Positions 1-64,000 of a stretch of 64,000 bases of DNA are shown here, piece by piece. The DNA is from a virus (Duplodnaviria > Heunggongvirae > Uroviricota > Caudoviricetes), in IMG/VR virus record IMGVR_UViG_3300028653_000011. One strand, 5' to 3'. The translations under genes and the position numbers were made by a program. Below the pieces are notes generated by a model, which saw nothing but the letters and a program-made list of their open reading frames with translations, searched no databases and was not told the origin of the DNA. Each line of letters begins with the position of its first letter. Positions within the stretch are counted from its first letter, which is position 1.

Positions 1-255
1 TTGTCGGTGCAGCACCAGGCGACGATCGACGCAGATCAACAGAAGTTTGCCCTTGATGCCGCGGCGACGACGTGCACCACTGACAAGAGCATCTTTAGCG
101 CGCAATTGACCGACGCACAGAAGCAGAACTTGATCCTGCAGGACGAGCTGAAACGTGAGTCATCGGGCCCAGGCGCGGGCACGTGGATCGGTCTCGGCGT
201 CGTCGGTGGCATCGTCTTGACGGTAGTGACCGCGTTTGCCGTGGGTAAGCTCTGA
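1..255 (+). CDS. 3' end of a CDS entering from upstream; C-terminal hydrophobic anchor
   Basis: Open frame from window edge to the stop at 253-255. C-terminal TM-like stretch GLGVVGGIVLTVVTAFAVG. Confidence 0.4.
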   Translation: MSVQHQATIDADQQKFALDAAATTCTTDKSIFSAQLTDAQKQNLILQDELKRESSGPGAGTWIGLGVVGGIVLTVVTAFAVGKL

Positions 256-289
256 CCAGCGACCTATTTACGTTGGTGAGGTCGTGCTC

Positions 290-661
290 ATGGCAAACTT
301 GTGGATCAAGGATCAGAACGGCGATCCCAGCGTCATTGTGACACTGGTCGCGGTGTCGTTTGTGGCGGTGACAGTGGGCTACGTGATGTCGCTGTTCGAT
401 CGCATCGGCACCGTGTCAATCAGGCCCTTCGACGTCGCGGCGTGTGGTGCTTATTTCGGGAGCGTGATGGCCGCCTTCGTGGGCCACCATTGGGTGACGA
501 CCAAGTACGTCAATGGTCAAGTCGTCACCGATGATTCGTCGGCGACCGTCACCACGACCCAATCAGGCAGCGGTAACACCGTCACCGCGACGACTGATGC
601 AACGTCGACGACCACGACGATGCCAGTGGTGCCAGGAACGAACCCCGGGGTCACGACATGA
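290..661 (+). CDS. hypothetical membrane protein (2 predicted TM helices, Ser/Thr-rich tail)
   Basis: ATG at 290 in frame with track ORF 236-661. Hydrophobic segments, T/S-rich C-terminus. ATGA overlap with the next gene. Confidence 0.4.
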   Translation: MANLWIKDQNGDPSVIVTLVAVSFVAVTVGYVMSLFDRIGTVSIRPFDVAACGAYFGSVMAAFVGHHWVTTKYVNGQVVTDDSSATVTTTQSGSGNTVTATTDATSTTTTMPVVPGTNPGVTT

Positions 662-1878
662 CGACCATTGTCACCGACGATGCCCTCCGCGAGATGGTGC
701 GCGAGGCGCTCTCCAACACGGGCTGGAGCAATGAGGACGCGGGCACTGCCAACGTCAACCCCGTCGTCGATCCGTCGAAGGCCGTCACCGACCCCGTCAA
801 CCCCAACTTCACGCCCCAGACCAAGACCGAGTTCGGCGTGGCGATCAATCAGCTAGTCAGGAACCTACCCGACACCGAGATGCCCGACCTGTATGGCGTC
901 GTCAAGAAGACGCTAGACCAGCGGACTGAAAAAGAAGAGGAACAAGCGATGGACAAGAAGGCAGTGCAAGGCGGTTCTCAAGAAGCGATCGATGACGCGA
1001 AGAAGAAGCAAGCTGAGGCGGTGATCCGCAAGGCCGTCCGCAAGGCGCTGGCTGAGGCACCCCTGCCCCCGGTCAAGAAGATCCCGATCGGTGTCCACGG
1101 CAAGGAATTCAACGATCGGGTCGAGAAGACGAAGGCCGGCCTCAAGAAGTCGTTGGGCACCGCGGCGGCTGAACTCGATAAGCCTGATCAAGAAGAACTT
1201 GATGCTGTTGCCGATGGCGGTAATGCACCTAAAGGGCGCAACAAGGCATACAAGCCCGGCGCGTTGGGGGGCATGCAGGACGTCGGCGGTCAGTCGTTTG
1301 AGGCCATTGCCAAGGAAGTGGGCATGTCGGTCGCCGGTGCCAAGCAGCTCGTCGACAAGTCACTGGAGAAGTTGAAGTGGCTGCACCGCCTGCCCGAAGA
1401 CGACCGTGACATCCTGATCCTCACCACCGCCAACGACTACATCAAGACGCTGGCGCAATCGGGCGAGCTGACGGCGCCCGACATTCAACTGATGAAGGAT
1501 CACCCGACGATCGTCACCGAGCTCGACGGTTTCCGCGAGTACCTGCACGACGTCATCACCAAGGCACGCAAGCCCGGCAAGAAAATCAACGCCTTCGGCG
1601 AGGGGACGGAGGCCGACGAGGTCAACCAGCTCAACGAGTCCGCCAAACGCTTGGTCACCACGTTGACCGAGGTCATCGGCAACCACGCCGTGGTGCAGGC
1701 CGACATGCGAGGCCCCTACATCGTCATCGAGGGCCGCGAAGCCCGCCCGCGTGATCCCAACAAGACGCAGTACGCCGCGGGCACCAAGGTGCGAGTGCAC
1801 CAGCGGGCCAGCAAGGGCGTGTCATTGGTGGAGATGCCCAACGGGGAACAGTGGACATTGAAGGGCATGAAGGGCTAA
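658..1878 (+). CDS. hypothetical protein with leader-family N-terminus and a sigma-70 region-4-like HTH
   Basis: N-terminal DDALREMVREAL. Internal SFEAIAKEVGMSVAGAKQLVDKSLEKLKWL aligns to the sigma70 region 4.2 HTH. 406 aa. Confidence 0.55.
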   Translation: MTTIVTDDALREMVREALSNTGWSNEDAGTANVNPVVDPSKAVTDPVNPNFTPQTKTEFGVAINQLVRNLPDTEMPDLYGVVKKTLDQRTEKEEEQAMDKKAVQGGSQEAIDDAKKKQAEAVIRKAVRKALAEAPLPPVKKIPIGVHGKEFNDRVEKTKAGLKKSLGTAAAELDKPDQEELDAVADGGNAPKGRNKAYKPGALGGMQDVGGQSFEAIAKEVGMSVAGAKQLVDKSLEKLKWLHRLPEDDRDILILTTANDYIKTLAQSGELTAPDIQLMKDHPTIVTELDGFREYLHDVITKARKPGKKINAFGEGTEADEVNQLNESAKRLVTTLTEVIGNHAVVQADMRGPYIVIEGREARPRDPNKTQYAAGTKVRVHQRASKGVSLVEMPNGEQWTLKGMKG

Positions 1879-1884
1879 ACGTCG

Positions 1885-2664
1885 ATGGACGGCATCACCA
1901 CATACGTGCCCAAGACGCAGGTCGTCGCCGCGGTACAATACGAGGTGCGCCTGATGCAGCCTCGCGCCAACATCGAGGTCGCCAAGCAACTGTGCTATGA
2001 AGCGGCAGCGAAAGGCGCCAAGCTCATCGTGCTGCCCGAGCTGTGCATCGGTGGGGCGGTGCTGAGGTCGACCGACGAGGCTTTCAAGGTATGCCAAGAG
2101 GCCGACGGGTGGCAGACGCAGGCCTTCGTGCCCATTGCCCAACGATTCAACGCCCACATTGTCTTCGGCTACACCCAGTGGTGTGAGGGCAAGTTCTACA
2201 ACTCGGCGGCGATGGTAGGACCGACAGGGTTGGTGGGTAACTGGCAGAAGCACAATCTTTTCGGCGGGGATAATTTGTGGGCGCAGCCAAGCGAACAAAC
2301 ACCACCCATCGTGCTGACCCCCGCGGGGCGCGTCGGTGTGCTGATCTGCCGTGACATCAGCAATCGCATGCGCGAGAGCTACGTCTTTCACCAACCCGGC
2401 CAGCGTTTCTACAAGCCCGGTCAGGTCGACGTCATTGCGTGCCCGGTCAATTGGGGCAGCGCCTTCTCATATCCCGCCAGTGAGTGGGTCGAGTTGGTCG
2501 AGCAGACGCGTGCCAACGTCATCGTCAGCAATCGGGTGGGCGAGGAACGCGACATGAGTTACAAGGGAGGCTCGGCGATCATTGACCGTGACCGCCGCAT
2601 CTGGACCAATGGCTCCAGTTTCACAGAAGCTGCCGTCGTGGGCGGCGTGGTGGTGTTGGGATAA
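1885..2664 (+). CDS. carbon-nitrogen hydrolase (nitrilase superfamily)
   Basis: Glu-Lys-Cys triad context (LIVLPE ... GVLICRDI). Typical CN-hydrolase length and motifs. Confidence 0.75.
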   Translation: MDGITTYVPKTQVVAAVQYEVRLMQPRANIEVAKQLCYEAAAKGAKLIVLPELCIGGAVLRSTDEAFKVCQEADGWQTQAFVPIAQRFNAHIVFGYTQWCEGKFYNSAAMVGPTGLVGNWQKHNLFGGDNLWAQPSEQTPPIVLTPAGRVGVLICRDISNRMRESYVFHQPGQRFYKPGQVDVIACPVNWGSAFSYPASEWVELVEQTRANVIVSNRVGEERDMSYKGGSAIIDRDRRIWTNGSSFTEAAVVGGVVVLG

Positions 2665-2720
2665 TGTCTGGCGCCTGAGCGGGTTGATTAAGCCCAGTCA
2701 GGCCGTCAATTGATCACCGC

Positions 2721-3179
2721 TTACCGAATGTGGACTTCTAGCCCCTGAGGGCCTTGGTGTTCTTGTGAGTGCTGACGATCCTGCTCTTGGCGCTCTTTGT
2801 CCTGTCGCTCTTTGTTCTGTTGCTCTTGCCTCTGTTGCTCCTGAAAATTACGGTCTTGTTGGTCACGTTCTTCGTGCTTGCGCGCCTCTTCTTGTTTCTG
2901 CTTGTCTTCTTGCACACGCTGCTGGCGAAGGCGCTCTGCCTGATTCGCTTGTTCCTGACGTTGCAGCGCTTGCTGAGCGCTGTTCTGTCGCTGTTGTTCC
3001 TGCTGAATCTGAAACTGACGATCGCGCTCGGTGTTGTCAACAACAACGGGCGGGGCTGCGGGCACGAACACCTGTTGTGGCGCCGGCACGGGTTCTGGCG
3101 TGGACTGAACGGGTGCTTGGCAACCGATTGCCACCGTCGACGCGGCGAGTAGTGAGAATAGAATTGACTTGAATTGCAT
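2721..3179 (-). CDS. Q/E/R-rich low-complexity lipoprotein
   Basis: Signal peptide plus lipobox (LLAASTVAIGC), followed by a QQEQQRQ coiled low-complexity region. Convergent with upstream gene. Confidence 0.45.
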   Translation of the reverse strand: MQFKSILFSLLAASTVAIGCQAPVQSTPEPVPAPQQVFVPAAPPVVVDNTERDRQFQIQQEQQRQNSAQQALQRQEQANQAERLRQQRVQEDKQKQEEARKHEERDQQDRNFQEQQRQEQQNKERQDKERQEQDRQHSQEHQGPQGLEVHIR

Positions 3180-3310
3180 GGTATTTCTCCATCGAATACT
3201 TAACTAAGTCAGTGCAATTGTTGTCCACTAATTCGCGATGAATTCTCAATCCGAGCATGTTGAAAGTTCGCGGAATCCTGACAGCGTACCACCCACGACC
3301 TACTTAGATC

Positions 3311-3721
3311 ATGAGCCAGCTGTCTCGCCTTCACGAGAACTTCATTGCCCAGTCCGAGCGACCCATGGACTTCGGTCGGTTACCCATCACTGCGCAGCAG
3401 GCCCAGTCCCCCGTGGTGCCCATGGATCGGTGGCAGGCGATCGACGGTGCCCTGCACAAGACGTACCGCTTTCGGGAATCCGAGCACCGCAACGAGTTCA
3501 TCGTCTCGTGGTTGGCCTACGAGCACCAGACGCAGCACCACGCCCGTTTGACCCTCGACGAGGGTGAGGTCAGCCTCCGCCTCCAGACCCGCGACACCCA
3601 GCGCATCACTGAACTCGATAAGGAAGCGGCTCGCTATGCCGACGTGTTGTACAAGGACCTCGTCTCGCGCCCAACTACGGTGACGTCGTCGGGTGATGAC
3701 CAAGACGCTGACACGTTGTAG
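3311..3721 (+). CDS. pterin-4a-carbinolamine dehydratase (PCD/DCoH)-like protein
   Basis: W..IDGAL.KTYRF ... EHQTQHHA ... VSLRLQTRD pattern matches the PCD fold signature (HHP replaced by HHA). Confidence 0.5.
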   Translation: MSQLSRLHENFIAQSERPMDFGRLPITAQQAQSPVVPMDRWQAIDGALHKTYRFRESEHRNEFIVSWLAYEHQTQHHARLTLDEGEVSLRLQTRDTQRITELDKEAARYADVLYKDLVSRPTTVTSSGDDQDADTL

Positions 3722-3730
3722 GATCGTGCT

Positions 3731-4150
3731 ATGGAGCTCAAGGCACAGTCACCCACGCTGATGATGAGCGAGGCCCTGAAGGGTCGCCTGACCGACGATG
3801 ACGGGGTCGTGGGTGAGGATACACCACCCGTCCTTGCGGTGACCGTCGTTGCCGTCATCAAGGTGGGTGACAAGCAGACGGCGATCGTGGGCCTGCTGAG
3901 GAGCGCGCTGTTCGACACGGACACGCCAGAGCTGGAGTTCAAGGTGCAGCTCTCCGATGCCCTCGACTTCGTCGCCGCCAAGTCGTTGTTGTTTCAAGGC
4001 TTTGAGCTGCACCACGGCGCCACCTGCGCCGTCGCTGTTGAAGGCCCCTTCATCGTCAAGGGTGCCCGGATCGATGACATCAACGTTGTTGAACAATTGT
4101 GCGTGCTGTGTTTGGGCCTCGAACGCACGATTCGCACCGTGACCGCCTAG
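3731..4150 (+). CDS. hypothetical protein
   Basis: 139-aa ORF in a co-directional run. No recognisable domain. Confidence 0.35.
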   Translation: MELKAQSPTLMMSEALKGRLTDDDGVVGEDTPPVLAVTVVAVIKVGDKQTAIVGLLRSALFDTDTPELEFKVQLSDALDFVAAKSLLFQGFELHHGATCAVAVEGPFIVKGARIDDINVVEQLCVLCLGLERTIRTVTA

Positions 4151-4159
4151 TTATTTGCC

Positions 4160-5230
4160 ATGAGTGGCATGGTACCTCGCACGGGTGAAGAGACGCTGAT
4201 CGACATGTCGACGACGGAAGATGACTGCATGGACAGCATGGACCTACAATCAATTGTCGATCGAAACATGGACATTGCCGTCCGGGACAATGGTTACACC
4301 GAGCTTGCCAGCATGTCTCCCGAAAACGCTGCCATTGACTTGTGTACCTATTCACAAGAACTTGAAAACTTTGACATCGACGACGTTGCAGCTTGTGTTA
4401 GTGTCTGGCGAGCGAGTCACAAGCAACTTGAGGATGCCAACCCGCCCATCGACATGTCGATGACGGAAGAGGATGATATAGACACCGAACGCTACGAAGC
4501 GACCGTCACCGTCGCTAAACCCGACGAGGCAGTGAAGAGCGCCAAGCAGTGGAACCTGCGGGCGACGCAAGCGACGGTGGGTCATTCACACGACGTCACC
4601 TTTGAAGGCAACTACGGCGACCTGATGAACTTTATGACGGCATATCTATCGATGTCGAGTGCCGACGCCGATACCTACGTGGATCGGGTACCGGATCGAC
4701 AACAGGAGAGCAGACAGATGACGAAACCGATGAACGAGACGATGGATGATGACATGGACGAAGGCTCTGCCGACGATGAGAAGTCGCCACGTGGTGATGA
4801 GCACGAGTGGCTTGACTTGCCTGACGGCAAGGTCTCACGTGAAGACGACGACGATTTTGCCTCAGGTGGCGGTGCTCTCGCGCCTCACATGAGCGAGACG
4901 ATGGATGACGACGACATGGACGAGGCCGGGCCGCCCCCGCCTCCGTCAACTGCGCCCCCGACGTCAACGCCGCCTCCGACGACCACGCCGCCGACCAAAC
5001 CCTCGTCGACTCCACCACCGTCGAGCACGCCGTCGTCGACCCCACCTACGCCGACCCCTCCCATAAAGACTGAGTCGACAGAGTTCGATCTGTTCATGGA
5101 TCGCATTGTCATCGACGAGGCACGCGTCCGTAAGGTCGATCTCCCGGAGAACAACCCGATGCGGCGCCTGGCCAAGAACTACCAAGAACGACCCATGGGC
5201 CGCACCCGGTTCGTCAAGCGGGGCACGTGA
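4160..5230 (+). CDS. highly acidic hypothetical protein with Pro/Thr/Ser-rich linker
   Basis: Repeated MDDDMDE / DMSMTEEDD motifs and a PPPPSTAPPTSTPPPTTTPPTKPSSTPPPSSTPSSTPPTPTPP tract. Confidence 0.5.
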   Translation: MSGMVPRTGEETLIDMSTTEDDCMDSMDLQSIVDRNMDIAVRDNGYTELASMSPENAAIDLCTYSQELENFDIDDVAACVSVWRASHKQLEDANPPIDMSMTEEDDIDTERYEATVTVAKPDEAVKSAKQWNLRATQATVGHSHDVTFEGNYGDLMNFMTAYLSMSSADADTYVDRVPDRQQESRQMTKPMNETMDDDMDEGSADDEKSPRGDEHEWLDLPDGKVSREDDDDFASGGGALAPHMSETMDDDDMDEAGPPPPPSTAPPTSTPPPTTTPPTKPSSTPPPSSTPSSTPPTPTPPIKTESTEFDLFMDRIVIDEARVRKVDLPENNPMRRLAKNYQERPMGRTRFVKRGT

Positions 5231-5919
5231 TGACAAAGCACGTCAAGTTGACCGACGCCAAGTCGCTGTTCGCCTACATTGACAACGTCTTCGCCGAGGG
5301 CATCAAGAGCACCCTGCACCAGAAGGCGTTGGCCGAGAAGGACAAGCAGGGCACGGGCGGGGGTTCAACCAACGCCAACGATGACCTGTTCGGTGCGGGC
5401 AGTGGTGGCGATGATCAGGGCGGCAGCGATCAAGGCACCGACGACCACACCGACAAACCCAGTTCATCGAAGACGATGGACGACGAGAACAGCAAGCTGA
5501 AGGACGCCGACGTCGAGCCCAAGGACATCGTCGACAAGCTGAACTCGATCAGGAGCGGCAAGTCGTTCAAGGACAGCGCCGTCAAAGGGGCGATGGACGA
5601 GTGGATCAACAGCCTGTCGAAGACTGAGCGCGTTGCGCTGTTCGCCTTCGTCCGCGGCATCGCCCAGATCGTCACCGGTGAAGTGCCCGCCAAGCAGGCT
5701 GAGGAGCCCGGCAAGCACCCGGCCGACATCAAGATGGACAAGACCAACGAACCACACACTAAGGAAGTGCGTCCCAATGTTATTAAGGGTGCTGGGGGCG
5801 ACAAGCCCGCAGGCAGCAAGCACTCGGGCGCCACGAGCCCACAGAAAAAATCGCACGGCACCGATGAGGAGAACACCGACGCGCCGATCAGCGCACCAAT
5901 TCAGGCGAAGCGGCGTTGA
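5227..5919 (+). CDS. acidic hypothetical protein
   Basis: ATGA overlap with the upstream gene. 230 aa, D/G/K-rich. Confidence 0.5.
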   Translation: MMTKHVKLTDAKSLFAYIDNVFAEGIKSTLHQKALAEKDKQGTGGGSTNANDDLFGAGSGGDDQGGSDQGTDDHTDKPSSSKTMDDENSKLKDADVEPKDIVDKLNSIRSGKSFKDSAVKGAMDEWINSLSKTERVALFAFVRGIAQIVTGEVPAKQAEEPGKHPADIKMDKTNEPHTKEVRPNVIKGAGGDKPAGSKHSGATSPQKKSHGTDEENTDAPISAPIQAKRR

Positions 5920-5950
5920 CCACACAACGTGGATGGTATAAGATTAGCGC

Positions 5951-6265
5951 ATGACTGACCCGCAATTCGTCGACATCCGCTACATCCCGCTGCCCATGGG
6001 CGGCACCCTCGAAGTCAAGGTGACGCAGCCGTTTCTCGATCGCCTGCGCGCCCACTTTGGGCTACTGGCACAACAACCCGTGGATGATGATCAGATCAGG
6101 ATGTACTTATACGGTGCAATGGACACGGCCGTCACCAAGGCCGAAGCTGAGGTCAACAAGGATGTCGTCGAACCCAAGCGAAGCAAGAAGAAGGCAAAGC
6201 GAGTCAAGGCGCCTGCTAAGGACGCTGGTAAACCTCGTGGTCGAAAGACGCGTAAGGGAAGCTGA
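5951..6265 (+). CDS. hypothetical protein with basic AT-hook-like C-terminal tail
   Basis: C-terminus KKKAKRVKAPAKDAGKPRGRKTRKGS. Confidence 0.45.
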   Translation: MTDPQFVDIRYIPLPMGGTLEVKVTQPFLDRLRAHFGLLAQQPVDDDQIRMYLYGAMDTAVTKAEAEVNKDVVEPKRSKKKAKRVKAPAKDAGKPRGRKTRKGS

Positions 6266-6266
6266 C

Positions 6267-6464
6267 GTGTCAGACGGCTCGCGGGTGCCCCACGGCTCCA
6301 GCAAGCACGTCAAAGATCTGGAGACGCGGATCAGGTCGCTGACCACGTGGCGAGACCGACAGAAGCGTGGGTCGGAAGCGCGTGCCAACTATAGTCGCCT
6401 CATTCAACGCCTGAAGGGTGAACTTGCCAGCGCTAAACGCGCGTCGGCGAAGAAGGACGACTGA
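6267..6464 (+). CDS. small basic coiled-coil protein (GTG start)
   Basis: GTG at 6267 two nt after the upstream stop, preceded by AAGGGAAG. 65 aa, R/K-rich. Confidence 0.3.
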   Translation: MSDGSRVPHGSSKHVKDLETRIRSLTTWRDRQKRGSEARANYSRLIQRLKGELASAKRASAKKDD

Positions 6465-6466
6465 AC

Positions 6467-7735
6467 GTGGGAGGTGCGAGCGGGCATCTTCGACATTTGC
6501 ACGACAACCTCGACCTGACGTTCGGGGAGTTGAAGGATGTGTTGTCGTCGGCGGCCGATGGCAAGCTCGAGCGCACCAGTGAAAAACTCGACGGGATCAA
6601 CCTAGTCTTCACGTGGGCGGGTGATCAACTGAAAGTAGCCCGCTCGGGCGGTGACATCAAGAGCGGCGGCATGGACGCTGTAGGTCTGGCGACCAAGTTT
6701 CAGGGGCGCGGCAACCTGGCCGACGCCTTCAACGGTGCCTTCAAGGTGCTCCGCGACGCGGTGGGCTCGCTGAGCGACGCCGTCCGAGCCAAGGTCTTCA
6801 ACGACGGCCGCACCTGGTACTCGATTGAGGTCATCTACTCCAAGAATCCCAACGTCATCAACTATGACGCCAACTACGTTGTCTTCCACGCCAGTCCCGT
6901 CTTCCACGTCTCACGCGCCGGCGAGGTCAAGAAGCTCGACTCTGCTCCCGGCGTGGCCTTGTTGGAGAAGCACGTCGACAACATGCAGCGTGCCCTGACG
7001 CAGCGTAGTTGGCAGGTCAGGGGCCCGGCTCTGGTTCGCCTCAAGAAGCTGAGCGACGGCAACGCCGTCAAACGTGCCTTCACCATGATCGGTCAGGCAC
7101 AGTCGATCGCCGGAGTGGGTGACGATGATACCCTCGGCGATTACCTCGCGGCGCGGATGACTGATGAAGTCGCGGGGCTCGACCTGCCACCCAAGGTCGC
7201 CAAAGCGGTGACGGCTCGGGCGGTGGGCAACCCGGGCGCACCGTCGTTGCTCAACCTGAAGAAGCTCGTCTCGCCCGACCAATATGCCGCCGTCAATCAC
7301 TTTGTCAAGGCATCGCCGGGCCTGCTGAAGAAGTTCATTGAGCCCATCGAGCGTGCCGTCCATGAGTTTGCGATTGAGGCCCTGCGTGGCATGCACTCCA
7401 CGCTCATCGGCAACAACGACGCCGAGGTGCAGCGCCTGCGGGGTGAGGTCGCCCGGGCCGTCAAGGCGATTGAAGCCAGCGGCGACGCCACGGCGATGGA
7501 CGTGTTGCAGAAGCAGATGACGAAGTTGGGTAGCATCGAGAATGTCAGCAGCGCGATGGAGGGCGTTGTCTTCACGTGGAAGGGCAACTCATATAAGTTC
7601 ACGGGTGGGTTTGCGCCTGCCAACCAGATCCTCGGCCTGTTCAAGTACGGGCGCAAGGGCGTAAAGATCCCCGTTCAAGAGGCCTATTTAAGGCACGCGG
7701 TCGCTCGGTTGGTCGCCAATGGGAGACACAGATGA
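6467..7735 (+). CDS. hypothetical protein (possible nucleotidyltransferase/ligase-like motifs)
   Basis: 422 aa. N-terminal EKLDGINLVF (KxDGxN-like) and C-terminal EGVVFTWKG...KFTGG resemble ligase motifs I and IV/V, but the spacing is atypical. Confidence 0.5.
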   Translation: MGGASGHLRHLHDNLDLTFGELKDVLSSAADGKLERTSEKLDGINLVFTWAGDQLKVARSGGDIKSGGMDAVGLATKFQGRGNLADAFNGAFKVLRDAVGSLSDAVRAKVFNDGRTWYSIEVIYSKNPNVINYDANYVVFHASPVFHVSRAGEVKKLDSAPGVALLEKHVDNMQRALTQRSWQVRGPALVRLKKLSDGNAVKRAFTMIGQAQSIAGVGDDDTLGDYLAARMTDEVAGLDLPPKVAKAVTARAVGNPGAPSLLNLKKLVSPDQYAAVNHFVKASPGLLKKFIEPIERAVHEFAIEALRGMHSTLIGNNDAEVQRLRGEVARAVKAIEASGDATAMDVLQKQMTKLGSIENVSSAMEGVVFTWKGNSYKFTGGFAPANQILGLFKYGRKGVKIPVQEAYLRHAVARLVANGRHR

Positions 7736-8541
7736 GGGTTAGGTTGGGCTTGTTGAGAGAGCAGATACGCGCCATTCTGACGGAGTCGCCCGCCTCAAAC
7801 GCATTTGAGAAGCACGTTGCATCAGCCGTAAAGGCCGCCCTTTCTGGGACAGGTGCCAAGATTGAACACGCTGGCTCTTCTGAGTACTCTGACATCCGCA
7901 TTGACATCCCGGGCATTGGGTCATCATTCCTCGAAGTGAAGCTGACGTCAGGTGACAACCTTGGCAACCCACGCCTGCAATACGATGGTAATCAGTGGAT
8001 CGTTGCCGGCGACAGTGGTTCGCCGCTGGCAGCCTATGCAGTAGAGTTCATGAATGAGTCACCCGAAGCGCAGGCCTTCATCAATGACCTCAAGGCGTTC
8101 CTGAAGACTGACACCGTCAGGTTACAAGGCAAGAAGCCCGGGTCGGTAACGTTGCCGCAGATCAAGGCGTTCTTAGCCAAACGACCCAACAAGAACATCG
8201 CTGAGCTTGACAGCGTCGATGCCGCCGCGTTGGCCACACAGCACTATGCCGTCGCCAAGAAGGAACCTGCTCACTACGTACAGGCAGGCGACGACTTCTA
8301 CCTCATGGGTAGTGCAGATCCATTGGACTTGAACCTGGTCAACGATGGGCAGATCCCCGTCCTCAGGGGCATGGGTCGGCTGGCGGTTCGCATTGCCGAT
8401 CGCAGCGCGCGCTATGAGGTACAAGTGTCAGTGAAGATGTGGAAGCACGATCCGAGCCCATTCTCGGCCATGCTGCCGACCTCTAAGGTCAATCCCTTCA
8501 CTGCACTGGCTAAGTCACTGAAGGCCCGCAAGCGCGGCTAA
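7732..8541 (+). CDS. leader-family hypothetical protein
   Basis: ATGA overlap with upstream gene. N-terminal MRVRLGLLREQIRAILTES. Confidence 0.55.
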   Translation: MRVRLGLLREQIRAILTESPASNAFEKHVASAVKAALSGTGAKIEHAGSSEYSDIRIDIPGIGSSFLEVKLTSGDNLGNPRLQYDGNQWIVAGDSGSPLAAYAVEFMNESPEAQAFINDLKAFLKTDTVRLQGKKPGSVTLPQIKAFLAKRPNKNIAELDSVDAAALATQHYAVAKKEPAHYVQAGDDFYLMGSADPLDLNLVNDGQIPVLRGMGRLAVRIADRSARYEVQVSVKMWKHDPSPFSAMLPTSKVNPFTALAKSLKARKRG

Positions 8542-8591
8542 GATCTGTACTTCACCGCACTATGTGGTAGACTGCTCTCGGAGGTGCAATC

Positions 8592-9407
8592 ATGCACTAT
8601 CGAGACACCGTTTGGTACACCAGCGCGGTCATGGACTTGAATGCTGAGATTGAGGACCTTGAGGCCCAAAAGTCGCAGCTAGCCGGCATCAAGTCCAACC
8701 TGCGCACGAAGACACAAAAAAACGTCCTGTTGAGCGTCAAGAATCGCCTGAAGAAGAGGCATAAGTGGGCTCACAAGCTGGAGATGGGTGACCTATCGTA
8801 CTTCAAGGCATACGAGCTAATCAGGATACTGGCGGAGCTTGAAGGTCGGTTGTGGTCACCTGCCGAATGCGCCACGTTGGGAGAACCGCGCGCATTGCAC
8901 GAGGGCCCGGGCGAGAAGGCGATCAAGATGCGGTTGGGTCTAACGCTATCATCGTCTACTGGCAGAGACCTGCCCAATGGCGAGATCAAGTGGCTCGACA
9001 ATGGTAAAGGCTCATTACAGGCGATGCAGGTGTCGCTGTGCGGTCAGAAAGCATGGGGCGCCTTCATCTTTGAACAGGCGGAAGCGGGCCTGTTCAGGGG
9101 TCTTGACCCCACTGTCAGGCAGGCGCTCAAGGACGGTGAAGTGCCCAAAAGGATGATCGACGTGCTACCTCTCAACGTTCACCGTGAGCTATGCATGGCA
9201 GTCTTGCCGGCAAAGGTGCTGGCGGGTTACGGTGACATCTACTGTGCCTTCAATTTCGGTTACATCGTAGTGCCTGCCGATGACCTCAATGCCTGGCGTT
9301 TAACAGGCATCTCCAAGGGCCGACCACGCTATGCACTGAACATTGACTATGTCGTCATTAAGTTGCTGATCTCATCGTCCGAGCAGCAACTTGACGTAGT
9401 GGCGTAG
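8592..9407 (+). CDS. hypothetical protein
   Basis: 271-aa ORF with GGAGG upstream. No domain recognised. Confidence 0.5.
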   Translation: MHYRDTVWYTSAVMDLNAEIEDLEAQKSQLAGIKSNLRTKTQKNVLLSVKNRLKKRHKWAHKLEMGDLSYFKAYELIRILAELEGRLWSPAECATLGEPRALHEGPGEKAIKMRLGLTLSSSTGRDLPNGEIKWLDNGKGSLQAMQVSLCGQKAWGAFIFEQAEAGLFRGLDPTVRQALKDGEVPKRMIDVLPLNVHRELCMAVLPAKVLAGYGDIYCAFNFGYIVVPADDLNAWRLTGISKGRPRYALNIDYVVIKLLISSSEQQLDVVA

Positions 9408-10004
9408 CAGCGCCTCGGCGCGGGGCTTGCGAGCCCTGTCGGTCGTCTTGATGTCCTTGGGCGGGTCTTTCGCTCGGGCCGACAATACGTTCCACACTAG
9501 GTCGCGGTCGATGGCTTTGGGCAGGTGCTTGGTGAAGTTGGCCTTGTCACCCGCTCCGAGCCATTGCCGCATCTGGGTGCCCGACACGTTGACGGTCTGT
9601 GACCGCTCGATGGGCCGGAGTTTAATCTGCCCGTGGGCGAGAAGGTTGCCTGCATACTTGCTCAAGGTGGCGTAGTTGGCCTTCAGGTCGTCGGGGTCGG
9701 AGTAGATGTTGAAGGTGTCAGTGGAACCTGCTGTGTCGGCATCGCCCAATTCTTTGTAGACGTGGCCGATGGGTGAGCCACCGTAGGTGACGGTGACGTT
9801 GGCGGGTAGACTGGGCTCGATCGTCTCGTCCCACAGCTTCTTCATGTCGGCGCCGACGATGGGCACCTCACCCGGCCGCGCCCGATCGCTCAACGACACG
9901 TAGAGGTGCACTTCATCGTTGTTGCGCGCGGCGATGTTGACAAGGGCACTATGGCCAGCCTGCCAGGGCTTGAATGATCCCGCGATGATGCCGATCTTTG
10001 CCAA
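9372..10004 (-). CDS. cytidylyltransferase-like nucleotidyltransferase (NMNAT/NadD-like)
   Basis: GSFKPWQAGH (HxGH motif) and VSGTQMRQ (ISSTxxR-like motif). 210 aa. Confidence 0.65.
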   Translation of the reverse strand: MAKIGIIAGSFKPWQAGHSALVNIAARNNDEVHLYVSLSDRARPGEVPIVGADMKKLWDETIEPSLPANVTVTYGGSPIGHVYKELGDADTAGSTDTFNIYSDPDDLKANYATLSKYAGNLLAHGQIKLRPIERSQTVNVSGTQMRQWLGAGDKANFTKHLPKAIDRDLVWNVLSARAKDPPKDIKTTDRARKPRAEALLRHYVKLLLGR

Positions 10005-10041
10005 GTGATAGTGTGCTCCTGTCCGTTATAAGGTAAGTACC

Positions 10042-10497
10042 ATGGACGACAAGAACAAGGTTCGCCGGAAGGCGACTTCATGTGGCGGTCTACCGTGGCG
10101 AGTTCACCTGGGTCGAGTGCAGGTGCTGTTAGTCAAGCAATTTTCACACAGTGACAACTGGGGCGTGCCTAAGGGTCACCTCAAACCCGGTGAATCGCTG
10201 GAGGACTGCGCACGGCGAGAAATTCGTGAGGAGACTGGCATCGACGTTGGGCTGACCGAGCGCCTGCCTGACATCACGACGGTGCACCGTGGTGAGGAAA
10301 AGACGGTGGTGCTGTGGCTAGCGCTGCCCACTGCCGACGTTGAACCCTATCACGACAACCCCGACAGTGAAGTCGCCGATGCGCGTTGGTTCAACATCGA
10401 TGCACTGCCCATGATTCACAACTACCAGCGCACCATTGTCAAACACGGCATCGAGGCGATCAAAGTTGATCTCAACAGCTACGTGCCATCGCCGTGA
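10042..10497 (+). CDS. NUDIX hydrolase
   Basis: Nudix box GHLKPGESLEDCARREIREETGI. Confidence 0.8.
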   Translation: MDDKNKVRRKATSCGGLPWRVHLGRVQVLLVKQFSHSDNWGVPKGHLKPGESLEDCARREIREETGIDVGLTERLPDITTVHRGEEKTVVLWLALPTADVEPYHDNPDSEVADARWFNIDALPMIHNYQRTIVKHGIEAIKVDLNSYVPSP

Positions 10498-10736
10498 ACC
10501 TCGTTGACCTAAAACCCGGCAGCGTGTTTTACTGCCCACACGGTGCCACGATGTGGAGTAAATCTGCGGGGACCGGCGCATCAAAGGCGTTGGGTAGACT
10601 AAACACCCGCGAGCTGTGTTTAGTGGTGGCCTTGACCAAGGAGTCTGTGCTGATCGTGACGTCAGCACCGCGCGCGGTGTGGATCGACAAGATCAGTCAA
10701 CACGGTGACAACGATCGCATCCGCAAGCTGTGGTGA
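10494..10736 (+). CDS. PGD-family small protein
   Basis: LKPGSVFYCPHG ... LCLVVAL ... AVWIDKI. ATGA-coupled. Confidence 0.4.
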   Translation: MNLVDLKPGSVFYCPHGATMWSKSAGTGASKALGRLNTRELCLVVALTKESVLIVTSAPRAVWIDKISQHGDNDRIRKLW

Positions 10737-10776
10737 TGTGCCTGTAACTTTGGTGTGCGTGGCATACTTATCAGCG

Positions 10777-11817
10777 ATGGCGTCCGACAAACTGCTACGT
10801 GAGTTCATCAGTGAGGTGGTGCTGCTCACTGAGGAGGGCGAAGGTGGGGGTGAATACGCTGACTTATCAATGGCAGATGCTACGGGCAGTCCCTACGGCA
10901 TGTCGTTCGGCTCCAACGACGACCTCTACAACACCTTCGTCAAACCCTTCACCGACGTGGTGGGCGTGGCCGCGGGCAAGACCAAGGCCCTGTCACAGAA
11001 GGGTCAAACCCTGGTACGCGTTGCCTTCGAGGCCGTGGCCACGACGCTGGTGCCCATCCTCCGCGACTCCTACGGCGAGATCTTCGAGAAGGAGAAAGAG
11101 GAACTCGACAAGATTCGTCGTGACTACCACGACGTCTTTCAGGCCACTTGGGATGCCTTCGAAGACCACGATGCGTTGCTGGCCGCATTCCTCCATGCGC
11201 CGGCGTCGTTCATCACGTCGCGATTGGCCAAGCAATCACCCAAGGTCGTCATCAAGATGATCAGCGTGCTGACGGGCGGCACCCTCGACACGTGGCTCGA
11301 TAAGGTGAAGAACGCCTTCGGTGTCGAGGGTGGCCCATCAGGTGCCAACAAGCCGGTGCACGGTGGTGACAGTGGGCCCATGGAGAGCACCCTGCATGAG
11401 GATGGGGGTAACCACCCACCCATTGAGCAGGTGCTGACCAGCGACAAGGTGAGGGCCCGTGTCGCCGATGCGCCGGTGACCAAGAAGTTGCAGCAACGTG
11501 GGACGGAGATCACGCGCGGCACCCTGGAGAAGGTCTACAAGCAGGCCAAGGGGGTGTTGGGTGCCAAGTCGCTGGAGCAATTGCAACAGTTGGTGCATAG
11601 ACCGCTCAAGGGCCTCGACAAGATGAAGGGCGTCCCACAACAGGAGCGTCAGGCGGCGGAACAGCAGATCTTGGCGGCGGCGAAAAAGTCGATGCGTGAA
11701 TTCTACACGAAAAACCTCGAGGGTCAGGTGAAGCAGGCGCTCGACCAGGGAGTGCCCGACGACTCGCCTTATATCAGTGACTACCGGCGCGTCATCAGCA
11801 AAATCAAAGCACTGTGA
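10777..11817 (+). CDS. leader-family hypothetical protein
   Basis: Internal ATG of track ORF 10705-11817. N-terminal MASDKLLREFISEVVLL closely parallels the NUDIX 24079 leader MASDRDLLRQLIREVL. Confidence 0.5.
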   Translation: MASDKLLREFISEVVLLTEEGEGGGEYADLSMADATGSPYGMSFGSNDDLYNTFVKPFTDVVGVAAGKTKALSQKGQTLVRVAFEAVATTLVPILRDSYGEIFEKEKEELDKIRRDYHDVFQATWDAFEDHDALLAAFLHAPASFITSRLAKQSPKVVIKMISVLTGGTLDTWLDKVKNAFGVEGGPSGANKPVHGGDSGPMESTLHEDGGNHPPIEQVLTSDKVRARVADAPVTKKLQQRGTEITRGTLEKVYKQAKGVLGAKSLEQLQQLVHRPLKGLDKMKGVPQQERQAAEQQILAAAKKSMREFYTKNLEGQVKQALDQGVPDDSPYISDYRRVISKIKAL

Positions 11818-11847
11818 TCGGTGTAGGATTACCTGAGGAGCACTCAC

Positions 11848-12168
11848 ATGGGCAATTGGACGATCGTGATCAAGGGCGTGGGCTGTCATCACAACATGGA
11901 CTACCTGGGCGACGCCGACCGCATGGCCGCCGAGTTCGTCAAGGCGCTGCGCAATGCGGGTCACAGCGTCTCGCACGCGGCAATCACCCACGGTGGTGAG
12001 ACCGACCTGTCACAGCCCACTGTCTACATCGACAATCAATCGACCAACAAGGGACCGCGGTGTGACAAGGAACTGCACCACACTGATGGTACAAAGCCCG
12101 AGCACTGTCGGTTGGTCGTGGCCCATGAGGGCGTCTGTCTCCCGCCGGTGAAGTGGGAGACGCTCTGA
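11848..12168 (+). CDS. hypothetical protein
   Basis: GAGGAG 9 nt upstream of the ATG. 106 aa, His/Cys-containing. Confidence 0.45.
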   Translation: MGNWTIVIKGVGCHHNMDYLGDADRMAAEFVKALRNAGHSVSHAAITHGGETDLSQPTVYIDNQSTNKGPRCDKELHHTDGTKPEHCRLVVAHEGVCLPPVKWETL

Positions 12169-12208
12169 TAGAGTGACCAAGTGTGCGGTGACGGTATAGA
12201 GTGACCGC

Positions 12209-12490
12209 ATGGCAAAGACAGCACCCGCAAAAGCAGTCGCAGAGATGATGCCCGACGAGATCACCGCCTTGCGCGCCGTGGTCAACGACTTCATGGGCCA
12301 AGTGAGTTCGATCGACAACGAGATTGAGACCCTGAAGGGGGATCGCAAAGAAGTCATCGAGTCCTTCAAAGACAAGCTCGATATGAAGACGTTGCAGACT
12401 GCGCTGAAGGTCATCAAGCTCCAGAACAGCATTGCGCACAAGGATGCCTATGACTTGTTCATGGAAGTCCTCGGCGATCCGGCCCAATGA
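12209..12490 (+). CDS. hypothetical protein
   Basis: TAGAGT -10-like hexamer 6 nt upstream. 93 aa. Confidence 0.45.
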   Translation: MAKTAPAKAVAEMMPDEITALRAVVNDFMGQVSSIDNEIETLKGDRKEVIESFKDKLDMKTLQTALKVIKLQNSIAHKDAYDLFMEVLGDPAQ

Positions 12491-12699
12491 ACCGCGGCAC
12501 CGCCTGCAATGACTGCATCAGGTGTGCAGAGATCAAGGTCGCCGCACGTGGGGTGCGCGCCACTCTTCTTGAACCTGAGTTGAATCGCATGTTCCTGTGT
12601 CCGACGTGTGGCAACAAGCGGTGTCCCAAGGCAACCTACCACGACAACAAGTGCACCGGCTCCAATGCGCCCGGACAGGAAGGCAGCGACTACAAATGA
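12487..12699 (+). CDS. small zinc-ribbon protein
   Basis: CNDCIRC ... CPTCGNKRC. ATGA-coupled on both sides. Confidence 0.45.
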   Translation: MNRGTACNDCIRCAEIKVAARGVRATLLEPELNRMFLCPTCGNKRCPKATYHDNKCTGSNAPGQEGSDYK

Positions 12700-14231
12700 G
12701 TGCCGATATTGAGTGGGATAAATCGGTGATCTTGAACGCTGACAATGAACATCTCCTTGCTTTGCCAGTCATGTCGTTCATCAAGGGATTGGTCGAGCGG
12801 TACGGCGCTAGCGTTGACACGTGTCTCGATGCCCGCAAGCACCGCAGCATCGTTGACTGCGACTTCGCTCGTTCACCCGAGGAGCTCGACTCATCATGGC
12901 GTGCGGCACCCCCACCTGCCGACCTCATCGATCGCCGCGTCGAGATCACCGGGCCGCCCACCCGCAAGGGCGTCATCAATGCTCTCAATTCGGGCGCTGA
13001 CGTCTTCATGGCCGACTTTGAGGACTCATGCTCACCGACGTGGGACAACCTGATCAGTGGTCAGGTCAATCTCTTCAATGCCGTTCGTCGCACCATTACC
13101 TACGACGATCCTACGACGGGCAAACACTACTCGCTCAATGACAAGCCAGCGGTGTTGATGGTCAGGCCCCGGGGCTGGCACCTCAAGGAGAAGCACGTCA
13201 GGCTCGATGGCAAGCCCGTGCCTGCGGCCCTGGTCGACTTCGGTCTCTATGTCTTCAACAATGCACACGAACTGTTGTCACGTGGGTCAGGCCCGTATCT
13301 GTACCTGCCCAAGATGGAGAGTCACCACGAGGCGAAGCTGTGGGACGATGTCTGTTCCTACGCAGAGCAGGTACTCAACCTGCCCATGGGCGCCATTCGC
13401 ACGACGTGCCTGATCGAGACGCTGCCTGCCGCCTTCTGTATGGACCGCATCATCTACGCCCTCCGCGACCGCATCGTGGGCCTCAACTGCGGGCGCTGGG
13501 ACTACATCTTCTCCTTCATCAAGAAGCGCCACGATGACCCGAGCGCGGTGTTACCCGATCGCTCGCTGTTGACGATGGACAAGGCATTCCTCAACGCCTA
13601 CGATGAGCTGTTGGTGCAGACGTGCCACAAGCGCGGCATCCACGCGATGGGCGGCATGGCGGCGCAGATCCCGATCAAGGGCAATGCCGAGGCCAATGAC
13701 GTCGCCATGGAGAAGGTACACACCGACAAGTTGCGTGAAGCAGCGATGGGCCACGACGGCACTTGGGTCGCCCACCCGGGTCTGATCCAGATCGCTCGTG
13801 AGGCCTTCAAGGACTGCGGGCCCAATCAGATCGATCGGCCACGCACCAATCGACCCATCACTCGCGACGAGCTGTTGTTGGTGCCGTCAGGTCCCTGCAC
13901 CGAGGAAGGCCTGCGCCACAACATCAGGGTTGGCATCCAATACCTCGAGGCGTGGTTGAGCGGCAATGGCTGCGTGCCCCTGTACAACCTGATGGAGGAC
14001 GCGGCGACGGCCGAGATCTCACGTGCCCAAATATGGCAGCAACTACACCACGGTGCGATCGTCGGCGGGCGCCCACTGACCTACGTCAGGTTGGCGGACA
14101 TCATCAGCCAAGAAACAATGCCACTGGTGGGCGCGCGGATCGACGATGCGATCAGGTTGTTCATGAAGGTTGCATGCGACCCGCACGAGTTCACCGACTT
14201 TCTGACGCTGCCCGCCTACGACATGCTGTAA
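12696..14231 (+). CDS. aceB: malate synthase A
   Basis: Collinear with E. coli AceB throughout (RRVEITGP, FMADFEDS, GLNCGRWDYIFS, MGGMAAQIP, GHDGTWVAHPGL, CVPLYNLMEDAATAEISR). ATG at 12696 overlaps the upstream stop. Confidence 0.9.
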   Translation: MSADIEWDKSVILNADNEHLLALPVMSFIKGLVERYGASVDTCLDARKHRSIVDCDFARSPEELDSSWRAAPPPADLIDRRVEITGPPTRKGVINALNSGADVFMADFEDSCSPTWDNLISGQVNLFNAVRRTITYDDPTTGKHYSLNDKPAVLMVRPRGWHLKEKHVRLDGKPVPAALVDFGLYVFNNAHELLSRGSGPYLYLPKMESHHEAKLWDDVCSYAEQVLNLPMGAIRTTCLIETLPAAFCMDRIIYALRDRIVGLNCGRWDYIFSFIKKRHDDPSAVLPDRSLLTMDKAFLNAYDELLVQTCHKRGIHAMGGMAAQIPIKGNAEANDVAMEKVHTDKLREAAMGHDGTWVAHPGLIQIAREAFKDCGPNQIDRPRTNRPITRDELLLVPSGPCTEEGLRHNIRVGIQYLEAWLSGNGCVPLYNLMEDAATAEISRAQIWQQLHHGAIVGGRPLTYVRLADIISQETMPLVGARIDDAIRLFMKVACDPHEFTDFLTLPAYDML

Positions 14232-14246
14232 ACAGAGAGGTGCGAC

Positions 14247-15629
14247 ATGGATGACATCAAACGACCCTACACTCCCGCTGACGTCAAGCGCCTGCAGGGC
14301 CGCACCCGAATCGTACACTCGCTGGCCGAGAATGGTGCCGGTCGATTACGTGCTATGATGGTGAACCAATCCGTGCGGGCGTTGGGAGCGCAGACTGGCA
14401 ACCAAGCGGTGCAGATGGTCAAGGCAGGATTGAAAGCCATATATGCGTCAGGTTGGCAAGTTGCCGCCGACGCCAACACGTCAGGCCAGACCTACCCAGA
14501 TCAGTCACTGTACCCCGTCGACAGCGTGCCCACCCTGGTCAGGCGCATCAACAATGCACTGCTCCGTGCCGAGCAGATCGATGCGATGGAAGAGGCAGAT
14601 GGCCAACGCAGCGAGAATCATCGTCACTGGTTAGCGCCCATCGTTGCAGATGCTGAGGCAGGCTTTGGCGGTCACCTCAACACCTATGAACTTGTCAAGG
14701 CGTTGATCGAGGCCGGTGCGGCAGGCATTCACCTCGAGGATCAGCTGTCGAGCGCGAAAAAATGCGGGCATTTAAATGGGAAAGTGCTCATCCCGACGTC
14801 TCAAGCGATCAACAACCTCGTCGCCGCCCGCCTCGCTGCCGACGTGCTCGAGGTGCCGACGGTCATCATTGCTCGCACCGATGCACTGAGTGCGCAATTG
14901 ATAACCAGTGATATTGACGAACGAGATCGCCAGTTCGTTGCACCAACTAGTCGCACTTCGGAAGGTTTCTACCACCTGACGGGCGATCCCATGCAGCGGA
15001 CGATCGCTCGTGGCCTCGCCTATGCGCCCTACGCCGACCTGCTGTGGTTCGAGACGTCAACGCCCGATTTGGCGCAAGCCAAGCAATTCGCTGAGGCGAT
15101 CCACGCACAGTTCCCGGGCAAGCAGTTGGCCTTCAATTGTTCGCCGTCGTTCAAGTGGCGCAAGCACCTGACGGACGATCAGATCGCCTCGTTTCAGGAT
15201 GACCTACACGCGATGGGTTATGTCTTCCTCTTTGTAACCCTCGCGGGTTGGCACGCCAATGCCAGCAGCGTCTTCGAACTGGCGCTCGATTATCACCAGC
15301 GTGGCATGGGTGCCTACGTCAAGTTGCAGGATCGGGAATTCACGCTCGAACAAGCGGGCTACACCGCCGTCAAGCACCAGCGCGAAGCCGGCACCTCATA
15401 CTTCGACGCGATCGTTAGTGTCATCACCGGCGGTACTTCGTCGACGTTAGCGATGAAGGGCTCGACTGAGGCCGAGCAGTTCTCTGAACATGCAACCCCG
15501 TACGGGGTAGGATTACCCTATGGCGAAGAAGTCGAAGAAGAAGCGGGAAAAGACGGTGGTGTGCACGGATGTCGGGCAAGCGAAGTTCGCGCCCCAGCAG
15601 ACGTACGCCCTGACGCTGACCCGGTTTGA
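14247..15629 (+). CDS. aceA: isocitrate lyase, with a ~45-aa C-terminal extension
   Basis: KKCGHLNGK catalytic motif, [22 protein letters not shown], ends ...GSTEAEQF like AceA. The frame then continues ~45 aa further and overlaps the next gene. Confidence 0.9.
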
Positions 15630-16038
15630 GGTCCTCCACCTACGCGACCTGTTTAGCATCACGTTGCCCACCGACGTCAAGCAGACGGTGAGCCAGGGAT
15701 TGGCCGCCGTCGAGGATCGAGAGATCGTCGAAGCCAAGCTGTGGCGCAAGGTCGCCACCTTGTGTCAAGCGGCGGCAGTGCCGACTGACGATGCGGCCCC
15801 TGACTTCGTCTGCGCGGCGTCGCAGGCACCCCCGGTCGGCGTCTTCAGGCTGGCGCACGATCCGCAGGAGGGTCAGGAGAATCAGTCACCAACCGGGAGC
15901 GTGTTGGATAACATCGTGACCGGTGATGAGAACGTTGATGATCCGGGTGACGACGACCCGTTCATGGGCGCCACGCCGTCATGGCCCACCGGTGAACCGA
16001 TCGGACAACGTACACCAAAGAAGGCGAAGCAGCCGTGA
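15520..16038 (+). CDS. hypothetical protein (Lys-rich N-terminus, acidic C-terminus)
   Basis: [12 protein letters not shown]-terminus. Overlaps the aceA tail in another frame. Confidence 0.45.
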
Positions 16039-16553
16039 CCGCCTACAAGATCGGCCAGCTGATCTATGTGGTTCTTCGTGGCCAGAACACGGTGTACCCG
16101 ATGATGATCACCGAGGTCATCAGCAAGCAGACGATGGAAGGTGACAGCATCACCTACATGGTCGCCGGGGGTTCAGGTACGGGCGCGCAGGTACTGCCGA
16201 TCGACAAGGTAGACGGTGAGATCTTCACGTCGGCGGCCGAAGTCAAGCGGATGTTACTCGAGCGGGCGACCAACGGCATCAACCAGCTGGTCAACAACGC
16301 CGTCACTAAGGCGAAGGAGTGGTACCCGACTGCAACAGAAGCGACGACTGAGGGGTGGAAGTCCAATACTGAACCTCCTCACAAGAGCATCCATGCGCCT
16401 GGGCCGCAGATCAAGGCGCGAGGTGCCAAGTCGACCAAGGCGCGCGAAGAAGTGCCGCCCGTGACTGAAGAATTACCCGTCGATGGTGATGGCGTCACAG
16501 TGCAGATGCCCGACGGCACTGTCGCCCGCGTCAAGCTACCCGCCTCGATGTGA
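16035..16553 (+). CDS. hypothetical protein
   Basis: GTGA-coupled. 172 aa. Confidence 0.45.
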   Translation: MTAYKIGQLIYVVLRGQNTVYPMMITEVISKQTMEGDSITYMVAGGSGTGAQVLPIDKVDGEIFTSAAEVKRMLLERATNGINQLVNNAVTKAKEWYPTATEATTEGWKSNTEPPHKSIHAPGPQIKARGAKSTKAREEVPPVTEELPVDGDGVTVQMPDGTVARVKLPASM

Positions 16554-16574
16554 TGGGAGCCGATAGTTAGCTAC

Positions 16575-16895
16575 ATGAAGACGACAGTGGGCAAGTTGAA
16601 GCAGTTCATCACAGAAGCGATGGACATTCCGCAGTTCAAGTCGATCAAGGGGTTGTCACGCTTTGTACACAACAAACATGCACACGGTACCGTGGTGACT
16701 CGGGAAGCGATCGCCTTCACCAATCCTCCTCCCGAAGCAGTCAGGTTCACCGTCGGCGCTGGTTATTTGGTCGGTTGGAACACTGATGACCCACGACAAC
16801 GTAACATTGATTGGGAGCTCCACATCAATGAGCCGGGTGGGTTTACCGATGGACCACCTTGGGAATACAAGTGGGTGAAAGTGGGGACGGGATGA
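16575..16895 (+). CDS. leader-family small protein
   Basis: N-terminal MKTTVGKLKQFITEA. Confidence 0.55.
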   Translation: MKTTVGKLKQFITEAMDIPQFKSIKGLSRFVHNKHAHGTVVTREAIAFTNPPPEAVRFTVGAGYLVGWNTDDPRQRNIDWELHINEPGGFTDGPPWEYKWVKVGTG

Positions 16896-17155
16896 AGACG
16901 ACAGTCGGCAAGCTTCGTAACCTCTGTGCTGAGGCGGTCTCGGCGCACCCCGACTACTTGAAAAAGGAAGCGCTGCGTGAGGCCCTCCAACAAATCATCA
17001 CCACGTCGGTAGCATCAGGTGATGTAGCGACCCAAGAAAGGCTCGATGGCCTCTTCGGCGACCTATCGATGGCACTGAACGCCTTGAAAGGCGTTCCCTT
17101 TGACGTGTGGGTGAAGATGGCGACGAAAGCGACGAAGGTGAGGAAGTCCCGTTGA
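16892..17155 (+). CDS. leader-family small protein (paralog of 16575)
   Basis: ATGA-coupled. N-terminal MKTTVGKLRNLCAEA. Confidence 0.5.
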   Translation: MKTTVGKLRNLCAEAVSAHPDYLKKEALREALQQIITTSVASGDVATQERLDGLFGDLSMALNALKGVPFDVWVKMATKATKVRKSR

Positions 17156-17538
17156 GTGATAACACGACGCCGGCGACGACGCTCTTCTACGTGTGGTTGA
17201 CGACCTTCGACACCAGCTATGTCGATCAACTGTGCCTCAAGCTGATCAAACGTGGCTTTGTGGTGGGGGCGATGGGCCGCAAGTTGTTCACTGAACACGA
17301 AGATAATGCCGTCAGCGTCGTTGCGTTGTCGATCCACCGTCATCCGGTGAGTGAAGAAGAGAAACGAGACTACACCGCGACGGGTATCCACGCCGAGATC
17401 ACCGACGTGTTGCGGACACTGAAGGCCAAGTGGGCCAGCATGGTGGTGTCAGTCACCGCAGGCTGCACGTGGAACATCGGTAATGTTCGGGTGACTGCCG
17501 CCGAACGCGCCGTCGAATTGACCAAGAAGTTGAACTGA
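17107..17538 (+). CDS. hypothetical protein
   Basis: 143-aa ORF with acidic N-terminus. Start uncertain. Confidence 0.35.
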   Translation: MGEDGDESDEGEEVPLSDNTTPATTLFYVWLTTFDTSYVDQLCLKLIKRGFVVGAMGRKLFTEHEDNAVSVVALSIHRHPVSEEEKRDYTATGIHAEITDVLRTLKAKWASMVVSVTAGCTWNIGNVRVTAAERAVELTKKLN

Positions 17539-17540
17539 AC

Positions 17541-17957
17541 ATGCGTGACGCGGGTTGGCTGGTGCTGGCGATCGTGGGTTGGGGTTGTTGGCCCGTCACC
17601 CAGGCGCTGGCGACTCGCTACATGCACCCGTTGTCAGTGCAGTTGACCAACGTTTGCATCTGTGGCGCGCTGGCGCCCATCCTCTACGTGTGGATGCGAT
17701 CGAACGCTCAAGTGGGCAGCTTCAACGTGCCCGGGGTGTTGTGGACGCTGGCGTCGACAGTGCTAGCGGGCATGGCGGGCCTCGGCTTTCTGTTCGCCAC
17801 CAAGCAACGACCCGCCAGTGAAGTGCTGTCGTACACTCAAGTCTACCCGGCCCTATCATTCATCATGTGTTGGGTGACACTGGGCGAGACGTTCACACTG
17901 GTGAAGGTCATCGGCGCGGTGCTGTTGGTCGCCGGTTGCGTCGTCATGAACCAGTGA
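17541..17957 (+). CDS. small 4-TM membrane protein (DMT/EamA-like)
   Basis: Four hydrophobic helices, C-terminal ...GAVLLVAGCVVM typical of small DMT-type transporters. Confidence 0.4.
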   Translation: MRDAGWLVLAIVGWGCWPVTQALATRYMHPLSVQLTNVCICGALAPILYVWMRSNAQVGSFNVPGVLWTLASTVLAGMAGLGFLFATKQRPASEVLSYTQVYPALSFIMCWVTLGETFTLVKVIGAVLLVAGCVVMNQ

Positions 17958-18044
17958 GGGTGCAAAAGTGCGGTGGTGTGAGGTAGGATGGTCACATGGC
18001 ATTATTGTTCACCAGCTGCCGACGGTGTGATAGAGTAGTACTCG

Positions 18045-18227
18045 ATGGCCACCAAGCTGCTCTTCACCCAGGTATATCACGGATTCGAGGCCTTTGCCGA
18101 CTACTTTCGTGACGTGCACGAAGCAGTCGATGCCGACTTCAACCCGGCGATGAAGGACATCCCGGGCGAGTTTCAAGGCAAGGTCACCGTCACAATCACC
18201 TACGAACCTGAGGACGACAACACATGA
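18045..18227 (+). CDS. small hypothetical protein
   Basis: TAGAGT 10 nt upstream of the ATG. 60 aa. Confidence 0.3.
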   Translation: MATKLLFTQVYHGFEAFADYFRDVHEAVDADFNPAMKDIPGEFQGKVTVTITYEPEDDNT

Positions 18228-18793
18228 GCGCGAAGCTGTCAACGGAGAAACTGAAGGAATTGATCGGCACCTGGCTGGCGACCGATGCGGCCCGACATGA
18301 CCTGAAGCACCACTCCGACCTCGACAATCCCGACGAGATGACGGTGGATTGGGCCAATGGCGACGTTGAAGTGACGCGGCTACAATACGTGTGCCGACTG
18401 TACGGTGCACCACTCGACTCAACGTTGGTGCAGCTCGAGGAGTTCATCTGGCACATGTGGTGCGATGGTTCGCAGTGGAAGCGCTGTGAGAAGCGCCAGT
18501 TGAAGGACGAGGCCGAGGACACCTTCACACAGGTGGAGTACATCGGCGAGTGGAAAAAGGGTCTGCCTGGCAACCAGCAGGCACGTCGCACTGTCGAATC
18601 GTTCCCGTGCGACCTGATGGGCGAGCACAACCCGGAGCTGGTCACCAAGTTCTTCAATGACCTGAAAGCGGCACAGAAGTGCATCTATCGCACGTTCGTG
18701 CCCAACAACCAGCTCGCCGACAACTACCGTCTCGAAGTGATCACCACACCCGATGACACTGAAGTCGTGGGCTGGTGGGTGACGGTGGACTGA
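18224..18793 (+). CDS. hypothetical protein
   Basis: ATGA-coupled. 189 aa. Confidence 0.5.
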   Translation: MSAKLSTEKLKELIGTWLATDAARHDLKHHSDLDNPDEMTVDWANGDVEVTRLQYVCRLYGAPLDSTLVQLEEFIWHMWCDGSQWKRCEKRQLKDEAEDTFTQVEYIGEWKKGLPGNQQARRTVESFPCDLMGEHNPELVTKFFNDLKAAQKCIYRTFVPNNQLADNYRLEVITTPDDTEVVGWWVTVD

Positions 18794-18794
18794 C

Positions 18795-19010
18795 ATGAGT
18801 AAGCAACGCTTTGAAGAACAGGTCGGCATTGAGCTGACGCGCTGTGGCAAGGTGATGCCGCTCGGTGGCAACCTGTCACTGCGTGGTGCTGCAGGCGCGA
18901 CCGAGACGCGGTTGGGTTATGAGTGCAGCAAGTGCTTCCGTCGAGTTGCCGTCGTCAATTGCTGGCCTCCACCGGGCAACACTATCTACTTGAACGATGA
19001 GGAGCCGTGA
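18795..19010 (+). CDS. small Cys-containing (zinc-ribbon-like) protein
   Basis: C..C ... CSKCF ... C pattern. 71 aa. Confidence 0.4.
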   Translation: MSKQRFEEQVGIELTRCGKVMPLGGNLSLRGAAGATETRLGYECSKCFRRVAVVNCWPPPGNTIYLNDEEP

Positions 19011-19339
19011 TGACCGATCGCTTCACCTGGGACTCCGACGGCGTCCTCAACTATGCCTTCACCGGCGCGGCACTTGACGAACAATGGTCACGTGAATTGT
19101 CACAGATGCATCACTTGTCGTACGATGAGGGCGGTGCCGTCAAGTTCCTGAAGGCGCGCCTGGGCAGGCAGAAGTTCTGTTGGCAGGGGTCATCTGTTCG
19201 CAATTGGGTCTGGGAGGGCGACGATTGGCGTGCCTTCGCCTCGACCCGCGGCGTCTCGTTCGAGGTACGCACGGGCTCGACGGTTGAACAGGCCTTCGCT
19301 GCGTGGCAGGACTTCAAGCGAAAGGTGGGACTAACATGA
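19007..19339 (+). CDS. hypothetical protein
   Basis: ATGA-coupled. 110 aa. Confidence 0.45.
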   Translation: MMTDRFTWDSDGVLNYAFTGAALDEQWSRELSQMHHLSYDEGGAVKFLKARLGRQKFCWQGSSVRNWVWEGDDWRAFASTRGVSFEVRTGSTVEQAFAAWQDFKRKVGLT

Positions 19340-19587
19340 TTCACTATAGGTCAGGTGACGTACCCATGGTCGGCGATCGGGTGATGATTTCGCCCGAGTC
19401 GCCACGCGTTCGAACAGGACGAAGGGCAGCAAAGAGCGAAGGCACCGTAACACAATTGGGTTGTGACTTGTGTGATCCGATGCCAGACTTAGTCTTCGTC
19501 GATTGGGACGATGAGATTGGGTCGACAATGCCGACAAGCGACACCATGTTGAGTGATCTGATTCTAGTGAAGAGAGGTTCAACATGA
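19336..19587 (+). CDS. small hypothetical protein
   Basis: ATGA-coupled at both ends. MIHYRSGDVPMVGDRVMI... weakly PGD-family-like. Confidence 0.35.
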   Translation: MIHYRSGDVPMVGDRVMISPESPRVRTGRRAAKSEGTVTQLGCDLCDPMPDLVFVDWDDEIGSTMPTSDTMLSDLILVKRGST

Positions 19588-20420
19588 GCATCCTCGTTCT
19601 CGACGGCGCAAATTTGCTACACCGCGCCCGCAGTGGCTTTCAATTGGGTGACTTCGCAACCGTCTACAACTTCTTCCGCCAGCTACGCCCGTTGGTCGAC
19701 CAATTCAAACCTACGAGGGTCTATATGACACTCGAGGGGGCACCCAAGCGGCAACTGGCGCTGCTCCCGGAGTACAAGGCCCACCGCATCATCGACGTCA
19801 CCACTGACGAGGGTGCCAAGAAGCAGGCGTCACTCGTCGACTTTCGCCGGCAGTCTGCGCTGATCGTTGAGCTGGTGTCCGCACACTTTCCCATCAGCGT
19901 CATCCGTCATCCCGATTTTGAGGGGGACGACGTGATCATGTCTATCGTGAACCGTTCGTCGTCAAGTGCTGAGTTCATCATTGTGTCGACCGACAGCGAC
20001 TTCACACAGATGTTGCAGAATGGCGTCGGCAACGTGCGCCTCTACAACCCGGTGACCAAGAAGTTCGTCGAGGCACCCGTCGATTATTCTTACGTGCTGT
20101 GGAAAGCACTACGAGGCGATGGCTGTGACAACATCCCGGCACTGGTCACTGAAGCGAAGGCACTGGAGCTGGTTCATGATCCTGAGTCGCTTGAGGGAAT
20201 GCGCCTGATGCCGGCCTTCGCCGAACAGTTCGAGCGCAACTATAAGCTCATCGCCTTGTGCACGTTGACGGATGCCGAGGCGATGCAGACGCAGTCGTCT
20301 GCGCCCACCCGCGACTGGGACGCGGTGAAGGCCAAGTTTGATGAGTGGGCCTTCAAGTCGCTGACCAAGGACGGCACCTGGGACAAATTTGTGGCGACGT
20401 TTGAACCCCTGTGGGGGTGA
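19584..20420 (+). CDS. 5'-3' exonuclease / flap endonuclease (T4 RNase H, T5 D15 family)
   Basis: PIN/FEN motifs LVLDGANLLHRA, FEGDDVIMSIV, IIVSTDSDFTQML, KALRGDGCDNIPAL. Confidence 0.85.
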   Translation: MSILVLDGANLLHRARSGFQLGDFATVYNFFRQLRPLVDQFKPTRVYMTLEGAPKRQLALLPEYKAHRIIDVTTDEGAKKQASLVDFRRQSALIVELVSAHFPISVIRHPDFEGDDVIMSIVNRSSSSAEFIIVSTDSDFTQMLQNGVGNVRLYNPVTKKFVEAPVDYSYVLWKALRGDGCDNIPALVTEAKALELVHDPESLEGMRLMPAFAEQFERNYKLIALCTLTDAEAMQTQSSAPTRDWDAVKAKFDEWAFKSLTKDGTWDKFVATFEPLWG

Positions 20421-20453
20421 CGTCGAGCCCACCTACCCTCAACGGAGTGGACG

Positions 20454-20669
20454 ATGCGACAGTGGCAGCGTGCGATCGGCTGGTTATGGGCAGCGCCGTT
20501 GACGGCGTGTGGCCTGCTCTACGTCAACCTCTTCACCCTGTTGGGTTGGTACCGGCGCCAACAGAAGGTCATCGTCGACACCCTCTGGGTTGATACTTAT
20601 GAGGATGCGATTAAAACTCGGTACGTTGAAACGACTCATCAGGGAGGCTTCGATGGCATCTGCTGTTGA
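20454..20669 (+). CDS. small membrane protein; N-terminal TM helix paralogous to 21015
   Basis: WAAPLTACGLLYVNLFTLLGWYR shared at nucleotide and protein level with 21015. Possibly a truncated duplicate. Confidence 0.35.
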   Translation: MRQWQRAIGWLWAAPLTACGLLYVNLFTLLGWYRRQQKVIVDTLWVDTYEDAIKTRYVETTHQGGFDGICC

Positions 20670-20958
20670 TCTGTTGTCACAATGGGCAAAGAGATACGAT
20701 TTCGAACCTTCTTCGGGAAAAGAGTGTGAACGCTATCTCGAAGACATGGCAGAAACAGAAATTCCCAAAGTTTGTTTTTATGACAACAATAGCACAGTTC
20801 ATGAACCACCGATTGCTTGGGTTGCAGCTGATGATCGGATCATGATCGTCAGCGACGGAAGTGGTCCCACGGGCGTATTCTGTCGCGAAGTTTCGAAAGA
20901 CGAACTTGAAGCGGCACTTCAACCTGACGCGGCGCCAACTGACATCACTCCGGAGTGA
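20599..20958 (+). CDS. leader-family hypothetical protein
   Basis: Internal ATG of track ORF 20509-20958. N-terminal MRMRLKLGTLKRLIREAS. Confidence 0.4.
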   Translation: MRMRLKLGTLKRLIREASMASAVDLLSQWAKRYDFEPSSGKECERYLEDMAETEIPKVCFYDNNSTVHEPPIAWVAADDRIMIVSDGSGPTGVFCREVSKDELEAALQPDAAPTDITPE

Positions 20959-21014
20959 TGGACACGTTTACTTCTGACCTCTGACGCGCTCGGCGGGCCT
21001 ACATATCGCAGGAG

Positions 21015-21509
21015 GTGTGTCCCATGTCCAAGGTCACGCAAGTAGCGGGCTACGTTTGGGCAGCACCGTTGACGCTGCTCGGTCTCATCTACGTCAACCT
21101 CTTCACCTTGTTGGGCTGGTACCGGCACCTGGGCACCTTCGGCGATGCACTGGCTTGGGAACCCAAACCGCACTGTTTGCCGCCGTGGTTGGCACGCCAC
21201 TGGCACCTACGAGCGGGCCAATCACTGGGTAACGTCGCTGTCCTCAATGTCAACCTCGCCACCCACACGGGTCAATTGGCACTGCACCACGAGCAGGACT
21301 GCATCAGGCAGGCGATGACGTTGGGCCCGCTGTACCCGGTCGCCTATGCCGTAGTGTGGGCAGCGATGAAGGCGGCGTGCCCGCGGTCGAACCCCCACTT
21401 CTCGCACCCGTTCGCCGTCGAGGCACGTCGAGCCGCGGGTCAGCTCATTGACGTTGAGGGTGCCTACGAGAAGCTACGGGCACACCATCACCCCGCGAAA
21501 GGCGACTGA
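21015..21509 (+). CDS. hypothetical protein with N-terminal TM helix
   Basis: WAAPLTLLGLIYVNLFTLLGWYRH. 164 aa. Confidence 0.5.
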   Translation: MCPMSKVTQVAGYVWAAPLTLLGLIYVNLFTLLGWYRHLGTFGDALAWEPKPHCLPPWLARHWHLRAGQSLGNVAVLNVNLATHTGQLALHHEQDCIRQAMTLGPLYPVAYAVVWAAMKAACPRSNPHFSHPFAVEARRAAGQLIDVEGAYEKLRAHHHPAKGD

Positions 21510-21556
21510 TCGGCCTATTTCGGCCTGAGGTCTTCAGACTGAGGGTATTTAGCGGC

Positions 21557-21808
21557 ATGGCCCGCATTGCCCTGACACCTGACCGCCTCAAGCACATCAT
21601 CAAGGAAGAGCTCGCACAGGCCCCCGTCGCAGGCGCGGGCATCGGCAAGCTACTGAGCGATCTCGTCGGCACCTTCGAGGCCAAGCTGAGCCAACAGTAC
21701 CCGGGTGACGTCGTCAAGCGCGAGGCCGCTGATCTCAAGACGCAGATCGAGGCGTTGCTCCGTGCCGCGGTGACCAAGGTCAAAACCGCACAGGGGAAGG
21801 CGTCGTGA
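21557..21808 (+). CDS. leader-family small protein
   Basis: MARIALTPDRLKHIIKEELAQA. 83 aa. Confidence 0.5.
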   Translation: MARIALTPDRLKHIIKEELAQAPVAGAGIGKLLSDLVGTFEAKLSQQYPGDVVKREAADLKTQIEALLRAAVTKVKTAQGKAS

Positions 21809-22395
21809 GGACGTCAGCTGCAGGCATACAATTTATAACGCATGAAGAAGGCGTCGTGCTCCACACTTACAATGATGTCGGTGGGAAAGCAACGATCGGA
21901 ATTGGCCACCTGCTCGGCCCGGGTGAGTCGTATCCCAACGGCATCACCCTTGCACAGGCACAGGCCATGCTCGCGAACGACCTTGCCCGGTTCGAGGCCG
22001 CCATCAGCGGCGGCGTCAAGGTGACGATCACCCAACACATGTTCGACGCGCTCGCCAGCTTTACGTACAACCTGGGCACCGGCGCACTCGCCTCCTCTAC
22101 ACTCCTCAAGCTCCTCAACAAGGGTGACTTCGCCGGTGCGGCCGCCCAATTTCCGGCCTGGGACAAGGTCGACGGCGTGCCCAATGCCGAGATCCTCGGC
22201 CGGCGCAAGCGTGAAGCTGCACTGTTCTTGACCCCCGATGCGGCCCACGTCGCTCCCCCGCCCGCGCCGCCTGTTCCCACCCCTCCCGTGCCGCCGAGTA
22301 TTCCTGCGGTCCCCGTGGCGCCTCCACCCGCGCCCACCAATGCATTCGCCGACTTCTTTGCGATGATCTTGAGACTGTTCACCGGAGGCAAGTGA
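21805..22395 (+). CDS. T4-type lysozyme (GH24 endolysin) with Pro-rich linker and C-terminal amphipathic helix
   Basis: EEG...D...TIGIGHLL catalytic region collinear with T4 lysozyme. C-terminus APPPAPPVPTPPVPP...AFADFFAMILRLFTGGK. Confidence 0.85.
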   Translation: MRTSAAGIQFITHEEGVVLHTYNDVGGKATIGIGHLLGPGESYPNGITLAQAQAMLANDLARFEAAISGGVKVTITQHMFDALASFTYNLGTGALASSTLLKLLNKGDFAGAAAQFPAWDKVDGVPNAEILGRRKREAALFLTPDAAHVAPPPAPPVPTPPVPPSIPAVPVAPPPAPTNAFADFFAMILRLFTGGK

Positions 22396-23255
22396 TGACG
22401 CAGACATACCGCAAGACGTGGCGACCTGATAGCACCCAACCACTGCCCGCAGGCCAAGCCGCATTCCACGACCTGCCACTCGGGGCGGCTAACCTCGCCT
22501 CGGTGCTGGCGGCGGGCGCTGCTGTGCCCAATCAGATCGTGGAACAGGGTGGCATCCTCGACCTCAGGCCCCTGTGCCCACCAATTGACAACCAGTACCA
22601 AGTGTCCGACTGCGTTGCCGATGCCACGTGTTCGGCGTTGGAGTTCTGTCAGATCCGCAATGGCCTGCCCTTCGTCAAGCTGTCACGCCTGTTCATGTAC
22701 TACAACGCTCGATTGCAGACGCAGGACACCGCCAACGATGCAGGCACCTACATCAGGTTGGCCTTTAGCACTCTCGCGTCGCTGGGCACCTGTCCTGAGT
22801 CCACGTGGGCCTATGACACCTCAATGATCTTCACCCGCCCGTCGTGGGAGAGCTACCGCGAGGCGTATCCCAACAAGGTCACCAACTTCTACTCGATCAG
22901 CCAGCTGTTGATCGCGGCGAACAACATCATCAATCCCAATTCGTTGACGGCCTCCATCAAGCAAGCACTGCAGGCGATCCACCCGGTCGTCTTCGGCATG
23001 ACCGTTGATGAAGGTTACGACAACACGGGTCGCGACGGCATGGTGGCGATGCCGGCATCGAAGCGCATCAGTCCCGGTGGCCACGCACAGATGATCTGTG
23101 GCTACAACGACAACCTACAGCGATGGATCGTCAAGAACAGCTGGGGCACTGGTTGGGGCGACGGGGGATACTGCTACGTGCCCTATGCCTACTTGGGTGC
23201 GTCCGGCGTCGACGACATCTGGGTGCCGACGCTGGCACCGGGCCAGCGGGCGTGA
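22392..23255 (+). CDS. papain-like cysteine peptidase (C1 family)
   Basis: GGHAQMICGY (His motif) and NSWGTGWGDGGYCYV (Asn-Ser-Trp motif), plus an upstream QxxxxDC region. Confidence 0.85.
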   Translation: MMTQTYRKTWRPDSTQPLPAGQAAFHDLPLGAANLASVLAAGAAVPNQIVEQGGILDLRPLCPPIDNQYQVSDCVADATCSALEFCQIRNGLPFVKLSRLFMYYNARLQTQDTANDAGTYIRLAFSTLASLGTCPESTWAYDTSMIFTRPSWESYREAYPNKVTNFYSISQLLIAANNIINPNSLTASIKQALQAIHPVVFGMTVDEGYDNTGRDGMVAMPASKRISPGGHAQMICGYNDNLQRWIVKNSWGTGWGDGGYCYVPYAYLGASGVDDIWVPTLAPGQRA

Positions 23256-23587
23256 CACACCTGCTGCGCACCTTCATCCACGAGGCATTGCTCCACGAGC
23301 TGCGCCGTGACCACAAGTTCATCACCCACCTGCGGACTTCTGGGTTGGGCGAGCCCGGGTCGAAGGAAGGCTTTGAAGCGCGACGACTGGCGGATGATTG
23401 GCTGCGCGACGTGGAATTAGAGCTGGGTCGGCCCCTGCGACCCGCTATCAAGGCAGGCGTCCGCAAGTTCGTCGAGCGGCGGTGGGCAGGCCTCCGCGCA
23501 CGTTTCAAGGGCGATGAACAGGCGGCGCAACAAACGCTTTCCAACTTGCTCAATACCAAGTACGTTGACCTGAGGACGGGAGACTAA
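23252..23587 (+). CDS. leader-family small protein (GTG start overlapping upstream stop)
   Basis: GTGA overlap. N-terminal (M)THLLRTFIHEALLHELRR. Confidence 0.45.
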   Translation: MTHLLRTFIHEALLHELRRDHKFITHLRTSGLGEPGSKEGFEARRLADDWLRDVELELGRPLRPAIKAGVRKFVERRWAGLRARFKGDEQAAQQTLSNLLNTKYVDLRTGD

Positions 23588-23588
23588 G

Positions 23589-24089
23589 ATGGGCATCAAG
23601 ATCTTGCGACACTACACTAGCAGTGCACGGCCTCTCATACAGATCGCGGCGTGGGCAGCCGTCGCCGGCACGGTGACGCTGGCACTGGCCACGTGCACGT
23701 CGTGTCACAGCACCGGGGTGCTCATCGTGCCCACCAACCCGCCGACCATCACCGATCAATCGGCATGTGCACAGGCGTGTGGCAACCTCGTGGCACTGGG
23801 TTGCGTGGAAGGCACGCCCATCGACACTCACCAGACGTGTAAGGTCGACGCCGACTGCTTGGGAGTGACAGGCGTCCACGATGAATATCAGACGTGCTCC
23901 GTCGCCTTCACCTGCATGGTCACCTGCGTCAACTTCTGCACCGCGACGGAGAACACCGGCGTGTGGCTCGACCCCACGTGTGCGGCCAAGATCACTTCGT
24001 GTGACCAACTGAGCACCTGTCCGGGCCCACAGACGGCGGGCACCAGCTGCACCGGCCCGGGCTGCAAGGTGGCGCCGAGTGGCAAGTGA
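23589..24089 (+). CDS. Cys-rich lipoprotein
   Basis: Signal peptide plus lipobox (LALATC). More than 20 Cys in 166 aa. Confidence 0.55.
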   Translation: MGIKILRHYTSSARPLIQIAAWAAVAGTVTLALATCTSCHSTGVLIVPTNPPTITDQSACAQACGNLVALGCVEGTPIDTHQTCKVDADCLGVTGVHDEYQTCSVAFTCMVTCVNFCTATENTGVWLDPTCAAKITSCDQLSTCPGPQTAGTSCTGPGCKVAPSGK

Positions 24090-24651
24090 CCGTGACCTGT
24101 TGCGGCAATTGATCCGCGAAGTTCTCACCGACTTCAACACCAAGACGCTCGGCAAGGACGGCGTTGCGGGCAACGTCTTCAACACGGGCCTGACGACGGG
24201 CGGTGCGGGTGTGTTGAAGCAGAACGGCAACATCCTCGATGATGAGGATGCCGACGAACAGCACGACGAACAGAGCACACAGCGGGCGGCGTGCTGTTTA
24301 ATCGTGGGCCACGATGGGACAGTGCTGTGCGTGTCACGGAAGGATGATCCCACCGCTTGGGGCATGCCGGGAGGGAAGGTTGATCCCGGCGAAGACGACG
24401 AGACTGCTGCGGGTCGAGAGTTGACGGAAGAAGTGGGCCTGACAGCGACGGCGCTGCACCCGGTCTTCACTATGCGCGACAGGCAGGGGTTCACAACGAC
24501 AACATTTGCCTGTGAAGTTGACGGCCAGATCAACACCAGCGAATCGGGCGTCATCAGGTGGGTGCACCCGAGCCTGTTGTGCAATGATGCCCACTCGCCG
24601 TTCGCTGCGTATAATCGGGCCCTGTTTGCCGAGCTGGGAGTGAAAACTTGA
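24079..24651 (+). CDS. NUDIX hydrolase with leader-family N-terminus
   Basis: Nudix box GGKVDPGEDDETAAGRELTEEVGL. N-terminal MASDRDLLRQLIREVL. Confidence 0.8.
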   Translation: MASDRDLLRQLIREVLTDFNTKTLGKDGVAGNVFNTGLTTGGAGVLKQNGNILDDEDADEQHDEQSTQRAACCLIVGHDGTVLCVSRKDDPTAWGMPGGKVDPGEDDETAAGRELTEEVGLTATALHPVFTMRDRQGFTTTTFACEVDGQINTSESGVIRWVHPSLLCNDAHSPFAAYNRALFAELGVKT

Positions 24652-24693
24652 ACTGACTTGGGGTAGGATCAGATCTAAGAGGGTCGTCGCTCC

Positions 24694-25452
24694 ATGAAGT
24701 CGATTGTACTGGCAACGTCACTGGCGCTGATCACGGTGGGTTGTGGTGGCACTGCTTCTCCGGGTGGGAGCGCAGCGCTGTGCGTTCACGACGTCAACCG
24801 AGCAACTCCCAACGGTTGGTTGTTGAAGTCGCCTGTCGTGCGCTTCGACTTCTGGGGTTCGTACTGGCAACAATTGCAACCCGCCGACGTGGGCAGCGAC
24901 GAGGCACCCACCGTCGACGGTGCACAGGATGAGCTGAACACTTGGGATAGGCTGCTCAACCAGGGACCCATCAACGTGTTGCAGAGGCTGACCGAGTACG
25001 GCATCGGTGCACCCATTATGTCTGACGTCATGGTCATCGACAACGTCAACGTCGTCAACTCCTTCGTCGATGCCACCGTCGGCGATGAACTCAATGCCGA
25101 GATCCAACGTGGCGACATCGCTGCACCCTCCGTTGACGGCGAGACGCTGTACGTCGTGGTGTTGCCGCCCAACGTGCTGTCGGCATACATGATCGCACAA
25201 GGCGCCGGCGGTTACCATTCCTGGGCCACCTACGGCACCACCAAGTATGCCTTCGCCATCGTCAAATTCCGTGATGACATAGCCCTTTCACACGAGATCT
25301 ATGAGGCGGTGACTGATCCGGGCGACGGCTCGGGTTACATTGAACGCAACAGCGGGAAAGAAATCGGTGACTTCTGCGAGCAATCGAGCGAGATCATCAA
25401 TGGCTACAACGTCCAGAAGGTGTGGTCACAGGCCGCGTGTCAGTGTGAATGA
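24694..25452 (+). CDS. lipoprotein of unknown function
   Basis: Signal peptide plus lipobox (LALITVGC). 252 aa. Confidence 0.55.
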   Translation: MKSIVLATSLALITVGCGGTASPGGSAALCVHDVNRATPNGWLLKSPVVRFDFWGSYWQQLQPADVGSDEAPTVDGAQDELNTWDRLLNQGPINVLQRLTEYGIGAPIMSDVMVIDNVNVVNSFVDATVGDELNAEIQRGDIAAPSVDGETLYVVVLPPNVLSAYMIAQGAGGYHSWATYGTTKYAFAIVKFRDDIALSHEIYEAVTDPGDGSGYIERNSGKEIGDFCEQSSEIINGYNVQKVWSQAACQCE

Positions 25453-25667
25453 GGAGAAATGTGATGAGCGTCAAAGAAGACTACAGTACTGAACACATGT
25501 TGCAACAGGCGGAAGATGACGGCATCGCGGTGACGAGTGTCACTGACCGTCACATGTTCATCTTCACCAAGCGCCACGTTGAAGGCCTATTGAAGACGAT
25601 GGCCGACTCGGGCAACGATAAGTGTATGGTCTTCGTCAAGCGCCCCGTCGCTGGCAACGGCAACTGA
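25449..25667 (+). CDS. small hypothetical protein
   Basis: ATGA-coupled. 72 aa. Confidence 0.35.
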   Translation: MRRNVMSVKEDYSTEHMLQQAEDDGIAVTSVTDRHMFIFTKRHVEGLLKTMADSGNDKCMVFVKRPVAGNGN

Positions 25668-25668
25668 C

Positions 25669-26139
25669 GTGAACATCTTCGTCGTCGATGAAGATCCAAT
25701 TCTGGCCGCGCGCGACCTGTGCAACAAACACGTGGTCAAAATGTTGCTGGAGAGCGCTCAACTGCTAGTCACCGCTTTCCCACCCGGGACTACGCGCTAC
25801 AAGCACACGCACGTCAATCACCCGTGTGCCAAGTGGGTGCGCGCATCATTGTCGAACTATGAGTGGCTGTTGAAGCACGCTTGTGAGCTCTGCAATGAAT
25901 ACACGCGGCGTTACGGCAAAGTTCACAAGACCGAGGAAGTGATCGCTTCGCTCGAAGAAGCTCCCACGCTCGATGATGTCGGGTTGACGTCCTTCGTGCA
26001 GGCAATGCCCGACAAGTACAAGGGACCCAATGCAGTCGCGGCATACCGCGCCTATTACGTCGGTGACAAGGCACGCTTTGCCAAGTGGGCACCTCGTGCT
26101 GTGCCTCCTACGTGGTGGCCTCATGAGGAGACACCGTGA
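25669..26139 (+). CDS. hypothetical protein
   Basis: 156 aa with a conserved-looking HTHVNHPCAKW...CELC region. No confident family. Confidence 0.5.
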   Translation: MNIFVVDEDPILAARDLCNKHVVKMLLESAQLLVTAFPPGTTRYKHTHVNHPCAKWVRASLSNYEWLLKHACELCNEYTRRYGKVHKTEEVIASLEEAPTLDDVGLTSFVQAMPDKYKGPNAVAAYRAYYVGDKARFAKWAPRAVPPTWWPHEETP

Positions 26140-26318
26140 AAAATACGGGCTTCTTTCTCCGCTTTCTTCGTGGGTTCACGTGCAAACACGAGTGGGGCAA
26201 CGTCGTCGAAATCGTTCACGACGAAGGTGACCTCATTCGCGACTGGCTCGGTTCGAGCTACACCAGACACACGTACATCTGCAATCAGTGTGGCAAGGAA
26301 AAGACATGGACACGTTGA
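26136..26318 (+). CDS. small Cys/His protein
   Basis: GTGA-coupled. CKHEW...CNQCGKE. Confidence 0.35.
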   Translation: MKNTGFFLRFLRGFTCKHEWGNVVEIVHDEGDLIRDWLGSSYTRHTYICNQCGKEKTWTR

Positions 26319-27370
26319 CGAAAGAGCCTGGTTTCACCCGTTCACTGCGGGAAGAGTTGGTGCAGGTGTCGCCCGACTTTCAGGTTCGGGTGCACCGGCC
26401 GGGGGCGTTGTCCGACGCTGAGTTGATGGCACTGACGATGCGGCACGATGCTGACCCGGCGATGTATCACCCGGAGCCCGTTAATGCCAGTGGAGTATCG
26501 ATCCTGGGCGACGTCACCCCTGCCGACGAGGCGATGGGCATGAGCGCGATCAAACGCGGTGAAGTTGCCATGGTGGTACTGGCGGGCCGGGCCCCCAAGT
26601 TGCTTGCCAAGATCCCGGGCGTTGACACCAGCATGCTGGCGTGGAAGCTGATGCAGGGCGGCGACATGCCCGTGTGGATCATGGTGGCGCCTGACCAATT
26701 GGCGCCGGCGGAGCACCACATCAAGCAATTGGTGCTGTCACCCAACCTCAGGGGCACCCTCTTCACGCAGTTCGAGGGGTACCGCCTGACACCCGACAAT
26801 AGGATGGCATGGGTGGCACCGGGGGTGCCCGACTTGGGCCCGTTGGGCAACGGTGACCTGGGCCCGGCACTGCACGAGGCAGGCATCCTCGCCGAACACC
26901 CCAACGTCAAGTGGGTCTTCATCTGCAACGTCGACAACGTCATGGCGTCGCCGCACGAGGGCCTCATCGGCCTTCACATCAGGCACCGGGCACCCATCAC
27001 CTGTGAGGTCGTCGACCTGCACCCGGACGATCGGGGCGGCGTGCTGGCTCGCGTCGAGGGTTATCGTCAGCTCGCCGAGGATTGGCGGTTACCGTCAGGT
27101 TTTGCGAAGCCGGGCATGTTCTATAGCACTAACACCATGCTCGTCAACGTCGAGGTGTTGCAGACCCACTTTGCATGGCGCTGGCACCGCATCCGGCGGG
27201 AAGTGGGCAATCGACTGGTGGTGCAGCACGAGCGCTTGCTCCAGCAGTACACCGAGGAATTCGGTGCCGTCTACGTGCGGGTACCGAGGGACATGCGGTA
27301 CGTGTCGGCCAAGACGACGGCGGGTCTCGAAGAAGCGGGTAAGGCAATCCTACGAACGAGGCACCCATGA
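26306..27370 (+). CDS. UDP-sugar pyrophosphorylase-like nucleotidyltransferase (UDPGP family)
   Basis: GPLGNGDLGPAL resembles the UAP1 PDGNGGLYRAL motif. The ~350-aa architecture fits. AAGGAAAAG SD before the ATG at 26306. Confidence 0.6.
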   Translation: MDTLTKEPGFTRSLREELVQVSPDFQVRVHRPGALSDAELMALTMRHDADPAMYHPEPVNASGVSILGDVTPADEAMGMSAIKRGEVAMVVLAGRAPKLLAKIPGVDTSMLAWKLMQGGDMPVWIMVAPDQLAPAEHHIKQLVLSPNLRGTLFTQFEGYRLTPDNRMAWVAPGVPDLGPLGNGDLGPALHEAGILAEHPNVKWVFICNVDNVMASPHEGLIGLHIRHRAPITCEVVDLHPDDRGGVLARVEGYRQLAEDWRLPSGFAKPGMFYSTNTMLVNVEVLQTHFAWRWHRIRREVGNRLVVQHERLLQQYTEEFGAVYVRVPRDMRYVSAKTTAGLEEAGKAILRTRHP

Positions 27371-27723
27371 TCCTCTCACTCGTCGCTGTCGTGGCGGCAT
27401 CGGCATTCGGTTCTGTCGTCATCATCACCAAGTCGGCGCTGGCATTCGCCAACGTCTTCGACAAGCGCGAGCGTGAAGACGACAGTGGCGTGAAGCTGTA
27501 CCCATTCGAGCACGTGGTCAATGGAAAAACTCGCTGTGTAGTGTGTGGTTACTACGCTAGTAATGCCACTAGTGGCAATCCTGCATTGGGACCAGGGGCA
27601 CCGCGTGCGTGCGAGGATGATACTTGCAGTGCTCGGTGGGATGACATCGCTCACCTTCACATGACGTGTCGTTCGTGCCGCAGCGCGTGGTTGATGAGGA
27701 CGGCACCGGCTGACCTCACGTGA
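27367..27723 (+). CDS. membrane-anchored Cys-rich protein
   Basis: N-terminal TM (ILSLVAVVAASAFGSVVII), CVVCGYY...CRSCRSAW. ATGA-coupled. Confidence 0.45.
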   Translation: MILSLVAVVAASAFGSVVIITKSALAFANVFDKREREDDSGVKLYPFEHVVNGKTRCVVCGYYASNATSGNPALGPGAPRACEDDTCSARWDDIAHLHMTCRSCRSAWLMRTAPADLT

Positions 27724-28139
27724 GGATACCACCCGTTTCACCCTACGGCCTCATTCAGGAGACGCTGTGGCCCGACGAATGGTTGATCCTCGTCACCGGC
27801 ACCATGCTCAATTGCACCACGCGCAAGCAGGTTGAACGGGTGCTGCCCGACTTTCGTTGTCGGTGGCCCACCCCTCAGGTCTTTGTCACCGCCTCATACG
27901 ACGACGTCTTTGAGTTGATCAAGCCACTGGGTTTCGGCAACAGGCGCACGGGCAACCTGTTGAAGATGACGCGTGCCTACCTGATGACCGACTGGCACCA
28001 CGCCCGTGAACTGCCCGGCGTCGGCGAGTACGGTGCACGCAGTTGGGAGATCTTCTGCTTGGGCGTGTTGGGCACGACGCCACCGAAGGATCATGCCTTG
28101 CTACAGTATTGGGACTGGGCGGTGACCTTACCGAGCTGA
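27720..28139 (+). CDS. HhH-GPD DNA glycosylase, MBD4 glycosylase-domain-like
   Basis: WLILVTGTMLNCTTRKQV ... LPGVGEYGARSWEIFC ... PKDHALLQYWDW parallels the MBD4 catalytic domain (LLIATIFLNRT ... LHGIGKYGNDSYRIFC ... PEDHKLNKYHDW). Confidence 0.6.
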   Translation: MRIPPVSPYGLIQETLWPDEWLILVTGTMLNCTTRKQVERVLPDFRCRWPTPQVFVTASYDDVFELIKPLGFGNRRTGNLLKMTRAYLMTDWHHARELPGVGEYGARSWEIFCLGVLGTTPPKDHALLQYWDWAVTLPS

Positions 28140-29003
28140 CAACGGGCCGATGATCTTGTTGTGCTCGAGGAAGCCACGAATGGTGTCGTGGCAGGTGAAC
28201 AGCGAGATGTCAGGCACGTTCCTCTTGAAGCTGTCGGCGGTGCCGATGAGGTCGCCTGCAGCATTGAAGGCCGGGCCACCCGAGTTGCCGAAGAAGACGG
28301 CCGCTGACACCTGCACGTAGTCGTGAGGTTTACCTTCATTGTTGGTGTACTCTGACAGGTGCCCCGACACGTAACCGTGGGTGTATGTCCACCACATGCC
28401 CGCCGGCATGCCGATGATGTGAACCTCGTCGCCAGGTGAAGGTGTGGTCGACATCAGGTGAGCAATGGGATGATCACCAGGATCCTTGACGCGGATCAAC
28501 GCTAGGTCATTGTACATGTCGACGGCGATGCACGCGCTGTCATGGTACGTTTGTTGTGAGTCGGCGATGTCGCCGCGCGTTGAGTATATCACGGGTTGAC
28601 CCACCGGCGTCCACTCCGTCAACTGAGGAGGCGGTGCCGTCGTCACTCCGTTGATCTGGTCGATCATTTGTTTCAGGATCGCCGTCGCGTCGAGCGGTGG
28701 CTTAGCGTCGGCGGGCTTGCCGATGTCATCAATGCAGTGTTCGGCCGTCAGGATGACGTTGGCACTGACCCACACGCCGGTGCAGTAGGAGTGCAGCTTG
28801 GCACCGCGCCCTGCGTTGATCGGCTCGATGACGTTGCCCTCACTGTCGGCGTAGTGTACCAGGGCGACGGTCTCATACTCCAGTTGGGCGATCATCTCGG
28901 CATGTGTCAATGGAGGTGGTGTAGCAATGGTGATGTAGTGGTAGGCATGTGTACAGCAAGCGGGTAGAAAGGCAATGCCCAACCAGGCCAACAACTTCTT
29001 CAT
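28128..29003 (-). CDS. trypsin-like serine protease (S1 family) lipoprotein
   Basis: Signal plus lipobox (FLPACC). Catalytic LTAEHC and GNSGGP motifs. Confidence 0.8.
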   Translation of the reverse strand: MKKLLAWLGIAFLPACCTHAYHYITIATPPPLTHAEMIAQLEYETVALVHYADSEGNVIEPINAGRGAKLHSYCTGVWVSANVILTAEHCIDDIGKPADAKPPLDATAILKQMIDQINGVTTAPPPQLTEWTPVGQPVIYSTRGDIADSQQTYHDSACIAVDMYNDLALIRVKDPGDHPIAHLMSTTPSPGDEVHIIGMPAGMWWTYTHGYVSGHLSEYTNNEGKPHDYVQVSAAVFFGNSGGPAFNAAGDLIGTADSFKRNVPDISLFTCHDTIRGFLEHNKIIGPLSAR

Positions 29004-29088
29004 TCACTGCACCTCTGATCTATACTATGGCGTCTCGTGCGCACCTACACCACATTGTCACCGGGATGTAACACAATGAACGGGGAGC

Positions 29089-29118
29089 GTGTACGGGTGT
29101 GATGTCATACAGTAGAGT
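29089..29118 (+). promoter_or_regulatory. promoter-like element upstream of nei (GTGTACG-N17-TAGAGT)
   Basis: Same -35-like / 17-nt spacer / TAGAGT architecture, 19 nt before ATG 29137. A TAGAGTGTTG context also lies upstream of 43947. Confidence 0.35.
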
Positions 29119-29136
29119 GTTGAATGGAGCACTACA

Positions 29137-29991
29137 ATGCCAGAGGGACCTGAACTTCGAAAAAGTCGCGATGACCTACAATTCTTGGTCGGTCGCTACA
29201 TCACCCGCGTTGAGGCGGTGGGCGGACGCTATGCGAAGGTGCCGCCCGTTGGTCTCAACGACTTCACTGGCTCAAGCAAATGTGCCGAGTGCCTCTACCT
29301 GAAGGAGTACGGTCGCATCGAGGAAGTCGAGGTCAAGGGCAAGTTCATGTGGTGGAGCATTCGAGCGGCGTGGTCGCTGTGGTGCACCTACGGCATGACG
29401 GGCAGGTGGAGCACCACCCGAGACGATAAGCACTGTGCTGTGGTGCTGACCCACCGTGGTGCTGCAGGCGACGAGGCCTGCGTCTACTTCAATGATCCAC
29501 GGCACTTCGGCACCCTGAAGTTCGTCTATGACCGTGACGGCGACAAGACGCAGGCCAAGCTCGACGCGCTGGGTCCCGACATGTTGGGCTCACCGCCGGC
29601 CCCTGAACAATTCATCGCCCGGCTGGGCAAGAAACCCAATCGCACCCTGGCCGAGGCGCTGATGGACCAATCTGTCGTCTCGGGAGTGGGCAATTACGTC
29701 AAGGCCGAGGGCCTCTACATGGCCGCACTATCGCCACACCGCACCGTCGCCGAGTGTTCGGTCGCCGAACTGATGCACTTGGGCACGCGGTTGACCCAGG
29801 TCATGATGGAATCGTACACGTCTGGTGGCGCGACGATCAGCACCTACCGCACCGTCGACGGCACCAAAGGTGGGGCGCAGCGACGCTTTGCGGTGTATGG
29901 TAATATGACGGACCCGATGGGTCACCCGGTGATCAAAGAGGCGACCAAGGACGGGCGCACTACCCACTGGTGCCCGGCGATCCAAAAGTGA
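29137..29991 (+). CDS. nei: Nei/Fpg-family DNA glycosylase (endonuclease VIII-like, degenerate zinc finger)
   Basis: N-terminal MPEGPELRK, H2TH motif LMDQSVVSGVGNYVKAEGLYMAALSP. C-terminus retains WCP but lacks the second Cys pair. Confidence 0.85.
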   Translation: MPEGPELRKSRDDLQFLVGRYITRVEAVGGRYAKVPPVGLNDFTGSSKCAECLYLKEYGRIEEVEVKGKFMWWSIRAAWSLWCTYGMTGRWSTTRDDKHCAVVLTHRGAAGDEACVYFNDPRHFGTLKFVYDRDGDKTQAKLDALGPDMLGSPPAPEQFIARLGKKPNRTLAEALMDQSVVSGVGNYVKAEGLYMAALSPHRTVAECSVAELMHLGTRLTQVMMESYTSGGATISTYRTVDGTKGGAQRRFAVYGNMTDPMGHPVIKEATKDGRTTHWCPAIQK

Positions 29992-30000
29992 ACCCCAACC

Positions 30001-30237
30001 ATGCATGACAACATCATCTCCTTCATCAGATCACTGTCACAGGGTCGTTGCTCGTGCTACCAGATCGGTGGCAGCCTGAGCATCGGCACCTATGACCCAT
30101 TGACGGGTGCTGAGACGCCGTTCAAGTCAACGCCCGGGACGACGATCAAGTGCCAGCGTTGCAAGGCGAGGGCGATGCTCGAGGCCGATGGCATTGAGTA
30201 CGAAAAGGTCGATCACTTGCCGGTGTACACGACGTGA
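30001..30237 (+). CDS. small zinc-ribbon-like protein
   Basis: CSCYQ ... CQRCKAR. 78 aa. Confidence 0.4.
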   Translation: MHDNIISFIRSLSQGRCSCYQIGGSLSIGTYDPLTGAETPFKSTPGTTIKCQRCKARAMLEADGIEYEKVDHLPVYTT

Positions 30238-30253
30238 GAGAAAGAACTACACC

Positions 30254-31045
30254 ATGACCAAGCCCAACAAGACCGAGATCATCTTCGTCGTCGACCGCAG
30301 TGGATCGATGAGCAACATTGCCGTGGCCATGAGCGCCGGCTTTGACGAGTTCATCAACAAACAGAAGTCAGTGCCGGGGGAGTGCCTGGTGACGGCCACA
30401 CAGTTCGACGACAAGTATGAAGTGTTGTACACCGCGAAGCCGCTGGTCGAAGTGCCGGCCTACGTGCTGGTGCCTGGCGGCATGACGGCGCTGTACGACG
30501 CCATTGCACAGACGATCACCGCGACGGGCACGCGCCTCAATCTGATGCCCGAGACCGAACGTCCGAGCCAAGTCCTCTTCGTCATCATCACTGACGGCGG
30601 CGAGAACTCATCACGAGAATTTGCAGGCGAAGCGGGTCGACAACGCGTGCACAGCATGATCACTCACCAGCGCGCCAAGTACAGCTGGGAATTCGTGTTC
30701 TTGGGCACCAACCAGGACGCCATTGCCACGGGCACCTCGCTCGGCGTCAGTGCGACCAACTCTGTCACCTACGTCTGTTCGTTGACGGGCAGTCAGAACT
30801 TGATGCGTGGGTTGTCGGCAAACGTGGGTGCATACCGCCAGTCGAATCAGGCGACGATGGACAACCTCTACAATCAAGCGTCGTACGATTCGCTGATGAC
30901 TGACGATGCGGTTGAACCGCAACCCACCTTGTGGACGGGCCCGATGATAATTCCCGGCGGTGCGGTGCCCAACATCACCTGTGCGCCGACGATCCTACCG
31001 GGCACCACAATTGGCACTGTCACCGTCAATCCGCCTAAGCGTTGA
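30254..31045 (+). CDS. von Willebrand factor A domain protein
   Basis: MIDAS motif IIFVVDRSGSM, with a downstream T and D residues. ATG at 30254 inside track ORF 30107-31045. Confidence 0.75.
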   Translation: MTKPNKTEIIFVVDRSGSMSNIAVAMSAGFDEFINKQKSVPGECLVTATQFDDKYEVLYTAKPLVEVPAYVLVPGGMTALYDAIAQTITATGTRLNLMPETERPSQVLFVIITDGGENSSREFAGEAGRQRVHSMITHQRAKYSWEFVFLGTNQDAIATGTSLGVSATNSVTYVCSLTGSQNLMRGLSANVGAYRQSNQATMDNLYNQASYDSLMTDDAVEPQPTLWTGPMIIPGGAVPNITCAPTILPGTTIGTVTVNPPKR

Positions 31046-31079
31046 GTGGCGGTGTAAAACGCCCGGTTGTGGGCTTACA

Positions 31080-31301
31080 ATGGAGTTCATGACCAAGGAA
31101 GAGTTTCTCGAGCACGTGAGAGACGCCATCGACAATGTCAACTCGCCCGGTGGTGAGTATGCTGCCTTCATTGTTGAAGGGGAGCAAAATGCTCGCAACA
31201 TGGCACAGCACGATCCCGTGCTCGGCCAGAAGGTCACCCGCGTCGTCGAGGCCATGAAAGACCTCGGCACCTACCTCAAACACCGCGGCGAATCTCAATA
31301 A
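31080..31301 (+). CDS. small hypothetical protein
   Basis: MEFMTKEEFLEHVRDAIDNV. 73 aa. Confidence 0.4.
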   Translation: MEFMTKEEFLEHVRDAIDNVNSPGGEYAAFIVEGEQNARNMAQHDPVLGQKVTRVVEAMKDLGTYLKHRGESQ

Positions 31302-31312
31302 CACGTCTCGTC

Positions 31313-31513
31313 ATGGAGGATGCACTCACAGTACGAGCGTGCCTCAACTTGCTGCGTGCAGGTCACAAGCGCCTCGTCAGGAACACCCTCCGAAATAAGG
31401 GTACCGTCGTGCTTGAAGCCTGTGGTACCCGTTTGATCACCCCCGAAGAAGCGACGACGTTATTCATGTTACAGCGCACTCCCTGGTACGTGAGAGTGTG
31501 GTGGGTCAAGTAA
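31313..31513 (+). CDS. small hypothetical protein
   Basis: 66-aa ORF in the co-directional run. Confidence 0.35.
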   Translation: MEDALTVRACLNLLRAGHKRLVRNTLRNKGTVVLEACGTRLITPEEATTLFMLQRTPWYVRVWWVK

Positions 31514-31528
31514 CCATTCAAGAGAGGA

Positions 31529-32491
31529 TTGTCCATGTTGAACCGTAGTTTTACGATCGTGGCACTGTTGGGCACGTTGGCCTTCAATGCAGGCTGTTCG
31601 AGCCAAGACGTGCCGCCTGCACACAAGGGGCGCATGTTCGAGAAGACGGGCATGTTGAAGTTCTACACCGGAGGCAAGGGGTTTGATGGGCCAGTGTTGG
31701 GCCCGGGCACCTATTTCACCGGCGTGTATCCCGAAGTCAGGATCGTCGATTGCTCGACGCGGACGTTCAAGGAACCCATGACGTCGATGACGAAGGACGG
31801 CGTCCAATTCGCGCTCGATGTCTACATCACCGTCAGTGCCAACTGCGACAATGATCAGGCCACCGAGATCCTGCTCAATAAGCTGGCCCCCACGGGCAAA
31901 GTCGACGCACCGAACCCGGGTGCCGGTGCAGGTAACGGCGTTCCCGACGAGAAAGATCCCGTTGAGACTGATGCTGACCGTGCCATCACTTCGAGGCAGG
32001 TGTACAGCACCTTCGTGCGCCCCGCGTTGGGCGAAGCGGTGCGGCAGGCGATCGCCAGCTACGACGCCAACGACATCAACTCCCACCGGGAAGAACTGTT
32101 CGGCCGCATCAAGACGAAGCTCGACTCTGACCTGAAGGGTTCACCATCGCTGGTCACCGTCGTCAACTTCAACCTGTCCAACTTCAAGCTGCCCGATGAG
32201 ATGGCCAACGCCGCCGCCGACCGAGCGACACAACAGGTGCTCCGCGACAAGTCGGTCGCTGAACAGGAACGCATCAAGGTTGAGACGGCGACGGCACTGT
32301 TGCAGGTCGACAAGACCGCCGCCGAGGCACAAGCTGAAGCACGTAAGATCGATGTGGTCGGTGCTGCGCTGCACCGCAATCCCGAGTACTACGTCCGCGA
32401 CGTCTATTACTACGCCGCGGAGCACGGAGGCAGCGTGATGCTACCGACGAATCCCAACGTCATCCTGTCGATGACGCCCGGACACAAGTAG
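31529..32491 (+). CDS. SPFH/band-7 (prohibitin/HflC-like) domain lipoprotein
   Basis: Signal plus lipobox (FNAGC). SPFH-like core and a C-terminal Ala/Glu/Gln-rich coiled region. Confidence 0.6.
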   Translation: MSMLNRSFTIVALLGTLAFNAGCSSQDVPPAHKGRMFEKTGMLKFYTGGKGFDGPVLGPGTYFTGVYPEVRIVDCSTRTFKEPMTSMTKDGVQFALDVYITVSANCDNDQATEILLNKLAPTGKVDAPNPGAGAGNGVPDEKDPVETDADRAITSRQVYSTFVRPALGEAVRQAIASYDANDINSHREELFGRIKTKLDSDLKGSPSLVTVVNFNLSNFKLPDEMANAAADRATQQVLRDKSVAEQERIKVETATALLQVDKTAAEAQAEARKIDVVGAALHRNPEYYVRDVYYYAAEHGGSVMLPTNPNVILSMTPGHK

Positions 32492-32499
32492 AGAACGCC

Positions 32500-32778
32500 A
32501 TGGTCGTCGCCGATGTCATTGCGCTGTTCGTCGTCCTGGGCCTGTTCGGCCTGGGCGGCAAGACGATCTTCTCGGCGTGGAATTCGTTGCGCGAGCGCCA
32601 TAAGGAGAAGGTCGTTGACCACGACCGCATGCGGAATGAACTACGTGCTGCTCTCAATTCGCGTGACTACAAGCAGCTCGAGGACTTTCTCATCGTCTGG
32701 GACGCCGACATCAATAGCGTCACCCGAGACGTCATCAGACAACGCATCAACGAACTGATCAGCGAGCACGGGCTATGA
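32500..32778 (+). CDS. small membrane protein
   Basis: N-terminal TM VIALFVVLGLFGLGG. 92 aa. Confidence 0.45.
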   Translation: MVVADVIALFVVLGLFGLGGKTIFSAWNSLRERHKEKVVDHDRMRNELRAALNSRDYKQLEDFLIVWDADINSVTRDVIRQRINELISEHGL

Positions 32779-32954
32779 GCACCAAGCTCCCCGACGTGGC
32801 GTCCGTCTTCCTGCAGCTCGACGCCGCGCTGTGCCTACTGTCGCGCGCCAAGGGTGAGAAGCCGCCGGCACAGTACTTCGACCAACGCTCAAAGCACGTC
32901 TGTCGACTGACGCTCGACGGTCACACTTATCAGTTAGTCATTACCGAAGTCTAG
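32775..32954 (+). CDS. small hypothetical protein (59 aa, below track cutoff)
   Basis: ATGA overlap with the upstream stop. Translates MSTKLPDVASVFLQLDAALCLLSRAKGEK... Confidence 0.35.
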   Translation: MSTKLPDVASVFLQLDAALCLLSRAKGEKPPAQYFDQRSKHVCRLTLDGHTYQLVITEV

Positions 32955-32962
32955 GAGAGAAC

Positions 32963-33187
32963 ATGATTGATTCGCTAGGAACACGATGGGTAAAGTGCGT
33001 GCGTGCAAGCAACACGCAGGGGCAGCTCCACGTCGGGAACATCTACCATGTGCGCGGTGAGATCGGTGCCTACACCTACTTCGATGGAATGCAGGACGGA
33101 TTTCTCACGCGGCGGTTCGTCGACTGCGATCCACCACCGGCACGAGGTTCGACCTTAAAGTCGAGGAGGGCTCGTGCCCGACGCTAG
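32963..33187 (+). CDS. small hypothetical protein
   Basis: 74 aa. GAGAGAAC upstream of the ATG. Confidence 0.35.
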   Translation: MIDSLGTRWVKCVRASNTQGQLHVGNIYHVRGEIGAYTYFDGMQDGFLTRRFVDCDPPPARGSTLKSRRARARR

Positions 33188-33410
33188 GGAAGTGCGCGCA
33201 CCCGATTGCGAAGGTTGGTGGCTACGGGGCAAGGGTGGCTTCAATGTCAAGCTGTTCTTCGTCCAGGGCTTCGACGACGGCACGCCTCTCAGCATTTGGG
33301 ATGAAGACATTGAAGATTTCATCCCGGTGACCAAGTACGTCAAACCCCTAGTACGTTGGTGGGGGCCCATCGTCCACACGTTGAGCGATGAAAAGTTGAG
33401 CTCTACATAG
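33174..33410 (+). CDS. small hypothetical protein
   Basis: 78-aa ORF overlapping the previous gene by 14 nt. Confidence 0.3.
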   Translation: MPDAREVRAPDCEGWWLRGKGGFNVKLFFVQGFDDGTPLSIWDEDIEDFIPVTKYVKPLVRWWGPIVHTLSDEKLSST

Positions 33411-33618
33411 GGGTGCAAATGAAGTGTTTGATCTACATCGTCGGAACAATGAACATTCTGATCTGGGGGTGGTGAAGTGCGAAGATCAGCGTTGGTTTTG
33501 CACCATCAATGGGGTCAACATTGGGTCGACGTCATCGCTGCGATGCTAGGATTGCCCGTAGAGCTGATGTTCATCGCAATGAGCGTCTACATCATGTTGC
33601 CAGTGGCGAGAGAATGAT

Positions 33619-33786
33619 ATGAGGAGCAAACTTACGGCGCCACAGTGTACTGACCCCAACTGCAAGTACAACATACGTGGCATTCGCCACACGTGTGGAC
33701 AGTGCAGCTTTTTGTCCGAAGTGAAGTGTGCTTGCTATGAGAAGAACGTGAAACGGGGTCTCAAGGCACATGTTGACAATGAGTGA
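33619..33786 (+). CDS. 55-aa Cys-rich micro-protein (zinc-finger-like)
   Basis: MRSKLTAPQCTDPNCKYNIRGIRHTCGQCSFLSEVKCACYEKN... in an AT-richer intergenic island. GAGAGAATGAT upstream. Confidence 0.3.
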   Translation: MRSKLTAPQCTDPNCKYNIRGIRHTCGQCSFLSEVKCACYEKNVKRGLKAHVDNE

Positions 33787-33806
33787 CGTGAATGATAGGT
33801 TAAGAC

Positions 33807-34571
33807 ATGTGCACCCTCATCGTCCTCAGTGAAGCGATCGATGGTTACCCACTCGTCGTCGCCGCCAATCGCGATGAGCACTATGATCGGCCTTCGCTGC
33901 CGCCTGCAATCACCGGTGATGTCATCTGCCCGCGTGATCTCCACAAGGGTGGCACGTGGCTGGGCGTGGCTCGTGGTGGCTGGTTCGCCGGGTTGACCAA
34001 CCAAGTCGACGCCCACCAACCGCACCTGCTGGCGTCACGAGGCCACGTCGTTGATGCTTGCCTCAAGGCCGGCAATCACCTGGCCGTGGCCCAATACCTG
34101 CAGGGGCTTGATCGTGGCGTCTACAACAACTTCAACCTGGTCTTTGGCAGGCCCGGCGCCATTTTTTTGTGCCGTGTCTGGGGGCTGCACGCGCTGGAGA
34201 TGCTCGTGGTGCCTGCAGGAACCAGCGTCTTCACCAATGATTGTTGGGACGGGCAGTTTCAGGCCAAGGCCGAGCGCGCCCGCGAATTGACCACCCACCT
34301 CGCCGGCGCAGTACCGATCCACGACGTCAAGAACGCGTTGTTCGCAGTGCTGTCAGACCACCAACACGGTGACGATCCTCGTCAATCGATGTGCATCCAT
34401 GCCGACGGTTGGGGCACTCGTAGCACCTCGATCATCACAGTGTCCAATGAGGGGGCCGTGGAGTACTACTATTCAGATGGTGCACCGTGTAGGAGTCCCG
34501 GTGTTGCATGTGTGGGCGTTCTATCGATTGATGACGAACTCATCACTGACGCAGACCTGAAGAAACCCTGA
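33807..34571 (+). CDS. NRDE/TANGO2-family protein
   Basis: N-terminal MCTLIVL (Cys2) and AANRDE motif. Length ~250 aa typical of the family. Confidence 0.8.
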   Translation: MCTLIVLSEAIDGYPLVVAANRDEHYDRPSLPPAITGDVICPRDLHKGGTWLGVARGGWFAGLTNQVDAHQPHLLASRGHVVDACLKAGNHLAVAQYLQGLDRGVYNNFNLVFGRPGAIFLCRVWGLHALEMLVVPAGTSVFTNDCWDGQFQAKAERARELTTHLAGAVPIHDVKNALFAVLSDHQHGDDPRQSMCIHADGWGTRSTSIITVSNEGAVEYYYSDGAPCRSPGVACVGVLSIDDELITDADLKKP

Positions 34572-34768
34572 TGCAGGACAACTACTCAATCCACTCGCGG
34601 CCCATCACTCACAAGGTCGAGAAGGACGTCGTCATGACGTTGACCAGGGCACAAGCCGACATCCAACGCTTCAAAGAACGCTTGGGTTCCAACGTGCTCA
34701 TCACTCTGACGATCACTGCACACCTACCCACGAGGCCCGTGCTCAATGAAGACAACGCAACAGAGTGA
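34571..34768 (+). CDS. small hypothetical protein
   Basis: 1-nt overlap coupling. 65 aa. Confidence 0.35.
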   Translation: MQDNYSIHSRPITHKVEKDVVMTLTRAQADIQRFKERLGSNVLITLTITAHLPTRPVLNEDNATE

Positions 34769-35429
34769 CGTCATCGAACAAGCCAGCGATCGCCGACACC
34801 TGAAGGGTTATGGCAAGAACTTCAAACCATTGGTCGCCGCCGGCTCGTGGGTGATCAGCGGATTCCGTTACGGCAGGTCGAAGTGTGCCTGTTGTGGGCG
34901 ACCCATTCACCACGTATTGCAGTTGACCAACGAGAGCCACGACGATTCGATCAAGGTGGGCAAGTTCGACGCGAGCGGACAGTCATTTTCGAAGACGATC
35001 GACATCGGCATTGTCTGCGGGCCCAAGGTCTTCACCGAATCATGCGTCGGCTTCTACGATGACCCTACACGTGAGTGGGAGCGCCAGATCAAGACGTGGC
35101 GCGACTTCATCACCTACACCATTCTCTGCGTCAAGAACGCTGACACTTGGGCGCGGGTACCTGAAGAGATCAGAGGAGCCATTGACCTCTACCTTGAGAA
35201 GGGATACAAGGTTGACTTGCAGCACAGCGGTAAATGGTGTCTCATCAAGGATTGCAAGAAGCGCTATCTCAAGATCAAGCGCTCGCCCGGGGTGATGCCG
35301 CAGGTGCAAGTGCTTCTCATGTATGCGCGCTCGTTGATCAGCGTTGCAAAGCGTCAGGGACTGATCCCACTCAACTGGAGACTCGGTGACGACATGAACC
35401 TGATCAAGGACATCGAGGTGTGCACGTGA
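34746..35429 (+). CDS. hypothetical Cys-containing protein
   Basis: MKTTQQSDVIEQA N-terminus (leader-like), CACCGRPIHH motif. 227 aa. Confidence 0.5.
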   Translation: MKTTQQSDVIEQASDRRHLKGYGKNFKPLVAAGSWVISGFRYGRSKCACCGRPIHHVLQLTNESHDDSIKVGKFDASGQSFSKTIDIGIVCGPKVFTESCVGFYDDPTREWERQIKTWRDFITYTILCVKNADTWARVPEEIRGAIDLYLEKGYKVDLQHSGKWCLIKDCKKRYLKIKRSPGVMPQVQVLLMYARSLISVAKRQGLIPLNWRLGDDMNLIKDIEVCT

Positions 35430-35515
35430 GTGCCTCGCGCTCGTGGACTGACCTATTGTTTACCGACAAGGCACCATCACCACCATCACCACCATCAACT
35501 AGGAAGACAGCTCAC

Positions 35516-36787
35516 ATGGCAGACGACAGTGATTCTAAGTTGATGCACGAATCGACGTCCCTCTATGATGAAGTCAGGCGTGCCCTGGGCGTCAACCACG
35601 TCAAACGAGCCTTTGCGTTGGGCACCGAACTGTTCGGTGCGGCGACTCCATTCCTCGACAAGCCCACGTGGTGGAATGCGGCCAAGTCTGTCTTTGCCAT
35701 GGGCAAAGTGATGGTCGAAGACGTCGAAGTGTACAGCGACGACTACTTCGGGGGTGACGAGTGGACCGAACCCTACAATCCTGACTTCAACCAGACGTTG
35801 CTCCACGTGCTGCAAAAGTTCCCGTATGAGCGCATCAAGACGGCCGAGGACAACACCTTTGTCAGGTTGGTCACCCTGCCCAATGGAATCAGGGTGGGAT
35901 GGACATACACGGGCAAGATGCAGATGGTCGACCACATCTACGTCAAGACCGATCAAGTTGACATGGCGCGCGACTTCATCAAGAAGTTGTTGTGGGCTCA
36001 ATTTGAGGGCAAGTCGCTCGTCATGCGGAAGAATAACCGGGTGATGATGACCGGTGATGAAGCGCGTGTCATCTTTGAGGTCGACAATGCCTTCGAATCG
36101 AAGTTGTCACAGCGCGCGACCGACTACGCCGAGTACCTCAAGAAGCCACTGACGGCAGGGGTGCCGCGGTCGGTGATGTTCTATGGCCCACCAGGCACCG
36201 GCAAGTCGACGCTGGCGCGGACGATCGTGGAGCTGATGAACCTCAGGTCATTCCGCATCAGGATCGCTGACCTTGGCGGGCTCGATAACTCCACGTTGTT
36301 CGAGGCCATCAACATCTTCGAACCCGACGCCGTCATCCTTGACGACTTTGATCGGGCTAACGGCCAAGCGCAGTTGCTCGAGACGCTGGAGTTTTTTCAA
36401 CAGCGCGTCAAGCTGGTCATTGTCACCGTCAACAATAGGATGGAACTTGATGAGGCACTGCTGCGACCGGGACGCATTGATGAACTGGTCCTCATTGACA
36501 AGATGGACAATGAGGTCGTCAAGCACGTGTTGGGCGACTACGTCGACGGTTTCGACGTGGTGAAGGATTGGCCCATCGCATTCATTGCAGAATATGTTGT
36601 CCGTCGCACCTACCTCTCGGCAGAAGAGGCGGCAACGTCTGTCAAGGAATTGACAGAACGCGTCAATCGTCTCGCATGTTATCGTGATGAGAATGACGTG
36701 CAGCGGATGGTAAAGTTGATGACCGCGAAGAACAAGAAGGCCAAGCGCAAGACGTTGAATGAGAATGGAGGTAGTGGCCCTTTTTGA
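35516..36787 (+). CDS. AAA+ family ATPase
   Basis: Walker A GPPGTGKST, Walker B VILDDFD, sensor-2 LLRPGRID. AGGAAG SD before the ATG at 35516. Confidence 0.8.
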   Translation: MADDSDSKLMHESTSLYDEVRRALGVNHVKRAFALGTELFGAATPFLDKPTWWNAAKSVFAMGKVMVEDVEVYSDDYFGGDEWTEPYNPDFNQTLLHVLQKFPYERIKTAEDNTFVRLVTLPNGIRVGWTYTGKMQMVDHIYVKTDQVDMARDFIKKLLWAQFEGKSLVMRKNNRVMMTGDEARVIFEVDNAFESKLSQRATDYAEYLKKPLTAGVPRSVMFYGPPGTGKSTLARTIVELMNLRSFRIRIADLGGLDNSTLFEAINIFEPDAVILDDFDRANGQAQLLETLEFFQQRVKLVIVTVNNRMELDEALLRPGRIDELVLIDKMDNEVVKHVLGDYVDGFDVVKDWPIAFIAEYVVRRTYLSAEEAATSVKELTERVNRLACYRDENDVQRMVKLMTAKNKKAKRKTLNENGGSGPF

Positions 36788-37053
36788 CGCGCGGCGGGAG
36801 GCCGGTACCTGAGTCACACGAACCGCTGGTAATGTCTTTTGATGACGCCGCAGACAACGCACTCAAAGGAGACCTTTCCGAGGCTGATAAAGATGCCATA
36901 CGCCAGACACGTCAAAGGCTAAAAGAAGCCGGTTACCATCTCGACCTTAGTGAGCGCGGCTACGGCAAGGTGCCTGCACGTCCACACACCAAGCGACTAC
37001 GTAAAGTCCGTATGAAGGTCAAGCGTCTATTGTCACGGACGACTGATAAGTAG
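36784..37053 (+). CDS. small basic hypothetical protein
   Basis: Coupled to the AAA+ stop. K/R-rich C-terminus. Confidence 0.3.
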   Translation: MTRGGRPVPESHEPLVMSFDDAADNALKGDLSEADKDAIRQTRQRLKEAGYHLDLSERGYGKVPARPHTKRLRKVRMKVKRLLSRTTDK

Positions 37054-37181
37054 TACTATGCAGTCATGGCTCACTTTCGACACCCCACCCCTGTAAATCA
37101 CCATTGTGCCTACGCTCACCACGTGTCAGTGCGGTGTCATTGGGATTCAGGCACCCATTAGTCAGAGGTTGCAGGCTACTT

Positions 37182-37439
37182 ATGATCTTGATGGCTACAC
37201 GCAATCCCGGATTCCCTGACCGTACCGAAAAATACACGGAGTTTCAACTCTATGTGGGTCGCGGTAACGTTGTAGTTGACTTTACTGAGTGCAAGTTGAG
37301 GCGATACGCCGCGGCGGCAATCGACCCACAGCAGAAATTGACGCTGTGTGCCATGATCGACGACTACCTCGCTGGTCACATTGCCATCGCGTGGAAGCGC
37401 GGCGTGCCGATCTGGCTGAAGGTGACCAAGAACGCCTGA
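37182..37439 (+). CDS. small hypothetical protein (not GroES-like)
   Basis: 85-aa ORF immediately upstream of GroEL. No GroES mobile-loop or fold signature. Confidence 0.35.
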   Translation: MILMATRNPGFPDRTEKYTEFQLYVGRGNVVVDFTECKLRRYAAAAIDPQQKLTLCAMIDDYLAGHIAIAWKRGVPIWLKVTKNA

Positions 37440-37464
37440 TTGAACAATCGGCCTAATCAGGTGT

Positions 37465-39126
37465 ATGATTGAGGCCATGAACGACAATACCACGCACGTC
37501 ATCTTTGCCGCGGACGCTCGTAAGCAACTGTGGGCCGGCATGAAGATTGCTGCCGATGCCGTCACCACGACGTTGGGCCCTAAAGGTCGCACCGTCATCA
37601 TCCAGCGCGCTAACCAATCCCCTCTGGTGACGAAGGACGGGATCACCGTCGCCAAGTCGATCAAGTTGAAAGATCCCGTCAAGCGGATGGGCGCCGAACT
37701 GATCCTCGAAGCTGCCAATCAGACCAATGAGGTCGCCGGTGACGGCACCACGACGGCCACGTGCCTGACGGCCGCGCTCGTCGCCGAAGGTTTGAAGCTG
37801 GTCGAAGGCGGCTTTAGCCCACTCGAGCTGTGCAAGGGCATTGAGGCAGCGACCGGGTTGGTGCTCGCCGCCCTCAAACAACAGGCGGTGCAGGTGTCAA
37901 CCAGTGCTGCGGTCGCCCAAGTCGGTACCATCAGTGCCAACGGTGATGCACAGATCGGCAAGTTGATCGCCGATGCCATGGAACACGTGGGCCGCGACGG
38001 CATCATCACCGTCGAGGACGCCAAGGGCATGGCCACGTCAATGTCAATCGCTGATGGCATGCAGTTTGAACGCGGCTACATTAGCCCCTACTTCGTCACC
38101 GATGCAGAACGGATGCGGGCGACGTACGATGATGCCTTTGTCCTCGTCACTGACAAGAAGATCAGCAGCCTCAAGGAACTGATCCCACTGCTCGAGCGAG
38201 TGGTGCGGTTACAGAAGGGCCTGCTGATCATCGCTGAAGATGTCGACGGTGATGCACTGACGGGCCTCGTCCTCAACCGCGTCAAGTCAGGCCTGCCCGT
38301 TGTCGCCATCAAGGCACCCGGTTACGGCCTGCACCGACAAGAGCTACTGCACGACATCTGCGTCATGACGGGTGCAACCCTCGTCTCCAGTGCCAACGGC
38401 CTGACACTCGACAAGGTCACTGACGCCAACTTGGGACGTGTCAAGCGCTTCAACACCGACGCGAAGTCGACGACGCTCGTCGGGACGGGTGCTCAAAAGA
38501 CGCACATTGACACCCACGTGGTTGAACTGCGCAAGCAGCTCGAGGACATCACTCTGGGGCAGGATGAGGTGACCAAGCTGAAGGTTCGCATTGCCAAGTT
38601 GGCCTCGGGCGTCGCCGTCATCCGCGTCGGCGGCGCGACCGAAGTCGAGATGACAGAGCGGCGCTTCCGCGTCGAGGATGCATTGAACGCGACGAAAGCG
38701 GCCGTCGAAGAGGGCATTGTGCCCGGTGGCGGCATGGCCTTCTACCACGCCGTCCATGCAGTGAAGAGTACGACGGTCGATGAAGCCACCGGCGCCCACG
38801 ATGAGCAGGCAGGCATGGGTGTCGTCTATCGGGCGTGCCTCGCGCCGCTCAAGCGCATCATTGAGAATGCAGGTGCCAGCTCTCCCGTGGTGCTGGCGGA
38901 ATTGGCGCGCAGGGATGCCGCGGCACCGCTCATCAATGACAACATGGGTTACAACGCGGCGACGGGTGAATACGTCGACCTCGTCACTGCCGGCGTCGTC
39001 GATCCTGTCAAGGTGGCACGGACTGCACTGAAGAACGCAGCATCAGTTGCTGTCACCTTCCTCAGCCTCGACGCCGTGGTGTATGATGAACAGGTCACCA
39101 AGGAGCAACACGCTGATGAACAGTGA
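37465..39126 (+). CDS. groL: chaperonin GroEL (Hsp60), lacking C-terminal GGM repeats
   Basis: Collinear with E. coli GroEL (AGDGTTTAT, VGTISANGD, GYISPYF, LLIIAEDVDGDAL, AAVEEGIVPGGG). C-terminus ends ...KEQHADEQ. Confidence 0.95.
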   Translation: MIEAMNDNTTHVIFAADARKQLWAGMKIAADAVTTTLGPKGRTVIIQRANQSPLVTKDGITVAKSIKLKDPVKRMGAELILEAANQTNEVAGDGTTTATCLTAALVAEGLKLVEGGFSPLELCKGIEAATGLVLAALKQQAVQVSTSAAVAQVGTISANGDAQIGKLIADAMEHVGRDGIITVEDAKGMATSMSIADGMQFERGYISPYFVTDAERMRATYDDAFVLVTDKKISSLKELIPLLERVVRLQKGLLIIAEDVDGDALTGLVLNRVKSGLPVVAIKAPGYGLHRQELLHDICVMTGATLVSSANGLTLDKVTDANLGRVKRFNTDAKSTTLVGTGAQKTHIDTHVVELRKQLEDITLGQDEVTKLKVRIAKLASGVAVIRVGGATEVEMTERRFRVEDALNATKAAVEEGIVPGGGMAFYHAVHAVKSTTVDEATGAHDEQAGMGVVYRACLAPLKRIIENAGASSPVVLAELARRDAAAPLINDNMGYNAATGEYVDLVTAGVVDPVKVARTALKNAASVAVTFLSLDAVVYDEQVTKEQHADEQ

Positions 39127-39466
39127 TACTCGCACTCAACAATTGTTAGCAATTGACATCGCCGACGCGGCGCTGCACGCCTACGAAAAGAGGCGAGTGG
39201 CGTGGGGCACTGCATTGGGTGGCGTCATTAGCGTGGCGATGATGACGGTACTCGGGGTGCTGGTGGGTGCCAGTGGTTACTTCATTGCCGGCCTCATCGT
39301 CACTACACAGGTATTCCGCACTCTGTGGTTGGGGTACAAGGCGTTTCGCGCGGGCCAGGAGTGTGATCGGTTGCAATGTGAAGCGGCCTTCGCGAAGGTC
39401 GGCATACCGTTCAATCACGTGGATGCTGATGTCGATGATCTCTTAGGCGAACAACCTCCCCAATAA
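39116..39466 (+). CDS. small membrane protein (2 TM)
   Basis: ATG at 39116 overlapping the GroEL 3' end. GGVISVAMMTVLGVLVGASGYFIAGLIV. Confidence 0.45.
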   Translation: MNSDTRTQQLLAIDIADAALHAYEKRRVAWGTALGGVISVAMMTVLGVLVGASGYFIAGLIVTTQVFRTLWLGYKAFRAGQECDRLQCEAAFAKVGIPFNHVDADVDDLLGEQPPQ

Positions 39467-39475
39467 GTATGACAT

Positions 39476-39700
39476 GTGCAGCCCGGTGAATTGGTCGTCA
39501 AGCGCGTCAGGTGGAGCGTGGACGCCGAGTGCATGGGGTTTGTCGTCGCCCACGCCGCCGGTGATGTCGATGAGTGTTTGGTGATGTGGACGATGGGTGA
39601 CCAACGCATCATGTTCAAGTGGCACCTGACCGACGCGTTGATGGCGGTCGACACGTCTAACGTTGCCGAAGTGAGGGGCAGATGCGACCTCGGTTCTTGA
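39476..39700 (+). CDS. PGD-family small protein
   Basis: QPGELVVKRV ... GFVVAHA ... CLVMWTMGD. Confidence 0.45.
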   Translation: MQPGELVVKRVRWSVDAECMGFVVAHAAGDVDECLVMWTMGDQRIMFKWHLTDALMAVDTSNVAEVRGRCDLGS

Positions 39701-39906
39701 CGGGTGACCTGATCTTGCATACCGGGTGGGATCGTCTGTCGTGGTGTCGGACGATTGCCATGGTCGTCTCCGTGATGCCGGCTAATGACGTGCCTGACGC
39801 ACAGATCAGAGGCATTGAAGCACAACCATGGATCTACTACGTGCTCGACGTCAATACCAACATCATCAACGGTCCACTAACGTCATCGGAGATGGACAGT
39901 GCTTAG
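39682..39906 (+). CDS. PGD-family small protein
   Basis: FLTGDLILHTG ... IAMVVSV ... WIYYVLD. Confidence 0.45.
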   Translation: MRPRFLTGDLILHTGWDRLSWCRTIAMVVSVMPANDVPDAQIRGIEAQPWIYYVLDVNTNIINGPLTSSEMDSA

Positions 39907-40258
39907 GTCGTGGCGACCCGGTGATTTAGCGATCGTCTGTGGCAATAGCCTCATCAGTCGACTCAACAGCAATGTGGCACAGTGGACATTCGGTCACAAG
40001 CTTGTCATCATCGTCGGCGGAGTCAACAGGTGGGTTAGTTCTTCTGACGATGAAGATGTCGTGCAATGTTACATCGTCATGGTGTCTCACACAGACTACG
40101 GTGCACACGCTCCAGGTGGCAATCTCAATCCCATCACATGGCCCCACGTCGTGCCGCTAGTCAGTGGCTTGTACTCGGTACCGAGCGACAGGCTGCTCGA
40201 TCTGACGGAGTTCAGTGAACCAGGCCGCCTGTTTGGCACCCAGAGGCTGCGAGATTAA
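39899..40258 (+). CDS. PGD-family small protein
   Basis: WRPGDLAIVCGNS ... KLVIIVGG ... CYIVMVSH. Confidence 0.45.
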   Translation: MLRSWRPGDLAIVCGNSLISRLNSNVAQWTFGHKLVIIVGGVNRWVSSSDDEDVVQCYIVMVSHTDYGAHAPGGNLNPITWPHVVPLVSGLYSVPSDRLLDLTEFSEPGRLFGTQRLRD

Positions 40259-40264
40259 TTGTCG

Positions 40265-40528
40265 TCACCTAGGTGTAAGCAACTGCCAGTTATACTTGAG
40301 GTTTTCAAGTGACGACGAGAAGATGAAGATCTTGTCGAGCGCTAAGACGTCGAACCTCACGCTCTCCCGTACACGACCGATAAACATGACGGCCATCACC
40401 AGCCCGGTGAATCCTGGGTAAATAACATCACCGTGGTCGCCCCTGTACCAGTGCGATTCCCACGCCCGCATCGGATGTAGGGCGGCAATTAGGTCACCCG
40501 GTTGCAGCGTCAAAGGCCGCGGCGTCAC
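40265..40528 (-). CDS. PGD-family small protein
   Basis: LQPGDLIAALHP ... GLVMAVMFIG ... VLALDKIF. Confidence 0.45.
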   Translation of the reverse strand: MTPRPLTLQPGDLIAALHPMRAWESHWYRGDHGDVIYPGFTGLVMAVMFIGRVRESVRFDVLALDKIFIFSSSLENLKYNWQLLTPR

Positions 40529-41055
40529 TTGAGTCTGAAAGATCGCAACACATCACCGCACACCACACCGGCGCCCGATCGTTCCGAATCGGCCTTGCAG
40601 GCGATGACATAACCCAGGTGCGTTGACGCTTGGCCAATGCCCACGATGCCGAAACCCAACTTGGCGTCGGTGACAATGATCGTCATCGATGCCGGCGAGC
40701 CCCCGACGTCAATCATGTTACGTTTGATGAAGGAGGGTGTGCCTTGCACCAGTCGCGGCGCCTGCATCGCCACGTTCCCAGCGAACTGTTCAGGCGTCTC
40801 CTCTTCATCCATGCCCCGCGCGGTGACGATGACACCCGTGGGTGAACGGGTGCTCGGCCCGGGAGCGTGCGCACGGGTGGCCTCAGCATTGTCTTGATCG
40901 ATGATCCAACCATCGGGGAACGTCATTGACCAATTTGCGTGATTGATGACGACGCGTGCAGGCGTAGCAGCGGCGCTTGCCGGGCTAGAGTGTTGGTGCG
41001 TACAGCAGGCAGTCGTGACGACCAGTAATGCTAGAGCACTCAATCGCTTCATCAT
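40525..41055 (-). CDS. lipoprotein of unknown function
   Basis: Signal plus lipobox (LVVTTACC). 176 aa. ATGA-coupled. Confidence 0.55.
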   Translation of the reverse strand: MMKRLSALALLVVTTACCTHQHSSPASAAATPARVVINHANWSMTFPDGWIIDQDNAEATRAHAPGPSTRSPTGVIVTARGMDEEETPEQFAGNVAMQAPRLVQGTPSFIKRNMIDVGGSPASMTIIVTDAKLGFGIVGIGQASTHLGYVIACKADSERSGAGVVCGDVLRSFRLK

Positions 41056-41375
41056 GGCTCAACACTACATGGGGGGCGGACAATTGTCCAAAGGTTGTCG
41101 TATCCCTCCCAATCGAGCTCAAGTATCGTCATCTCACACCAACCATGACCTGACATCAACCCATTGACTAATTGCCCGATCGATGAACGCTCGTAGTAGG
41201 CGAGAGTGGCCTGTTCTTCGCTGGAGATGATGAACGCATGGTTGCCACTGACGTGGAAGACGATCATGTCCCCCGGGCGCACGGGCAACACCTTGCGGGC
41301 GAGGCCGTCCATCGCTCGGCGCAGTTCAGGGCGCACGGTGGAAGACTCGCCAGCGTTTTCCGCGCTCATCATCAA
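41052..41375 (-). CDS. PGD-family-like small protein
   Basis: VRPGDMIVFHVSGNHAFIISS. Confidence 0.4.
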   Translation of the reverse strand: MMMSAENAGESSTVRPELRRAMDGLARKVLPVRPGDMIVFHVSGNHAFIISSEEQATLAYYERSSIGQLVNGLMSGHGWCEMTILELDWEGYDNLWTIVRPPCSVEP

Positions 41376-41568
41376 ACAACACTAGCACCTTGACATATTC
41401 ACCGATGATGACTGTCACCACGTTGTAGCGACCCTCAACACGTTTTTCAACATTGACAATGAAGGCCAATATGGGCTTGCCGGTCGTCGCGCGGAAATCA
41501 ATGAGCAAGTGGCCCGGTAACAATGGAAGATCAGCGGCCATCTTTCGTAAGTAATCGTTCGAGTTCAC
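41326..41568 (-). CDS. PGD-family small protein
   Basis: LLPGHLLIDFRATTGKPILAFIVNV ... VVTVIIGEY. Confidence 0.45.
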   Translation of the reverse strand: MNSNDYLRKMAADLPLLPGHLLIDFRATTGKPILAFIVNVEKRVEGRYNVVTVIIGEYVKVLVLFDDERGKRWRVFHRAP

Positions 41569-41879
41569 AGCGCAATGTCACGTTGATCGGGGGCCGTGGC
41601 CGTGGGTGCCGGGGGCGTGATTGTGGTCGCGGTCGGGGCGGCGTACGGTGCACACTTGCACACGACGTTGTTGTCGATGATGTGGAGCGAAGTGTGGGGC
41701 GGACACGTGGCCACGTCGTGCTGTTCAGGTTCAACATTGACAATGACGTCAACGCACGCATTGCGCTCGTCCAGCCTTTCAACGCCGCGTCCCAACACGA
41801 ACGTCAACCCAATTATAACCGTGGCGATGAAGGAAACGATCAGGCCATCAGTGACAGGTTTGAAAGACTTTGCCCACAT
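41565..41879 (-). CDS. small membrane-anchored protein
   Basis: Internal ATG with GAGGAG 8 nt upstream. TM LIVSFIATVIIGLTFVLG, PTATT-rich tail. Confidence 0.35.
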   Translation of the reverse strand: MWAKSFKPVTDGLIVSFIATVIIGLTFVLGRGVERLDERNACVDVIVNVEPEQHDVATCPPHTSLHIIDNNVVCKCAPYAAPTATTITPPAPTATAPDQRDIAL

Positions 41880-41892
41880 GTTCAAGCTCCTC

Positions 41893-42183
41893 TTACAGCA
41901 CGCACCATGAACGATTGCGATCATTGTCATCGAGGAGTAATTCGTGCACTCGTTCCTCGAACAATGCTAACACTGACCAAGTCATCTCATTGATGAAACC
42001 TCGACGTTGTTGATGTTGACACGAGATGATCAAACCCACGGTATACATCGGTGTCAACCATGGATCACGGTTTAGATCAATGCGCCTAGTCACGGTCTTA
42101 AGTAGTGAACCGGGCTGCATCTGATCAGAGTGTAATCCACGTAGGAAGGATGTACTGTGATTGAGATGGAATTGATGTCTCAA
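41893..42183 (-). CDS. PGD-family-like small protein
   Basis: MQPGSLLKTV ... YTVGLIISCQ. Confidence 0.35.
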   Translation of the reverse strand: MRHQFHLNHSTSFLRGLHSDQMQPGSLLKTVTRRIDLNRDPWLTPMYTVGLIISCQHQQRRGFINEMTWSVLALFEERVHELLLDDNDRNRSWCVL

Positions 42184-42525
42184 GAGCGTACTTCAATCGT
42201 GCTTGAGGGCCATGTGACCCTGTCACGACCCAACTACACGACGCCGTTGTCGGCGATTGAATTGGCTCACATCAAGGCGGGCGAACCGCTGGCGATTGCC
42301 GCGGGGCGTAATCCCACCACCAACGGCATCACCTTCTTGCTGGCCTCAGGTGAACTCAGGGAGTTGGCTAATGCCAGCAGCCTAGGAATTCCTGATGGCG
42401 CTGTCAGGCCCACCGATCACGGTCAAACGCTCGCTGTAGACTGGTACGCCGGCGACTTTGAGATTGACGTGGGCTATGCAATTGATCATAGTGCCATCAT
42501 TGGCTTAGATTCTCAAGAGAGGTAA
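42157..42525 (+). CDS. hypothetical protein
   Basis: 122-aa ORF. Confidence 0.4.
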   Translation: MIEMELMSQERTSIVLEGHVTLSRPNYTTPLSAIELAHIKAGEPLAIAAGRNPTTNGITFLLASGELRELANASSLGIPDGAVRPTDHGQTLAVDWYAGDFEIDVGYAIDHSAIIGLDSQER

Positions 42526-42534
42526 CAGAAGTAC

Positions 42535-42894
42535 ATGTTCAACGCATTCCTCGTCGCGTTAGCGCTGTTGGCACCGACGTATCAACCCACGCAGCAGGCA
42601 TTCAAAGCGGGTGACATTCAGCCTGATCACACTCGCACCTACGTGATGCCGGCGACCAAGCGTGGCTATTACTACTCGGTCAATGTCAGGGGCCTTTCCA
42701 AGGGCGGTGATGTCGACTGCTACTTGTTGACCAAGAACACCGAAGGCAAAGGTTTTGTCATCAAGTACACTGATGAGAGCACGGCCAACAAGTGCAGCTT
42801 TGGTTTCTACGCGTCGGGCAATGACACGTACAAGTTGTGGTTGGTCAACAACGGTACCAGCGATGATGCCTTTGATGTCACCGTCACTCAGTGA
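42535..42894 (+). CDS. secreted beta-rich hypothetical protein
   Basis: Signal peptide MFNAFLVALALLAPTYQ. 119 aa. Confidence 0.5.
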   Translation: MFNAFLVALALLAPTYQPTQQAFKAGDIQPDHTRTYVMPATKRGYYYSVNVRGLSKGGDVDCYLLTKNTEGKGFVIKYTDESTANKCSFGFYASGNDTYKLWLVNNGTSDDAFDVTVTQ

Positions 42895-42912
42895 GCGCGC
42901 CTATCTATAGCA

Positions 42913-43179
42913 ATGAGGCTCACCCTACGTCGTCTACGACGATTGATACGAGAATTCGGTGTTGACGACACACTACGGAATGATGCTGGCTTCTTCATGG
43001 CAGGCGGCCTGAGTTCAGCGCACCGTGACCGTGAGAATACGTTGATGGATCCACCGCCCGGGTTGGGCAGTGACGCAGAAGAGACAGATGACGCAGAGAA
43101 GGATGGAGACATTGAAGACAAATCACAGTTCGCAGTCAGGGTTGACGACAAACGAGGCGGGCCGGGACGATCGGCTTGA
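42913..43179 (+). CDS. leader-family small protein
   Basis: MRLTLRRLRRLIREFG N-terminus, acidic C-terminus. Confidence 0.45.
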   Translation: MRLTLRRLRRLIREFGVDDTLRNDAGFFMAGGLSSAHRDRENTLMDPPPGLGSDAEETDDAEKDGDIEDKSQFAVRVDDKRGGPGRSA

Positions 43180-43180
43180 A

Positions 43181-43375
43181 ATGCAGGGTAAGGTCGAAGA
43201 GTGCATGCCGGGCACGCTGTTCCGGGTGCGCTGCGACAACGGGCACCTCGTCCTGTGTACCTTGAGCGGCAAGTTGAGGCAGAACCGCATCAGAATACTG
43301 GCCGGTGACGCGGTGACGTGCGAGTGCAGTCCGTATGATGTCTCGAGGGGTCGCATCACCTGGAGACGTACGTAA
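43181..43375 (+). CDS. infA: translation initiation factor IF-1 (bacterial type, S1-like fold)
   Basis: MQGKVEECMPGTLFRVRCDNGHLVLCTLSGKLRQNRIRILAGDAVTCECSPYDVSRGRITWR is collinear with E. coli IF1. An in-frame N-terminal extension to 43070 is possible. Confidence 0.85.
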   Translation: MQGKVEECMPGTLFRVRCDNGHLVLCTLSGKLRQNRIRILAGDAVTCECSPYDVSRGRITWRRT

Positions 43376-43380
43376 TCACC

Positions 43381-43572
43381 GTGAAGTGGTTGCTCTATGT
43401 CTTGATTTTCACTGGCGCAGGTGTGTTGGGTTCCACCTGCACTTGGTTAGCATCGCGTGGTCGTACGTTCGATGCGGGTGTATTGACGTGGATGACGGTA
43501 TGCACCACGTGGTTCATCCTCACTGACCTGCAGCTCGAACGTGCTGACACAACCAATCACCGTGTGACGTAG
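43381..43572 (+). CDS. small membrane protein
   Basis: Two hydrophobic segments. 63 aa. Confidence 0.4.
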   Translation: MKWLLYVLIFTGAGVLGSTCTWLASRGRTFDAGVLTWMTVCTTWFILTDLQLERADTTNHRVT

Positions 43573-43623
43573 TAAGGCTAGGACGTTGTTGTACTACTGG
43601 TTGATCGAACGTAGTATGGCAGT

Positions 43624-43893
43624 ATGAAATACGTCATCACTGCCCTGGTCGCCATGACGCTCGTTGCCTGCGCTTCAGGTCCCGTCTTCAATGAGGGTGC
43701 CGATCATGAAGAAGGCGCCGACATCCCGTGCCAGACACCCGGACAACCCCGTGCACAATTGGGTTGGCATGCATGTCGCCGTGGGCCCGTTGCCTGTTGC
43801 CCCGACGGTTATTCGTGCTCGGCCGACGATTTCGTGCCGCGTGCTGACGGCGCCTGTCGTTGGTGGGCCCCCACGGCGACGTCCCAATATTAA
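43624..43893 (+). CDS. small Cys-rich lipoprotein
   Basis: Signal plus lipobox (LVACAS). 8 Cys in 89 aa. Confidence 0.5.
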   Translation: MKYVITALVAMTLVACASGPVFNEGADHEEGADIPCQTPGQPRAQLGWHACRRGPVACCPDGYSCSADDFVPRADGACRWWAPTATSQY

Positions 43894-43946
43894 GGGAGAA
43901 CGCGGTTGAGCCGCGACCTAATTAGAGTGTTGGGTAGGACGAGCAC

Positions 43947-44330
43947 ATGAAGACAACACTACGTCGCTTGAAGCAGGTCATCCGAGAAGCCGCGGGTGAA
44001 GAGCACCTCAAGTCTTACGAGAACGTCACAGTGGGTGACTGGTACAAGGAACGTCCTGAACCTCGCTTTCGTGGTGCACAGCCCGAAGCAGCCGACGTCG
44101 CACAGTTGGTCGACCTGTATTGGCGTGACTTTGGTGGCACTCACGGCAAGTTGTTGATGGCGACGCGACGTTTTCCCAGCGGGCACAGCACCAACAGCAG
44201 GTACGACGTGTGGATGGAGAAGTTTGAGGGCCCGGCGACGCCCGAAGAGGTCACCCAAGCGAAGGCACACGGTGATGCCAAACAGCGTCACATGGCTCGC
44301 ACGATCGACACCTCACGCGAGGGCACCTGA
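43947..44330 (+). CDS. leader-family protein
   Basis: MKTTLRRLKQVIREAAGEE. TAGAGT promoter-like hexamer upstream. Confidence 0.55.
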   Translation: MKTTLRRLKQVIREAAGEEHLKSYENVTVGDWYKERPEPRFRGAQPEAADVAQLVDLYWRDFGGTHGKLLMATRRFPSGHSTNSRYDVWMEKFEGPATPEEVTQAKAHGDAKQRHMARTIDTSREGT

Positions 44331-44599
44331 TGGGCGGGTTGATGCCTTACATCAGGCTCATCAACAGGAACAACCTGCGCGGTGACTATGGGTCAGAACT
44401 GACGGATCACTTCGACGCAAGGCTCACGCACCTCAATTGCATTCGGGGTGACATGCGGCGCTTTGAACGAGACTGTCGTTCCGAAGAGATGTTGCACCAG
44501 TACGCTCAACGAACGGGCCTCACCACTGACCAAGTGAAAGCCGTCCTCGATGCGTTGCTCGAGGCACCGTACGGTGATCCTGATTACACCCGAGCGTGA
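44330..44599 (+). CDS. small hypothetical protein
   Basis: 1-nt overlap coupling. 89 aa. Confidence 0.4.
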   Translation: MGGLMPYIRLINRNNLRGDYGSELTDHFDARLTHLNCIRGDMRRFERDCRSEEMLHQYAQRTGLTTDQVKAVLDALLEAPYGDPDYTRA

Positions 44600-45226
44600 T
44601 CAGCGCTTCACCCAGCAACCCCACAGCGCCCGCCTCATCACGTCCTCAGCGAAGGGCTCACAGCCATTGGCGGTCAGTGCGTCCTTGACGTTGCACCACT
44701 GTGATTCATACGACGGCCAGTCACCCACCAACGCCTGATCCTTGAGGTCATCGGGGTGCTTGACGTAATCATGGCACATGATGAGGTCACCCGCCTTCAG
44801 GTAGGCGCAGAACTCATTGACCTCGCGTTCCTTGGCACCCCCGTCGCAGAAGACGAGCGCCTGTATGGGTTGCGTCAAGAGCAACCGTAGGTACGTGCGC
44901 TGCACAGTGAACACGTCACCCAAGATGCGATTGACGTTGGTGCCCAAGTCGAAGACAGTGGGCACGGTGTCCTTGATGTCGAAGGTGTAGATGGGTGAGT
45001 GAGTGCTGATGTCATGGTCACGCAAGATCCGGGTGAAGCCTCCGTACAGAGTACCGATCTCAACGATCAGGCGGGGCGTGCCCATGGGCAACATCGCATT
45101 GAGCTGATCCAACGCTTCAAAGATTCGCCGTGATTGGGAGACACGCGTGCCCCTGTAGCGAAATAGGAAGCCACAGCCCGGGTTCTCATCGGGTGTCACG
45201 TACTGCATTAGATCGGCGCTCTTCAT
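44600..45226 (-). CDS. class I SAM-dependent methyltransferase-like (TylF/MycF-type fold)
   Basis: LIVEIGTLYGG (motif I-like), VFCDGG ... CHDY pattern. Confidence 0.45.
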   Translation of the reverse strand: MKSADLMQYVTPDENPGCGFLFRYRGTRVSQSRRIFEALDQLNAMLPMGTPRLIVEIGTLYGGFTRILRDHDISTHSPIYTFDIKDTVPTVFDLGTNVNRILGDVFTVQRTYLRLLLTQPIQALVFCDGGAKEREVNEFCAYLKAGDLIMCHDYVKHPDDLKDQALVGDWPSYESQWCNVKDALTANGCEPFAEDVMRRALWGCWVKR

Positions 45227-45266
45227 GTGGTCATCCTACACGGTGTTCGCGCGCTTGTCATCCACA

Positions 45267-46052
45267 TCAATACGTGTAGACGTCATCGCCGATCGGGAAC
45301 AGTTTACGTTCAAAGCGTGACTCGCCACTGTGAACGGCACGCGCCTTGACGCTGACCAACCTCTCATCGGGCAGCACATAGGCCCACAGCTCGCCGCCAA
45401 AGCAACAACCACCGTCGAGGCCCACCGCTTTCGGGGTGATCAATGGCCTATTGAGGACGCTGTGACCGAAGAAGATGCGCTCAGGCCCGTCCCAAAAGTG
45501 GTGCCAAAAGCGCCAACCTTCGTTGGGAGGAATGCGACTCGGCCACATCGACTTGTCGTTGATCCTCATCTGACCATCGGCACCAAAGTCGTAGGGACAG
45601 ATGCACTGTATGTGGGTCAAGTGACGCACGGACTGGCGTTCGATGGGCACCCCTGGGAAGACGCCGGCATGGACGGCGACGGCGTTGAACTCTGGTAGAC
45701 GCAGGTACAGTGGCAACCGCCTGAAGTAGTCGTAGTGCTCGGGACGGAGCTGTGACCGGGTGACGACGTGAGACGGGGGTAGCTGACTCGGCAGCTTACC
45801 AGTGCGTGCCAGTACGTCTTCATGATCGAGGTGCCGGTGTTCATGGTTGCCCAGGATGCAGGCGGGTTTGCCTTGTCGCGCTTCGATCCGCATCGCCAGG
45901 TCAACGCACTTGCCGCTCTCGGGACCTCGGTCGACGGTATCACCGAGGAAGATGACCCAGTCTTCAGGACGCGCCTTGCACTTGTCGAGCAGTTCTTGTT
46001 GTTCTGCATAACAACCTTGAACATCACCCACTAGAATTGTGCGCATTGCCAT
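45267..46052 (-). CDS. metallophosphoesterase (PPP family; ApaH / lambda-phosphatase-like)
   Basis: GDVQGC, LGDTVDRGP, GNHE motifs. Confidence 0.8.
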   Translation of the reverse strand: MAMRTILVGDVQGCYAEQQELLDKCKARPEDWVIFLGDTVDRGPESGKCVDLAMRIEARQGKPACILGNHEHRHLDHEDVLARTGKLPSQLPPSHVVTRSQLRPEHYDYFRRLPLYLRLPEFNAVAVHAGVFPGVPIERQSVRHLTHIQCICPYDFGADGQMRINDKSMWPSRIPPNEGWRFWHHFWDGPERIFFGHSVLNRPLITPKAVGLDGGCCFGGELWAYVLPDERLVSVKARAVHSGESRFERKLFPIGDDVYTY

Positions 46053-46894
46053 TTGAACCCATATGCTGTTTCTTTTTCACCAGTCAAACACGCCTTAATT
46101 GTATCTTTATGGGCACCAATACCCAGCTCTTTTAGAGCTAACACAGCGTGTTTAATTGATGAAAAGGTGGCGACGATATTGCCATTTAATGATAATTGAT
46201 CAACTGCAATCCATGATGATTTCGTTTTCACTTTTGGAACATGAACGTCATCACCCGCCACTCTCCAATAAAAACCATGACTCAACATTACATGACCTAT
46301 TTTAACAGGAATCACTCGTTGGGTGGCTTTTGTTAATCCTTGTTCACTTAACCATATTTGTACTGCGCTTCGAGAATCGTGTAATTCTAAAAACTGTCCA
46401 TCAGTTGACCAACGTTCAATGCGTACTTTTTGTTGATTAGCACCTTGAGATCTATTTTGAATTTCTTCATCAGTGTACGGTGCTTTACGCCAACCAACGT
46501 GACTTCTATATTTATGTGCTTGACGAATTTTCTCATTTGTTTCAGGCGTTGGTTTCTTATGCGTTTGTGGCTTTCTCGTATAGAAGTCTTGTCCACCTAC
46601 AGTAAGATTGTAACCATATCCACCCATTCTGATGTTAGTATTTAATTTTGCGATCCAATAACGTTCACGATCATTGAGTTGTTCATCAGAACATTCTTCA
46701 ATGACTTCATATTTGAAATTTTCAAATCCATGTTTGATTAACGCACCCAAAATTGGTCTGCCCAATTTATTGTACTTTTTATGATGCGTTGCACCGTATT
46801 TGTAATTGCGCCAATGTATTTCTGGATCGACTTTTGATTGACCAACATACAGCTTATCATTGAGAATATTAAGAATCTTATAAATGTGACTCAT
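46031..46894 (-). CDS. GIY-YIG homing endonuclease
   Basis: IYKILNILNDKLYVGQS ... ERYWIAKLNT ... YN. The basic C-terminal half is a probable DNA-binding region. Confidence 0.85.
   Translation of the reverse strand: MSHIYKILNILNDKLYVGQSKVDPEIHWRNYKYGATHHKKYNKLGRPILGALIKHGFENFKYEVIEECSDEQLNDRERYWIAKLNTNIRMGGYGYNLTVGGQDFYTRKPQTHKKPTPETNEKIRQAHKYRSHVGWRKAPYTDEEIQNRSQGANQQKVRIERWSTDGQFLELHDSRSAVQIWLSEQGLTKATQRVIPVKIGHVMLSHGFYWRVAGDDVHVPKVKTKSSWIAVDQLSLNGNIVATFSSIKHAVLALKELGIGAHKDTIKACLTGEKETAYGFKWQCAQF
46031..46894 (-). mobile_element. free-standing homing-endonuclease gene in a low-GC island
   Basis: Marked drop in GC (~40% by eye) confined to this ORF, against ~60% flanks. Confidence 0.6.
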
Positions 46895-46911
46895 TCTACC
46901 TTTAATATACT

Positions 46912-47202
46912 CTAGTTGACGTCATACTTCGATGCAGGCCAAGCCACGTCCTTGGCGACATCGATGCCCCGTGACGAATTGTCGGCGTAGGTAGGATCGA
47001 AGATCAGCACCTTGAGTGACTTAGGTAGTTCGGGACGTGCACTCACCGCGTACGTCGCTGCGATGGCCACGGGAGGTAGTTGCGGTGGCGCTTCGGGCGA
47101 TGCATCCGCGAAATTACCGATGAATTGGGCCAACTTCGGAAAGTCAGCGAGGTACAACCAGACCTGAAGCTTGTCGATGATTCGTCTTAGCATGGAATCC
47201 AT
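46912..47202 (-). CDS. hypothetical protein
   Basis: 96-aa ORF. Confidence 0.4.
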   Translation of the reverse strand: MDSMLRRIIDKLQVWLYLADFPKLAQFIGNFADASPEAPPQLPPVAIAATYAVSARPELPKSLKVLIFDPTYADNSSRGIDVAKDVAWPASKYDVN

Positions 47203-47325
47203 TGTACTCTGGCACTGCCCACAGTATTATCTGACCATGAGTGATGCAGTCGTCTATGTTGGCCTACCCGTGTTGCTGGGGTTGGCGATCCTCATCGACA
47301 GGATCCGCGACGGCAAGAGGAAACG

Positions 47326-47580
47326 ATGAAACGACCCAAGACGATTGAGGAACGCACGGCACTGGCGTATACGTGGTGGGACTTGTCGAACGCGCTGTGG
47401 CTCGCCTTCGCGTGGACGGTATTGGTCGGCTTGTTGCTAGTCTGCGTGGCGTTCGGCGTGGGTCTGACATTGGGCGAACGTACCGGGCGCTACAACCAAC
47501 GGTGCCTCGCCGCCGGGGGTGAAGTGCTAGCCACTGGCGCCTGTGGTCACATCACCTATGTCAAGGTTGGCACGCCGTGA
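47326..47580 (+). CDS. small membrane protein
   Basis: TM WLAFAWTVLVGLLLVCVAFGVGL. 84 aa. Confidence 0.4.
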   Translation: MKRPKTIEERTALAYTWWDLSNALWLAFAWTVLVGLLLVCVAFGVGLTLGERTGRYNQRCLAAGGEVLATGACGHITYVKVGTP

Positions 47581-47807
47581 AGATGTCGGAGCTGCGCCGC
47601 CTCAAGGCCGAAGTCGATGAGGTCATCGTGCTTCGCGACAACCTGCAGGCAGTGCAGGCCCGTTGCACCGAACTGCTCAATGCCTACCGCACCATGCGCT
47701 ACGTACTCGAGGAGTGCGACAGGTGGTTCAGTTGCGGTACCGTCGGTCGGAGCGGTGCTATCCTGCATGACAAAGTCAAGCAAGCACTATCGGAGCCCAA
47801 TCGATGA
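47577..47807 (+). CDS. small hypothetical protein
   Basis: GTGA-coupled. 76 aa. Confidence 0.4.
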   Translation: MKMSELRRLKAEVDEVIVLRDNLQAVQARCTELLNAYRTMRYVLEECDRWFSCGTVGRSGAILHDKVKQALSEPNR

Positions 47808-47926
47808 TCGTCGTCATCGCCGCGATGCTGTCAGGCATTCCCCTCATCACCTTTTGCATCCTCATCGTGGTCGACATGATCGATCAGTGGCGCGCAAAGA
47901 AACAACGTGCGCGCAAGGCTAAGTGA
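47804..47926 (+). CDS. 40-aa TM micro-protein
   Basis: ATGA overlap. MIVVIAAMLSGIPLITFCILIVVDMIDQWRAKKQRARKAK. Confidence 0.3.
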   Translation: MIVVIAAMLSGIPLITFCILIVVDMIDQWRAKKQRARKAK

Positions 47927-48067
47927 GTGGGTCAAGGCGCTGGCGCTGCGCCTGAGGTGCAGCTTGGGCTGGCACGACTACGAACTGTTATTCGATCTCG
48001 ACACCGACAGTGATGATGCTTTCGGTGAACTGTGGCACTGCAAACACTGTGAAAAGGAAGCACCAAC

Positions 48068-48313
48068 GTGGCCATTATGAAGACGCTGTGGCACTGGTTT
48101 CACCCCGTCAATCGAGCGCCGGTCGCGCTGTTCGCGGGTGGTGAAGTATTCACCAACTTCGTGGCGATCGGCGCCTACACCAAGCACCCGTGGTTGACAG
48201 GCACCTGCCTCGTCGGTGCAGTGCTGTGCCTAGGCGCCTGCGTAATGATGTGCATCAAGGCAATGAAGGCACTGTACTCACAACCCTACGTCGAAGAACT
48301 GGAGACGCCGTGA
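48068..48313 (+). CDS. small membrane protein (holin-like size and topology)
   Basis: Two TM segments. 81 aa. Confidence 0.4.
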   Translation: MAIMKTLWHWFHPVNRAPVALFAGGEVFTNFVAIGAYTKHPWLTGTCLVGAVLCLGACVMMCIKAMKALYSQPYVEELETP

Positions 48314-48414
48314 AAGTCATCGTTGTGCTGGCCATTCTGGTCGCCCTATTCTTTGCCTTCGTCTACCGTGAGGAGAAGCCCAAGCCCAAGACGATGCGCG
48401 ATCGCTTAGATTAA
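48310..48414 (+). CDS. 34-aa TM peptide
   Basis: GTGA overlap. (M)KVIVVLAILVALFFAFVYREEKPKPK... Confidence 0.25.
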   Translation: MKVIVVLAILVALFFAFVYREEKPKPKTMRDRLD

Positions 48415-48415
48415 C

Positions 48416-48628
48416 GTGAGCGTCCACTATGCTCACGTCGATGCCCGCGACATCAGGCCAGGGGACCTGCTGTTCGACCTGCAGGCACAACACCTACCAA
48501 GCATCGGTAGTATGCTGACGACGCGCGTTGCACAGTGCCTGTTGCTGGTGATTGGCAACCTGGAGTTAGAGGCACCAGACGTTCGCAAGGGTGCTACTTC
48601 TTGGTCGTCAACAATAGCGGGCAGGTGA
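48416..48628 (+). CDS. PGD-family small protein
   Basis: IRPGDLLFDLQAQH ... CLLLVIGNLE. Confidence 0.4.
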   Translation: MSVHYAHVDARDIRPGDLLFDLQAQHLPSIGSMLTTRVAQCLLLVIGNLELEAPDVRKGATSWSSTIAGR

Positions 48629-48745
48629 CCGAGAGGTTCTGCTATTTTGGCTCGGGCAATGACGTGGTGAGAGTTGATGATCGATGATCTCAATAATCGT
48701 CGATGATTTTCTGATTGCGTACACTACTTACTAGTGGAGTAAGCA

Positions 48746-48922
48746 ATGAAAACATCGATTGTATTCGCAGCATTGGGCATCATCTTTCTAGCATCGGCGT
48801 GTGACGTAGGTCTTAGGACGCGGCCCGTTCACGTTGAGGGACAAGTTGAGGTCAGACACGACCGTGACAACCATGACCACGGTGACCACGATCGCGGTGA
48901 CCACCACGACGATCACCGCTAA
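48746..48922 (+). CDS. 58-aa His/Asp-rich lipoprotein (putative metal binding)
   Basis: GGAG 8 nt upstream. Signal plus lipobox (FLASAC). C-terminus HDRDNHDHGDHDRGDHHDDHR. Confidence 0.35.
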   Translation: MKTSIVFAALGIIFLASACDVGLRTRPVHVEGQVEVRHDRDNHDHGDHDRGDHHDDHR

Positions 48923-48937
48923 GACATCAGAAAGTAC

Positions 48938-48988
48938 ACGCAACGTGCCTAATTATTGACCATGAGGGTCAGGTTAGGCACGTTGCGT
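48938..48988. other. perfect 15-bp inverted repeat (hairpin) enclosing the start codon of the 48962 gene
   Basis: ACGCAACGTGCCTAA - 21-nt loop containing ATG 48962 - TTAGGCACGTTGCGT. Confidence 0.7.
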
Positions 48989-49276
48989 CGTTACTTGCAC
49001 GAGGCGTTGTTGGCCGAAGTCTGGCCCGGGCAACCTTATGGCCGCAACACGTTAAGTCCTGACATCAATAACCGTGAGCAAATTGGTGCGCTCACCGCAA
49101 AAGCTCTCGACACAGTTGACGACCCAGATGGTTTACCCGATCACCTGAAGGAGCCCCTCGTTTCCCGAGAGGACTGTGAAGGGCCAGTGCCGCCCACCGC
49201 CGAGCCCGTGACAATCCACAGTGATCCATTTGCGAGGGACTTCTCGCCGGCACCGACAGCTGGCATCAATCGCTAA
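48962..49276 (+). CDS. leader-family protein
   Basis: MRVRLGTLRRYLHEALLAEV (alternative TTG start at 48956). Confidence 0.5.
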   Translation: MRVRLGTLRRYLHEALLAEVWPGQPYGRNTLSPDINNREQIGALTAKALDTVDDPDGLPDHLKEPLVSREDCEGPVPPTAEPVTIHSDPFARDFSPAPTAGINR

Positions 49277-49609
49277 TCACTTCGCCAACTTGTCGAACAA
49301 CGGCAAGTCACCATTCTTGGTGATGCACTTGTCCTCATAGGGTGCCCACACCCGCCTGTACAACTCCGTCGCCACGTTGGTCAACACGCCCGACACTGTG
49401 GCCACGACGTGGTACCTGACCACACCGAACCTCACGTTGATGACCTGCATCACGAGCCTCGTGATGGTGTAATTGAGCACCCCCGCGAAGTCAGCGCTGT
49501 CGAACGGAGGACCGTCAGCGCCGGCGACCTCCACTACTACACCCGCTAGGTTGTCGATCAACGCGTCAAGTGGTGCTCGCTGTTCCTGCTTGATGTAGGG
49601 CATGACCAA
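49277..49609 (-). CDS. hypothetical protein
   Basis: 110-aa ORF, convergent with upstream gene. Confidence 0.4.
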   Translation of the reverse strand: MVMPYIKQEQRAPLDALIDNLAGVVVEVAGADGPPFDSADFAGVLNYTITRLVMQVINVRFGVVRYHVVATVSGVLTNVATELYRRVWAPYEDKCITKNGDLPLFDKLAK

Positions 49610-49633
49610 TCATCACCCACGTGCACACGGTGT

Positions 49634-49900
49634 TCACTCGGTGACGATCCGCCTGATCCAACCCAACGAACCCGTGTGCCAGATCACCGTGGGCCCGGGT
49701 CCCAGCAACTGATACATGTACCAGCCACCCACCGTTGCCATCTTATAGTCACGCGCCAACAGCAACCACGGTACCGCCCGATCGATGCCGGCGTTCGGAT
49801 CTATGGAGAAGATGGTCCACCCATCGCCGTTCGGATTGGCGATAAAGAAGAAGAATGTCCCAACCTCGATGTTAGCGGGGGAAAATTCACGATCACGCAT
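49634..49900 (-). CDS. hypothetical protein
   Basis: 88-aa ORF with C-terminal GSLGWIRRIV. Confidence 0.4.
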   Translation of the reverse strand: MRDREFSPANIEVGTFFFFIANPNGDGWTIFSIDPNAGIDRAVPWLLLARDYKMATVGGWYMYQLLGPGPTVIWHTGSLGWIRRIVTE

Positions 49901-50120
49901 TGAATGCCATCATTGTTGACTTGCACTCATAGTCGGTGTAGTGACGTAGTTTACACTCGTCAGTGAAGACCGTGACGGTAGCCTTTGCGAGGTTGCCCAC
50001 AGATCTGTCAGTGAACGGCTCAACACCGATGACCAGCGCGGTGATCCACTCGATGTTGGAGGCAGAGCTCTGCAAGCTCTGCAACATGTCGCCCGGTTTC
50101 AGGTTCTTTGCCGACCTCAC
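49893..50120 (-). CDS. PGD-family small protein
   Basis: LKPGDMLQSLQSS ... ALVIGVEP. Confidence 0.4.
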   Translation of the reverse strand: MRSAKNLKPGDMLQSLQSSASNIEWITALVIGVEPFTDRSVGNLAKATVTVFTDECKLRHYTDYECKSTMMAFNA

Positions 50121-50329
50121 TTGACAACCTCACACCATGTGCCGATATAGGCGTAACTATATGCCTCAACCTTGCCATTGTCAACCACAATGGTCACCCT
50201 ATCATCAAAACTATTGACGTCAGGGTCATCGGGCACCGCAATGACGAAGGCGAAGTGCCATGGCACCAAGTCGCCTTTACCACGGTAGTGTATCCGACGC
50301 AGGAGATTACCTGGCACGGGCAGCATCAT
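50117..50329 (-). CDS. PGD-family small protein
   Basis: PVPGNLLRRIHYRG ... AFVIAVPDD. Confidence 0.4.
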   Translation of the reverse strand: MMLPVPGNLLRRIHYRGKGDLVPWHFAFVIAVPDDPDVNSFDDRVTIVVDNGKVEAYSYAYIGTWCEVVK

Positions 50330-50652
50330 GCATGCCTGTCATTGATGACACGTAATTCACAGTCGCTCGACGACACCCAAATTGGTCGGCCCTTCCACAG
50401 GACGAGGTGTGCAGTGATAGCTCCGAGGTTGAACTTGATCTTCGGGGGCGCCAACTGCTGGCTGGCGATGTAGAGGCAATAGGTACCCGCGGGGATGACT
50501 CCCACCATGATGGCATCTACCTCAGTTCTTGTCTTCGCGCGATCGAACAACTCTGGCACACGCTTGGCTTTGATCGAGAACGAATCACGGAGTTGCCAGA
50601 GCTGTACTAGGTTGCCCGTCTTGAGATCGGTCACTGTCCGACTCCGCACCAC
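50326..50652 (-). CDS. PGD-family small protein
   Basis: LKTGNLVQLWQL ... AIMVGVIPAG ... LVLWKGRPIWV. Confidence 0.4.
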   Translation of the reverse strand: MVRSRTVTDLKTGNLVQLWQLRDSFSIKAKRVPELFDRAKTRTEVDAIMVGVIPAGTYCLYIASQQLAPPKIKFNLGAITAHLVLWKGRPIWVSSSDCELRVINDRHA

Positions 50653-50980
50653 ACTCGCGAGCGTATTGCCTGATGAAGTCGTCCAAGTGCAGGCGTATGG
50701 TGCAGAGATCTAATAGTGTCAGTCGGCGCAAACCACGGGTGCCTAGTACGACAAATGAGTCGATGCTGTCGCCTACGGGACTGGTCACGTCGAACGCCGC
50801 ACGGAAAGCGTAGCGATGGTTGGCATAGCTCGTTGATTCGAGAGCATCCTTCTTGACGACCTGATAGATGACGTGGTTCTTTAATTGCGACAACTTGTCG
50901 TCGACCGTGTAGACGCAGAGATCTCCTAGTTGTAGTTCGCACGATTCAAGCGTCCCCTTTAGCGATCCCGGTGCTGCCAT
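50585..50980 (-). CDS. PGD-family-like protein (boundaries uncertain)
   Basis: LQLGDLCVYTVDD. Overlaps the downstream gene by 68 nt in another frame. Confidence 0.3.
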   Translation of the reverse strand: MAAPGSLKGTLESCELQLGDLCVYTVDDKLSQLKNHVIYQVVKKDALESTSYANHRYAFRAAFDVTSPVGDSIDSFVVLGTRGLRRLTLLDLCTIRLHLDDFIRQYARECGAESDSDRSQDGQPSTALATP

Positions 50981-51005
50981 CCTCAGATCTTACACCACGC
51001 TCAGG

Positions 51006-51353
51006 TCACCGCGTGTAAGGGTGTGTAAGGGTGTGTAAGGGTGTGTAAGGGTGTGTAAGGCCGAGGAAGTCTGCGGGCACTTGAAGCGCCGCGGCGAGCT
51101 TGCGTCTAAACACGTTCACATCATCATCGTCGAACAGCATGGGCATGCGTGACCACAGCACCTTCACCTGCTCGACACCATCGTCGTCATTGACCACGGC
51201 ACTGACCACGACACCCAAGGAAGTATGGCGAAAGCTAACGTCACAGACGAGGTCACCGGGACGGGGTTGCCACGCCAGCCGCTCGAACTCGTTTACCTGT
51301 TGTCGACGATCGACGTGAACTATCAACGTCGTCCACGTGGTTGCCAGCTTCAC
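51006..51353 (-). CDS. PGD-family small protein with C-terminal LTHPYTP repeats
   Basis: PRPGDLVCDVSF ... GVVVSAVV ... VKVLWSRMP. Its 3' end is encoded by the 10-bp tandem repeat. Confidence 0.45.
   Translation of the reverse strand: MKLATTWTTLIVHVDRRQQVNEFERLAWQPRPGDLVCDVSFRHTSLGVVVSAVVNDDDGVEQVKVLWSRMPMLFDDDDVNVFRRKLAAALQVPADFLGLTHPYTPLHTLTHPYTR
51010..51060. repeat. tandem repeat, 10-bp unit GTGTAAGGGT, about 5 copies
   Basis: gtgtaagggtgtgtaagggtgtgtaagggtgtgtaagggtgtgtaagg. The unit contains the GTGTAAG -35-like heptamer. Confidence 0.85.
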
Positions 51354-51362
51354 TGCATCACC

Positions 51363-51782
51363 CTATACCACGTCACACACAAGTTCAGCGCACTCCAACT
51401 CACCGTCATTGATCCAGAACAGCTTGCCCTGTCTCAGGCAGACGTGCCACCGCTTAGGGACGCGCCCGCATCCGTCGTCGCCCGCAATGGGCATGAACTG
51501 TGGCACGGGCACTTCATGTGGACCCACGTCATCGGTGCTGACGATGACAAAGGTGTCGCCCGTCGTCATCGACAAGGTGGTGTATTTGTATGAGAAGCCT
51601 CGCTCGACCAGGCGAAAGGGCCACCAACCGCGCGCGACGCCGCAGGTGAATGTCCACATCCACAATTGACAGGGCTTTACGACCACAACACCCAGACATA
51701 ATACGACGGGTATCGTGCGCGGGAAGGTGGGCGCCCAATGACGAGGCCCAAGCGCCTTGGGATCAACTCCGTGGATCGACAC
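51363..51782 (-). CDS. PGD-family-like protein (true start possibly the internal Met at 51569)
   Basis: MTTGDTFVIVSTDD ... WHVCLRQGKLFWINDGEL. Confidence 0.3.
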   Translation of the reverse strand: MSIHGVDPKALGPRHWAPTFPRTIPVVLCLGVVVVKPCQLWMWTFTCGVARGWWPFRLVERGFSYKYTTLSMTTGDTFVIVSTDDVGPHEVPVPQFMPIAGDDGCGRVPKRWHVCLRQGKLFWINDGELECAELVCDVV

Positions 51783-51864
51783 ACCAGCGCGCCGGGTGCG
51801 ATGTCACGAGCCCCTTGAAGCGCGGCGCACTTCGGCTCATGCGCCACAATCAACGCAAACTGGT

Positions 51865-52623
51865 TCACCTCTTCGAGCACGTCAGCACCTCACAGCCGTC
51901 GTCGGTGATCAACACCGTGTGCTCAAACTGTGCACTCCAACCCTTGTCGTAAGTCCGCACTGTCCAGCCGTCGGCCTCCACGTAGACGTCACGCGCTCCC
52001 AAGCACAGGATGGGTTCGATGGTGAAGACATCACCCACCTTCAGCACCGTCTGGTCGCCGCAGGCCCAGTGATTGACGTGTGGCTTGGTGTGGAACAGGG
52101 TGCCGATGCCGTGACCACCGAACTCACGCACCACGGTGCAGCCCCCTGCCCTTGCCAGTGGTTCAATCGCTTGGCCAATCGCACCCAACCTCACCCCGGG
52201 CCCGACAATGCCCACCGCCGTTTCCAACGCCAGCCGGGTCAGTTCCACCAATCGCCGTGCGTCGGGTGACGGGGTGCCCACGTAGAAGGTGGCGCTGCAA
52301 TCGCCGAAGTGGCCGTCAAGGATCGTCGTCACGTCGATGTTGATGATGTCGCCGTCGCATAGGACGAGTGCACCTGGGATGCCGTGACAGACGACGTCAT
52401 TGACGCTGGTGCAGACGCTGCGCGGGAAGCCGTGGTAGTTGAGCGGTGCCGGGATGCCGCCCCGCGCGACGGTGTGATCGTGGACAAAGTCGTTGAGGGC
52501 GGCCGTCGTCGAGCCCGGGCGAACGATGGCACCCGCCGCCTGCAGCGTGTCCGCCGCCGAGGCACATGCCTTACGCATCTTGCTTAGGTCGAAGGACTGC
52601 ACCTCTCTAACATATTCAATCAC
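51865..52623 (-). CDS. map: methionine aminopeptidase, type I
   Basis: Collinear with bacterial MAP. Metal ligands in DGDIINIDV, GHGIG, EP context. 252 aa. Confidence 0.9.
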   Translation of the reverse strand: MIEYVREVQSFDLSKMRKACASAADTLQAAGAIVRPGSTTAALNDFVHDHTVARGGIPAPLNYHGFPRSVCTSVNDVVCHGIPGALVLCDGDIINIDVTTILDGHFGDCSATFYVGTPSPDARRLVELTRLALETAVGIVGPGVRLGAIGQAIEPLARAGGCTVVREFGGHGIGTLFHTKPHVNHWACGDQTVLKVGDVFTIEPILCLGARDVYVEADGWTVRTYDKGWSAQFEHTVLITDDGCEVLTCSKR

Positions 52624-52629
52624 CGCGCA

Positions 52630-52929
52630 CTATACATCATCATCCTGTACCTGAGCAAACCGCGGTGATGAGATGACATTGGTGTATTCGGTCCGAACCC
52701 AACCCCATTTCACCTGAGCACCATGGGTGCCGATGATCCAGACCAACACCCAGTCCAAGTGCCGGTTGATGCCGATTACAAGAGCGCTGGTGCCGCCCGG
52801 CGCTCCGCCAATGTGAGCGCGCACGGCGGGCTTGGTATAAAGCAACGCGTAGCCATTGAACACGACGACATCACCAGGTAGCGCCCGTCGCCCGTGAAAA
52901 TGTAGACGGAGGCGCTTGGTGAACGTCAC
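52630..52929 (-). CDS. PGD-family small protein (array 1, member 1)
   Basis: ALPGDVVVFNGY ... ALVIGINR ... WVLVWIIG ... WGWV. Confidence 0.5.
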   Translation of the reverse strand: MTFTKRLRLHFHGRRALPGDVVVFNGYALLYTKPAVRAHIGGAPGGTSALVIGINRHLDWVLVWIIGTHGAQVKWGWVRTEYTNVISSPRFAQVQDDDV

Positions 52930-53159
52930 GTCGGCACCAATATGATGCCGCGTTCAACGATCCAACCCAGCGTATTGCCCCACAACGCGTAGACAAAACC
53001 GTCTCGGTGAGCGATGACGACGCCCATGACGCTTGGCTCAACGTGGCCCACACAGTCGTTAACGCCCACATCGACCGACGCCCACACGGCCACCTTGAGA
53101 GAGGTCCAACGTGCGTCGAGTTGCACGAAGTCGCCGGGTAACCATTCGTGATCTATCAT
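52926..53159 (-). CDS. PGD-family small protein (array 1, member 2)
   Basis: WLPGDFVQLD ... GVVIAHRDG ... YALWGNTLGWIV. ATGA-coupled. Confidence 0.5.
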   Translation of the reverse strand: MIDHEWLPGDFVQLDARWTSLKVAVWASVDVGVNDCVGHVEPSVMGVVIAHRDGFVYALWGNTLGWIVERGIILVPT

Positions 53160-53395
53160 ACGGGCGCCACGACGGTGTTGTCAACCCATGCCATGATGGC
53201 CAACTCCGACCAAAAGACACAGACGAGGAACTGGTCACATTGGCCGATGACGAGGCCCAACGCCCCCGCGGTGGGACGACCTACACGATCGTGATTGGTG
53301 ACATCGTTGGAGGCCCACAGTGAAAAGATGTTGTTGCGTGGCAATGGCACCACCTTGACAAGGACACCGGGTAGTAACAGTGACCCGTTGTTCAC
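53156..53395 (-). CDS. PGD-family small protein (array 1, member 3)
   Basis: LLPGVLVKVV ... GLVIGQCD ... VFWSELAIMAWV. Confidence 0.5.
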   Translation of the reverse strand: MNNGSLLLPGVLVKVVPLPRNNIFSLWASNDVTNHDRVGRPTAGALGLVIGQCDQFLVCVFWSELAIMAWVDNTVVAPV

Positions 53396-53658
53396 GGCAA
53401 GAACCTCAACTCATCATTGAACAGCCAACCCACCTGGTCATCAACGAGGCACAGCGAATAGCATGTGCCCTTATTTTTCGGTGACTCTATGGCAATGACC
53501 AGCGCTACCATGTGATTTTTAGCCGCGATGCCCCGACCGTTCCACCATGCTTGGCGTTCATCGAGGTTCTCATAGAGCGCAGCACCCGGTCGCACGCCAT
53601 ATAACTTCCCCGGCCTTGTGGTGAGGCGTGAGTAATGTGACCTAGTCATCTTCACCAT
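53392..53658 (-). CDS. PGD-family small protein (array 1, member 4)
   Basis: RPGAALYENL ... ALVIAIES ... CLVDDQVGWLF. Confidence 0.45.
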   Translation of the reverse strand: MVKMTRSHYSRLTTRPGKLYGVRPGAALYENLDERQAWWNGRGIAAKNHMVALVIAIESPKNKGTCYSLCLVDDQVGWLFNDELRFLP

Positions 53659-53662
53659 TGCA

Positions 53663-53908
53663 TCACACCTTACGCAGGTAGCCGTCCGACACGTAGCCCA
53701 ACACCGACGGCATTGACCACAACACGTAGGTGTAGTCCCGCCGACGATTGATGACGAGGCCTAGGCCACCCGGCATCACCACGCCTAGGCGACTGCGCAC
53801 GACGAGGAGCTCGCCGGCGCTAACGGAGCTCCATACCGAAACGGGCTCATCACCGCGAACCAACACGATGTCACCGGGTGCGGGTGGCCTGTCGATGTAA
53901 CTCATCAC
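53663..53908 (-). CDS. PGD-family small protein (array 1, member 5)
   Basis: PAPGDIVLVRGD ... GLVINRRRD ... YVLWSMPSVLGYV. Confidence 0.5.
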   Translation of the reverse strand: MMSYIDRPPAPGDIVLVRGDEPVSVWSSVSAGELLVVRSRLGVVMPGGLGLVINRRRDYTYVLWSMPSVLGYVSDGYLRKV

Positions 53909-53936
53909 GAAGTGCTTTCGGACTGAGTGTAGCTCA

Positions 53937-54248
53937 TTACTTGACCCTCACCAAGAACTTGACCAGCGTCCAGCCCTTTTTCATTGATGCACTGTCAAAG
54001 ACAAACGCCCATGCAACGTCTTTTTCATGTCGCCCGTCGACATCGGTGATGGTTCGCTCTGCCAACAATAATCCGAACTTGAATGTCCCGGTCGCTGACA
54101 CCATGCGAGGTACAAACACCGACGGCAATGGTTGATCCCACGTACCATGACCACCCACGTGTACGCTCCTCACCAGGTCACCCGTACGTAGTAACTTGCG
54201 GCCCATCAGTGCCTTCCGACGACGCGAAGGGCCGAGCCCCAGACCCAT
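53937..54248 (-). CDS. PGD-family small protein (array 1, member 6; possible internal start at 54206)
   Basis: LRTGDLVRSVHVGG ... FGLLLAER ... WAFVFDSASMKKGWTLV. Confidence 0.45.
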   Translation of the reverse strand: MGLGLGPSRRRKALMGRKLLRTGDLVRSVHVGGHGTWDQPLPSVFVPRMVSATGTFKFGLLLAERTITDVDGRHEKDVAWAFVFDSASMKKGWTLVKFLVRVK

Positions 54249-54544
54249 TTAATCCGCGGCTTACTGGTGTTCACTAGCACCAAGGTGGGATGCGAGGTGT
54301 AATCGGAATAAAGGCTCGGTACGGCGATCACCGCGAGGACGAGGGCATGCTTCTCGACGAACATTAAGGCACCTTCAATAAGCCCCGTCAAGAGGGCACG
54401 CGCTGGCACTTCCGTACCAAACACCGTGACTTGTCGACCCGGGATGGGATTCAGCCTCACATCGTCCCACAGCGCCACGGGGTGTTTACACGCGACGATG
54501 TCACCGGGCCTAATGTCGATCACGTGTTTGATGACATCGATCAC
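54206..54544 (-). CDS. PGD-family small protein (array 1, member 7)
   Basis: IRPGDIVACKHP ... LVLAVIAV ... IKWVWGSAL. Confidence 0.5.
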   Translation of the reverse strand: MIDVIKHVIDIRPGDIVACKHPVALWDDVRLNPIPGRQVTVFGTEVPARALLTGLIEGALMFVEKHALVLAVIAVPSLYSDYTSHPTLVLVNTSKPRIKWVWGSALRVVGRH

Positions 54545-54816
54545 GGCGCGGCCTCGATGCTCTCGAGCAGCACCCAGCCCAGCTTGCCGTCGTCATACAA
54601 CACGTAGACGACGGTGTCACCACCCTTCTTGTGCATGGTGATGACCAGCGCCTTGGCATTGAGGCGACCCTGCAACCCACCGGCGAACAGGTTGCTGTCG
54701 TCACCACCGTTGATGTGACTAAAGATGATGCGCGGCATGTAGGGCACGGGCACCACCAGGTCGCCGGGCTTGATGCAGGCATCAGGCGACCATTGGTCAG
54801 CTTTGGCGTCGATCAT
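54541..54816 (-). CDS. PGD-family small protein (array 1, member 8)
   Basis: IKPGDLVVPVPY ... ALVITMHKK ... YVLYDDGKLGWVL. Confidence 0.5.
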   Translation of the reverse strand: MIDAKADQWSPDACIKPGDLVVPVPYMPRIIFSHINGGDDSNLFAGGLQGRLNAKALVITMHKKGGDTVVYVLYDDGKLGWVLLESIEAAP

Positions 54817-55199
54817 GGCACTTTCTTCAGGTCAGCTGCCCACATATAGCCAACCTCGCCACCGAGGAGTACGAGCACCAAGCCCAGATTGGCTCCATTC
54901 CATGGAGCACCTAACCCGCATCGGGAAATGACGAAGATCAACCTCCCGTCGATTGGTACGGACCTCACACAATCACCCAAGATGAATGCATCTTCGCCTA
55001 GGTCCTGGTTGGTGTCGGGATCACGTAGTCGGACACGTTCAATGCTCGGGCTAAAGGCTCCAGGTTGGCCGCGCGACCCCATCGTCACCCAATCACCGTG
55101 ATCAAATTGAGTGCGGAGGGTGTACATCGGTTCTTCACGATTGTAAGGCCCATGACGTGGGCCTTTGCTACGGTACATGACGACTTGGGACGGCATCAC
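54813..55199 (-). CDS. PGD-family-like protein (array 1, member 9, divergent)
   Basis: ILGDCVRSVPIDG ... LIFVISR ... LGLVLVLLGGEVGYMW. Confidence 0.4.
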   Translation of the reverse strand: MMPSQVVMYRSKGPRHGPYNREEPMYTLRTQFDHGDWVTMGSRGQPGAFSPSIERVRLRDPDTNQDLGEDAFILGDCVRSVPIDGRLIFVISRCGLGAPWNGANLGLVLVLLGGEVGYMWAADLKKVP

Positions 55200-55519
55200 C
55201 GCGATCCTAGGCGATCATCCCACCAACCGTCGTTGTACGAGCCACCGTCGGGCCCGCCGGGCCGCATCGAACCCGGCGTGATGCCATGGCCACAGTCGGT
55301 GAAGCGGTGCAGGCGTTCCCACTGGTTGCCGTTGTTGACGAAGACGCCGACGACGACGCAGTCCTGCCCGTGGAGCGAGAACTCGGCCTCAACGCGCAGG
55401 GTGACGTTGGCACCCGTCGCGCGGGGCGGGTCGGGCGGAGCAGGCGCCGGCGTACGTACGAGAAAGCTGGCGAGTACAATTCCAGCTAAGCCCAGGCCAC
55501 TGATCCACAGCCCGTGCAT
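55196..55519 (-). CDS. membrane-anchored beta-rich protein
   Basis: Internal ATG at 55519. Signal-anchor LWISGLGLAGIVLASFLV. The upstream R-rich extension looks spurious. Confidence 0.4.
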   Translation of the reverse strand: MHGLWISGLGLAGIVLASFLVRTPAPAPPDPPRATGANVTLRVEAEFSLHGQDCVVVGVFVNNGNQWERLHRFTDCGHGITPGSMRPGGPDGGSYNDGWWDDRLGSR

Positions 55520-55634
55520 GATGGTGTTGTATGCCTTCACTTTGACACCTCTCTCCGCAACCCCCACCCGCGTACCACGCACGTGAAGATGAGGCTTCCG
55601 ACCACGGCGGGCGCCAGTGTTGCCAACCACGGGA

Positions 55635-55922
55635 TCACGCGGGCACCATGGGAGGCGGGGGCGACGTCGGACAGGTGTTCGGGTTCGACGCCTCGCACAG
55701 TACATCGCGCTCGGGCAGGGTGTACTCCGTCGTCACCTCATCCCAAGTGTCCTCGGGCACCAATTCTTGGCCCGTCGGAGTGGTGACGATCGACAGCATG
55801 TCACTGTCTATGTCAATGTCGACCGACGATGGTAGCTTACCACGCACGCTCCTGAAGGGTTCATCGAGCTGATTGATGTCAACCATCGGCGTCTCCTCGG
55901 GTGCGGGGTACCAAGTATTCAT
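55635..55922 (-). CDS. acidic hypothetical protein
   Basis: 95 aa, D/E-rich. Confidence 0.35.
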   Translation of the reverse strand: MNTWYPAPEETPMVDINQLDEPFRSVRGKLPSSVDIDIDSDMLSIVTTPTGQELVPEDTWDEVTTEYTLPERDVLCEASNPNTCPTSPPPPMVPA

Positions 55923-56118
55923 CGAGGCTGACGCCGTCCTTCAATGCCCACACGATGCAGTTCGGGCAGGCCTCAATGACCTTGCTGGTGGCGTAGAAGG
56001 TGATGGCGCGGGCAGCGTCCTTGAAGACGAAGTCTTTCGTCTCGATGTCACGGCCACAATAGGCACGACCGCTATAGCGTTGAATGCAGGCCTGCGGCGT
56101 CTTGTGAGGTGTGGTCAT
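55879..56118 (-). CDS. small Cys-containing protein
   Basis: C..C ... CPNC. 79 aa. Confidence 0.35.
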   Translation of the reverse strand: MTTPHKTPQACIQRYSGRAYCGRDIETKDFVFKDAARAITFYATSKVIEACPNCIVWALKDGVSLDEYLVPRTRGDADG

Positions 56119-56405
56119 GTGACAGCCGCCGACCGATTGCGCAGCGCCTCGAGCTCCCCTAGGTCATATGACCCGGTGTTATCGACGTCGGTGTCGCGGA
56201 CTGTCACCGCCGCATGCTCGGCAGTTGGGTGCGCCTGCATGAAGAGCCGTGCTGCCTCGCGGCGTCCATCGCGGACTTGGTTGGTCAGCAGCTTGCTCAG
56301 CGATTGTGCCAGCGGCTCGCCGTTGGTGTCCAGCGACATCGGATCGACGCCGGCTTGAAACAACCAGAGGTGGCTCATGGCCAGGTGACGGCGTTCAGCG
56401 CTCAT
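56115..56405 (-). CDS. small protein, SHLW paralog 1
   Basis: GGAGG 8 nt upstream. RRHLAMSHLWLFQAGVD, paralogous to 57596-57868. Confidence 0.4.
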   Translation of the reverse strand: MSAERRHLAMSHLWLFQAGVDPMSLDTNGEPLAQSLSKLLTNQVRDGRREAARLFMQAHPTAEHAAVTVRDTDVDNTGSYDLGELEALRNRSAAVT

Positions 56406-56658
56406 CGGAGACCTCCGGGTCTGCATTGGTGTCGTCATCGACGCCATCGTTGGTGTGGTGGCGCTGCTCCTTGCGGGGGTATTCGCCGTTCTCGTCGGGC
56501 AGTTGAAACTTGATGTAGGTCGGTGCGCTGTCGGCACCCTCTTCGGGGATGTTGGAGACGCAGATGACCTTGATCGGGCCCATGTTGAAGGAGAAACTCA
56601 ACGTCTCGGTACCCCGACGCGTCGGCCTGATGACATTGTTGACAACGATCTGTTTCAT
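56395..56658 (-). CDS. small hypothetical protein
   Basis: 87 aa with acidic C-terminus. Confidence 0.35.
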   Translation of the reverse strand: MKQIVVNNVIRPTRRGTETLSFSFNMGPIKVICVSNIPEEGADSAPTYIKFQLPDENGEYPRKEQRHHTNDGVDDDTNADPEVSDER

Positions 56659-57191
56659 GTTGCACGTCCTTTCTTGGCGGCCTTTTCGGCCTCAATCACT
56701 GCCTTGGGTCGATTTTTGGTGCCCTTCGGGCGCCCTTTTCCTCGTTTGCCGGGTTGTGGCACAGTTGGCTGCACCTTCACTTCGGTGACGATGAAGGGAC
56801 TGCCCTTCGCCGGCGCCAACTTGAAGCACGCCAGTCCGTCCTTGAACGAGGCCCACCGTGCCCGCGGCGACCTGAAGTCGGAGTCCTCATCGTACAGCGA
56901 CACCATGCCGGTGTCATCATCGATCGACCTGACGCGGCCGACGATCGTCTCCAACCACGGCAGGCCCTTCAACAGGGAGGTGCGGGTGTCGACGACGATG
57001 CGATCACCGACGTCGAACAGGACGACTGACGAGCCGTCGCCTAACACGGCGATGCCGTCCTTCAGGTGCTCGATGGGAGGGCGCTTCGACTGCCAGCGCT
57101 GGTGGCGTTCGGCGCGGGATAGACCCACGTCGGCATCGGGTTTTGAATCGTCAGCATCGCCGAGCGACCCTGACACAGGGGTCTCATTCAT
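56655..57191 (-). CDS. AT-hook DNA-binding protein
   Basis: C-terminus PQPGKRGKGRPKGTKNRPK. AAGGAG SD. Conserved promoter-like element just upstream. Confidence 0.5.
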   Translation of the reverse strand: MNETPVSGSLGDADDSKPDADVGLSRAERHQRWQSKRPPIEHLKDGIAVLGDGSSVVLFDVGDRIVVDTRTSLLKGLPWLETIVGRVRSIDDDTGMVSLYDEDSDFRSPRARWASFKDGLACFKLAPAKGSPFIVTEVKVQPTVPQPGKRGKGRPKGTKNRPKAVIEAEKAAKKGRAT

Positions 57192-57222
57192 TGCAATCTC
57201 CTTCGCAGCAGTTCCAACCTAT

Positions 57223-57258
57223 GATCTAACTGTACCACGGACGTGACCGAACTTACAC
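57223..57258 (-). promoter_or_regulatory. bipartite promoter-like element, copy 1 (GTGTAAG-N17-TACAGTTAGATC), reading leftwards
   Basis: Minus-strand sequence GTGTAAG ttcggtcacgtccgtgg TACAGTTAGATC, about 30 nt upstream of the SD of gene 56655-57191. Confidence 0.4.
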
Positions 57259-57444
57259 CCAGGAGTTGACGAGCGAACGTTCGAAGTGAGTCAGCATCCA
57301 CGTAGCATCCAGCACCTTGACCAAGTTGGCAGGGTCTTTCACCCCGTATGCTTGCCTCTTGACGCCATTGGGGAGCGTGAACTCGACCCGGTTGGTCGTG
57401 GGATCAATGACGGTAAAAGTTGTCGTTGCTGCTCTCTTCACCAT
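57253..57444 (-). CDS. small hypothetical protein
   Basis: 63 aa. Its ATG directly abuts copy 2 of the promoter-like element. Confidence 0.4.
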   Translation of the reverse strand: MVKRAATTTFTVIDPTTNRVEFTLPNGVKRQAYGVKDPANLVKVLDATWMLTHFERSLVNSWV

Positions 57445-57480
57445 GATCTAACTCTACCACGGTTCACCAGGGACTTACAC
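57445..57480 (-). promoter_or_regulatory. bipartite promoter-like element, copy 2 (GTGTAAG-N17-TAGAGTTAGATC), with upstream palindrome
   Basis: Minus strand GTGTAAG tccctggtgaaccgtgg TAGAGTTAGATC then ATG. Adjacent palindrome GAATTATAC-TCGAG-GTGTAATTC at 57488-57510. Confidence 0.45.
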
Positions 57481-57595
57481 CGTCCACGAATTATACTCGA
57501 GGTGTAATTCCTCGGGCCGCCCATGTGGGCGAGGTATGATACCCCGTCCCAGCACCCGTGACGACACGGTGGGCGGTCTGTGGGTGGTGGTTCCG

Positions 57596-57868
57596 TCACC
57601 AGGTGGGCCTGGCATACTGTCGGGTGGGCATGTCATCCCAGTCGTCCGGGGCACCCACGGGATGCGTGGTCGAACGTGACAGGACGTCACGGGAGACGCT
57701 TGGTGCGTTCCTGACGGCGTCTCTTCGCGCATCGTCGAGGAGGATCGCCAGTGAACCCGCGATGGCGGTGACTTCGGCCTCTGACTTGCCGTCATCGAGG
57801 CCCGTCTGGTAGATCCACAGGTGGGACAGCGCAAGGGTGCGAACATCGTGACGATTGTTCTTCATCAT
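57596..57868 (-). CDS. small protein, SHLW paralog 2
   Basis: MMKNNRHDVRTLALSHLWIYQTGLDD. A degenerate copy of the promoter element lies at 57869-57905. Confidence 0.4.
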   Translation of the reverse strand: MMKNNRHDVRTLALSHLWIYQTGLDDGKSEAEVTAIAGSLAILLDDARRDAVRNAPSVSRDVLSRSTTHPVGAPDDWDDMPTRQYARPTW

Positions 57869-57934
57869 GAATGTACAGTACCACACTTGACCACGGCGCT
57901 TGCACTCTGCGCGGGAGGGTGGTACAATTGAAGC

Positions 57935-58126
57935 ATGAGAACCACGTTGATCACATTCGTGGCACTCGTCATCACGTGTGTCATCGTCTCGTATGCCTGT
58001 GTCTACTCGCCGCCCAATTCCCTGCCCAACGGACACTCGCGGTGCGAGTACAACGCTGATTGTAGGCCACCCCAACAGTGTGACAGGGGCCTGTGTACCC
58101 TCGAACCCCATGACGTGGGGCGCTGA
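57935..58126 (+). CDS. small secreted Cys-rich protein
   Basis: Signal-anchor ITFVALVITCVIVSYA plus 6 Cys. GTGGTACAATTGAAGC (plus-orientation -10-like copy) immediately upstream. Confidence 0.4.
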   Translation: MRTTLITFVALVITCVIVSYACVYSPPNSLPNGHSRCEYNADCRPPQQCDRGLCTLEPHDVGR

Positions 58127-58517
58127 TCACGTGCGCTCACTGAAGTGCGGGGGCGTTGACGTCTACGTAGACAGCTATTACACCCGTGGCACAGGCAGCA
58201 CCTTCATCGGTGGTAACTTCTCGCTCGACAGTGCGATTGACTATGCTCGCCGCTCGCTTGAACTCCTATGGGGACCCAATCGTCACAGCGTCGTGGTGCC
58301 GCCCAAGGTGACAGCAGGCGGGCGCATTCCACAGCGCACGTTGATGATGTGGCTGCACTCCGACGAGCGGCCCATGGAACACCCAGGCGACGATGGATCA
58401 CACCTGTTCCTCATCTGGTTTGCTGACGATGATCCCATCGATGCACTGCAGGACGCGGTGCGGCACCTCGATGGCATGGGTGGCTGGTGGCCACACGCGA
58501 AGGGTTACGTGCTATGA
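58110..58517 (+). CDS. hypothetical protein
   Basis: Internal ATG of track ORF 57978-58517, overlapping the upstream stop. 135 aa. Confidence 0.4.
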   Translation: MTWGADHVRSLKCGGVDVYVDSYYTRGTGSTFIGGNFSLDSAIDYARRSLELLWGPNRHSVVVPPKVTAGGRIPQRTLMMWLHSDERPMEHPGDDGSHLFLIWFADDDPIDALQDAVRHLDGMGGWWPHAKGYVL

Positions 58518-58708
58518 GCACCGGCGATAGGTTGAGACAACTGGCGATGGCGTGGCGCAAACAAGTGGCTAGCGATGCGTTGAGTCACGTGGGTAGCAAT
58601 AGCGAGATCCGCCGGGCGAGGGGCGAACGCCTGCTGATGTGCGCAGGCGAACTTGAGGCGCTGGCGAGAGAAGTCGACAAGGCAGTCACGTCAACCGATT
58701 GCTCCTGA
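58514..58708 (+). CDS. small hypothetical protein
   Basis: ATGA-coupled. 64 aa. Confidence 0.3.
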   Translation: MSTGDRLRQLAMAWRKQVASDALSHVGSNSEIRRARGERLLMCAGELEALAREVDKAVTSTDCS

Positions 58709-58961
58709 TGTAGCAGGTGCGGCCTACACACACGATCTGGCAATACGAGTGGTGTACCCCCGACATGGTGATGACTGCCAACACTAGCGCTAGTTCACCA
58801 TTGCACCACACGCTGCGCGCCACGACTCCCGCGCCGTATCCTACAGTATAGAACGGAAACGGGCGGGTGTAGCCCCAGCCCTTGGCCACGTACAGTTCCC
58901 CGGGTTTGCGGATCAAGTCAACGTCAGGGGTATTGAGTTCAGTGGGCATGCACGTCCTCAA
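58686..58961 (-). CDS. PGD-family small protein (array 2, member 1)
   Basis: RKPGELYVAKGWGY ... GVVARSV ... LALVLAVI. Confidence 0.4.
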   Translation of the reverse strand: MRTCMPTELNTPDVDLIRKPGELYVAKGWGYTRPFPFYTVGYGAGVVARSVWCNGELALVLAVITMSGVHHSYCQIVCVGRTCYIRSNRLT

Positions 58962-59247
58962 AGAATTGGTGATAGCCCCAACCCAGCTTGCCTGTCGGTG
59001 TCAACACCAACACCTCGAGCGTGCCATTGGAGTTCACCGCGACGGCGACAGCTAACACCACTTTGAGTGGCTCTATGCGATCGATGATTGGGTTGGCACT
59101 GAGTGCAGAGATGCCTATGCGCGCGCTGACGTTGACATAAGAGTCCTGATCAGGCAACCTGCTGCGTATGCGAACCAGCATGCCTGGGAGAATGCGGCCA
59201 TGCGGCGCCATCACCTCACCAACCACTTCAACACCCCGATGTACCAT
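58939..59247 (-). CDS. PGD-family small protein (array 2, member 2)
   Basis: Internal ATG. ILPGMLVRIRS ... VVLAVAVAV ... VLVLTPTGKLGWGY. Confidence 0.45.
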   Translation of the reverse strand: MVHRGVEVVGEVMAPHGRILPGMLVRIRSRLPDQDSYVNVSARIGISALSANPIIDRIEPLKVVLAVAVAVNSNGTLEVLVLTPTGKLGWGYHQFFEDVHAH

Positions 59248-59516
59248 GCTTGGCGAAAGTCGCAGGTCCAGTACCAGTAGGGGCTGGTGCACCCGCCGCC
59301 CAAGTATTCTCGACCGTGACCCATAATTTTGCCGCGCCCGTCCTTGACCCATGACTCATTGCTGGTGAGGGTGCGGTCACATGCCGGGCACGTCAATTCT
59401 GTGTTGATGAAGTACGTCATCTCTGCACCGTGCGCACGTTCTTGCTCCATACCCAACCCAGCGTGTTCTTCGACGTCAAGATCAACACTTCTTCCGGCGG
59501 GATGCGAGGCTGACAA
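59211..59516 (-). CDS. small Cys-rich protein (zinc-ribbon-like)
   Basis: CPACDRT ... GGGCTSPYWYWTCD. 101 aa. Confidence 0.35.
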   Translation of the reverse strand: MSASHPAGRSVDLDVEEHAGLGMEQERAHGAEMTYFINTELTCPACDRTLTSNESWVKDGRGKIMGHGREYLGGGCTSPYWYWTCDFRQAWYIGVLKWLVR

Positions 59517-59683
59517 ACGTTGATGACGAGCGCGATGTCACTTGCGTGCAGGAAGCCGACGCCAAGATTGTCCTCCGTTCGCATGCCCGGATACTGCGTC
59601 ATGCAACACCGATAGTCGTAGTCATACCCAACCAGCAGGGTGACGAGTGAGCCGGGCGTGATCACGGGCGGTGAAGGTTGCAC
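59417..59683 (-). CDS. PGD-family small protein (array 2, member 3)
   Basis: ITPGSLVTLLVG ... ALVINVCQ ... LILTSKNTLGWVW. Confidence 0.5.
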   Translation of the reverse strand: MQPSPPVITPGSLVTLLVGYDYDYRCCMTQYPGMRTEDNLGVGFLHASDIALVINVCQPRIPPEEVLILTSKNTLGWVWSKNVRTVQR

Positions 59684-59976
59684 TGATCACGGGGAATGTC
59701 GCAGTTGCAATTGCCGGGAGCGACGCGCCGCCTGAACAGCTTCCAGATGCGCTCCTCCTCGTGATCGACCTGTGGTTCACCCACCACGACGGCGAGCTCA
59801 ACGTTCTCAATTGGTTCACCATCGATGATTTCAAAGCGATTGCGATTCCAATACCCAGGCACGTCGACGAGCGTGTAGACGCGCGTGGCACCATCATCTT
59901 CGAGGACGCTGTAGACGTGACCCTCGGTCAGCTTGTCGGAGGCCAACCCACTGACATCAATGCACTTGACCTTCAT
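59662..59976 (-). CDS. small hypothetical protein (possibly a distant family member)
   Basis: 104 aa. HVYSVLEDDG ... VYTLVDVPGYW. Confidence 0.35.
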   Translation of the reverse strand: MKVKCIDVSGLASDKLTEGHVYSVLEDDGATRVYTLVDVPGYWNRNRFEIIDGEPIENVELAVVVGEPQVDHEEERIWKLFRRRVAPGNCNCDIPRDQCNLHRP

Positions 59977-60013
59977 GGTTCAATCCTATGCCAATTGCAG
60001 GGCACTTTGCACC

Positions 60014-60292
60014 TCACACCGGACACAACTTGCGCGCATCGATCCACCCCAAGATCCCACCCACCATGACCAGCGTTTCAGGACGCCATGCTACGTCTGG
60101 CTCAACGTAGATGATGAAGGCAACATCGATGTCTGGTAACATTTCGTAGAGAACAGGATTGTCGCCGTGAACCACGCCCCTTTTCGGAGTGACGCGTTTG
60201 ATGCCCTCCGTTCGGCTAGTGACAAAGGTGCCGGGCACAAGGCGAGTAGTGCTCATTTCGACACCACGTTGAGCCATGATTGACTCATCCAA
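60014..60292 (-). CDS. PGD-family small protein (array 2, member 5)
   Basis: LVPGTFVTSRT ... AFIIYVEPD ... LVMVGGILGWI. Confidence 0.5.
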   Translation of the reverse strand: MDESIMAQRGVEMSTTRLVPGTFVTSRTEGIKRVTPKRGVVHGDNPVLYEMLPDIDVAFIIYVEPDVAWRPETLVMVGGILGWIDARKLCPV

Positions 60293-60546
60293 CCTACCCT
60301 GTTCAACGCTGACACGTAGACGATGACCTCGAGAGTATATGAGTCCGACGCACCTAGAATGAGCACCAACGAGCCGAGCGCGATCGCCGTGGGGATGTTA
60401 CCGTAATCACTGTCACTGATCGTGCCACGTGGCCACAACTGACACCACACGCGCGTCACTGCTAGTTGGCCGATCAACGCGACGGATACAGTGTTCACCG
60501 GCGCTCCAAGTGCTCGACGCGTTGAATCACCGACGTGTAGATCCAA
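60253..60546 (-). CDS. PGD-family small protein (array 2, member 6)
   Basis: ALGSLVLILGAS ... EVIVYVSALNRVGWM. Confidence 0.45.
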   Translation of the reverse strand: MDLHVGDSTRRALGAPVNTVSVALIGQLAVTRVWCQLWPRGTISDSDYGNIPTAIALGSLVLILGASDSYTLEVIVYVSALNRVGWMSQSWLNVVSK

Positions 60547-60752
60547 CCCACCGCGCTAGTTAGTGACTCAATGACCTGTGCCCGTCGGTCGCCGCCGGTA
60601 TCGAACGTAATCGCAATGACAAGACCAAAGTTGAAGTCACACAGGCGTCGTCTATGTCCCATATCACCATAGACGCCCGGACGCCAAGAAGACGCGTGAA
60701 GTGATGTCGGGTACCAGATCAGGTCACCAGGATGGAAAATGCGGGTCACCAC
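60495..60752 (-). CDS. PGD-family small protein (array 2, member 7)
   Basis: FHPGDLIWYPTS ... GLVIAITFD ... VIESLTSAVGWIY. Confidence 0.5.
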   Translation of the reverse strand: MVTRIFHPGDLIWYPTSLHASSWRPGVYGDMGHRRRLCDFNFGLVIAITFDTGGDRRAQVIESLTSAVGWIYTSVIQRVEHLERR

Positions 60753-60756
60753 AATC

Positions 60757-61074
60757 TTATCCTACACCGACAACTATTTCGGTTACACCGTGCCAGTGGG
60801 TGCCACGTCCCATCACCTCTTCACTGATTTCGTGAATGTACAGACGACCGCGCATTAATAGGATCAATTCGATTACGTCGTCGGACCGCAATCTTCGCCT
60901 GCTGATGATCATGGCAAGGGTGTCTGCGTTGAACACCGTGAACCTGCCCAGCGTGAAGTGATTGAGAGGTCGATTATCAACGAGTCGTGCATGCATCATC
61001 GTCAGGGAAGTGATGAGGTCACCCGGTTCAAACTTCATGGGGTGATCACCTTGATGAAGGTGCTGTTGATCCAA
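60757..61074 (-). CDS. PGD-family small protein (array 2, member 8)
   Basis: FEPGDLITSLTMM ... LAMIISRR ... ELILLMRGRLYI. Confidence 0.5.
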   Translation of the reverse strand: MDQQHLHQGDHPMKFEPGDLITSLTMMHARLVDNRPLNHFTLGRFTVFNADTLAMIISRRRLRSDDVIELILLMRGRLYIHEISEEVMGRGTHWHGVTEIVVGVG

Positions 61075-61340
61075 CCCATGCCCTGCGCGGTGACGATGAA
61101 GACATAATGTCCCATCACCGTCGCCATAACTGTGCTAGCGACGATTCCGACGTAGAGCGAATCAATGTACGTGTAATGACTGTCGTACACGTGGCCGGAT
61201 ACATCCGTATGAACGATGATGCACACGTCGCCCGGATAGTATGCGTGTCCCATGATGCGCGGGGGCAGTGCCGTCCACGAATAACCTGGGTGCCTGAAGG
61301 TCACCAGCGCGCCCGGTGTGGCCTGAGCGGGGGTGATCAT
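61035..61340 (-). CDS. PGD-family small protein (array 2, member 9)
   Basis: Internal ATG with ATGA overlap. ATPGALVTFRHPG ... VCIIVHTD ... FIVTAQGMGWI. Confidence 0.45.
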   Translation of the reverse strand: MITPAQATPGALVTFRHPGYSWTALPPRIMGHAYYPGDVCIIVHTDVSGHVYDSHYTYIDSLYVGIVASTVMATVMGHYVFIVTAQGMGWINSTFIKVITP

Positions 61341-61609
61341 GCGCGCACCAGGTCGGTGGGAAACACCCACCCCACGCGATGGCCGAGCAAGACACAGATC
61401 CATTGAGTGCCTGGTGAAAAGATGTGGGATACGTCCTTCACGTAATTGATGACGAGGCACCGTTTACCACGGCGATACCATCGGAGGCCACTACTATTTT
61501 CCCCGGGATGAGTGATCCTGACTGCAACATCCTCGCCGTGTCGCCGCGCGTGCGACGACCCATGGAGGCAACACAGCGTCCCGGGCAGGAATTGCTCCTC
61601 ATGGGTCAT
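61337..61609 (-). CDS. PGD-family small protein (array 2, member 10)
   Basis: FLPGTLCCLHGS ... CLVINYVKD ... ICVLLGHRVGWVF. Confidence 0.5.
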   Translation of the reverse strand: MTHEEQFLPGTLCCLHGSSHARRHGEDVAVRITHPGENSSGLRWYRRGKRCLVINYVKDVSHIFSPGTQWICVLLGHRVGWVFPTDLVRA

Positions 61610-61662
61610 CGAGTTCTTTTCATCCTATCACACCATGGCGTCGACTTGCACGGTACACTCAA

Positions 61663-61938
61663 TCAGAGCGGTTCCAGGTCAGTAAGAAAGACCCAACCCA
61701 GCGAGGCATCGGCAAATAACAAGCAGACCCATCTCGTGGATGACAGGCCAAACCGCCAACTGTTGATGACCAGACACACCACGCCAGCAGCATACCAGAC
61801 GACGACGCGTTCCATCGGCAGGCCTTGGTGGGTGCCCAGATCGGGGTGCACGATCCGAACGGCAATCTTGTCACCATAGTCTCTTCGGAGGCACGCTAGT
61901 GTGCCGGGCAGCAACTTCTCCTCGTTGGTCATTGTCAT
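61663..61938 (-). CDS. PGD-family small protein (array 2, member 11; close paralog of member 10)
   Basis: Internal ATG with ATGA overlap. LLPGTLACLRRD ... CLVINSWRF ... VCLLFADASLGWVF. Confidence 0.5.
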   Translation of the reverse strand: MTMTNEEKLLPGTLACLRRDYGDKIAVRIVHPDLGTHQGLPMERVVVWYAAGVVCLVINSWRFGLSSTRWVCLLFADASLGWVFLTDLEPL

Positions 61939-62150
61939 CTGTTTTCGAGGAAGTACACTGAAACCCAAACCAAGCGCTCCGCGTGCAGGACGAGAACATA
62001 GTCCAGGAGGGCGTCCCATTGCTGAACAATGAGGCACGCGTCACCTGCCTCGTGTGCGTGTCCCAGCGCCAACGTCTTGCGATCTTTCCACCCAATCCAC
62101 GCGTGCATGAAGACTGCCAGCATTCCGGGAATGACGTCATGCGGCGTCAT
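61935..62150 (-). CDS. PGD-family small protein (array 2, member 12)
   Basis: VIPGMLAVFMHA ... ACLIVQQWD ... LVLHAERLVWV. Confidence 0.5.
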   Translation of the reverse strand: MTPHDVIPGMLAVFMHAWIGWKDRKTLALGHAHEAGDACLIVQQWDALLDYVLVLHAERLVWVSVYFLENR

Positions 62151-62422
62151 GCCAACACCAAGTCACTGTCGAAGATCCACCCAACAATGCCGTCTGACGT
62201 TAGCACACAGATCCACCAGATGTTGGCTGACCACACGTAGTCAATGATCAAACCAGCAGTGCCACACCGGGCATATATCACCAGTGATGGTACCTCATCT
62301 TTGGGGTGCCTAGTGCGGATGCTGACCGTTACCAACTTCCTCTTATTGTAGAGAAAGATCAACGTCCCACGTGCATGGATCGTAGGCTGCACAAAGGGTG
62401 CTGGGGTTGGTGTGGAGATCAT
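62147..62422 (-). CDS. PGD-family small protein (array 2, member 13)
   Basis: ARGTLIFLYNK ... GLIIDYVWS ... ICVLTSDGIVGWIF. Confidence 0.5.
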   Translation of the reverse strand: MISTPTPAPFVQPTIHARGTLIFLYNKRKLVTVSIRTRHPKDEVPSLVIYARCGTAGLIIDYVWSANIWWICVLTSDGIVGWIFDSDLVLA

Positions 62423-62694
62423 GGAACATCACTCGTCTTCGCTATGCGAACGGCGCGGAAGATCGCTCCGATCACGTGGCTGCCTTCGAGCGCGCGAGAT
62501 AACCCATTACAGTTCAACCACGTCAGGATGCCTTCGGCGCGGGCGACCAACAGGTTAACGCCACCGATGAGCACGAAGCGATGCTCGACGGATGACCATA
62601 TCTCTTCATGCGTGACAACCTCATTGCCGTTACGGGTGTACACCCACTTGATGAGGTCGCCGGGCTTCAATTCACTCGGCGTCATCAGGTGCAA
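62419..62694 (-). CDS. PGD-family small protein (array 2, member 14)
   Basis: LKPGDLIKWVYT ... FVLIGGVN ... GILTWLN. Confidence 0.5.
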   Translation of the reverse strand: MHLMTPSELKPGDLIKWVYTRNGNEVVTHEEIWSSVEHRFVLIGGVNLLVARAEGILTWLNCNGLSRALEGSHVIGAIFRAVRIAKTSDVP

Positions 62695-63463
62695 CCCAAT
62701 CCTGACCCTTGGTGAATGAACCGCGGTTCTCGATGCCCGTCTTGGTCAAGGCGACGACGAACGTTTTCCCGCTACAACCCCACCTGTTCTTGCTGACCTC
62801 GAACAACAGGCCCCCAAACGTCGGGCTCTTCTTGTTCTCGTCGTACGACAGGTGGGCATGGACGTCGATGGCGTGGCGGATGGTGTTCTTGCCCGCGAAT
62901 TCTCCACCCTTGGTACATTGTCCCACGAAGATGCAGAAGGCGAAGTTCTGCTGGCACCAGGCGACCAACATCTCAGTGCAGCGCACCGGGGTGTTGCCCG
63001 TCGTCCCACCGTCCTTGTACTTCATGTCGTTCAACGTCTGCAGTGAATCTTGCAGTAGGACGATGACCTTGCCCGGGTTGGCCTTCTTGACGCCGTCGAG
63101 GAACTTCAACAGCTTAGGCAGGTTAGTCTCCTCGGCGACCATGAAGTCGTGCTTCAACTGCAACCGTTCAACGGCCAGCTTGGCCTGAAACAGGCTCTCT
63201 TCGCCCGTGTTGTAGACGACGATGTGACCCGCACCCGTCAGCGTCGACGCCAACTGGCGCACCAGCGTTGACTTGCCGGTGCCCGGGCCACCCGTCAGCA
63301 TCAGCGTCGTCGTCGCGGTGAAGCCACCTTCGCCGCCCAACGCCTCGTCGATCCAATCGAGGCCCGTCGAGTGCTTGACCCGCAGTTCGGGTGGCACCGC
63401 GATGGTGCTGATCTTCGTCCCAGCCTTGAAACCACGCCCAACGTGCAGATTCATCTCGGCCAT
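62672..63463 (-). CDS. RecA-superfamily ATPase (RadA/Sms- or Sak4-like)
   Basis: GLDWIDEALGGEGGF ... LMLTGGPGTGKSTL (Walker A), with a Walker B-like hydrophobic stretch ending in D. Confidence 0.6.
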   Translation of the reverse strand: MAEMNLHVGRGFKAGTKISTIAVPPELRVKHSTGLDWIDEALGGEGGFTATTTLMLTGGPGTGKSTLVRQLASTLTGAGHIVVYNTGEESLFQAKLAVERLQLKHDFMVAEETNLPKLLKFLDGVKKANPGKVIVLLQDSLQTLNDMKYKDGGTTGNTPVRCTEMLVAWCQQNFAFCIFVGQCTKGGEFAGKNTIRHAIDVHAHLSYDENKKSPTFGGLLFEVSKNRWGCSGKTFVVALTKTGIENRGSFTKGQDWVAPDDAE

Positions 63464-63487
63464 TGTCTCGGCATCTCCGTCGGTTGA

Positions 63488-63523
63488 GATCTAACTCTAC
63501 CAGGTTCGTGGTGGAACTTGCAC
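63488..63523 (-). promoter_or_regulatory. bipartite promoter-like element, copy 3
   Basis: Minus strand GTGCAAG ttccaccacgaacctgg TAGAGTTAGATC, 24 nt upstream of the RecA-like ATG. Confidence 0.4.
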
Positions 63524-63525
63524 TA

Positions 63526-63639
63526 TCACCGAGCCAGGATGAACATGCCCAGTGCGACCCACGAGGCGCCACAGACGACGAGGGCAGCGCTCCAGAACAT
63601 CACCATCTCGGCCCGACTTGCCTTTGCTTCCTTCATCAT
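63526..63639 (-). CDS. 37-aa TM micro-protein
   Basis: MMKEAKASRAEMVMFWSAALVVCGASWVALGMFILAR. Its ATG abuts promoter-element copy 4. Confidence 0.3.
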   Translation of the reverse strand: MMKEAKASRAEMVMFWSAALVVCGASWVALGMFILAR

Positions 63640-63675
63640 GATCTAATCCTACCACGGTCGCCGGCGAACTTGCAC
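63640..63675 (-). promoter_or_regulatory. bipartite promoter-like element, copy 4, with upstream palindrome
   Basis: Minus strand GTGCAAG ttcgccggcgaccgtgg TAGGATTAGATC. Palindrome GAATTATAC-CCCGGG-TGTAATCC at 63683-63705. Confidence 0.4.
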
Positions 63676-63849
63676 TGTCCCCGAATTATACCCCGGGTGT
63701 AATCCTAGCCTGCCTGTCCCGGGACACCCCCGGACCCACCCAGGTGCGGCCCGACGGCCCACAGGACGGCCCAGGTCACCTTGCCACGGGCGGGAGGCAG
63801 TTCCACCCCTTCGATTATTGTGGGTGCCCGGTGACAAGGCACGTGGACG

Positions 63850-63885
63850 GTGTAAGTCCCCGGTGAATCGTGGTAGAGTTAGATC
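63850..63885 (+). promoter_or_regulatory. bipartite promoter-like element, copy 5, plus orientation (strand switch)
   Basis: Plus strand GTGTAAG tccccggtgaatcgtgg TAGAGTTAGATC, immediately followed by ATG 63886. Near-identical inverted copy of the 57445-57480 element. Confidence 0.45.
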
Positions 63886-64000
63886 ATGGTAGCAAATAGG
63901 TCTCGCCTCAACGTGCCCATCCACAGTGCTCGCAAGTTCAGGTGGAGCAACGATTTCACCGGCAGTGCCGAGGTGTCTGACTTCAGCCGAACAATCAGCT
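63886..64000 (+). CDS. 5' end of a plus-strand CDS running off the window
   Basis: ATG at 63886 directly after the promoter-like element. Open to the window end (MVANRSRLNVPIHSARKFRW...). Confidence 0.3.
   Translation, partial: MVANRSRLNVPIHSARKFRWSNDFTGSAEVSDFSRTIS

Follow-up and report, generated by a model that had tools for sequence, protein, structure and literature searches.

A predicted malate synthase and isocitrate lyase pair in a probable huge phage genome, with an isocitrate lyase tail arising from an overlapping gene

Introduction

Why would a virus carry both of the enzymes that are specific to the glyoxylate shunt? The question is raised by a locus in IMG/VR record IMGVR_UViG_3300028653_000011, where a malate synthase gene (aceB) is followed directly by an isocitrate lyase gene (aceA). 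The stretch of DNA analyzed here, referred to below as the window, is 64,000 nucleotides long. A sequence-only reading of it had proposed that the two genes are intact, lie in phage-like surroundings and would reroute host carbon during infection, and that the lyase bears an unusual acidic C-terminal extension. In our preferred reading, to which we assign a probability of roughly 75%, the window belongs to an uncultivated huge (jumbo) phage with a circular genome, of which it covers bases 86,001-150,000, and aceB and aceA are linked auxiliary metabolic genes.

Results

aceB and aceA have the features of intact malate synthase A and isocitrate lyase genes

The aceB gene occupies positions 12696..14231 of the plus strand, on which all features described below also lie, and encodes a full-length product of 511 aa that was identified by Pfam, NCBIfam and structure alignments. 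The Pfam profile search gave clear matches to the TIM barrel (MS_TIM-barrel, 8.8e-103) and C-terminal domains (MS_C, 1.1e-30), and no match to MS_N. The NCBIfam model malate_syn_A (TIGR01344, EC 2.3.3.9) scored 670.9 bits over profile positions 6-510 of 511, above its curated equivalog cut-off of 594.5 bits. The protein aligned with the B. anthracis malate synthase A structure 3CUX (1.3e-160; residues 15-511 vs. 16-528) and, from residue 56 through to its end, with the E. coli enzyme 3CUZ (6.2e-154). Residues R157, D435, E241 and D269 align with R166, D447, E250 and D278 of 3CUZ, of which we take the first two to be catalytic and the last two to be Mg2+ ligands. The motifs RRVEITGP and DGTWVAHP were found at residues 80 and 354, respectively. 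The ATG at 12696 is also the start called in public assemblies, and a longer alternative beginning with GTG at 12597 had no support among homologues. Judged from these matches, the aceB product is predicted to be a malate synthase A (MS).

The aceA ORF (14247..15629) encodes 460 aa with a strong Pfam ICL match (1.2e-101). Its catalytic core, residues 1-412 (14247..15482), was delimited by Pfam, NCBIfam, alignment, motifs and the best PDB match, 6LRP, which covers residues 4-412 (1.9e-163). The isocitrate lyase model NF011645 (EC 4.1.3.1) scored 647.6 bits (cut-off 562) and TIGR01346 scored 529.6 (cut-off 275.9), while the methylisocitrate lyase model prpB reached only 96.3 against a cut-off of 354.4; with KKCGH also present, a methylisocitrate lyase identity was dropped. 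The signature K-[KR]-C-G-H-[LMQR] occurs as KKCGHL at residues 171-176, with the catalytic Cys, and the NCSPSF motif is intact. The Mg/substrate residues SGW 68-70, D85, D135/E137 and E164/D165 are invariant across 20 homologues (alignment A1), as are R210/D212, E269, N297/S299/S301 and T331. These data point to an isocitrate lyase (ICL) of the short ICL1 type as the predicted product of aceA. The earlier description of two adjacent, full-length genes with intact catalytic motifs thus holds: the ORFs are exact, the equivalog cut-offs are passed, all three motifs (RRVEITGP, DGTWVAHP and KKCGH) were located, and the alignments show catalytic residues kept at positions where inactivating substitutions had been envisaged.

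The two genes are co-oriented, aceB first, and each carries its own Shine-Dalgarno-like site. The 15-nt spacer between them (14232..14246, TAAACAGAGAGGTGCGACATG) holds the Shine-Dalgarno-like GAGAGGTG, and a scan of the region between the genes found no promoter-like or terminator-like site. On the upstream side, the aceB start overlaps, as ATGA, the stop codon of a Cys-rich 70-aa ORF (12487..12699; CNDCIRC...CPTCGNKRC; junction ...TACAAATGAGTGCC), which public assemblies list as a gene and which had no match in a Pfam search. The third-position GC content (GC3) and CAI of aceB (0.79 and 0.72) are comparable to those of neighbouring genes, and the corresponding values for the ICL core are 0.69 and 0.65 (window means 0.75 and 0.69).

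ICL looks older than MS in this phage family

Two syntenic relatives, L037 (358 kb) and L038 (325 kb), have ICL in the same slot and lack MS; two others (L039 and L040) have the MS-ICL pair in that slot. The window MS belongs to a single clade confined to one sublineage (bootstraps 40/40), and its ICL to a clade with bootstraps of 42/50. Because there are ICL-only syntenic relatives and MS forms a single clade in one sublineage, ICL looks ancestral to the phage family, with MS probably gained later. The order of acquisition is readable because relatives both with and without MS exist: ICL would have been acquired first and MS then inserted directly upstream of it. With the closest relatives being ICL-only, the complete pair is most probably a lineage-specific add-on. 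Phylogeny, proposed earlier as a route to the donor, places both proteins in supported clades, but the homologues point to different phyla. The nearest bacterial ICLs are from Thermoleophilia/Gaiellaceae (Actinomycetota; ~66% identical) and the nearest MSs from Polyangiaceae (Myxococcota; ~59%), identities in the range of just 59-66%.

The pair could provide a bypass of the decarboxylating steps

Phage ICL would divert isocitrate from the two CO2-releasing steps of the TCA cycle, whatever the host's control at the branch point, and phage MS would condense glyoxylate with acetyl-CoA to give malate. With its own MS, the phage would not depend on the host for the bypass and would avoid a build-up of glyoxylate. 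Such a bypass would save carbon and refill the pool of C4 acids used in biosynthesis, possibly with less NADH and ROS being produced. We infer from the gene content that phage aceBA may reroute host carbon in this way.

It is possible, though clearly less probable, that selection acts on ICL alone, through redox or ROS management by a lowered NADH-yielding TCA flux, through a supply of succinate or glyoxylate, or through cleavage of methylisocitrate, with MS added later as a glyoxylate detoxifier. Most relatives, among them the syntenic L037 (358 kb) and L038 (325 kb), have ICL without MS, which is consistent with this, as is the excess of ICL over MS genes (98 vs. 22) in a huge-phage survey. 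Genes dealing with oxidative damage also lie nearby, namely two NUDIX genes, Fpg, an HhH-GPD glycosylase and, upstream, SOD, with rubrerythrin present in L037. However, an ICL-only phage could still run the shunt through the MS of its host, and MS is here intact, ameliorated and tightly linked to ICL; the methylisocitrate variant is also at odds with the prpB score (96 vs. 354) and the KKCGH signature of ICL. More doubtful still is a wider proposal, in which ICL rather than the shunt would be the conserved core accessory gene of an undescribed family of 325-360-kb soil phages, kept for a purpose other than acetate assimilation, e.g. redox/ROS control together with SOD, NUDIX, Fpg and rubrerythrin, and in which the long conserved overlap between ICL and the basic-protein gene that follows it (60-110 nt; see below) would be a case of programmed translational coupling.

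The acidic tail of ICL is a by-product of an overlapping gene

The ICL frame passes the canonical C-terminus of the enzyme, ...STExxQF (here GSTEAEQF), by 48 codons (15483..15629), ending in ...DADPV. The last 110 nt of the ORF are overlapped, in a different frame, by a conserved gene for a small basic protein of 172 aa (15520..16038), recognized from its ORF, its relatives and its GC3. A Pfam search with this product gave no match. It is 45% identical to its counterparts in L037 and L038, the overlapped part included (alignment A3). The tail is 48 aa long because the ICL frame has no stop codon until 110 nt inside the next gene.

A tail selected as protein, whether as a regulatory lid, a targeting or packaging signal or a docking peptide, seems to us improbable. 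A clade-specific functional extension was first suggested by alignment A1, in which many tails of the ICL clade share the motifs F-[TS]-E-H...V-G-S-x-H-G, D-V-x-P-x-A-D-x-V and E-G-P-V-Q-H; that the canonical C-terminus of ICL lies near the active site, as in M. tuberculosis ICL1 structures, was also counted in its favour. The idea was dropped once GC3 had been examined frame by frame and the tail inspected at the DNA level. Within the tail, GC3 is 0.83 in the +1 frame but only 0.41 in that of ICL, where coding sequence averages 0.75 (sd 0.045), and it follows the overlapping frame in all four genomes compared (0.40-0.52 in the ICL frame vs. 0.81-0.87 in the overlapping frame), with L037 and L038 fitting the pattern. 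Each of the tail motifs can be traced to an element of the downstream gene: its ribosome binding site (GAGGTAGGATC), its start codon (ATG, in CATGG) or its conserved KKRKTYSLRLTKFELLHLRDLF. The Lys-rich N-terminus of this gene, read in the wrong frame, gives part of the ICL tail: the stretch EEVEEE is AAG AAG TCG AAG AAG AAG (KKSKKK) shifted by one base. A function at the protein level also sits poorly with tail lengths that range from 0 to 91 aa within the clade, the nearest tree neighbour (P0013) being tail-less, and with an AF2 pLDDT of ~32 that predicts disorder.

We conclude that the acidic tail results from the next gene overlapping aceA in another frame, and that it contains no conserved domain. 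The extension noticed in the sequence-only reading is therefore present, as 48 codons, but GC3 shows an out-of-frame overlap and not a special domain. This case calls for caution, since a conserved "extension" of a phage protein can be the frame shadow cast by an overlapping gene, for which third-position GC provides a fast test.

The window belongs to a circular 359-kb element with phage-type gene content

Contigs of almost the same length (359,321, 359,340 and 359,342 bp) came out of three assemblies and differ in start point and orientation. The full contig is listed as ENA ERZ27245402 k141_2233850 and JGI 3300028563 Ga0265319_1000002, and its source runs include SRR8464959 and SRR8464960. 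The two ends of the JGI contig fall at window positions 36,759 (start) and 36,887 (end), with a terminal repeat of ~125 nt. The window belongs to a complete, circular element of ~359.2 kb, which is above the huge-phage size of at least 200 kb.

The window (GC 0.59) encodes an endolysin (phrog_7, 4e-50), several homing endonucleases, a NinI-like phosphatase and a 5′-3′ exonuclease (phrog_107), and contains phrog_7371, which occurs in 216 phage records. GroEL, IF-1 and a Met aminopeptidase are also encoded, and genes for thymidylate synthase, thymidine kinase and dCMP deaminase lie directly upstream of the window. ORFans of 60-100 aa are arranged in runs, with a Pfam match for just 1 of 51 genes, and the ATGA start-stop overlaps and Shine-Dalgarno-like sites correspond to a bacterial-type organization. 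A giant eukaryotic virus was considered and dropped in view of these translation signals and the gene content. The aceB and aceA genes have phage-type genes on both sides and lie within the range of their neighbours in GC, GC3 and CAI. Both the ORFan-rich, phage-like setting described earlier, through the Pfam/PHROG scans and public gene calls, and the claim that both shunt-specific enzymes are encoded in a virus-like genome, through the NCBIfam scores and the phage-type genes, are upheld, with the rider that the closest relatives are ICL-only.

A megablast search with 25 kb of the window found no match among 50,697 phage records; there is therefore no close deposited relative in this collection. 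A conserved 422-aa ORFan gave just three distant matches by tblastn (at most 29% identity) and none in a scan of IMG/VR, and none of the GTDB species genomes encodes an MS with over 60% identity to that of the window. A bacterial chromosomal origin, one objection anticipated at the outset, is countered by the latter result and by the ~359-kb circular, ORFan-dense nature of the element with its phage-type genes.

We consider it quite unlikely that a soil bacterium harbours the sequence as a megaplasmid, or as some other giant extrachromosomal element, with aceBA serving ordinary host metabolism. Among the Pfam/PHROG matches there are no replication, partition or conjugation families, and the endolysin, homing endonucleases, phage-restricted PHROGs, nucleotide salvage genes and arrays of tiny ORFans are typical of jumbo phages. 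It should be noted that Pfam/PHROG scans of ~90 window ORFs, with 84 kb covered (the window plus 10 kb per side), found no capsid, portal, terminase or tail families; matches to phrog_15528, labelled "portal protein", are actually to two NUDIX proteins. This lack of virion and packaging genes in the 84 kb favours a megaplasmid, as does the lack of a match to the contig in the IMG/VR set searched, and circularity suits a plasmid equally well; against this, the huge-phage catalogue includes soil- and plant-associated phages with ICL and MS. Lastly, metagenome assemblies can be chimeric and some aceBA matches in the phage collection are plainly bacterial contigs (e.g. Salmonella records), but fusion of aceBA to phage sequence as an assembly chimera or bacterial contamination can be dismissed, since the exact ICL protein with the same neighbours occurs on at least 24 contigs (ENA, JGI and Logan; different assemblers), its GC and codon usage are those of the flanks, and the synteny is common to relatives. 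A huge phage genome carrying aceB and aceA as linked auxiliary metabolic genes is the reading we retain.

Discussion

The genome described here offers a clean and apparently complete case, at the level of a whole genome, of a probable phage with both glyoxylate-shunt enzymes. Huge phages of some kinds, probably from soil, may thus alter how the carbon of acetyl-CoA is split between CO2 and biomass in infected cells. The literature searched contained no biochemical or genetic test, and no expression or activity data, for any phage-encoded ICL or MS, and the present pair is a good candidate for the first such test of a phage-encoded shunt.

Viral aceBA were already reported from ocean viromes in 2013, and the present pair is another case of already documented virus-borne aceBA, less novel than first supposed. 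The Huge Phage Genome Collection lists 98 ICL and 22 MS genes, with ICL adjoining MS in 20 of the 22 MS-bearing genomes; marine, soil and plant-related samples were the sources of the phages with MS (bioRxiv 10.1101/2025.02.27.640493). The present case is similar, with a genome of at least 200 kb and a family in which ICL is commoner than MS; synteny, acquisition order and the C-terminus, analyzed here, are not treated in the preprint.

The complete, circularly assembled 179-kb marine viral genome TARA_ERS478052_N000008 carries aceBA (Nishimura et al. 2017, PMC5332604) in the order found here, aceB then aceA. The same arrangement is seen in four IMG/VR marine contigs (L016 and L018-L020) and the reverse order in two (L010 and L011), and phage replication genes occur in the flanks of aceBA in four sampled IMG/VR contigs bearing the pair (L009, L011, L014 and L019). 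The marine counterparts are AT-rich (GC 0.36-0.44 vs. 0.59 here), are 49-57% (MS) and 59-64% (ICL) identical to the window proteins, fall outside the MS and ICL clades of the window and lack the ICL tail. They represent acquisitions independent of the window's pair.

Among deposited phages, Kyanoviridae phage C48C1 (OQ984149) is the only bona fide genome with an ICL homologue in 50,697 records; its CDS0055, annotated as a hypothetical protein, is 54% identical over 92% of the query. This T4-like phage (156 kb, GC 0.44) has ICL without MS, and the same records contain no MS except in mislabelled bacterial entries. In giant virus (NCLDV) MAGs, ICL and MS have been taken as a sign that the virus reprograms the central carbon metabolism of its host (Moniruzzaman et al. 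2020, PMC7136201). The GVMAG contigs with MS that we recovered (L023-L026, L028 and L030) belong to eukaryotic viruses with a GC of 0.24-0.47 and an MS 40-48% identical to that of the window. Unlike them, the window has Shine-Dalgarno-like sites, ATGA overlaps, IF-1 and GroEL.

The closest parallel in bacteria is the aceBAK operon of E. coli and Salmonella, which has the same aceB-aceA order, tight linkage and enzyme subfamilies (MSA and short ICL1-type). No aceK or iclR-type regulator was found among the Pfam matches to the window and 10 kb on either side (84 kb). In contrast to the bacterial operon, the window has small ORFans downstream of the pair in place of aceK, and flanks that are phage-type, not metabolic; and, unlike that of bacterial ICL, the reading frame of the window ICL continues into the next gene.

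Intact malate synthase and isocitrate lyase genes

The sequence-only reading had described adjacent, full-length aceB and aceA genes with their catalytic motifs intact; the ORF list, motif positions and alignments confirmed both the coordinates and the quoted motifs. The plus-strand ORF ending at 14231 has its longest possible start at a GTG (12597) and an internal ATG at 12696, which overlaps the stop codon of a 70-aa ORF upstream (as ATGA) and is taken as the aceB start by gene callers in public assemblies. From this ATG, malate synthase (MS; 12696-14231, +) is 511 aa long, with Pfam matches to MS_TIM-barrel (8.8e-103) and MS_C (1.1e-30), and scores 670.9 bits vs. a cut-off of 594.5 on the NCBI curated equivalog model for malate synthase A (MSA). 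Among solved structures, residues 15-511 align with B. anthracis MSA (3CUX, 1.3e-160) and residues 56-511 with E. coli MSA (3CUZ, 6.2e-154). Counted along the 3CUZ alignment, R157, E241, D269 and D435 correspond to E. coli R166, E250, D278 and D447, which, from the structural literature on MSA, we take to be the catalytic acid, two Mg ligands and the catalytic base.

The product of aceA (14247-15629, +) is a 460-aa isocitrate lyase (ICL; Pfam ICL, 1.2e-101) that also passes its NCBI curated equivalog (647.6 bits vs. 562 on isocitrate lyase NF011645). Its score as a methylisocitrate lyase is far under threshold (96 vs. 354), which argues against that assignment. Residues 4-412 align with the solved structure 6LRP (1.9e-163), and KKCGH (171-175), a 20-residue motif and NCSPSF are invariant across 20 homologues. 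With equivalog cut-offs passed and key residues conserved, both genes can be considered full length and intact. They lie close together, each has its own Shine-Dalgarno-like site, and a scan of their junction found no terminator-like site.

The gene pair lies in a probable huge phage genome

At least 24 contigs from ENA, JGI and Logan assemblies encode an identical ICL protein, and ten of these exceed 200 kb. The window corresponds to positions 86,001-150,000 of ENA contig k141_2233850 (359,321 bp), and in two JGI assemblies the contigs measure 359,340 and 359,342 bp, their start points and orientation differing. The former, Ga0265319_1000002, begins at window position 36,759 and ends at 36,887, its first ~125 nt being the same as its last ~125 nt, the first four bases excepted. 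This terminal repeat indicates a circular or circularly permuted genome of ~359.2 kb. GC content (~0.59) is even across the window, save a dip at 46-48 kb. A GIY-YIG homing endonuclease gene (46031-46894, -) occupies this sole low-GC stretch (46000-48000, GC 0.485 vs. ~0.59), which suggests a mobile element of recent arrival.

Gene content was surveyed in the window plus 10 kb on each side (84 kb), and the phage-like, ORFan-rich flanks originally proposed were indeed seen. Phage-type genes include an endolysin (phrog_7, 4e-50), several homing endonucleases, a NinI-like phosphatase, a phrog_624 DNA-binding protein, a 5'-3' exonuclease (phrog_107) and phrog_7371, for which tblastn gave matches in 216 phage records, chiefly those of large actinophages. 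Upstream of the window lie genes for thymidylate synthase, thymidine kinase, dCMP deaminase and a CCA-adding-type nucleotidyltransferase. ORFans of 60-100 aa occur in long runs, with a Pfam match in only 1 of the 51 genes called in a 20.8-kb stretch on the downstream side; from 47000 to 64000 and for 10 kb beyond, they form dense arrays with alternating strands.

Several other genes were observed in the window. GroEL (37465-39126, +; phrog_5725, 5.9e-146), an IF-1 homologue (43088-43375, +; Pfam eIF-1a, 2.1e-23) and methionine aminopeptidase (51865-52623, -; Peptidase_M24, 6.4e-47) are of the translation and folding type reported for huge phages. An SPFH/Band-7 protein (31529-32491, +) and a TANGO2-family protein (33807-34571, +; 2.9e-29) are both unusual for a phage. 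A 422-aa ORFan (6467-7735, +), conserved in the phage family, has only distant matches (27-29%): one in Microcystis phage Mel-JY01, with a cytidylyltransferase-like annotation, and the others in two uncultured phages (460-480 kb). No tRNA gene was found in the window.

Could aceBA instead sit in a normal metabolic context on a bacterial chromosome? None of the 185,579 species-representative bacterial and archaeal genomes has an MS >60% identical, so this is not a known chromosome region, and the 84 kb showed neither ribosomal genes nor others of the cellular core. Plasmid replication, partition and transfer families were likewise not seen there. A giant eukaryotic virus can be set aside, the Shine-Dalgarno-like sites and ATGA overlaps pointing to a prokaryotic virus. 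Although the 84 kb yielded no capsid, portal, terminase or tail gene, we consider a huge phage a strong inference, with a probability of roughly 0.9.

Isocitrate lyase was probably acquired before malate synthase

The nearest ICLs are 64-71% identical and belong to a clade (n=30) recovered in 42 of 50 NJ bootstraps. Two members lie on large contigs, L037 (ENA k133_3844997, 357,674 bp) and L038 (NODE_27, 324,521 bp), that share a gene order with the window: CN-hydrolase, pterin dehydratase, ORFans, NUDIX, ORFans and ICL, followed by EamA-like, 5'-3' exonuclease, lysozyme and C1 peptidase genes. Both have ICL at the same position and no MS. In L039 (the 63.6-kb scaffold "HuN_forest") and L040, this slot contains MS directly followed by ICL. 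The window MS forms a clade with its three nearest relatives (40/40 bootstraps), separate from bacterial MSA, where the best matches are from Polyangiaceae (~59%), and from marine viral MS. The most parsimonious reading is an ICL already present in the ancestor of this phage family and a single insertion of MS immediately in front of it, in one sublineage. Codon usage of both genes resembles that of their neighbours (GC3 of 0.79 for MS and 0.69 for ICL, window mean 0.75; CAI of 0.72 and 0.65, respectively, window mean 0.69), indicating that neither arrived recently.

In the window, a papain-like C1 peptidase gene directly abuts the endolysin gene (22395-23255 and 21856-22395, respectively, both +), a pair also kept in L038 and in the further relatives L006/L007. 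L037 additionally carries rubrerythrin and Thg1-like genes near ICL.

The ICL tail is a frame shadow of the downstream gene

An acidic C-terminal extension of ~45 aa had been noted in ICL. It is present, the ORF running 48 codons past ...GSTEAEQF, and tails with recurring TEH...VGSxHG, DVxPxADxV and EGPVQH occur in many members of the ICL clade, as might a conserved domain. The GC3 of the tail is, however, 0.41 in the ICL frame vs. 0.83 in the +1 frame (genome coding mean 0.75, sd 0.045), and similarly 0.41/0.81 in L037, 0.40/0.87 in L038 and 0.52/0.83 in L039. The +1 frame contains a conserved ORF (15520-16038, +) that shares 110 nt with the 3' end of the ICL ORF and encodes a small protein with a Lys-rich N-terminus. 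This product, for which no family match was found, is 45% identical to its L037 and L038 equivalents, and the conserved part takes in the overlapped stretch T-[YF]-[AS]-L-[TR]-L-[TN]-[RK]-F-E-[LV]-[LV]-H-L-R-D-L-F. In L039, the equivalent gene seems to have been lost, its ribosome-binding site and ATG alone remaining.

Read as DNA, each of the tail motifs proves to be a shadow of the downstream gene. VGSxHG is GAGGTAGGATCnGAnCATGG, the ribosome-binding site and ATG of the downstream gene; EEVEEE is AAG AAG TCG AAG AAG AAG (KKSKKK) one base out of frame; and the ICL stop codon TGA sits within TTT-GAG (Phe-Glu) of the downstream KFE motif. In L038, where this Phe is TTC, the ICL frame continues into EGPVQR, the shadow of LHLRDLFS. 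Tail length varies from 0 to 91 residues across the clade, the nearest tree neighbour having none, and AlphaFold pLDDT is ~32. Together, these data argue against a conserved domain. Since no stop comes earlier, the tail is presumably translated; the best reading is a disordered appendage that is not under selection and results from the out-of-frame overlap.

Proposed role in infection

Extrapolating from established shunt biochemistry to the two intact, linked genes shown here, phage ICL would split isocitrate into succinate and glyoxylate during infection, competing with isocitrate dehydrogenase independently of the host regulatory state, and phage MS would condense glyoxylate with acetyl-CoA to give malate. 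Overall, carbon would be conserved and C4 units replenished for biosynthesis, with lower NADH and ROS production as a possible further effect. It is possible that the selected benefit comes chiefly from ICL, with MS an addition that completes the pathway or detoxifies it, because most relatives have ICL only and ICL lies among oxidative-damage functions. These comprise two NUDIX hydrolases, an HhH-GPD glycosylase and an Fpg/Nei glycosylase (encoded among 10042-10497, 24079-24651, 27720-28139 and 29137-29991), an Fe/Mn superoxide dismutase close to the window on its upstream side (6509-7237 of stretch L033) and, in a relative, rubrerythrin. A pyrimidine-dimer glycosylase gene also lies among the small ORFs of this concentration of damage genes.

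Comparison with other viral aceBA genes

The core proposal, an intact shunt pair in a virus-like genome, is thus essentially supported by gene integrity and genome context, the tail aside. Its novelty is modest, viral and huge-phage aceBA being known before. Both genes were described from Pacific Ocean viromes in 2013; in 2017 an aceBA operon was described from a complete 179-kb marine viral genome that has T4-like structural genes (PMC5332604), and in 2020 glyoxylate-shunt genes from giant-virus MAGs (PMC7136201). A survey of 7,295 huge phage genomes, posted as a preprint in 2025, counted 98 ICL and 22 MS genes, adjacent in 20 genomes, with MS only from marine, soil and plant-related samples (bioRxiv 10.1101/2025.02.27.640493). 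Our IMG/VR scan found 23 viral contigs with MS, adjoined by ICL in most; the flanks of four sampled aceBA contigs (L009, L011, L014 and L019) include phage DNA polymerase, UvsX, DnaB and RNR.

Among 50,697 deposited phage records, a genuine ICL was found only in phage C48C1 and a genuine MS in none; the remaining matches are mislabelled bacterial contigs. The C48C1 protein (GenBank OQ984149, Kyanoviridae, T4-like; CDS0055, 7833-9074 of L001) is annotated as hypothetical, is 54% identical to the window ICL and has no adjacent MS. The literature searched yielded no experimental test of a phage-encoded shunt, which adds to the interest of the pair, as does the probable stepwise gain of ICL and then MS within a defined phage family. 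The element studied here represents a GC-rich, ~359-kb lineage, probably of soil origin, and its aceBA pair arose independently of the marine viral aceBA.

Follow-up and report, generated by a model that had tools for sequence, protein, structure and literature searches.

Twelve otherwise unrelated genes on the + strand of the 64-kb stretch of phage DNA that we analysed (the window) begin with one common short peptide. This leader is likely to be a T4-type propeptide for capsid targeting and processing, though longer and basic, and the proteins carrying it are probably packed into the head and injected with the DNA, because the leader matches the T4 tag position for position. The T4 capsid-targeting sequence is a textbook loader of arbitrary proteins into a phage head and is in use for protein delivery. 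While the principle is known from T4, the longer basic leader with its near-invariant Leu and invariant Arg/Lys, its presence on many more genes and its spread in a large uncultivated clade appear to be new. An initial annotation of this DNA had proposed capsid targeting from the letters of the sequence, and our analysis supports that interpretation in part.

We numbered the leader residues backwards from a terminal Glu (P1) and defined a register motif: hydrophobic at P7, Arg or Lys at P6, any residue, hydrophobic at P4, Ile, Val or Leu at P3, any residue, and Glu at P1, with Ala usually next and the P1' position left free. In six-frame translation of the 64 kb this motif had 16 matches, 12 of them at gene N-termini, on the + strand and 4-11 residues past the start codon. 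The resulting leaders are 11-18 residues long and belong to the genes starting at 658, 7732, 10777, 16575, 16892, 20599, 21557, 23252, 24079, 42913, 43947 and 48962. A strict pattern, L[RK]x[FLVIMY][ILVCM]xE[AVFEIL], matched 11 times in the six frames of the 64 kb; all 11 matches were 4-10 residues past a + strand ORF start and none was internal. The chance expectation for this pattern, determined by shuffling residues within the 131 called ORFs, was 0.28 matches per ~20,000 aa. Gene 7732 enters the set only once P1' is free (MRVRLGLLREQIRAILTE↓S; here and below an arrow follows the P1 Glu).

Glu occupies P1 in 12 of 12 leaders, P3 is Ile, Val, Leu or Cys in all of them and P4 is Phe, Leu, Ile, Val, Met or Tyr throughout; eleven have Leu at P7 and one has Ile, while P1' is Ala in eight and Val, Glu, Phe or Ser in the others. 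A 13th leader gene, L001:7234 (VKLRVGDLKRILVEA), lies just upstream (left) of the window. We also searched a collection of 5.8 billion proteins with a leader profile made from 42-residue N-termini; it returned 22 candidates, none of which scored.

The shared N-terminal segment had been pointed out in the initial annotation, and the gene starts given there do translate to the N-termini that it quoted. Its list of 13 genes was nearly right: 12 fit the register, and the gene at 34746 (MKTTQQSDVIEQ...), being out of register, was rejected as a leader gene, so that the count for the window is 12. The description of the segment as a transferable tag in front of unrelated proteins also held: in BLASTP comparison of the 13 protein bodies without their first 22 residues we saw no significant pairwise similarity (best E 0.048 in a 13-sequence database). 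The annotation had named as a refutation that the motif turn up equally on cytoplasmic enzymes; it is absent from ~18 annotated metabolic and replication enzymes of the window and flank, and a second NUDIX gene (10042-10497) is without a leader.

The first leader gene (658..1878, 406 aa) carries the leader at 658-705 (MTTIVTDDALREMVRE↓A) and possible HTH residues at ~206-240. A leader-like motif also occurs inside the protein, at residues ~120-133 (E-x3-R-x3-RK-x-L-x-E); it is 88-100% conserved across the 658 family and seems to be another leader-type site. The protein had been called sigma-region-4-like; what we saw of this likeness stayed below threshold, with 18.2 bits against the Pfam model Sigma70_r4 (cut-off 25.7) and sub-threshold matches in 6 of 25 orthologues (best E 7e-4), none reaching the gathering score. 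A PDB profile search with 658 gave nothing relevant, and tblastn against 50,697 phage records gave no match.

The next gene (7732..8541, 269 aa; leader 7732-7785) is the one with Ile at P7 and Ser at P1', and it has no Pfam or PHROG match. In gene 10777..11817 (346 aa; leader 10777-10815, MASDKLLREFISE↓V) a second LLTE is found 6 residues on, and the orthologue in the relative L010 has kept the leader as MSTERLLREYVRE↓V. Genes 16575..16895 (106 aa; leader 16575-16616, MKTTVGKLKQFITE↓A) and 16892..17155 (87 aa; leader 16892-16933, MKTTVGKLRNLCAE↓A) both begin with MKTTVGKL, and the start of the latter overlaps the stop of the former (ATGA); the L010 orthologue of 16892 has Gln at the Glu position. 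They are followed by genes 20599..20958 (119 aa; leader 20599-20646, MRMRLKLGTLKRLIRE↓A), which has an unusually low GC3 of 0.44, and 21557..21808 (83 aa; leader 21557-21607, MARIALTPDRLKHIIKE↓E). In gene 23252..23587 (111 aa) the leader at 23252-23284 (M/VTHLLRTFIHE↓A) is followed by LLHE; its putative GTG start overlaps the stop of a papain-like C1 peptidase gene (22392-23255).

Gene 24079..24651 (190 aa), also with a putative GTG start, has its leader at 24079-24120 (M/VASDRDLLRQLIRE↓V). Its product had been named a NUDIX enzyme, and Pfam agrees (PF00293, E 7e-18): the leader is followed by a linker of ~50 residues and then by the NUDIX domain at residues 68-173, so that the N-terminal extension amounts to 67 residues. 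The protein also matches the NUDIX-bearing stretch of phrog_15528, a family annotated as portal protein (E 4e-11). The remaining leader genes are 42913..43179 (88 aa; leader 42913-42954, MRLTLRRLRRLIRE↓F), 43947..44330 (127 aa; leader 43947-43988, MKTTLRRLKQVIRE↓A) and 48962..49276 (104 aa; leader 48962-49003, MRVRLGTLRRYLHE↓A, then LLAE). For 9 of the 12 leader proteins there was no match in Pfam or PHROG. The tagged set is thus composed of fast-evolving, mostly orphan small proteins together with a NUDIX hydrolase and a possible HTH protein.

The motif itself is helix-like, and LLxE-type repeats with heptad-style spacing occur 4-8 residues after it in leader proteins. A second hydrophobic-x-E site is often present a few residues past the leader.

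By exact protein matches the window corresponds to approximately positions 86,001-150,000 of a 359,321-bp ENA contig (ERZ27245402 k141_2233850), and an independent JGI assembly of 359,342 bp (3300031240 Ga0265320_10000004) has the same genes. The GC content of the window is 56-62%; no tRNA genes were found in the 64 kb, and no close relative in the collection of 50,697 phage records. Auxiliary genes are of the huge-phage type: GroEL, 5'-3' exonuclease, AAA ATPase, a UDPGP-like protein and CN hydrolase, along with pterin-4a-carbinolamine dehydratase, EamA, Fpg, SPFH, TANGO2, M24 aminopeptidase, IF-1, GIY-YIG endonuclease, malate synthase, isocitrate lyase and two peptidases, the papain-like one mentioned above and one with a trypsin fold (28128-29003, minus strand). 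Thymidylate synthase, thymidine kinase, dCMP deaminase, CCA-adding enzyme and superoxide dismutase are encoded in the left flank. The leader genes stand among metabolic genes, outside any head module, which counts against the capsid reading.

We have found that the leader is conserved well outside the window. In two syntenic IMG/VR relatives (GC 54% and 41%) it is kept on orthologous genes at ~40-60% identity, and the linker behind it varies. Using a neighbouring epimerase as query we collected 55 loci, on contigs of up to 369 kb and with GC from 28% to 62%. The loci of this set that share genes with the window (GC 34-62%) mostly have N-terminal leaders, e.g. MKITVNQLRRIIKEE, MKIRVGELRRLVREA and MRFRISELRQLISEA. 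The leader persists in 37 orthologues of 658 and in 42 orthologues of L001:7234, at 24-56% identity and GC of 34-62%. Within the 658 family the Arg at P6 is 96% conserved, the next 12 residues 16-48%. Such conservation indicates purifying selection on the leader. A point against the propeptide reading is that the Glu is shifted in 32% of the 658 orthologues.

The likeness to the T4 capsid-targeting sequence, which the initial annotation had drawn, was borne out when we went to the T4 record itself. Internal proteins IPII and IPIII begin with MKTYQEFIAE↓A, gp24 with MAKINELLRE↓S, gp22 with MLKEQLIAE↓A and gp67 with MEGLIE↓A. When the alignment is anchored on the Glu, P7, P4, P3 and P1 of the window leaders fall on Y4, F7, I8 and E10 of IPIII. 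According to a review (PMC9026906), residues 4 and 7 are the main determinants of targeting, residues 8 and 10 those of processing, and the protease gp21 cleaves after L/I-X-E. The leaders of T4 IPI, IPII, IPIII, gp22, gp24 and gp67, all of them removed by gp21, are likewise N-terminal, with the same P7/P4/P3/P1 spacing and a Glu-Ala junction. The T4 internal proteins, like the carriers in the window, are mutually unrelated and fast-evolving, and according to the T4 record their genes are also located outside the head module, among accessory genes.

There are differences as well. The T4 leader has 10 residues and is net acidic, whereas the window leader has 11-18 residues and is net basic because of the invariant Arg/Lys at P6, a residue that is not T4-like. 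P7 is Tyr in T4 IPIII and Leu in 11 of the 12 window leaders. T4 has a handful of carriers; there are 12 in the 64 kb studied here and ~30 in the uncultured huge phage LR756508, and those of the window include a NUDIX enzyme. The second hydrophobic-x-E site, common in the window leaders, also sets them apart from T4, and the window system is known from its sequence alone.

HMMs built from T4 and clade proteins were run on 84 kb (the window with 10-kb flanks) and detected no gene for a prohead protease, capsid protein, portal or terminase. With no head genes in these 84 kb, the link to a T4-type head rests on distant relatives. A way to them is offered by a 422-aa protein (6467-7735): Microcystis phage Mel-JY01 and two uncultured huge phages encode distant homologues of it, and the Mel-JY01 homologue adjoins genes for terminase, portal, prohead protease and 'T4-like' capsid. 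The complete 484-kb genome LR756508 encodes the same module: a portal and a protease, both with inteins, a terminase, a scaffold that is hyper-acidic and a capsid protein of the Gp23 family (PF07068). Its terminase, portal, protease and scaffold are homologues of Mel-JY01 proteins. In LR756508 we observed 32-34 genes with an N-terminal leader, e.g. MRLSERKLRRIVKEE and MKIKEKKLRKIINEE. Leader matches are 17-fold enriched at N-termini in this genome; 27 of 32 N-terminal matches are within the region of head and tail genes, which makes up 24% of the genome, with leader genes just before the portal gene, just before the protease gene and in a run of five consecutive genes after the latter.

Similar arrangements were seen in other relatives. 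By precomputed assignments L025, a 363.8-kb JGI contig, has Portal_T4, Peptidase_S77 and Gp23, with leader-like N-termini around the protease. In L086 (IMG/VR, 53% GC) three leader genes directly flank the Peptidase_S77 gene; both L086 and Mel-JY01 encode Peptidase_S77 and Portal_T4, and the portion of Mel-JY01 that we examined had no clear leader. Across 61 distinct head modules the ORFs one and two places before and after the protease (-2, -1, +1 and +2) matched the leader pattern in 25-39% of cases. Wherever the head module of a leader-bearing relative was visible, it included Peptidase_S77. The proteases of the clade are 29-34% identical to T4 gp21; at the position of the T4 gp23 cut (FLTE↓A) the clade's capsid proteins invariably read Q-L-I-x-E-A, and the scaffolds of the relatives, which are strongly acidic, start with MxxxLLKxAIAD.

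The relatives with a visible head module have ~5 genes in common with the window region besides the leader. In 55 relatives the 10 kb that precede the epimerase contain no head genes, and contigs with the epimerase locus and those with the capsid locus have no nucleotide-level overlap. With capsid proteins of LR756508 and L086 as queries, the window's own contig was absent among the best 120 matches; scans of IMG/VR with a capsid alignment returned AT-rich relatives only. Patterns for T4-like capsid and core proteins adapted to GC-biased composition, applied to IMG/VR and JGI contigs, gave no GC-rich clade member among the matches listed, and GC-rich capsid proteins were not distinguishable by amino-acid composition.

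An unlikely, though the least unlikely, alternative takes the leader for an N-terminal amphipathic helix that stays uncleaved, provides its carriers with one shared interaction and has no part in capsid targeting; the partner could be a common phage or host protein, DNA, a membrane surface, other copies of the helix or the phage chaperonin. The helix-like motif and the heptad-style LLxE repeats behind it are compatible with such a role, and the window does encode GroEL. AlphaFold, run on the single sequences of 24079 and 43947, places a helix at residues 4-16 and 4-23, at pLDDT of 36 and 47, an unusably low confidence for both models. In AT-rich relatives a conserved helix at the N-terminus of terminase, a protein that is not packaged, fits the leader pattern too; therefore the background of the pattern in those relatives is not negligible. 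Still, an uncleaved helix leaves unexplained why the Glu is near-invariant and followed by Ala, why the same motif occurs at the capsid protein's T4-equivalent cut site, why the leader matches the four functionally mapped T4 positions and why leader genes cluster around the S77 protease in the relatives.

It is less probable again, and in our view rather improbable, that the leader is a pro-peptide removed in the cytoplasm by one of the window's own peptidases, the papain-like C1 or the trypsin-fold enzyme, with activation or release of the tagged proteins. Both enzymes are encoded in the window, gene 23252 begins just before the C1 peptidase gene ends, and some trypsin-fold enzymes are Glu-specific. 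However, neither enzyme has a homologue in LR756508, where more than 30 genes have the leader, which makes such a role unlikely, and it is the S77 protease that accompanies the leader in each of the relatives examined.

A constraint on nucleotides at gene starts (translation initiation or a promoter-proximal signal) or simple paralogy would be a very improbable origin of the similarity: several of the genes do start with MKT or MR, and the adjacent 16575 and 16892 have MKTTVGKL in common, but in the aligned leader DNA synonymous codons vary freely at the conserved residues, which points to selection on the peptide rather than the DNA and rules out a DNA-level motif, the unrelated protein bodies rule out paralogy, and the motif is kept from 34% to 62% GC. 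No conserved RNA structure or sequence was apparent across the aligned leaders. What could be counted for a nucleotide signal is a putative promoter-like element, CCTAWYTA, just upstream of five leader genes. It is found at 7683..7690 (+ strand), upstream of 7732, and at 263-270, 42900-42907, 43917-43924 and 48948-48955; the copy at 263-270 precedes gene 290-661, with 658-1878 directly next. The five matches compare with 0.71 expected, and 0 of 100 shuffles reached five. A variant, CCTATTTC, is present at 21514.

For the T4-type propeptide that we favour, the course of events may be imagined as follows. The leader would fold as a short amphipathic helix, one face of which is made of the P7 Leu, the hydrophobic P4 and the Ile, Val or Leu at P3, and this face would dock the tagged protein on the scaffolding core while the prohead is assembled. 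The Arg and Lys residues of the basic leader may favour binding to a very acidic scaffold, the acidity being that seen in relatives. We infer that the window phage, too, has a prohead protease of the gp21 family (Peptidase_S77), which would cleave after the P1 Glu, usually ahead of Ala. Mature proteins would then be freed inside the capsid and could exit with the DNA at infection.

Head proteins matured by cleavage after Glu are also known from giant phages. In phiKZ, 201phi2-1 and SPN3US the propeptides of head and ejection proteins are cut at S/A-X-E by gp175 or gp245. These phages resemble the system proposed here in their many head-internal proteins cut after Glu, in a gp21-related protease and in redundant propeptide sites (PMC9026906). 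Their propeptides, however, are long, have no common leader and have a small residue at P3, in contrast to the short and defined window leader with hydrophobic P3 and P4. A more remote parallel, an analogy only, is found in the cargo-loading peptides of encapsulins and in scaffold-directed loading of HK97-fold shells, where a short transferable peptide likewise brings unrelated cargo into an HK97-fold shell; encapsulin-type peptides are usually C-terminal, differ in sequence and undergo no Glu-specific removal.

To judge from the available passages of Chen et al. 2022 (PMC9723584), the freshwater huge phages that encode bS21 have, as do Mel-JY01 and LR756508, the same kind of head module as the leader-bearing relatives, consisting of terminase, portal, prohead protease, bS21 and capsid protein genes with conserved hypothetical genes between them. 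Those passages contain no mention of a shared leader and treat the intervening genes as hypothetical. The window phage, in contrast, is GC-rich (59%) and has few genes in common with the bS21 huge phages, Mel-JY01 or LR756508. In the literature linking capsid targeting with giant phages we found no description of the leader.

It was proposed that the targeting sequence may be a general route for loading varied proteins in T4-like phages (PMC9026906). The leader described here is recognisably homologous to the T4 sequence yet distinct from it, and it is present on dozens of orphan genes in an uncultivated clade of 160-480-kb phages, which suggests that the capsid-loading principle is old and widespread, well beyond the T-even phages. 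If the propeptide reading is true, many hypothetical genes would receive a first functional label, 'packaged and probably injected', and the candidate cargo would include such unusual members as a NUDIX enzyme and a possible DNA-binding protein or transcription regulator. One may go further and regard the leader as an address label, readable from sequence, that by itself marks capsid-packed, DNA-delivered proteins throughout the T4-related huge-phage clade, its basic variant docking on an unusually acidic scaffold; for this broader claim we hold belief and doubt in equal balance. If it is true, at least 12 genes in the 64 kb of the window and ~30 in LR756508 would constitute the packed set, the repertoires of injected proteins would become predictable from metagenomes, and the tag could be reused for cargo loading.

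The octamer CCTAWYTA was found five times in the window (263-270, 7683-7690, 42900-42907, 43917-43924 and 48948-48955), while 0.71 occurrences were expected, and all five copies were on the plus strand. Each copy was situated either 5-45 nt 5' of a leader gene or 5' of the gene preceding 658; a variant of the motif occurs at 21514. The element could represent a promoter class for these genes.

Two leader genes depart from the prevailing codon usage: GC3 was 0.44 in 20599-20958 and 0.51 in 42913-43179, compared with ~0.75 typical of the window. Such low values are as expected if these genes had arrived recently, leader included, from a relative with lower GC content. An even lower GC3 (0.27) was determined for a GIY-YIG endonuclease gene on the minus strand (46031-46894), located within an island of 48% GC. 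This gene is probably a mobile homing endonuclease; its weak homologues adjoin capsid genes in relatives. In LR756508, a distant huge-phage relative, the genes for the portal and the gp21-family (S77) prohead protease (145760-149923 and 156474-158204; stretches L017 and L018) contain in-frame intein-like inserts with Hint and LAGLIDADG-type sequence, and an intein was likewise detected by Pfam in the portal of the 363.8-kb contig L025.

The leader-bearing NUDIX protein (24079-24651) matches positions 474-588 of the profile phrog_15528, annotated as portal protein, with E-value 4e-11. Because the matched stretch belongs to a portal-annotated family, a NUDIX domain seems, judging from this profile match, to be fused to the portal in some phages. 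In T4 the NUDIX gene nudE adjoins ipII and ipIII.

We observed that this single 64-kb window carries three peptidase genes, encoding a papain-like C1 peptidase (22392-23255), a trypsin-fold peptidase (28128-29003, minus strand) and an M24 methionine aminopeptidase (51865-52623, minus strand); the first two have no counterpart in LR756508. Among the few genes common to the window and LR756508 is 43070-43375, whose product is homologous to translation initiation factor IF-1 (PF01176, E-value 2e-23). From ~49 kb gene orientation turns to the minus strand, as seen in 49277-64000 together with L007; the minus-strand genes there are uniformly small (60-140 aa), have nearly no family matches and carry no leader. 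This block looks like an early-gene block.

Malate synthase (PF01274, E-value 1e-102) followed by isocitrate lyase (PF00463, E-value 1e-101) is predicted in 12597-15629, so that, by these family assignments, a complete glyoxylate shunt is encoded by the phage. The region shows ~69% nucleotide identity to enterobacterial aceB and aceA. Since the pair is missing from the syntenic relative L010, it looks like a lineage-specific insertion.

In many AT-rich relatives (loci L082-L161 and L285-L360) the large terminase begins with MSKNLKDIIKEEY, which fits the leader pattern; in T4 gp17 the equivalent segment is presumably a helix that is conserved and lies inside the protein. The match is a warning against predicting leaders from the motif alone. 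Within the family of gene 658-1878, alignment A4 revealed a second leader-like motif, VEExIRxxIRKxLxE, which is internal (residues ~118-135 of the 658-1878 product) and more conserved than the N-terminal leader; across 25 sequences neither E120 nor R124 varies. This internal motif points to cleavage at a second site, by which an N-terminal part of ~135 residues would be removed.

Follow-up and report, generated by a model that had tools for sequence, protein, structure and literature searches.

An MBD4-type glycosylase linked to a zincless Nei in a huge phage, and its possible role in the repair of modified DNA

The locus analysed here raises the question of why a phage should carry, in the same block of genes, a DNA glycosylase resembling the MBD4 of animals and plants and a second one of the Fpg/Nei family, and what lesions such a combination would deal with. 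The phage is uncultured and huge, with a genome of ~359 kb, part of which is the stretch of 64,000 nt examined (hereafter the window). The original prediction, made from the sequence alone, described a base-excision repair module in which the two glycosylases flank a lipoprotein protease of the S1 family. The three ORFs were present in the ORF list with the limits proposed then (Table 1), and their GC3 values (0.75-0.78) are typical for coding sequence of this phage genome. The MBD4-type protein (MBD4L) belongs to a kind of enzyme already known, and it forms a pair with Nei here in a biological setting not described before.

Table 1. Genes of the MBD4L block and its surroundings; coordinates are those of the window unless otherwise indicated.
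Feature	Coordinates	Strand	Remarks
T4-type dCMP hydroxymethylase (ThyA homologue)	L070:757-1512, 35.5 kb upstream of MBD4L		same contig; 2.3e-71 to T4 dCMP hydroxymethylase
FEN-type 5'-3' exonuclease	19584..20420	+	Pfam 5_3_exonuc_N 8.8e-18; phrog_107 exonuclease
NUDIX hydrolase	24079..24651	+	190 aa; Pfam NUDIX 7.1e-18
Pyr_excise-family (T4 EndoV/DenV-type) pyrimidine-dimer glycosylase homologue	25669..26139	+	Pfam PF03013 4.1e-10
UDPGP-family (UDP-sugar pyrophosphorylase-like) protein	26306..27370	+	Pfam UDPGP 1.2e-9
Cys-rich 118-aa ORF	27367..27723	+	weak Prok-RING_2 and phrog_15307 matches only
MBD4L, stand-alone MBD4-type HhH-GPD DNA glycosylase	27720..28139	+	139 aa, GTG start
Lipoprotein S1 (trypsin/HtrA-like) serine protease	28128..29003	-	291 aa; Trypsin_2 2.7e-18
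Fpg/Nei-family glycosylase/AP lyase, zincless finger (predicted)	29137..29991	+	284 aa; Pfam, NCBIfam and PDB matches

The MBD4-type glycosylase and its Nei-family neighbour

The assignment of MBD4L to the MBD4 glycosylase-domain family of HhH-GPD was confirmed. In phmmer searches against PDB, MBD4 glycosylase domains matched the protein along its length, as had been claimed from the sequence (E=1.5e-27; ungapped, residues 3-134 to 3-134; HhH and C-terminal motif present), and the next family, Mig/TDG (1kea), appeared at E=0.008 only. Identity to the eukaryotic domain is 38-40%. The similarity also held in profile-profile comparison with eukaryote MBD4 domains (hhalign, 100%, 8e-63, 140 columns) and in structure, the AlphaFold (AF2) model of MBD4L (pLDDT 96.2) giving TM 0.92 and rmsd 1.1 A against MBD4 (Foldseek), versus TM 0.64 against Mig. 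Fold and length are those of the eukaryotic domain (human, ~437-574, PDB 3iho, 4e9e-h, 4dk9 and 6vjw; mouse, 1ngn and 4evv). The Mig.MthI-type thymine glycosylase is likewise an HhH-GPD protein with the T/U:G task predicted for MBD4L, but it is a larger, Fe-S cluster enzyme. The same task, taking away T or U that deamination of (methyl)cytosine has left opposite G, is performed in very-short-patch repair by E. coli Vsr, which is an endonuclease and not a glycosylase.

Pocket and catalytic residues of MBD4 have been located at 447-449, including the essential Gln449, Leu466 and Tyr540 (PMC3479182). The base-pocket residues in MBD4L are L11-I12-Q13, L30 and Y104, N31 being kept too; the HhH hairpin reads LPGVGEYG (L98-P-G-V-G-E-Y-G105), and the catalytic residue, Asp124, within PPKDHALLQYWDW, is equivalent to human Asp560. 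In human numbering, L447, V/I448, Q449, L466, N467, Y540 and D560 are common to eukaryotic MBD4 and MBD4L. Across 145 stand-alone MBD4-type sequences L447, Q449 (Gln in 145/145), Y540 and D560 are invariant and L466 is found in 142, and G538, Y540 and D560 show no variation in the alignment of these sequences with 105 of the eukaryote type. A Lys at a given position of the HhH marks lyase function, as opposed to a monofunctional design (PMC8307549). Since MBD4L has Tyr104 at that position and its 139 residues end without a Cys4 cluster, hence without an Fe-S cluster, it is predicted to be monofunctional, acting on U, T or 5-hydroxymethyluracil (5hmU) opposite G.

Three residues of human MBD4 are not kept: the Arg468 finger, which fills the gap of the flipped base, and the pocket-lining Gly471 and Lys562 correspond to C32, R35 and A126 in MBD4L. 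At position 468 the eukaryote orthologues, too, differ among themselves (K, 41; R, 25; Q, 20; C, 9), so that the Arg finger is a trait of vertebrate MBD4 and not of the whole family. In 135 of the 145 stand-alone sequences there is an Arg at 471, three residues after 468, and it may substitute for the Arg468 finger in the stand-alone clade. MBD4L consists of the glycosylase domain alone, and its close relatives are all 115-200 aa long. Lacking the methyl-CpG-binding domain, it is by architecture a member of the domain family and not an MBD4 orthologue; it further differs from eukaryotic MBD4 in the absence of the linker, in being phage-encoded and in being paired with Nei.

The product of ORF 29137-29991 opens with MPEGPE, as the original prediction had noted, and matched Fapy_DNA_glyco (2.6e-12) and H2TH (2.3e-13) in Pfam, Fapy_DNA_glyco_C at 1e-5 with 25.7 bits, slightly below the 27-bit cut-off, the NCBIfam Fpg models (3e-38) and the phage family phrog_21295 (3e-34). 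Its best PDB matches (phmmer, 1e-29) were 3a42, 3a45 and 3a46, which we take to be mimivirus Nei1 (MvNei1), and K67-G-K69 aligned with the KGK loop of that protein. The family alignment comprised 31 phage homologues and the query. All 32 sequences have P2 and E3, and 31 of them, the query among these, show the full PEGPE, the exception being L016 with PEGAE. Pro2 and Glu3, like the catalytic Asp of MBD4L, are residues on whose presence the original prediction had been made to depend. The zinc finger of the family follows the pattern C-x2(3)-C(H)-x16-18-C-x2-C, hNEIL1 and MvNei1 having a zincless variant (PMC7139703). The Cys4 finger is missing in nearly all aligned phage sequences; in the query a single Cys, C279 in WCP, remains instead of C-x2-C...C-x2-C, which agrees with the degenerate finger described earlier. 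In most relatives this Cys is Val and there is no finger Cys at all, and the finger Arg is retained in the query (GRTTHW). On these features the protein is predicted to be a bifunctional glycosylase/AP lyase with a zincless finger. It shares with MvNei1 and human NEIL1 the Fpg/Nei fold, Pro2/Glu3, the KGK loop, H2TH and a zincless beta-hairpin finger with Arg (PMC7139703), and differs from both in its one incidental Cys. The likeness to both enzymes that had been proposed stood in part: MvNei1 is the closest solved relative by sequence, if a distant one, whereas NEIL1 gave no match to this ORF at E<=1e-3 (phmmer against PDB) and resembles it in the zincless finger only.

The gene pair and its neighbourhood across phages

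MBD4L and Nei are a conserved linked gene pair in two deeply diverged phage clades. Of the 63 loci, 34 have a Nei gene at most 8 kb from MBD4L. In the clade of the query it is found 0.8-1.9 kb downstream in 9 loci and at 5-6 kb in 2 more, and about two thirds of the loci of this clade have no Nei over a distance of 8 kb. In 13 loci of a distant clade, where the MBD4L proteins show 37-43% identity, Nei abuts MBD4L or overlaps it, and the overlap, of a few nucleotides, suggests co-translation. The distant clade has no other neighbour in common with the query clade around the pair, and the linkage is therefore conserved beyond shared synteny.

The protease that separates the two genes in the window was correctly recognised as a lipoprotein of the S1 type: it has a signal peptide and a lipobox Cys, and homologues share both. 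Its lipobox, LPAC, is non-canonical at -2, while homologues have a canonical L/V-x-G/A-C(C) at the same place. The His (TAEHC) and Ser (GNSGG) motifs are present in the query and both of them in 10 of 19 other homologues; the Asp motif, NDLALI, was looked for in the query alone. Among the 21 loci having the protease, all but one (20) encode it on the opposite strand directly downstream of MBD4L, and in the window the two genes converge with an overlap of 12 nt at their 3' ends. It is a conserved neighbour with no evident repair role, and of the module originally proposed the link between MBD4L and Nei is what stands.

The pair is part of a looser group of genome-maintenance genes, to which a glycosylase of the DenV type and a NUDIX hydrolase also belong; neither of these figured in the original description. 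The former (40.3 bits versus a cut-off of 23), located 1.6 kb upstream of MBD4L, is also found near MBD4L in 5 related loci. T4 DenV (Endonuclease V) is itself a phage-encoded base-excision enzyme, with a fold other than that of MBD4L and another lesion, UV pyrimidine dimers. The NUDIX gene is within 8 kb of MBD4L in 27/63 loci, being the commonest upstream neighbour in the query clade; its best PDB matches are of the Ap4A hydrolase, MutT, NudG and NudI types, and it possibly serves nucleotide-pool sanitation or dNTP exclusion. A FEN-type exonuclease, which had been thought to complete short-patch repair, is encoded no more than 8 kb from MBD4L in 41/63 loci. It is a general replication and repair nuclease whose link to the pathway is non-specific; the product of a beta,delta-lyase does not need FEN, so that the enzyme need not belong to the pathway.

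Directly upstream of MBD4L the genes are tightly packed. In the junction sequences a stop and a start codon share nucleotides twice in succession, as ATGA between the UDPGP-like gene and the Cys-rich ORF and as GTGA between the Cys-rich ORF and MBD4L; the UDPGP-like gene is joined by translational coupling to the gene string of MBD4L. The Cys-rich ORF is present only in this phage among the MBD4L loci compared. The UDPGP-like gene adjoins MBD4L in 18/63 loci, and the family of its product, with 65 proteins, is restricted to this phage lineage. Where the family has LAGGAGTRxGGPK, the query and one relative (P0401) have LAGR------APK, a 6-aa in-frame deletion that removes the catalytic GxGTR loop. 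Since the Gly-rich loop LxGGxGTRxG expected of UDPGP proteins is missing in the query, where the GNGD and VDN motifs are still there, UDP-sugar pyrophosphorylase activity of this protein appears doubtful.

A dCMP hydroxymethylase and other modification genes

A ThyA homologue is encoded outside the operon of MBD4L, on a segment that joined to the window contig with 0 mismatches. It matched T4 dCMP hydroxymethylase at 2.3e-71, versus 1e-7 to 1e-10 for thymidylate synthases. In ThyA homologues Cys146 is catalytic, N177D indicates dCMP as the substrate and L143D/E a non-methyl product; D169N marks 5-hydroxy-dCMP synthases, D169 being kept in the 5hm-dCMP type, and the signature D143/C146/D169/D177 has been assigned to 5hm-dCMP synthases (PMC13326640). 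These four residues were found in the phage protein and in 12 relatives, the same as in T4. Because a T4-type dCMP hydroxymethylase is encoded on the same contig, the DNA of this phage probably contains 5-hydroxymethylcytosine (5hmC), which supports the earlier guess of modified virus DNA. The ~84 kb inspected contained no recognisable gene for a dCTPase, dNMP kinase or DNA glycosyltransferase. Of the five IMG/VR sequences most closely related to the hydroxymethylase gene, three come from contigs on which MBD4L is also present; this co-occurrence, within one lineage, represents few independent events.

If 5hmC is present, its deamination would produce 5hmU:G, a documented substrate of MBD4 and of E. 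coli Nei. MBD4 excises 5hmU:G (PMC3479182; PMC3458566), U:G is also a substrate of MBD4 enzymes (PMC3458566), and 5hmU mispaired with G is excised by E. coli Nei, MutM and Nth (Hori, 2003, cited in PMC2673420).

The claim that MBD4-type enzymes are unusual outside eukaryotes proved right for cellular prokaryotes, with one good match in 185,579 genomes (pattern-seeded scan), and wrong for phages. The stand-alone type is a phage family nearly absent from cellular prokaryotes, and was found at 58 IMG/VR loci, many of them on contigs of 100-370 kb. Cultured phages with the gene include the cyanophage S-TIM54, with no known modification, and Xanthomonas phage Xp12, the cytosines of which are replaced by a C5-modified form, 5mC (PMC7653180). 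The Xp12 protein (QNN97216.1) is stand-alone like MBD4L, with MBD4 as its best PDB match (5e-14), and is only ~32% identical to MBD4L; homologues of this type in FMYAK-P1, AXL1, Donnerlittchen and others are annotated as hypothetical, ENDO3c or endonuclease III. Its gene lies inside a nucleotide-modification operon, with HAD, and directly adjoins a ThyA homologue with D177, a dCMP deaminase and DHFR, a parallel independent of the phage studied here. Xp12 has a 64 kb siphovirus genome, in contrast to the huge MBD4L phage, and no Nei partner was found in the search of Xp12-type phages. In the distant clade mentioned above, the MBD4-type gene is located between two ThyX genes and a dUTPase_2/NT5C fusion. 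T-even phages make hmC, but were absent among the 16 phage records with an MBD4-type gene, so the link between the two traits is not obligatory. T4 is not known to carry an MBD4-type gene or a Nei gene, in agreement with the phage searches with both queries, which gave no T-even record.

A possible role for the pair, and its origin

The explanation that we favour, and consider fairly probable as a whole, is that MBD4L and Nei form a repair pair guarding phage DNA against deaminated modified cytosines, mainly 5hmU:G. MBD4L would flip out and excise U, T or 5hmU mispaired with G, leaving an abasic site, which would be handed over to Nei; the Pro2-dependent beta,delta-lyase of the latter would then cut it to give a one-nucleotide gap, to be closed by polymerase and ligase. 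Nei itself might remove oxidised or deaminated pyrimidines. The main lesion for the pair would be the 5hmU:G arising from 5hmC, alongside U:G and T:G. This would be the logic of UDG plus Endonuclease VIII ('USER'), where an abasic site and then a beta,delta-lyase lead to a one-nucleotide gap (10.1101/2024.12.05.627091), and of TDG followed by NEIL1, which acts downstream of TDG and did not stimulate TDG on T:G (PMC5566547). USER is a laboratory mixture and TDG-NEIL1 a mammalian protein-protein partnership, whereas in the phage the genes are linked and we infer the cooperation.

A plainer reading would be that MBD4L, Nei, the DenV-type enzyme and the NUDIX hydrolase belong to the usual repair and sanitation equipment of a huge phage, directed at U:G, oxidised bases and UV dimers, the hydroxymethylase being coincidental. 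All four genes come from classical families of this sort, the hydroxymethylase gene lies at a distance of 35.5 kb, CpG is not depleted in the window (rho 1.09), and the absence of T-even phages and the action of MBD4 enzymes on U:G, both noted above, point the same way. We nevertheless find it rather unlikely, because uracil repair is ordinarily the work of UDG-family enzymes and not of the MBD4 type, and because three separate phage lineages combine the MBD4-type gene with genes for the C5 modification of pyrimidines or related ones, namely Xp12 (D177 ThyA), the distant clade (ThyX, dUTPase_2/NT5C) and the present one (T4-type dCMP hydroxymethylase). It seems more improbable still that MBD4L, protease and Nei are adjacent through inherited gene order and that the glycosylases work independently: the equally conserved position of the protease, the many query-clade loci without a nearby Nei and the Xp12-type phages without one would fit this, but the pair persists, with overlapping genes, where all other neighbours differ, and a monofunctional glycosylase with a Nei-type lyase is a proven biochemical combination (10.1101/2024.12.05.627091; PMC5566547).

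The original prediction had also raised the idea that the virus counters host cytosine deaminases, to which may be added an attack on host DNA that spares modified phage DNA. Phages with modified DNA commonly tell self from host DNA, which would favour such a role. We consider it very improbable, since no deaminase-defence context or anti-defence island was seen in the loci examined and MBD4-type enzymes excise mispaired U, T or 5hmU and not normal bases, so that intact host DNA would not be degraded (PMC3479182).

Extending the repair role in modified DNA beyond this phage, we put forward as a tentative possibility that the stand-alone MBD4-type glycosylases, frequently encoded in one operon with a zincless Nei, are a phage invention or long held by phages, dedicated to deamination repair of genomes with C5-modified cytosine (5mC, 5hmC and derivatives). 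We know of no host repair that handles T:G and 5hmU:G mispairs in C5-modified DNA. The pocket changes R471, F508 and A562 might be adapted to 5-substituted or glycosylated uracils, and the family might share a common direct ancestor with the eukaryotic MBD4 domain through horizontal transfer in either direction. MBD4L falls apart from eukaryote sequences as a separate clan in an NJ tree, with the clade signature C468, R471, F508 and A562 versus the eukaryote consensus K/R468, G471, L508 and K/M562, and the only close non-eukaryote relatives of the eukaryotic MBD4 glycosylase domain found were phage proteins.

Identity of the two glycosylases

The three open reading frames named in the original prediction, encoding a stand-alone MBD4-type HhH-GPD glycosylase (MBD4L), a lipoprotein S1 protease and an Fpg/Nei-family enzyme (Nei), were present exactly as described, and their GC3 is high, as is usual for genes of this phage. 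MBD4L barely reached the Pfam HhH-GPD model (26.8 bits, cut-off 26.2); among solved structures it matched the MBD4 glycosylase domain with E=1.5e-27, residues 3-134 being aligned without gaps, while the next family, that of the Mig thymine glycosylase 1kea, reached only 0.008. The fold predicted by AlphaFold from 35 homologues (pLDDT 96.2) superimposes on MBD4 crystal structures with a TM of 0.92 and an rmsd of 1.1 Å (next family, TM 0.64). The similarity to MBD4 also held in a profile-profile comparison with a profile of 11 eukaryotic MBD4 domains (100% probability, E=8e-63, 140 columns), which had been singled out beforehand as a test of the assignment.

The roles of the pocket and catalytic residues of human MBD4 are documented (PMC3479182), and residue i of MBD4L corresponds to human residue i+436. 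The pocket is kept (L447-V448-Q449 corresponds to L11-I12-Q13, Leu466 to L30 and Tyr540 to Y104), and the catalytic Asp of the HhH-GPD motif, on which the assignment had been made to depend, is present (Asp560 in the human enzyme, D124 in MBD4L). L447, Q449, N467, G538, Y540 and D560 do not vary among 145 stand-alone relatives, of which 142 have L466. MBD4L should be monofunctional, a prediction based on the presence of Tyr104 at the position of the lyase Lys of bifunctional HhH enzymes (PMC8307549) and on the absence of an Fe-S cluster. It differs from human MBD4 in that the gap-filling Arg468 is replaced by Cys32, Gly471 by Arg35, Leu508 by Phe and Lys562 by Ala. Position 468 is variable in eukaryote orthologues too (K, R, Q or C), and R471, F508 and A562 constitute a signature of the stand-alone clade.

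The N-terminal and H2TH domains of Nei scored above the Pfam thresholds and the C-terminal domain gave 25.7 bits for a cut-off of 27; NCBIfam Fpg models matched over the full length. Its finger had been likened to those of NEIL1 and mimivirus Nei. By sequence the enzyme is closer to the second: its best solved relative is the protein of 3a42/3a45/3a46 (1e-29), which we take to be mimivirus Nei1, and NEIL1 gave no match at E<=1e-3 in the search of solved structures. In an alignment with 31 phage homologues, the expected Pro2 and Glu3 are invariant, PEGPE is kept in all but one sequence (PEGAE in locus L016), and the K(H)-G-K loop and the finger arginine of 'GRTT(H/F)W' are conserved. The zinc finger is degenerate as proposed, the four zinc ligands being missing in almost all aligned members, and the lone Cys of the window's enzyme (WCP) is Val in most relatives. 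MBD4L belongs to the well-known MBD4 domain family, and the second enzyme to the equally well-known group of zincless Nei proteins.

Distribution of stand-alone MBD4-type proteins and linkage to Nei

A search of 5.8 billion proteins gave 156 clusters of stand-alone MBD4-type proteins (110-195 aa, 53-100% identity), nearly all of them metagenomic. An exhaustive search of 1.84 billion representatives gave 710 clusters at E<=1e-10, with the short stand-alone proteins ranked at the top and, further down, long proteins with a C-terminal match at 35-41% identity, of which those sampled were spider, thrips and barley MBD4. Eukaryote-architecture sequences formed one almost clean clan in a neighbor-joining tree (78/81). 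The view that such enzymes are unusual outside eukaryotes was upheld for cells but not for phages. A scan of 185,579 bacterial and archaeal species (one genome each), seeded with two peptide patterns and thus bound to miss divergent members, gave a single good locus, located on a MAG contig where the neighboring genes are of the same phage-like kind, whereas the same scan of IMG/VR gave 58 viral loci, many of them from contigs 100-370 kb long, and tblastn located the gene in 16 records of deposited phages. Under a 'bacterial' label, a close MBD4L occurs only in MAG contigs. One (L010, JBBAUR010000009.1, an 89 kb contig of a 'Bdellovibrionota bacterium' MAG) probably belongs to a phage and was placed in a bacterial MAG during binning, since its neighborhood, with UDPGP-like, NUDIX and FEN genes, is phage-like; the other (protein P0081, locus L006, 'Betaproteobacteria bacterium' MAG) has just a NUDIX gene beside MBD4L, and a phage lysozyme. 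In the viral structure library BFVD, the sole further protein with an MBD4 fold is that of a granulovirus.

The proteins of Xanthomonas phage Xp12 and cyanophage S-TIM54 are MBD4-type (5e-14 and 4e-15 to MBD4, around 5e-4 to EndoIII), and in Xp12 and its relatives they are annotated as 'hypothetical', 'ENDO3c' or 'endonuclease III'. S-TIM54 carries the gene without any known modification. T-even phages make hmC, and none of them was among the 16 phage records identified by tblastn. No published description of phage MBD4-type enzymes was found in our literature search. With regard to the origin of the MBD4 glycosylase domain, its closest non-eukaryote relatives are phage proteins and not bacterial ones.

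Neighborhoods were compared by tblastn against the DNA of 63 loci with an MBD4-type gene, and in 34 of them Nei lay at most 8 kb from MBD4L. In the clade closest to the window (MBD4L 50-66% identical), Nei is 0.8-1.9 kb downstream in nine loci and 5-6 kb downstream in two more, usually with the lipoprotein protease on the opposite strand in between; about two thirds of the loci of this clade have no Nei within 8 kb. A second clade, with MBD4L at 37-43% identity, has 13 loci in which the start of Nei follows that of MBD4L by 412-425 nt; here the genes touch or share a few bases, as in L059 (7992-8423 / 8416-9225). None of the other neighbors of the first clade is shared, the order being FEN, DnaB, RNR, ClpP, ThyX, MBD4L, Nei, two small ORFs, a dUTPase_2/NT5C fusion and a second, divergent ThyX. 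That the linkage between MBD4L and Nei outlasts so much sequence change and reshuffling speaks for a functional pairing. The proposed hand-off from one enzyme to the other has precedents in the combination of UDG with Endonuclease VIII (10.1101/2024.12.05.627091) and in the removal of the sugar by NEIL1 downstream of TDG (PMC5566547). The set flanking the pair in L059 is also found in L044, L049-L052, L058, L061, L065, L066 and L069, and the second ThyX-like protein (316 aa) is highly conserved (59-100% identity); ThyX, the fusion and the ThyX-like protein may constitute an unrecognised pyrimidine-modification cluster.

The protein encoded between MBD4L and Nei is a real lipoprotein S1 protease, as predicted, with conserved signal peptide and lipobox Cys (often Cys-Cys in the homologues), and its position on the opposite strand right after MBD4L is kept in 21 loci (the window and 20 homologues) at only 25-44% identity; nothing in the loci compared links it to DNA repair. 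FEN, which had been proposed to complete short-patch repair, lies near MBD4L in 41 of the 63 loci and was rejected as a dedicated component: it is a general replication nuclease and would be unneeded after beta,delta-elimination, because the product of a beta,delta-lyase has no 5' flap or dRP left to remove. Further members of the wider gene block around the pair are a Pyr_excise-family glycosylase, a NUDIX hydrolase, a UDPGP-family protein and a Cys-rich 118-aa ORF.

Probable cytosine modification and a possible role in deamination repair

The suggestion that this virus has modified DNA is supported by a gene of the same contig, 35.5 kb upstream of MBD4L and in a separate operon, whose predicted product resembles T4 dCMP hydroxymethylase (dCH; 2.3e-71, 52% identity) far more than thymidylate synthases (only 1e-7 to 1e-10). 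Diagnostic residues of ThyA homologues have experimental backing: N177D gives dCMP as substrate, L143D/E a non-methyl product, and D169N is found in 5-hydroxy-dCMP synthases, D169 being kept in T4-type 5hm-dCMP synthases (PMC13326640). The dCH of the window phage and 12 relatives has D143/C146/D169/D177, the same as T4, on account of which the phage DNA probably contains 5hmC. Neighbors of dCH encode a nucleotide-sugar epimerase (phrog_540, 1e-66), two HslV-like peptidases, thymidine kinase, CCA/polyA polymerase, dCMP deaminase and Fe-SOD; the approximately 84 kb inspected of the 359-kb contig yielded no recognisable dCTPase, dNMP kinase or DNA glycosyltransferase. Of the five IMG/VR relatives closest to the dCH gene, three come from contigs that carry MBD4L as well, and dCH, the UDPGP-like gene and MBD4L are tied together on many more (contigs equated by exact size), although this co-occurrence is within one lineage and so represents few independent events.

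When 5hmC or 5mC deaminates, G is left paired with 5hmU or T, mispairs that host repair is not known to deal with in such modified DNA. MBD4 acts on 5hmU:G (PMC3479182; PMC3458566), and excision of 5hmU mispaired with G is reported for E. coli Nei, MutM and Nth (Hori 2003, cited in PMC2673420). An independent parallel is provided by Xp12, a phage with C5-modified DNA (5mC; PMC7653180) in which the MBD4-type gene is directly upstream of genes for a HAD hydrolase, a ThyA homologue with D177, dCMP deaminase and DHFR; none of the 63 loci has such Xp12-type genes beside MBD4L. Given these known substrates, the dCH and the Xp12 parallel, the most economical reading is that MBD4L and Nei would repair lesions left by deamination in phage DNA made with 5hmC. 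The idea that the UDPGP-like protein would supply the UDP-sugar for glycosylation of hmC was downgraded. ATGA and GTGA overlaps couple its gene and the Cys-rich 118-aa ORF translationally to MBD4L; in the window phage and its closest relative, though, the protein has a 6-aa in-frame deletion in the catalytic LAGGxGTRxGGPK loop, removing GxGTR, loops are degenerate in several other members, there is no PDB sequence match, and a DNA glycosyltransferase is missing among the genes recognised.

The original prediction is confirmed in its observation and largely right in its interpretation. What appears to be undescribed is the setting: a phage-wide clade of stand-alone MBD4 proteins, genetically paired with Nei, in phages whose gene content suggests that they make C5-modified cytosine. 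If true, this would be an example of a virus equipped to repair the very damage to which the chemistry of its own modified base makes it prone. The MBD4-type gene, with or without Nei, may serve as a simple, testable marker of phages with C5-modified cytosine in metagenomes, and the compact 139-aa glycosylases may offer a 5hmU:G or T:G specificity useful for epigenetic sequencing chemistry.

Source genome and other genes of the window

Positions 86001-150000 of a 359,321-bp metagenomic contig (ena:ERZ27245402:k141_2233850) match the window at 100% identity, and other samples contain near-identical contigs 359-361 kb long. The gene content is that of a huge phage (phage lysozyme, GroEL, FEN nuclease, DnaE-type polymerase and numerous small ORFs lacking homologues), with metabolic genes in addition. 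No cultured close relative was found when the region was compared by megablast with 50,697 deposited phage records (zero matches), and GroEL gave only matches of around 45% in tblastn, with contaminating bacterial records among them. The adjoining malate synthase and isocitrate lyase genes are a complete phage-encoded glyoxylate shunt, a pairing already reported in huge phages (98 ICL and 22 MS genes, neighbors in 20 genomes; bioRxiv 10.1101/2025.02.27.640493).

Features of the window, its contig and compared loci (window coordinates unless a locus or contig is named)
Feature	Location	Strand	Remarks
MBD4L	27720-28139	+	139 aa, GTG start
Lipoprotein S1 protease	28128-29003	-	
Nei	29137-29991	+	284 aa
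FEN	19584-20420	+	
NUDIX hydrolase	24079-24651		wider block
Pyr_excise-family glycosylase	25669-26139		wider block
UDPGP-family protein	26306-27370	+	wider block; confined to phage lineage of window (65 homologues)
Malate synthase	12597-14231	+	Pfam 1e-102
Isocitrate lyase	14247-15629	+	Pfam 1e-101
GIY-YIG endonuclease	46031-46894	-	GC3 0.27 vs ~0.75 in rest of window; local GC dip to 0.485
Second NUDIX	10042-10497		
CN-hydrolase	1885-2664		
Pterin-4a-carbinolamine dehydratase	3311-3721		
EamA transporter domain	17541-17957		
Band_7/SPFH protein	31529-32491		
TANGO2-family protein	33807-34571		
Methionine aminopeptidase	51865-52623		
dCH, ThyA homologue	contig 77414-78169 (L070:757-1512)		251 aa; 7.8-8.6 kb upstream of window position 1
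Bacterial-type DnaE Pol III alpha, phage replicase; separate RNase_T/DnaQ-like exonuclease	L152:1-408, 3951-4502 (contig ~67.4-72 kb)		DnaE 1178 aa
Canonical ThyX	L059:7327-7995		flanks MBD4L-Nei
dUTPase_2/NT5C fusion	L059:9826-10776		flanks MBD4L-Nei
Second ThyX-like protein	L059:10760-11710		flanks MBD4L-Nei
Xp12 MBD4-type glycosylase	MT664984.1 46973-47455 (L008:3914-4396)		QNN97216.1

The GIY-YIG gene looks like a recently acquired homing endonuclease. Seven genes of the window, from the second NUDIX to the methionine aminopeptidase in the table, are host-like, and a TnsA-like endonuclease and a DnaJ/WGR protein are encoded near the DnaE region. Structure-database matches gave no assignment of a substrate for the NUDIX hydrolase of the wider block, and a promoter and terminator scan around the genes yielded sites no more numerous than in shuffled sequence. 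The window has no signature of CpG decay (CpG rho 1.09, no depletion), and its TpA rho is 0.5. Against a crude mononucleotide expectation, GATC is 1.8x and GTCGAC 3x overrepresented, CTAG is at 0.25x, CCWGG has an observed/expected ratio of 0.49, and GGATCC occurs 3 times for 20 expected.
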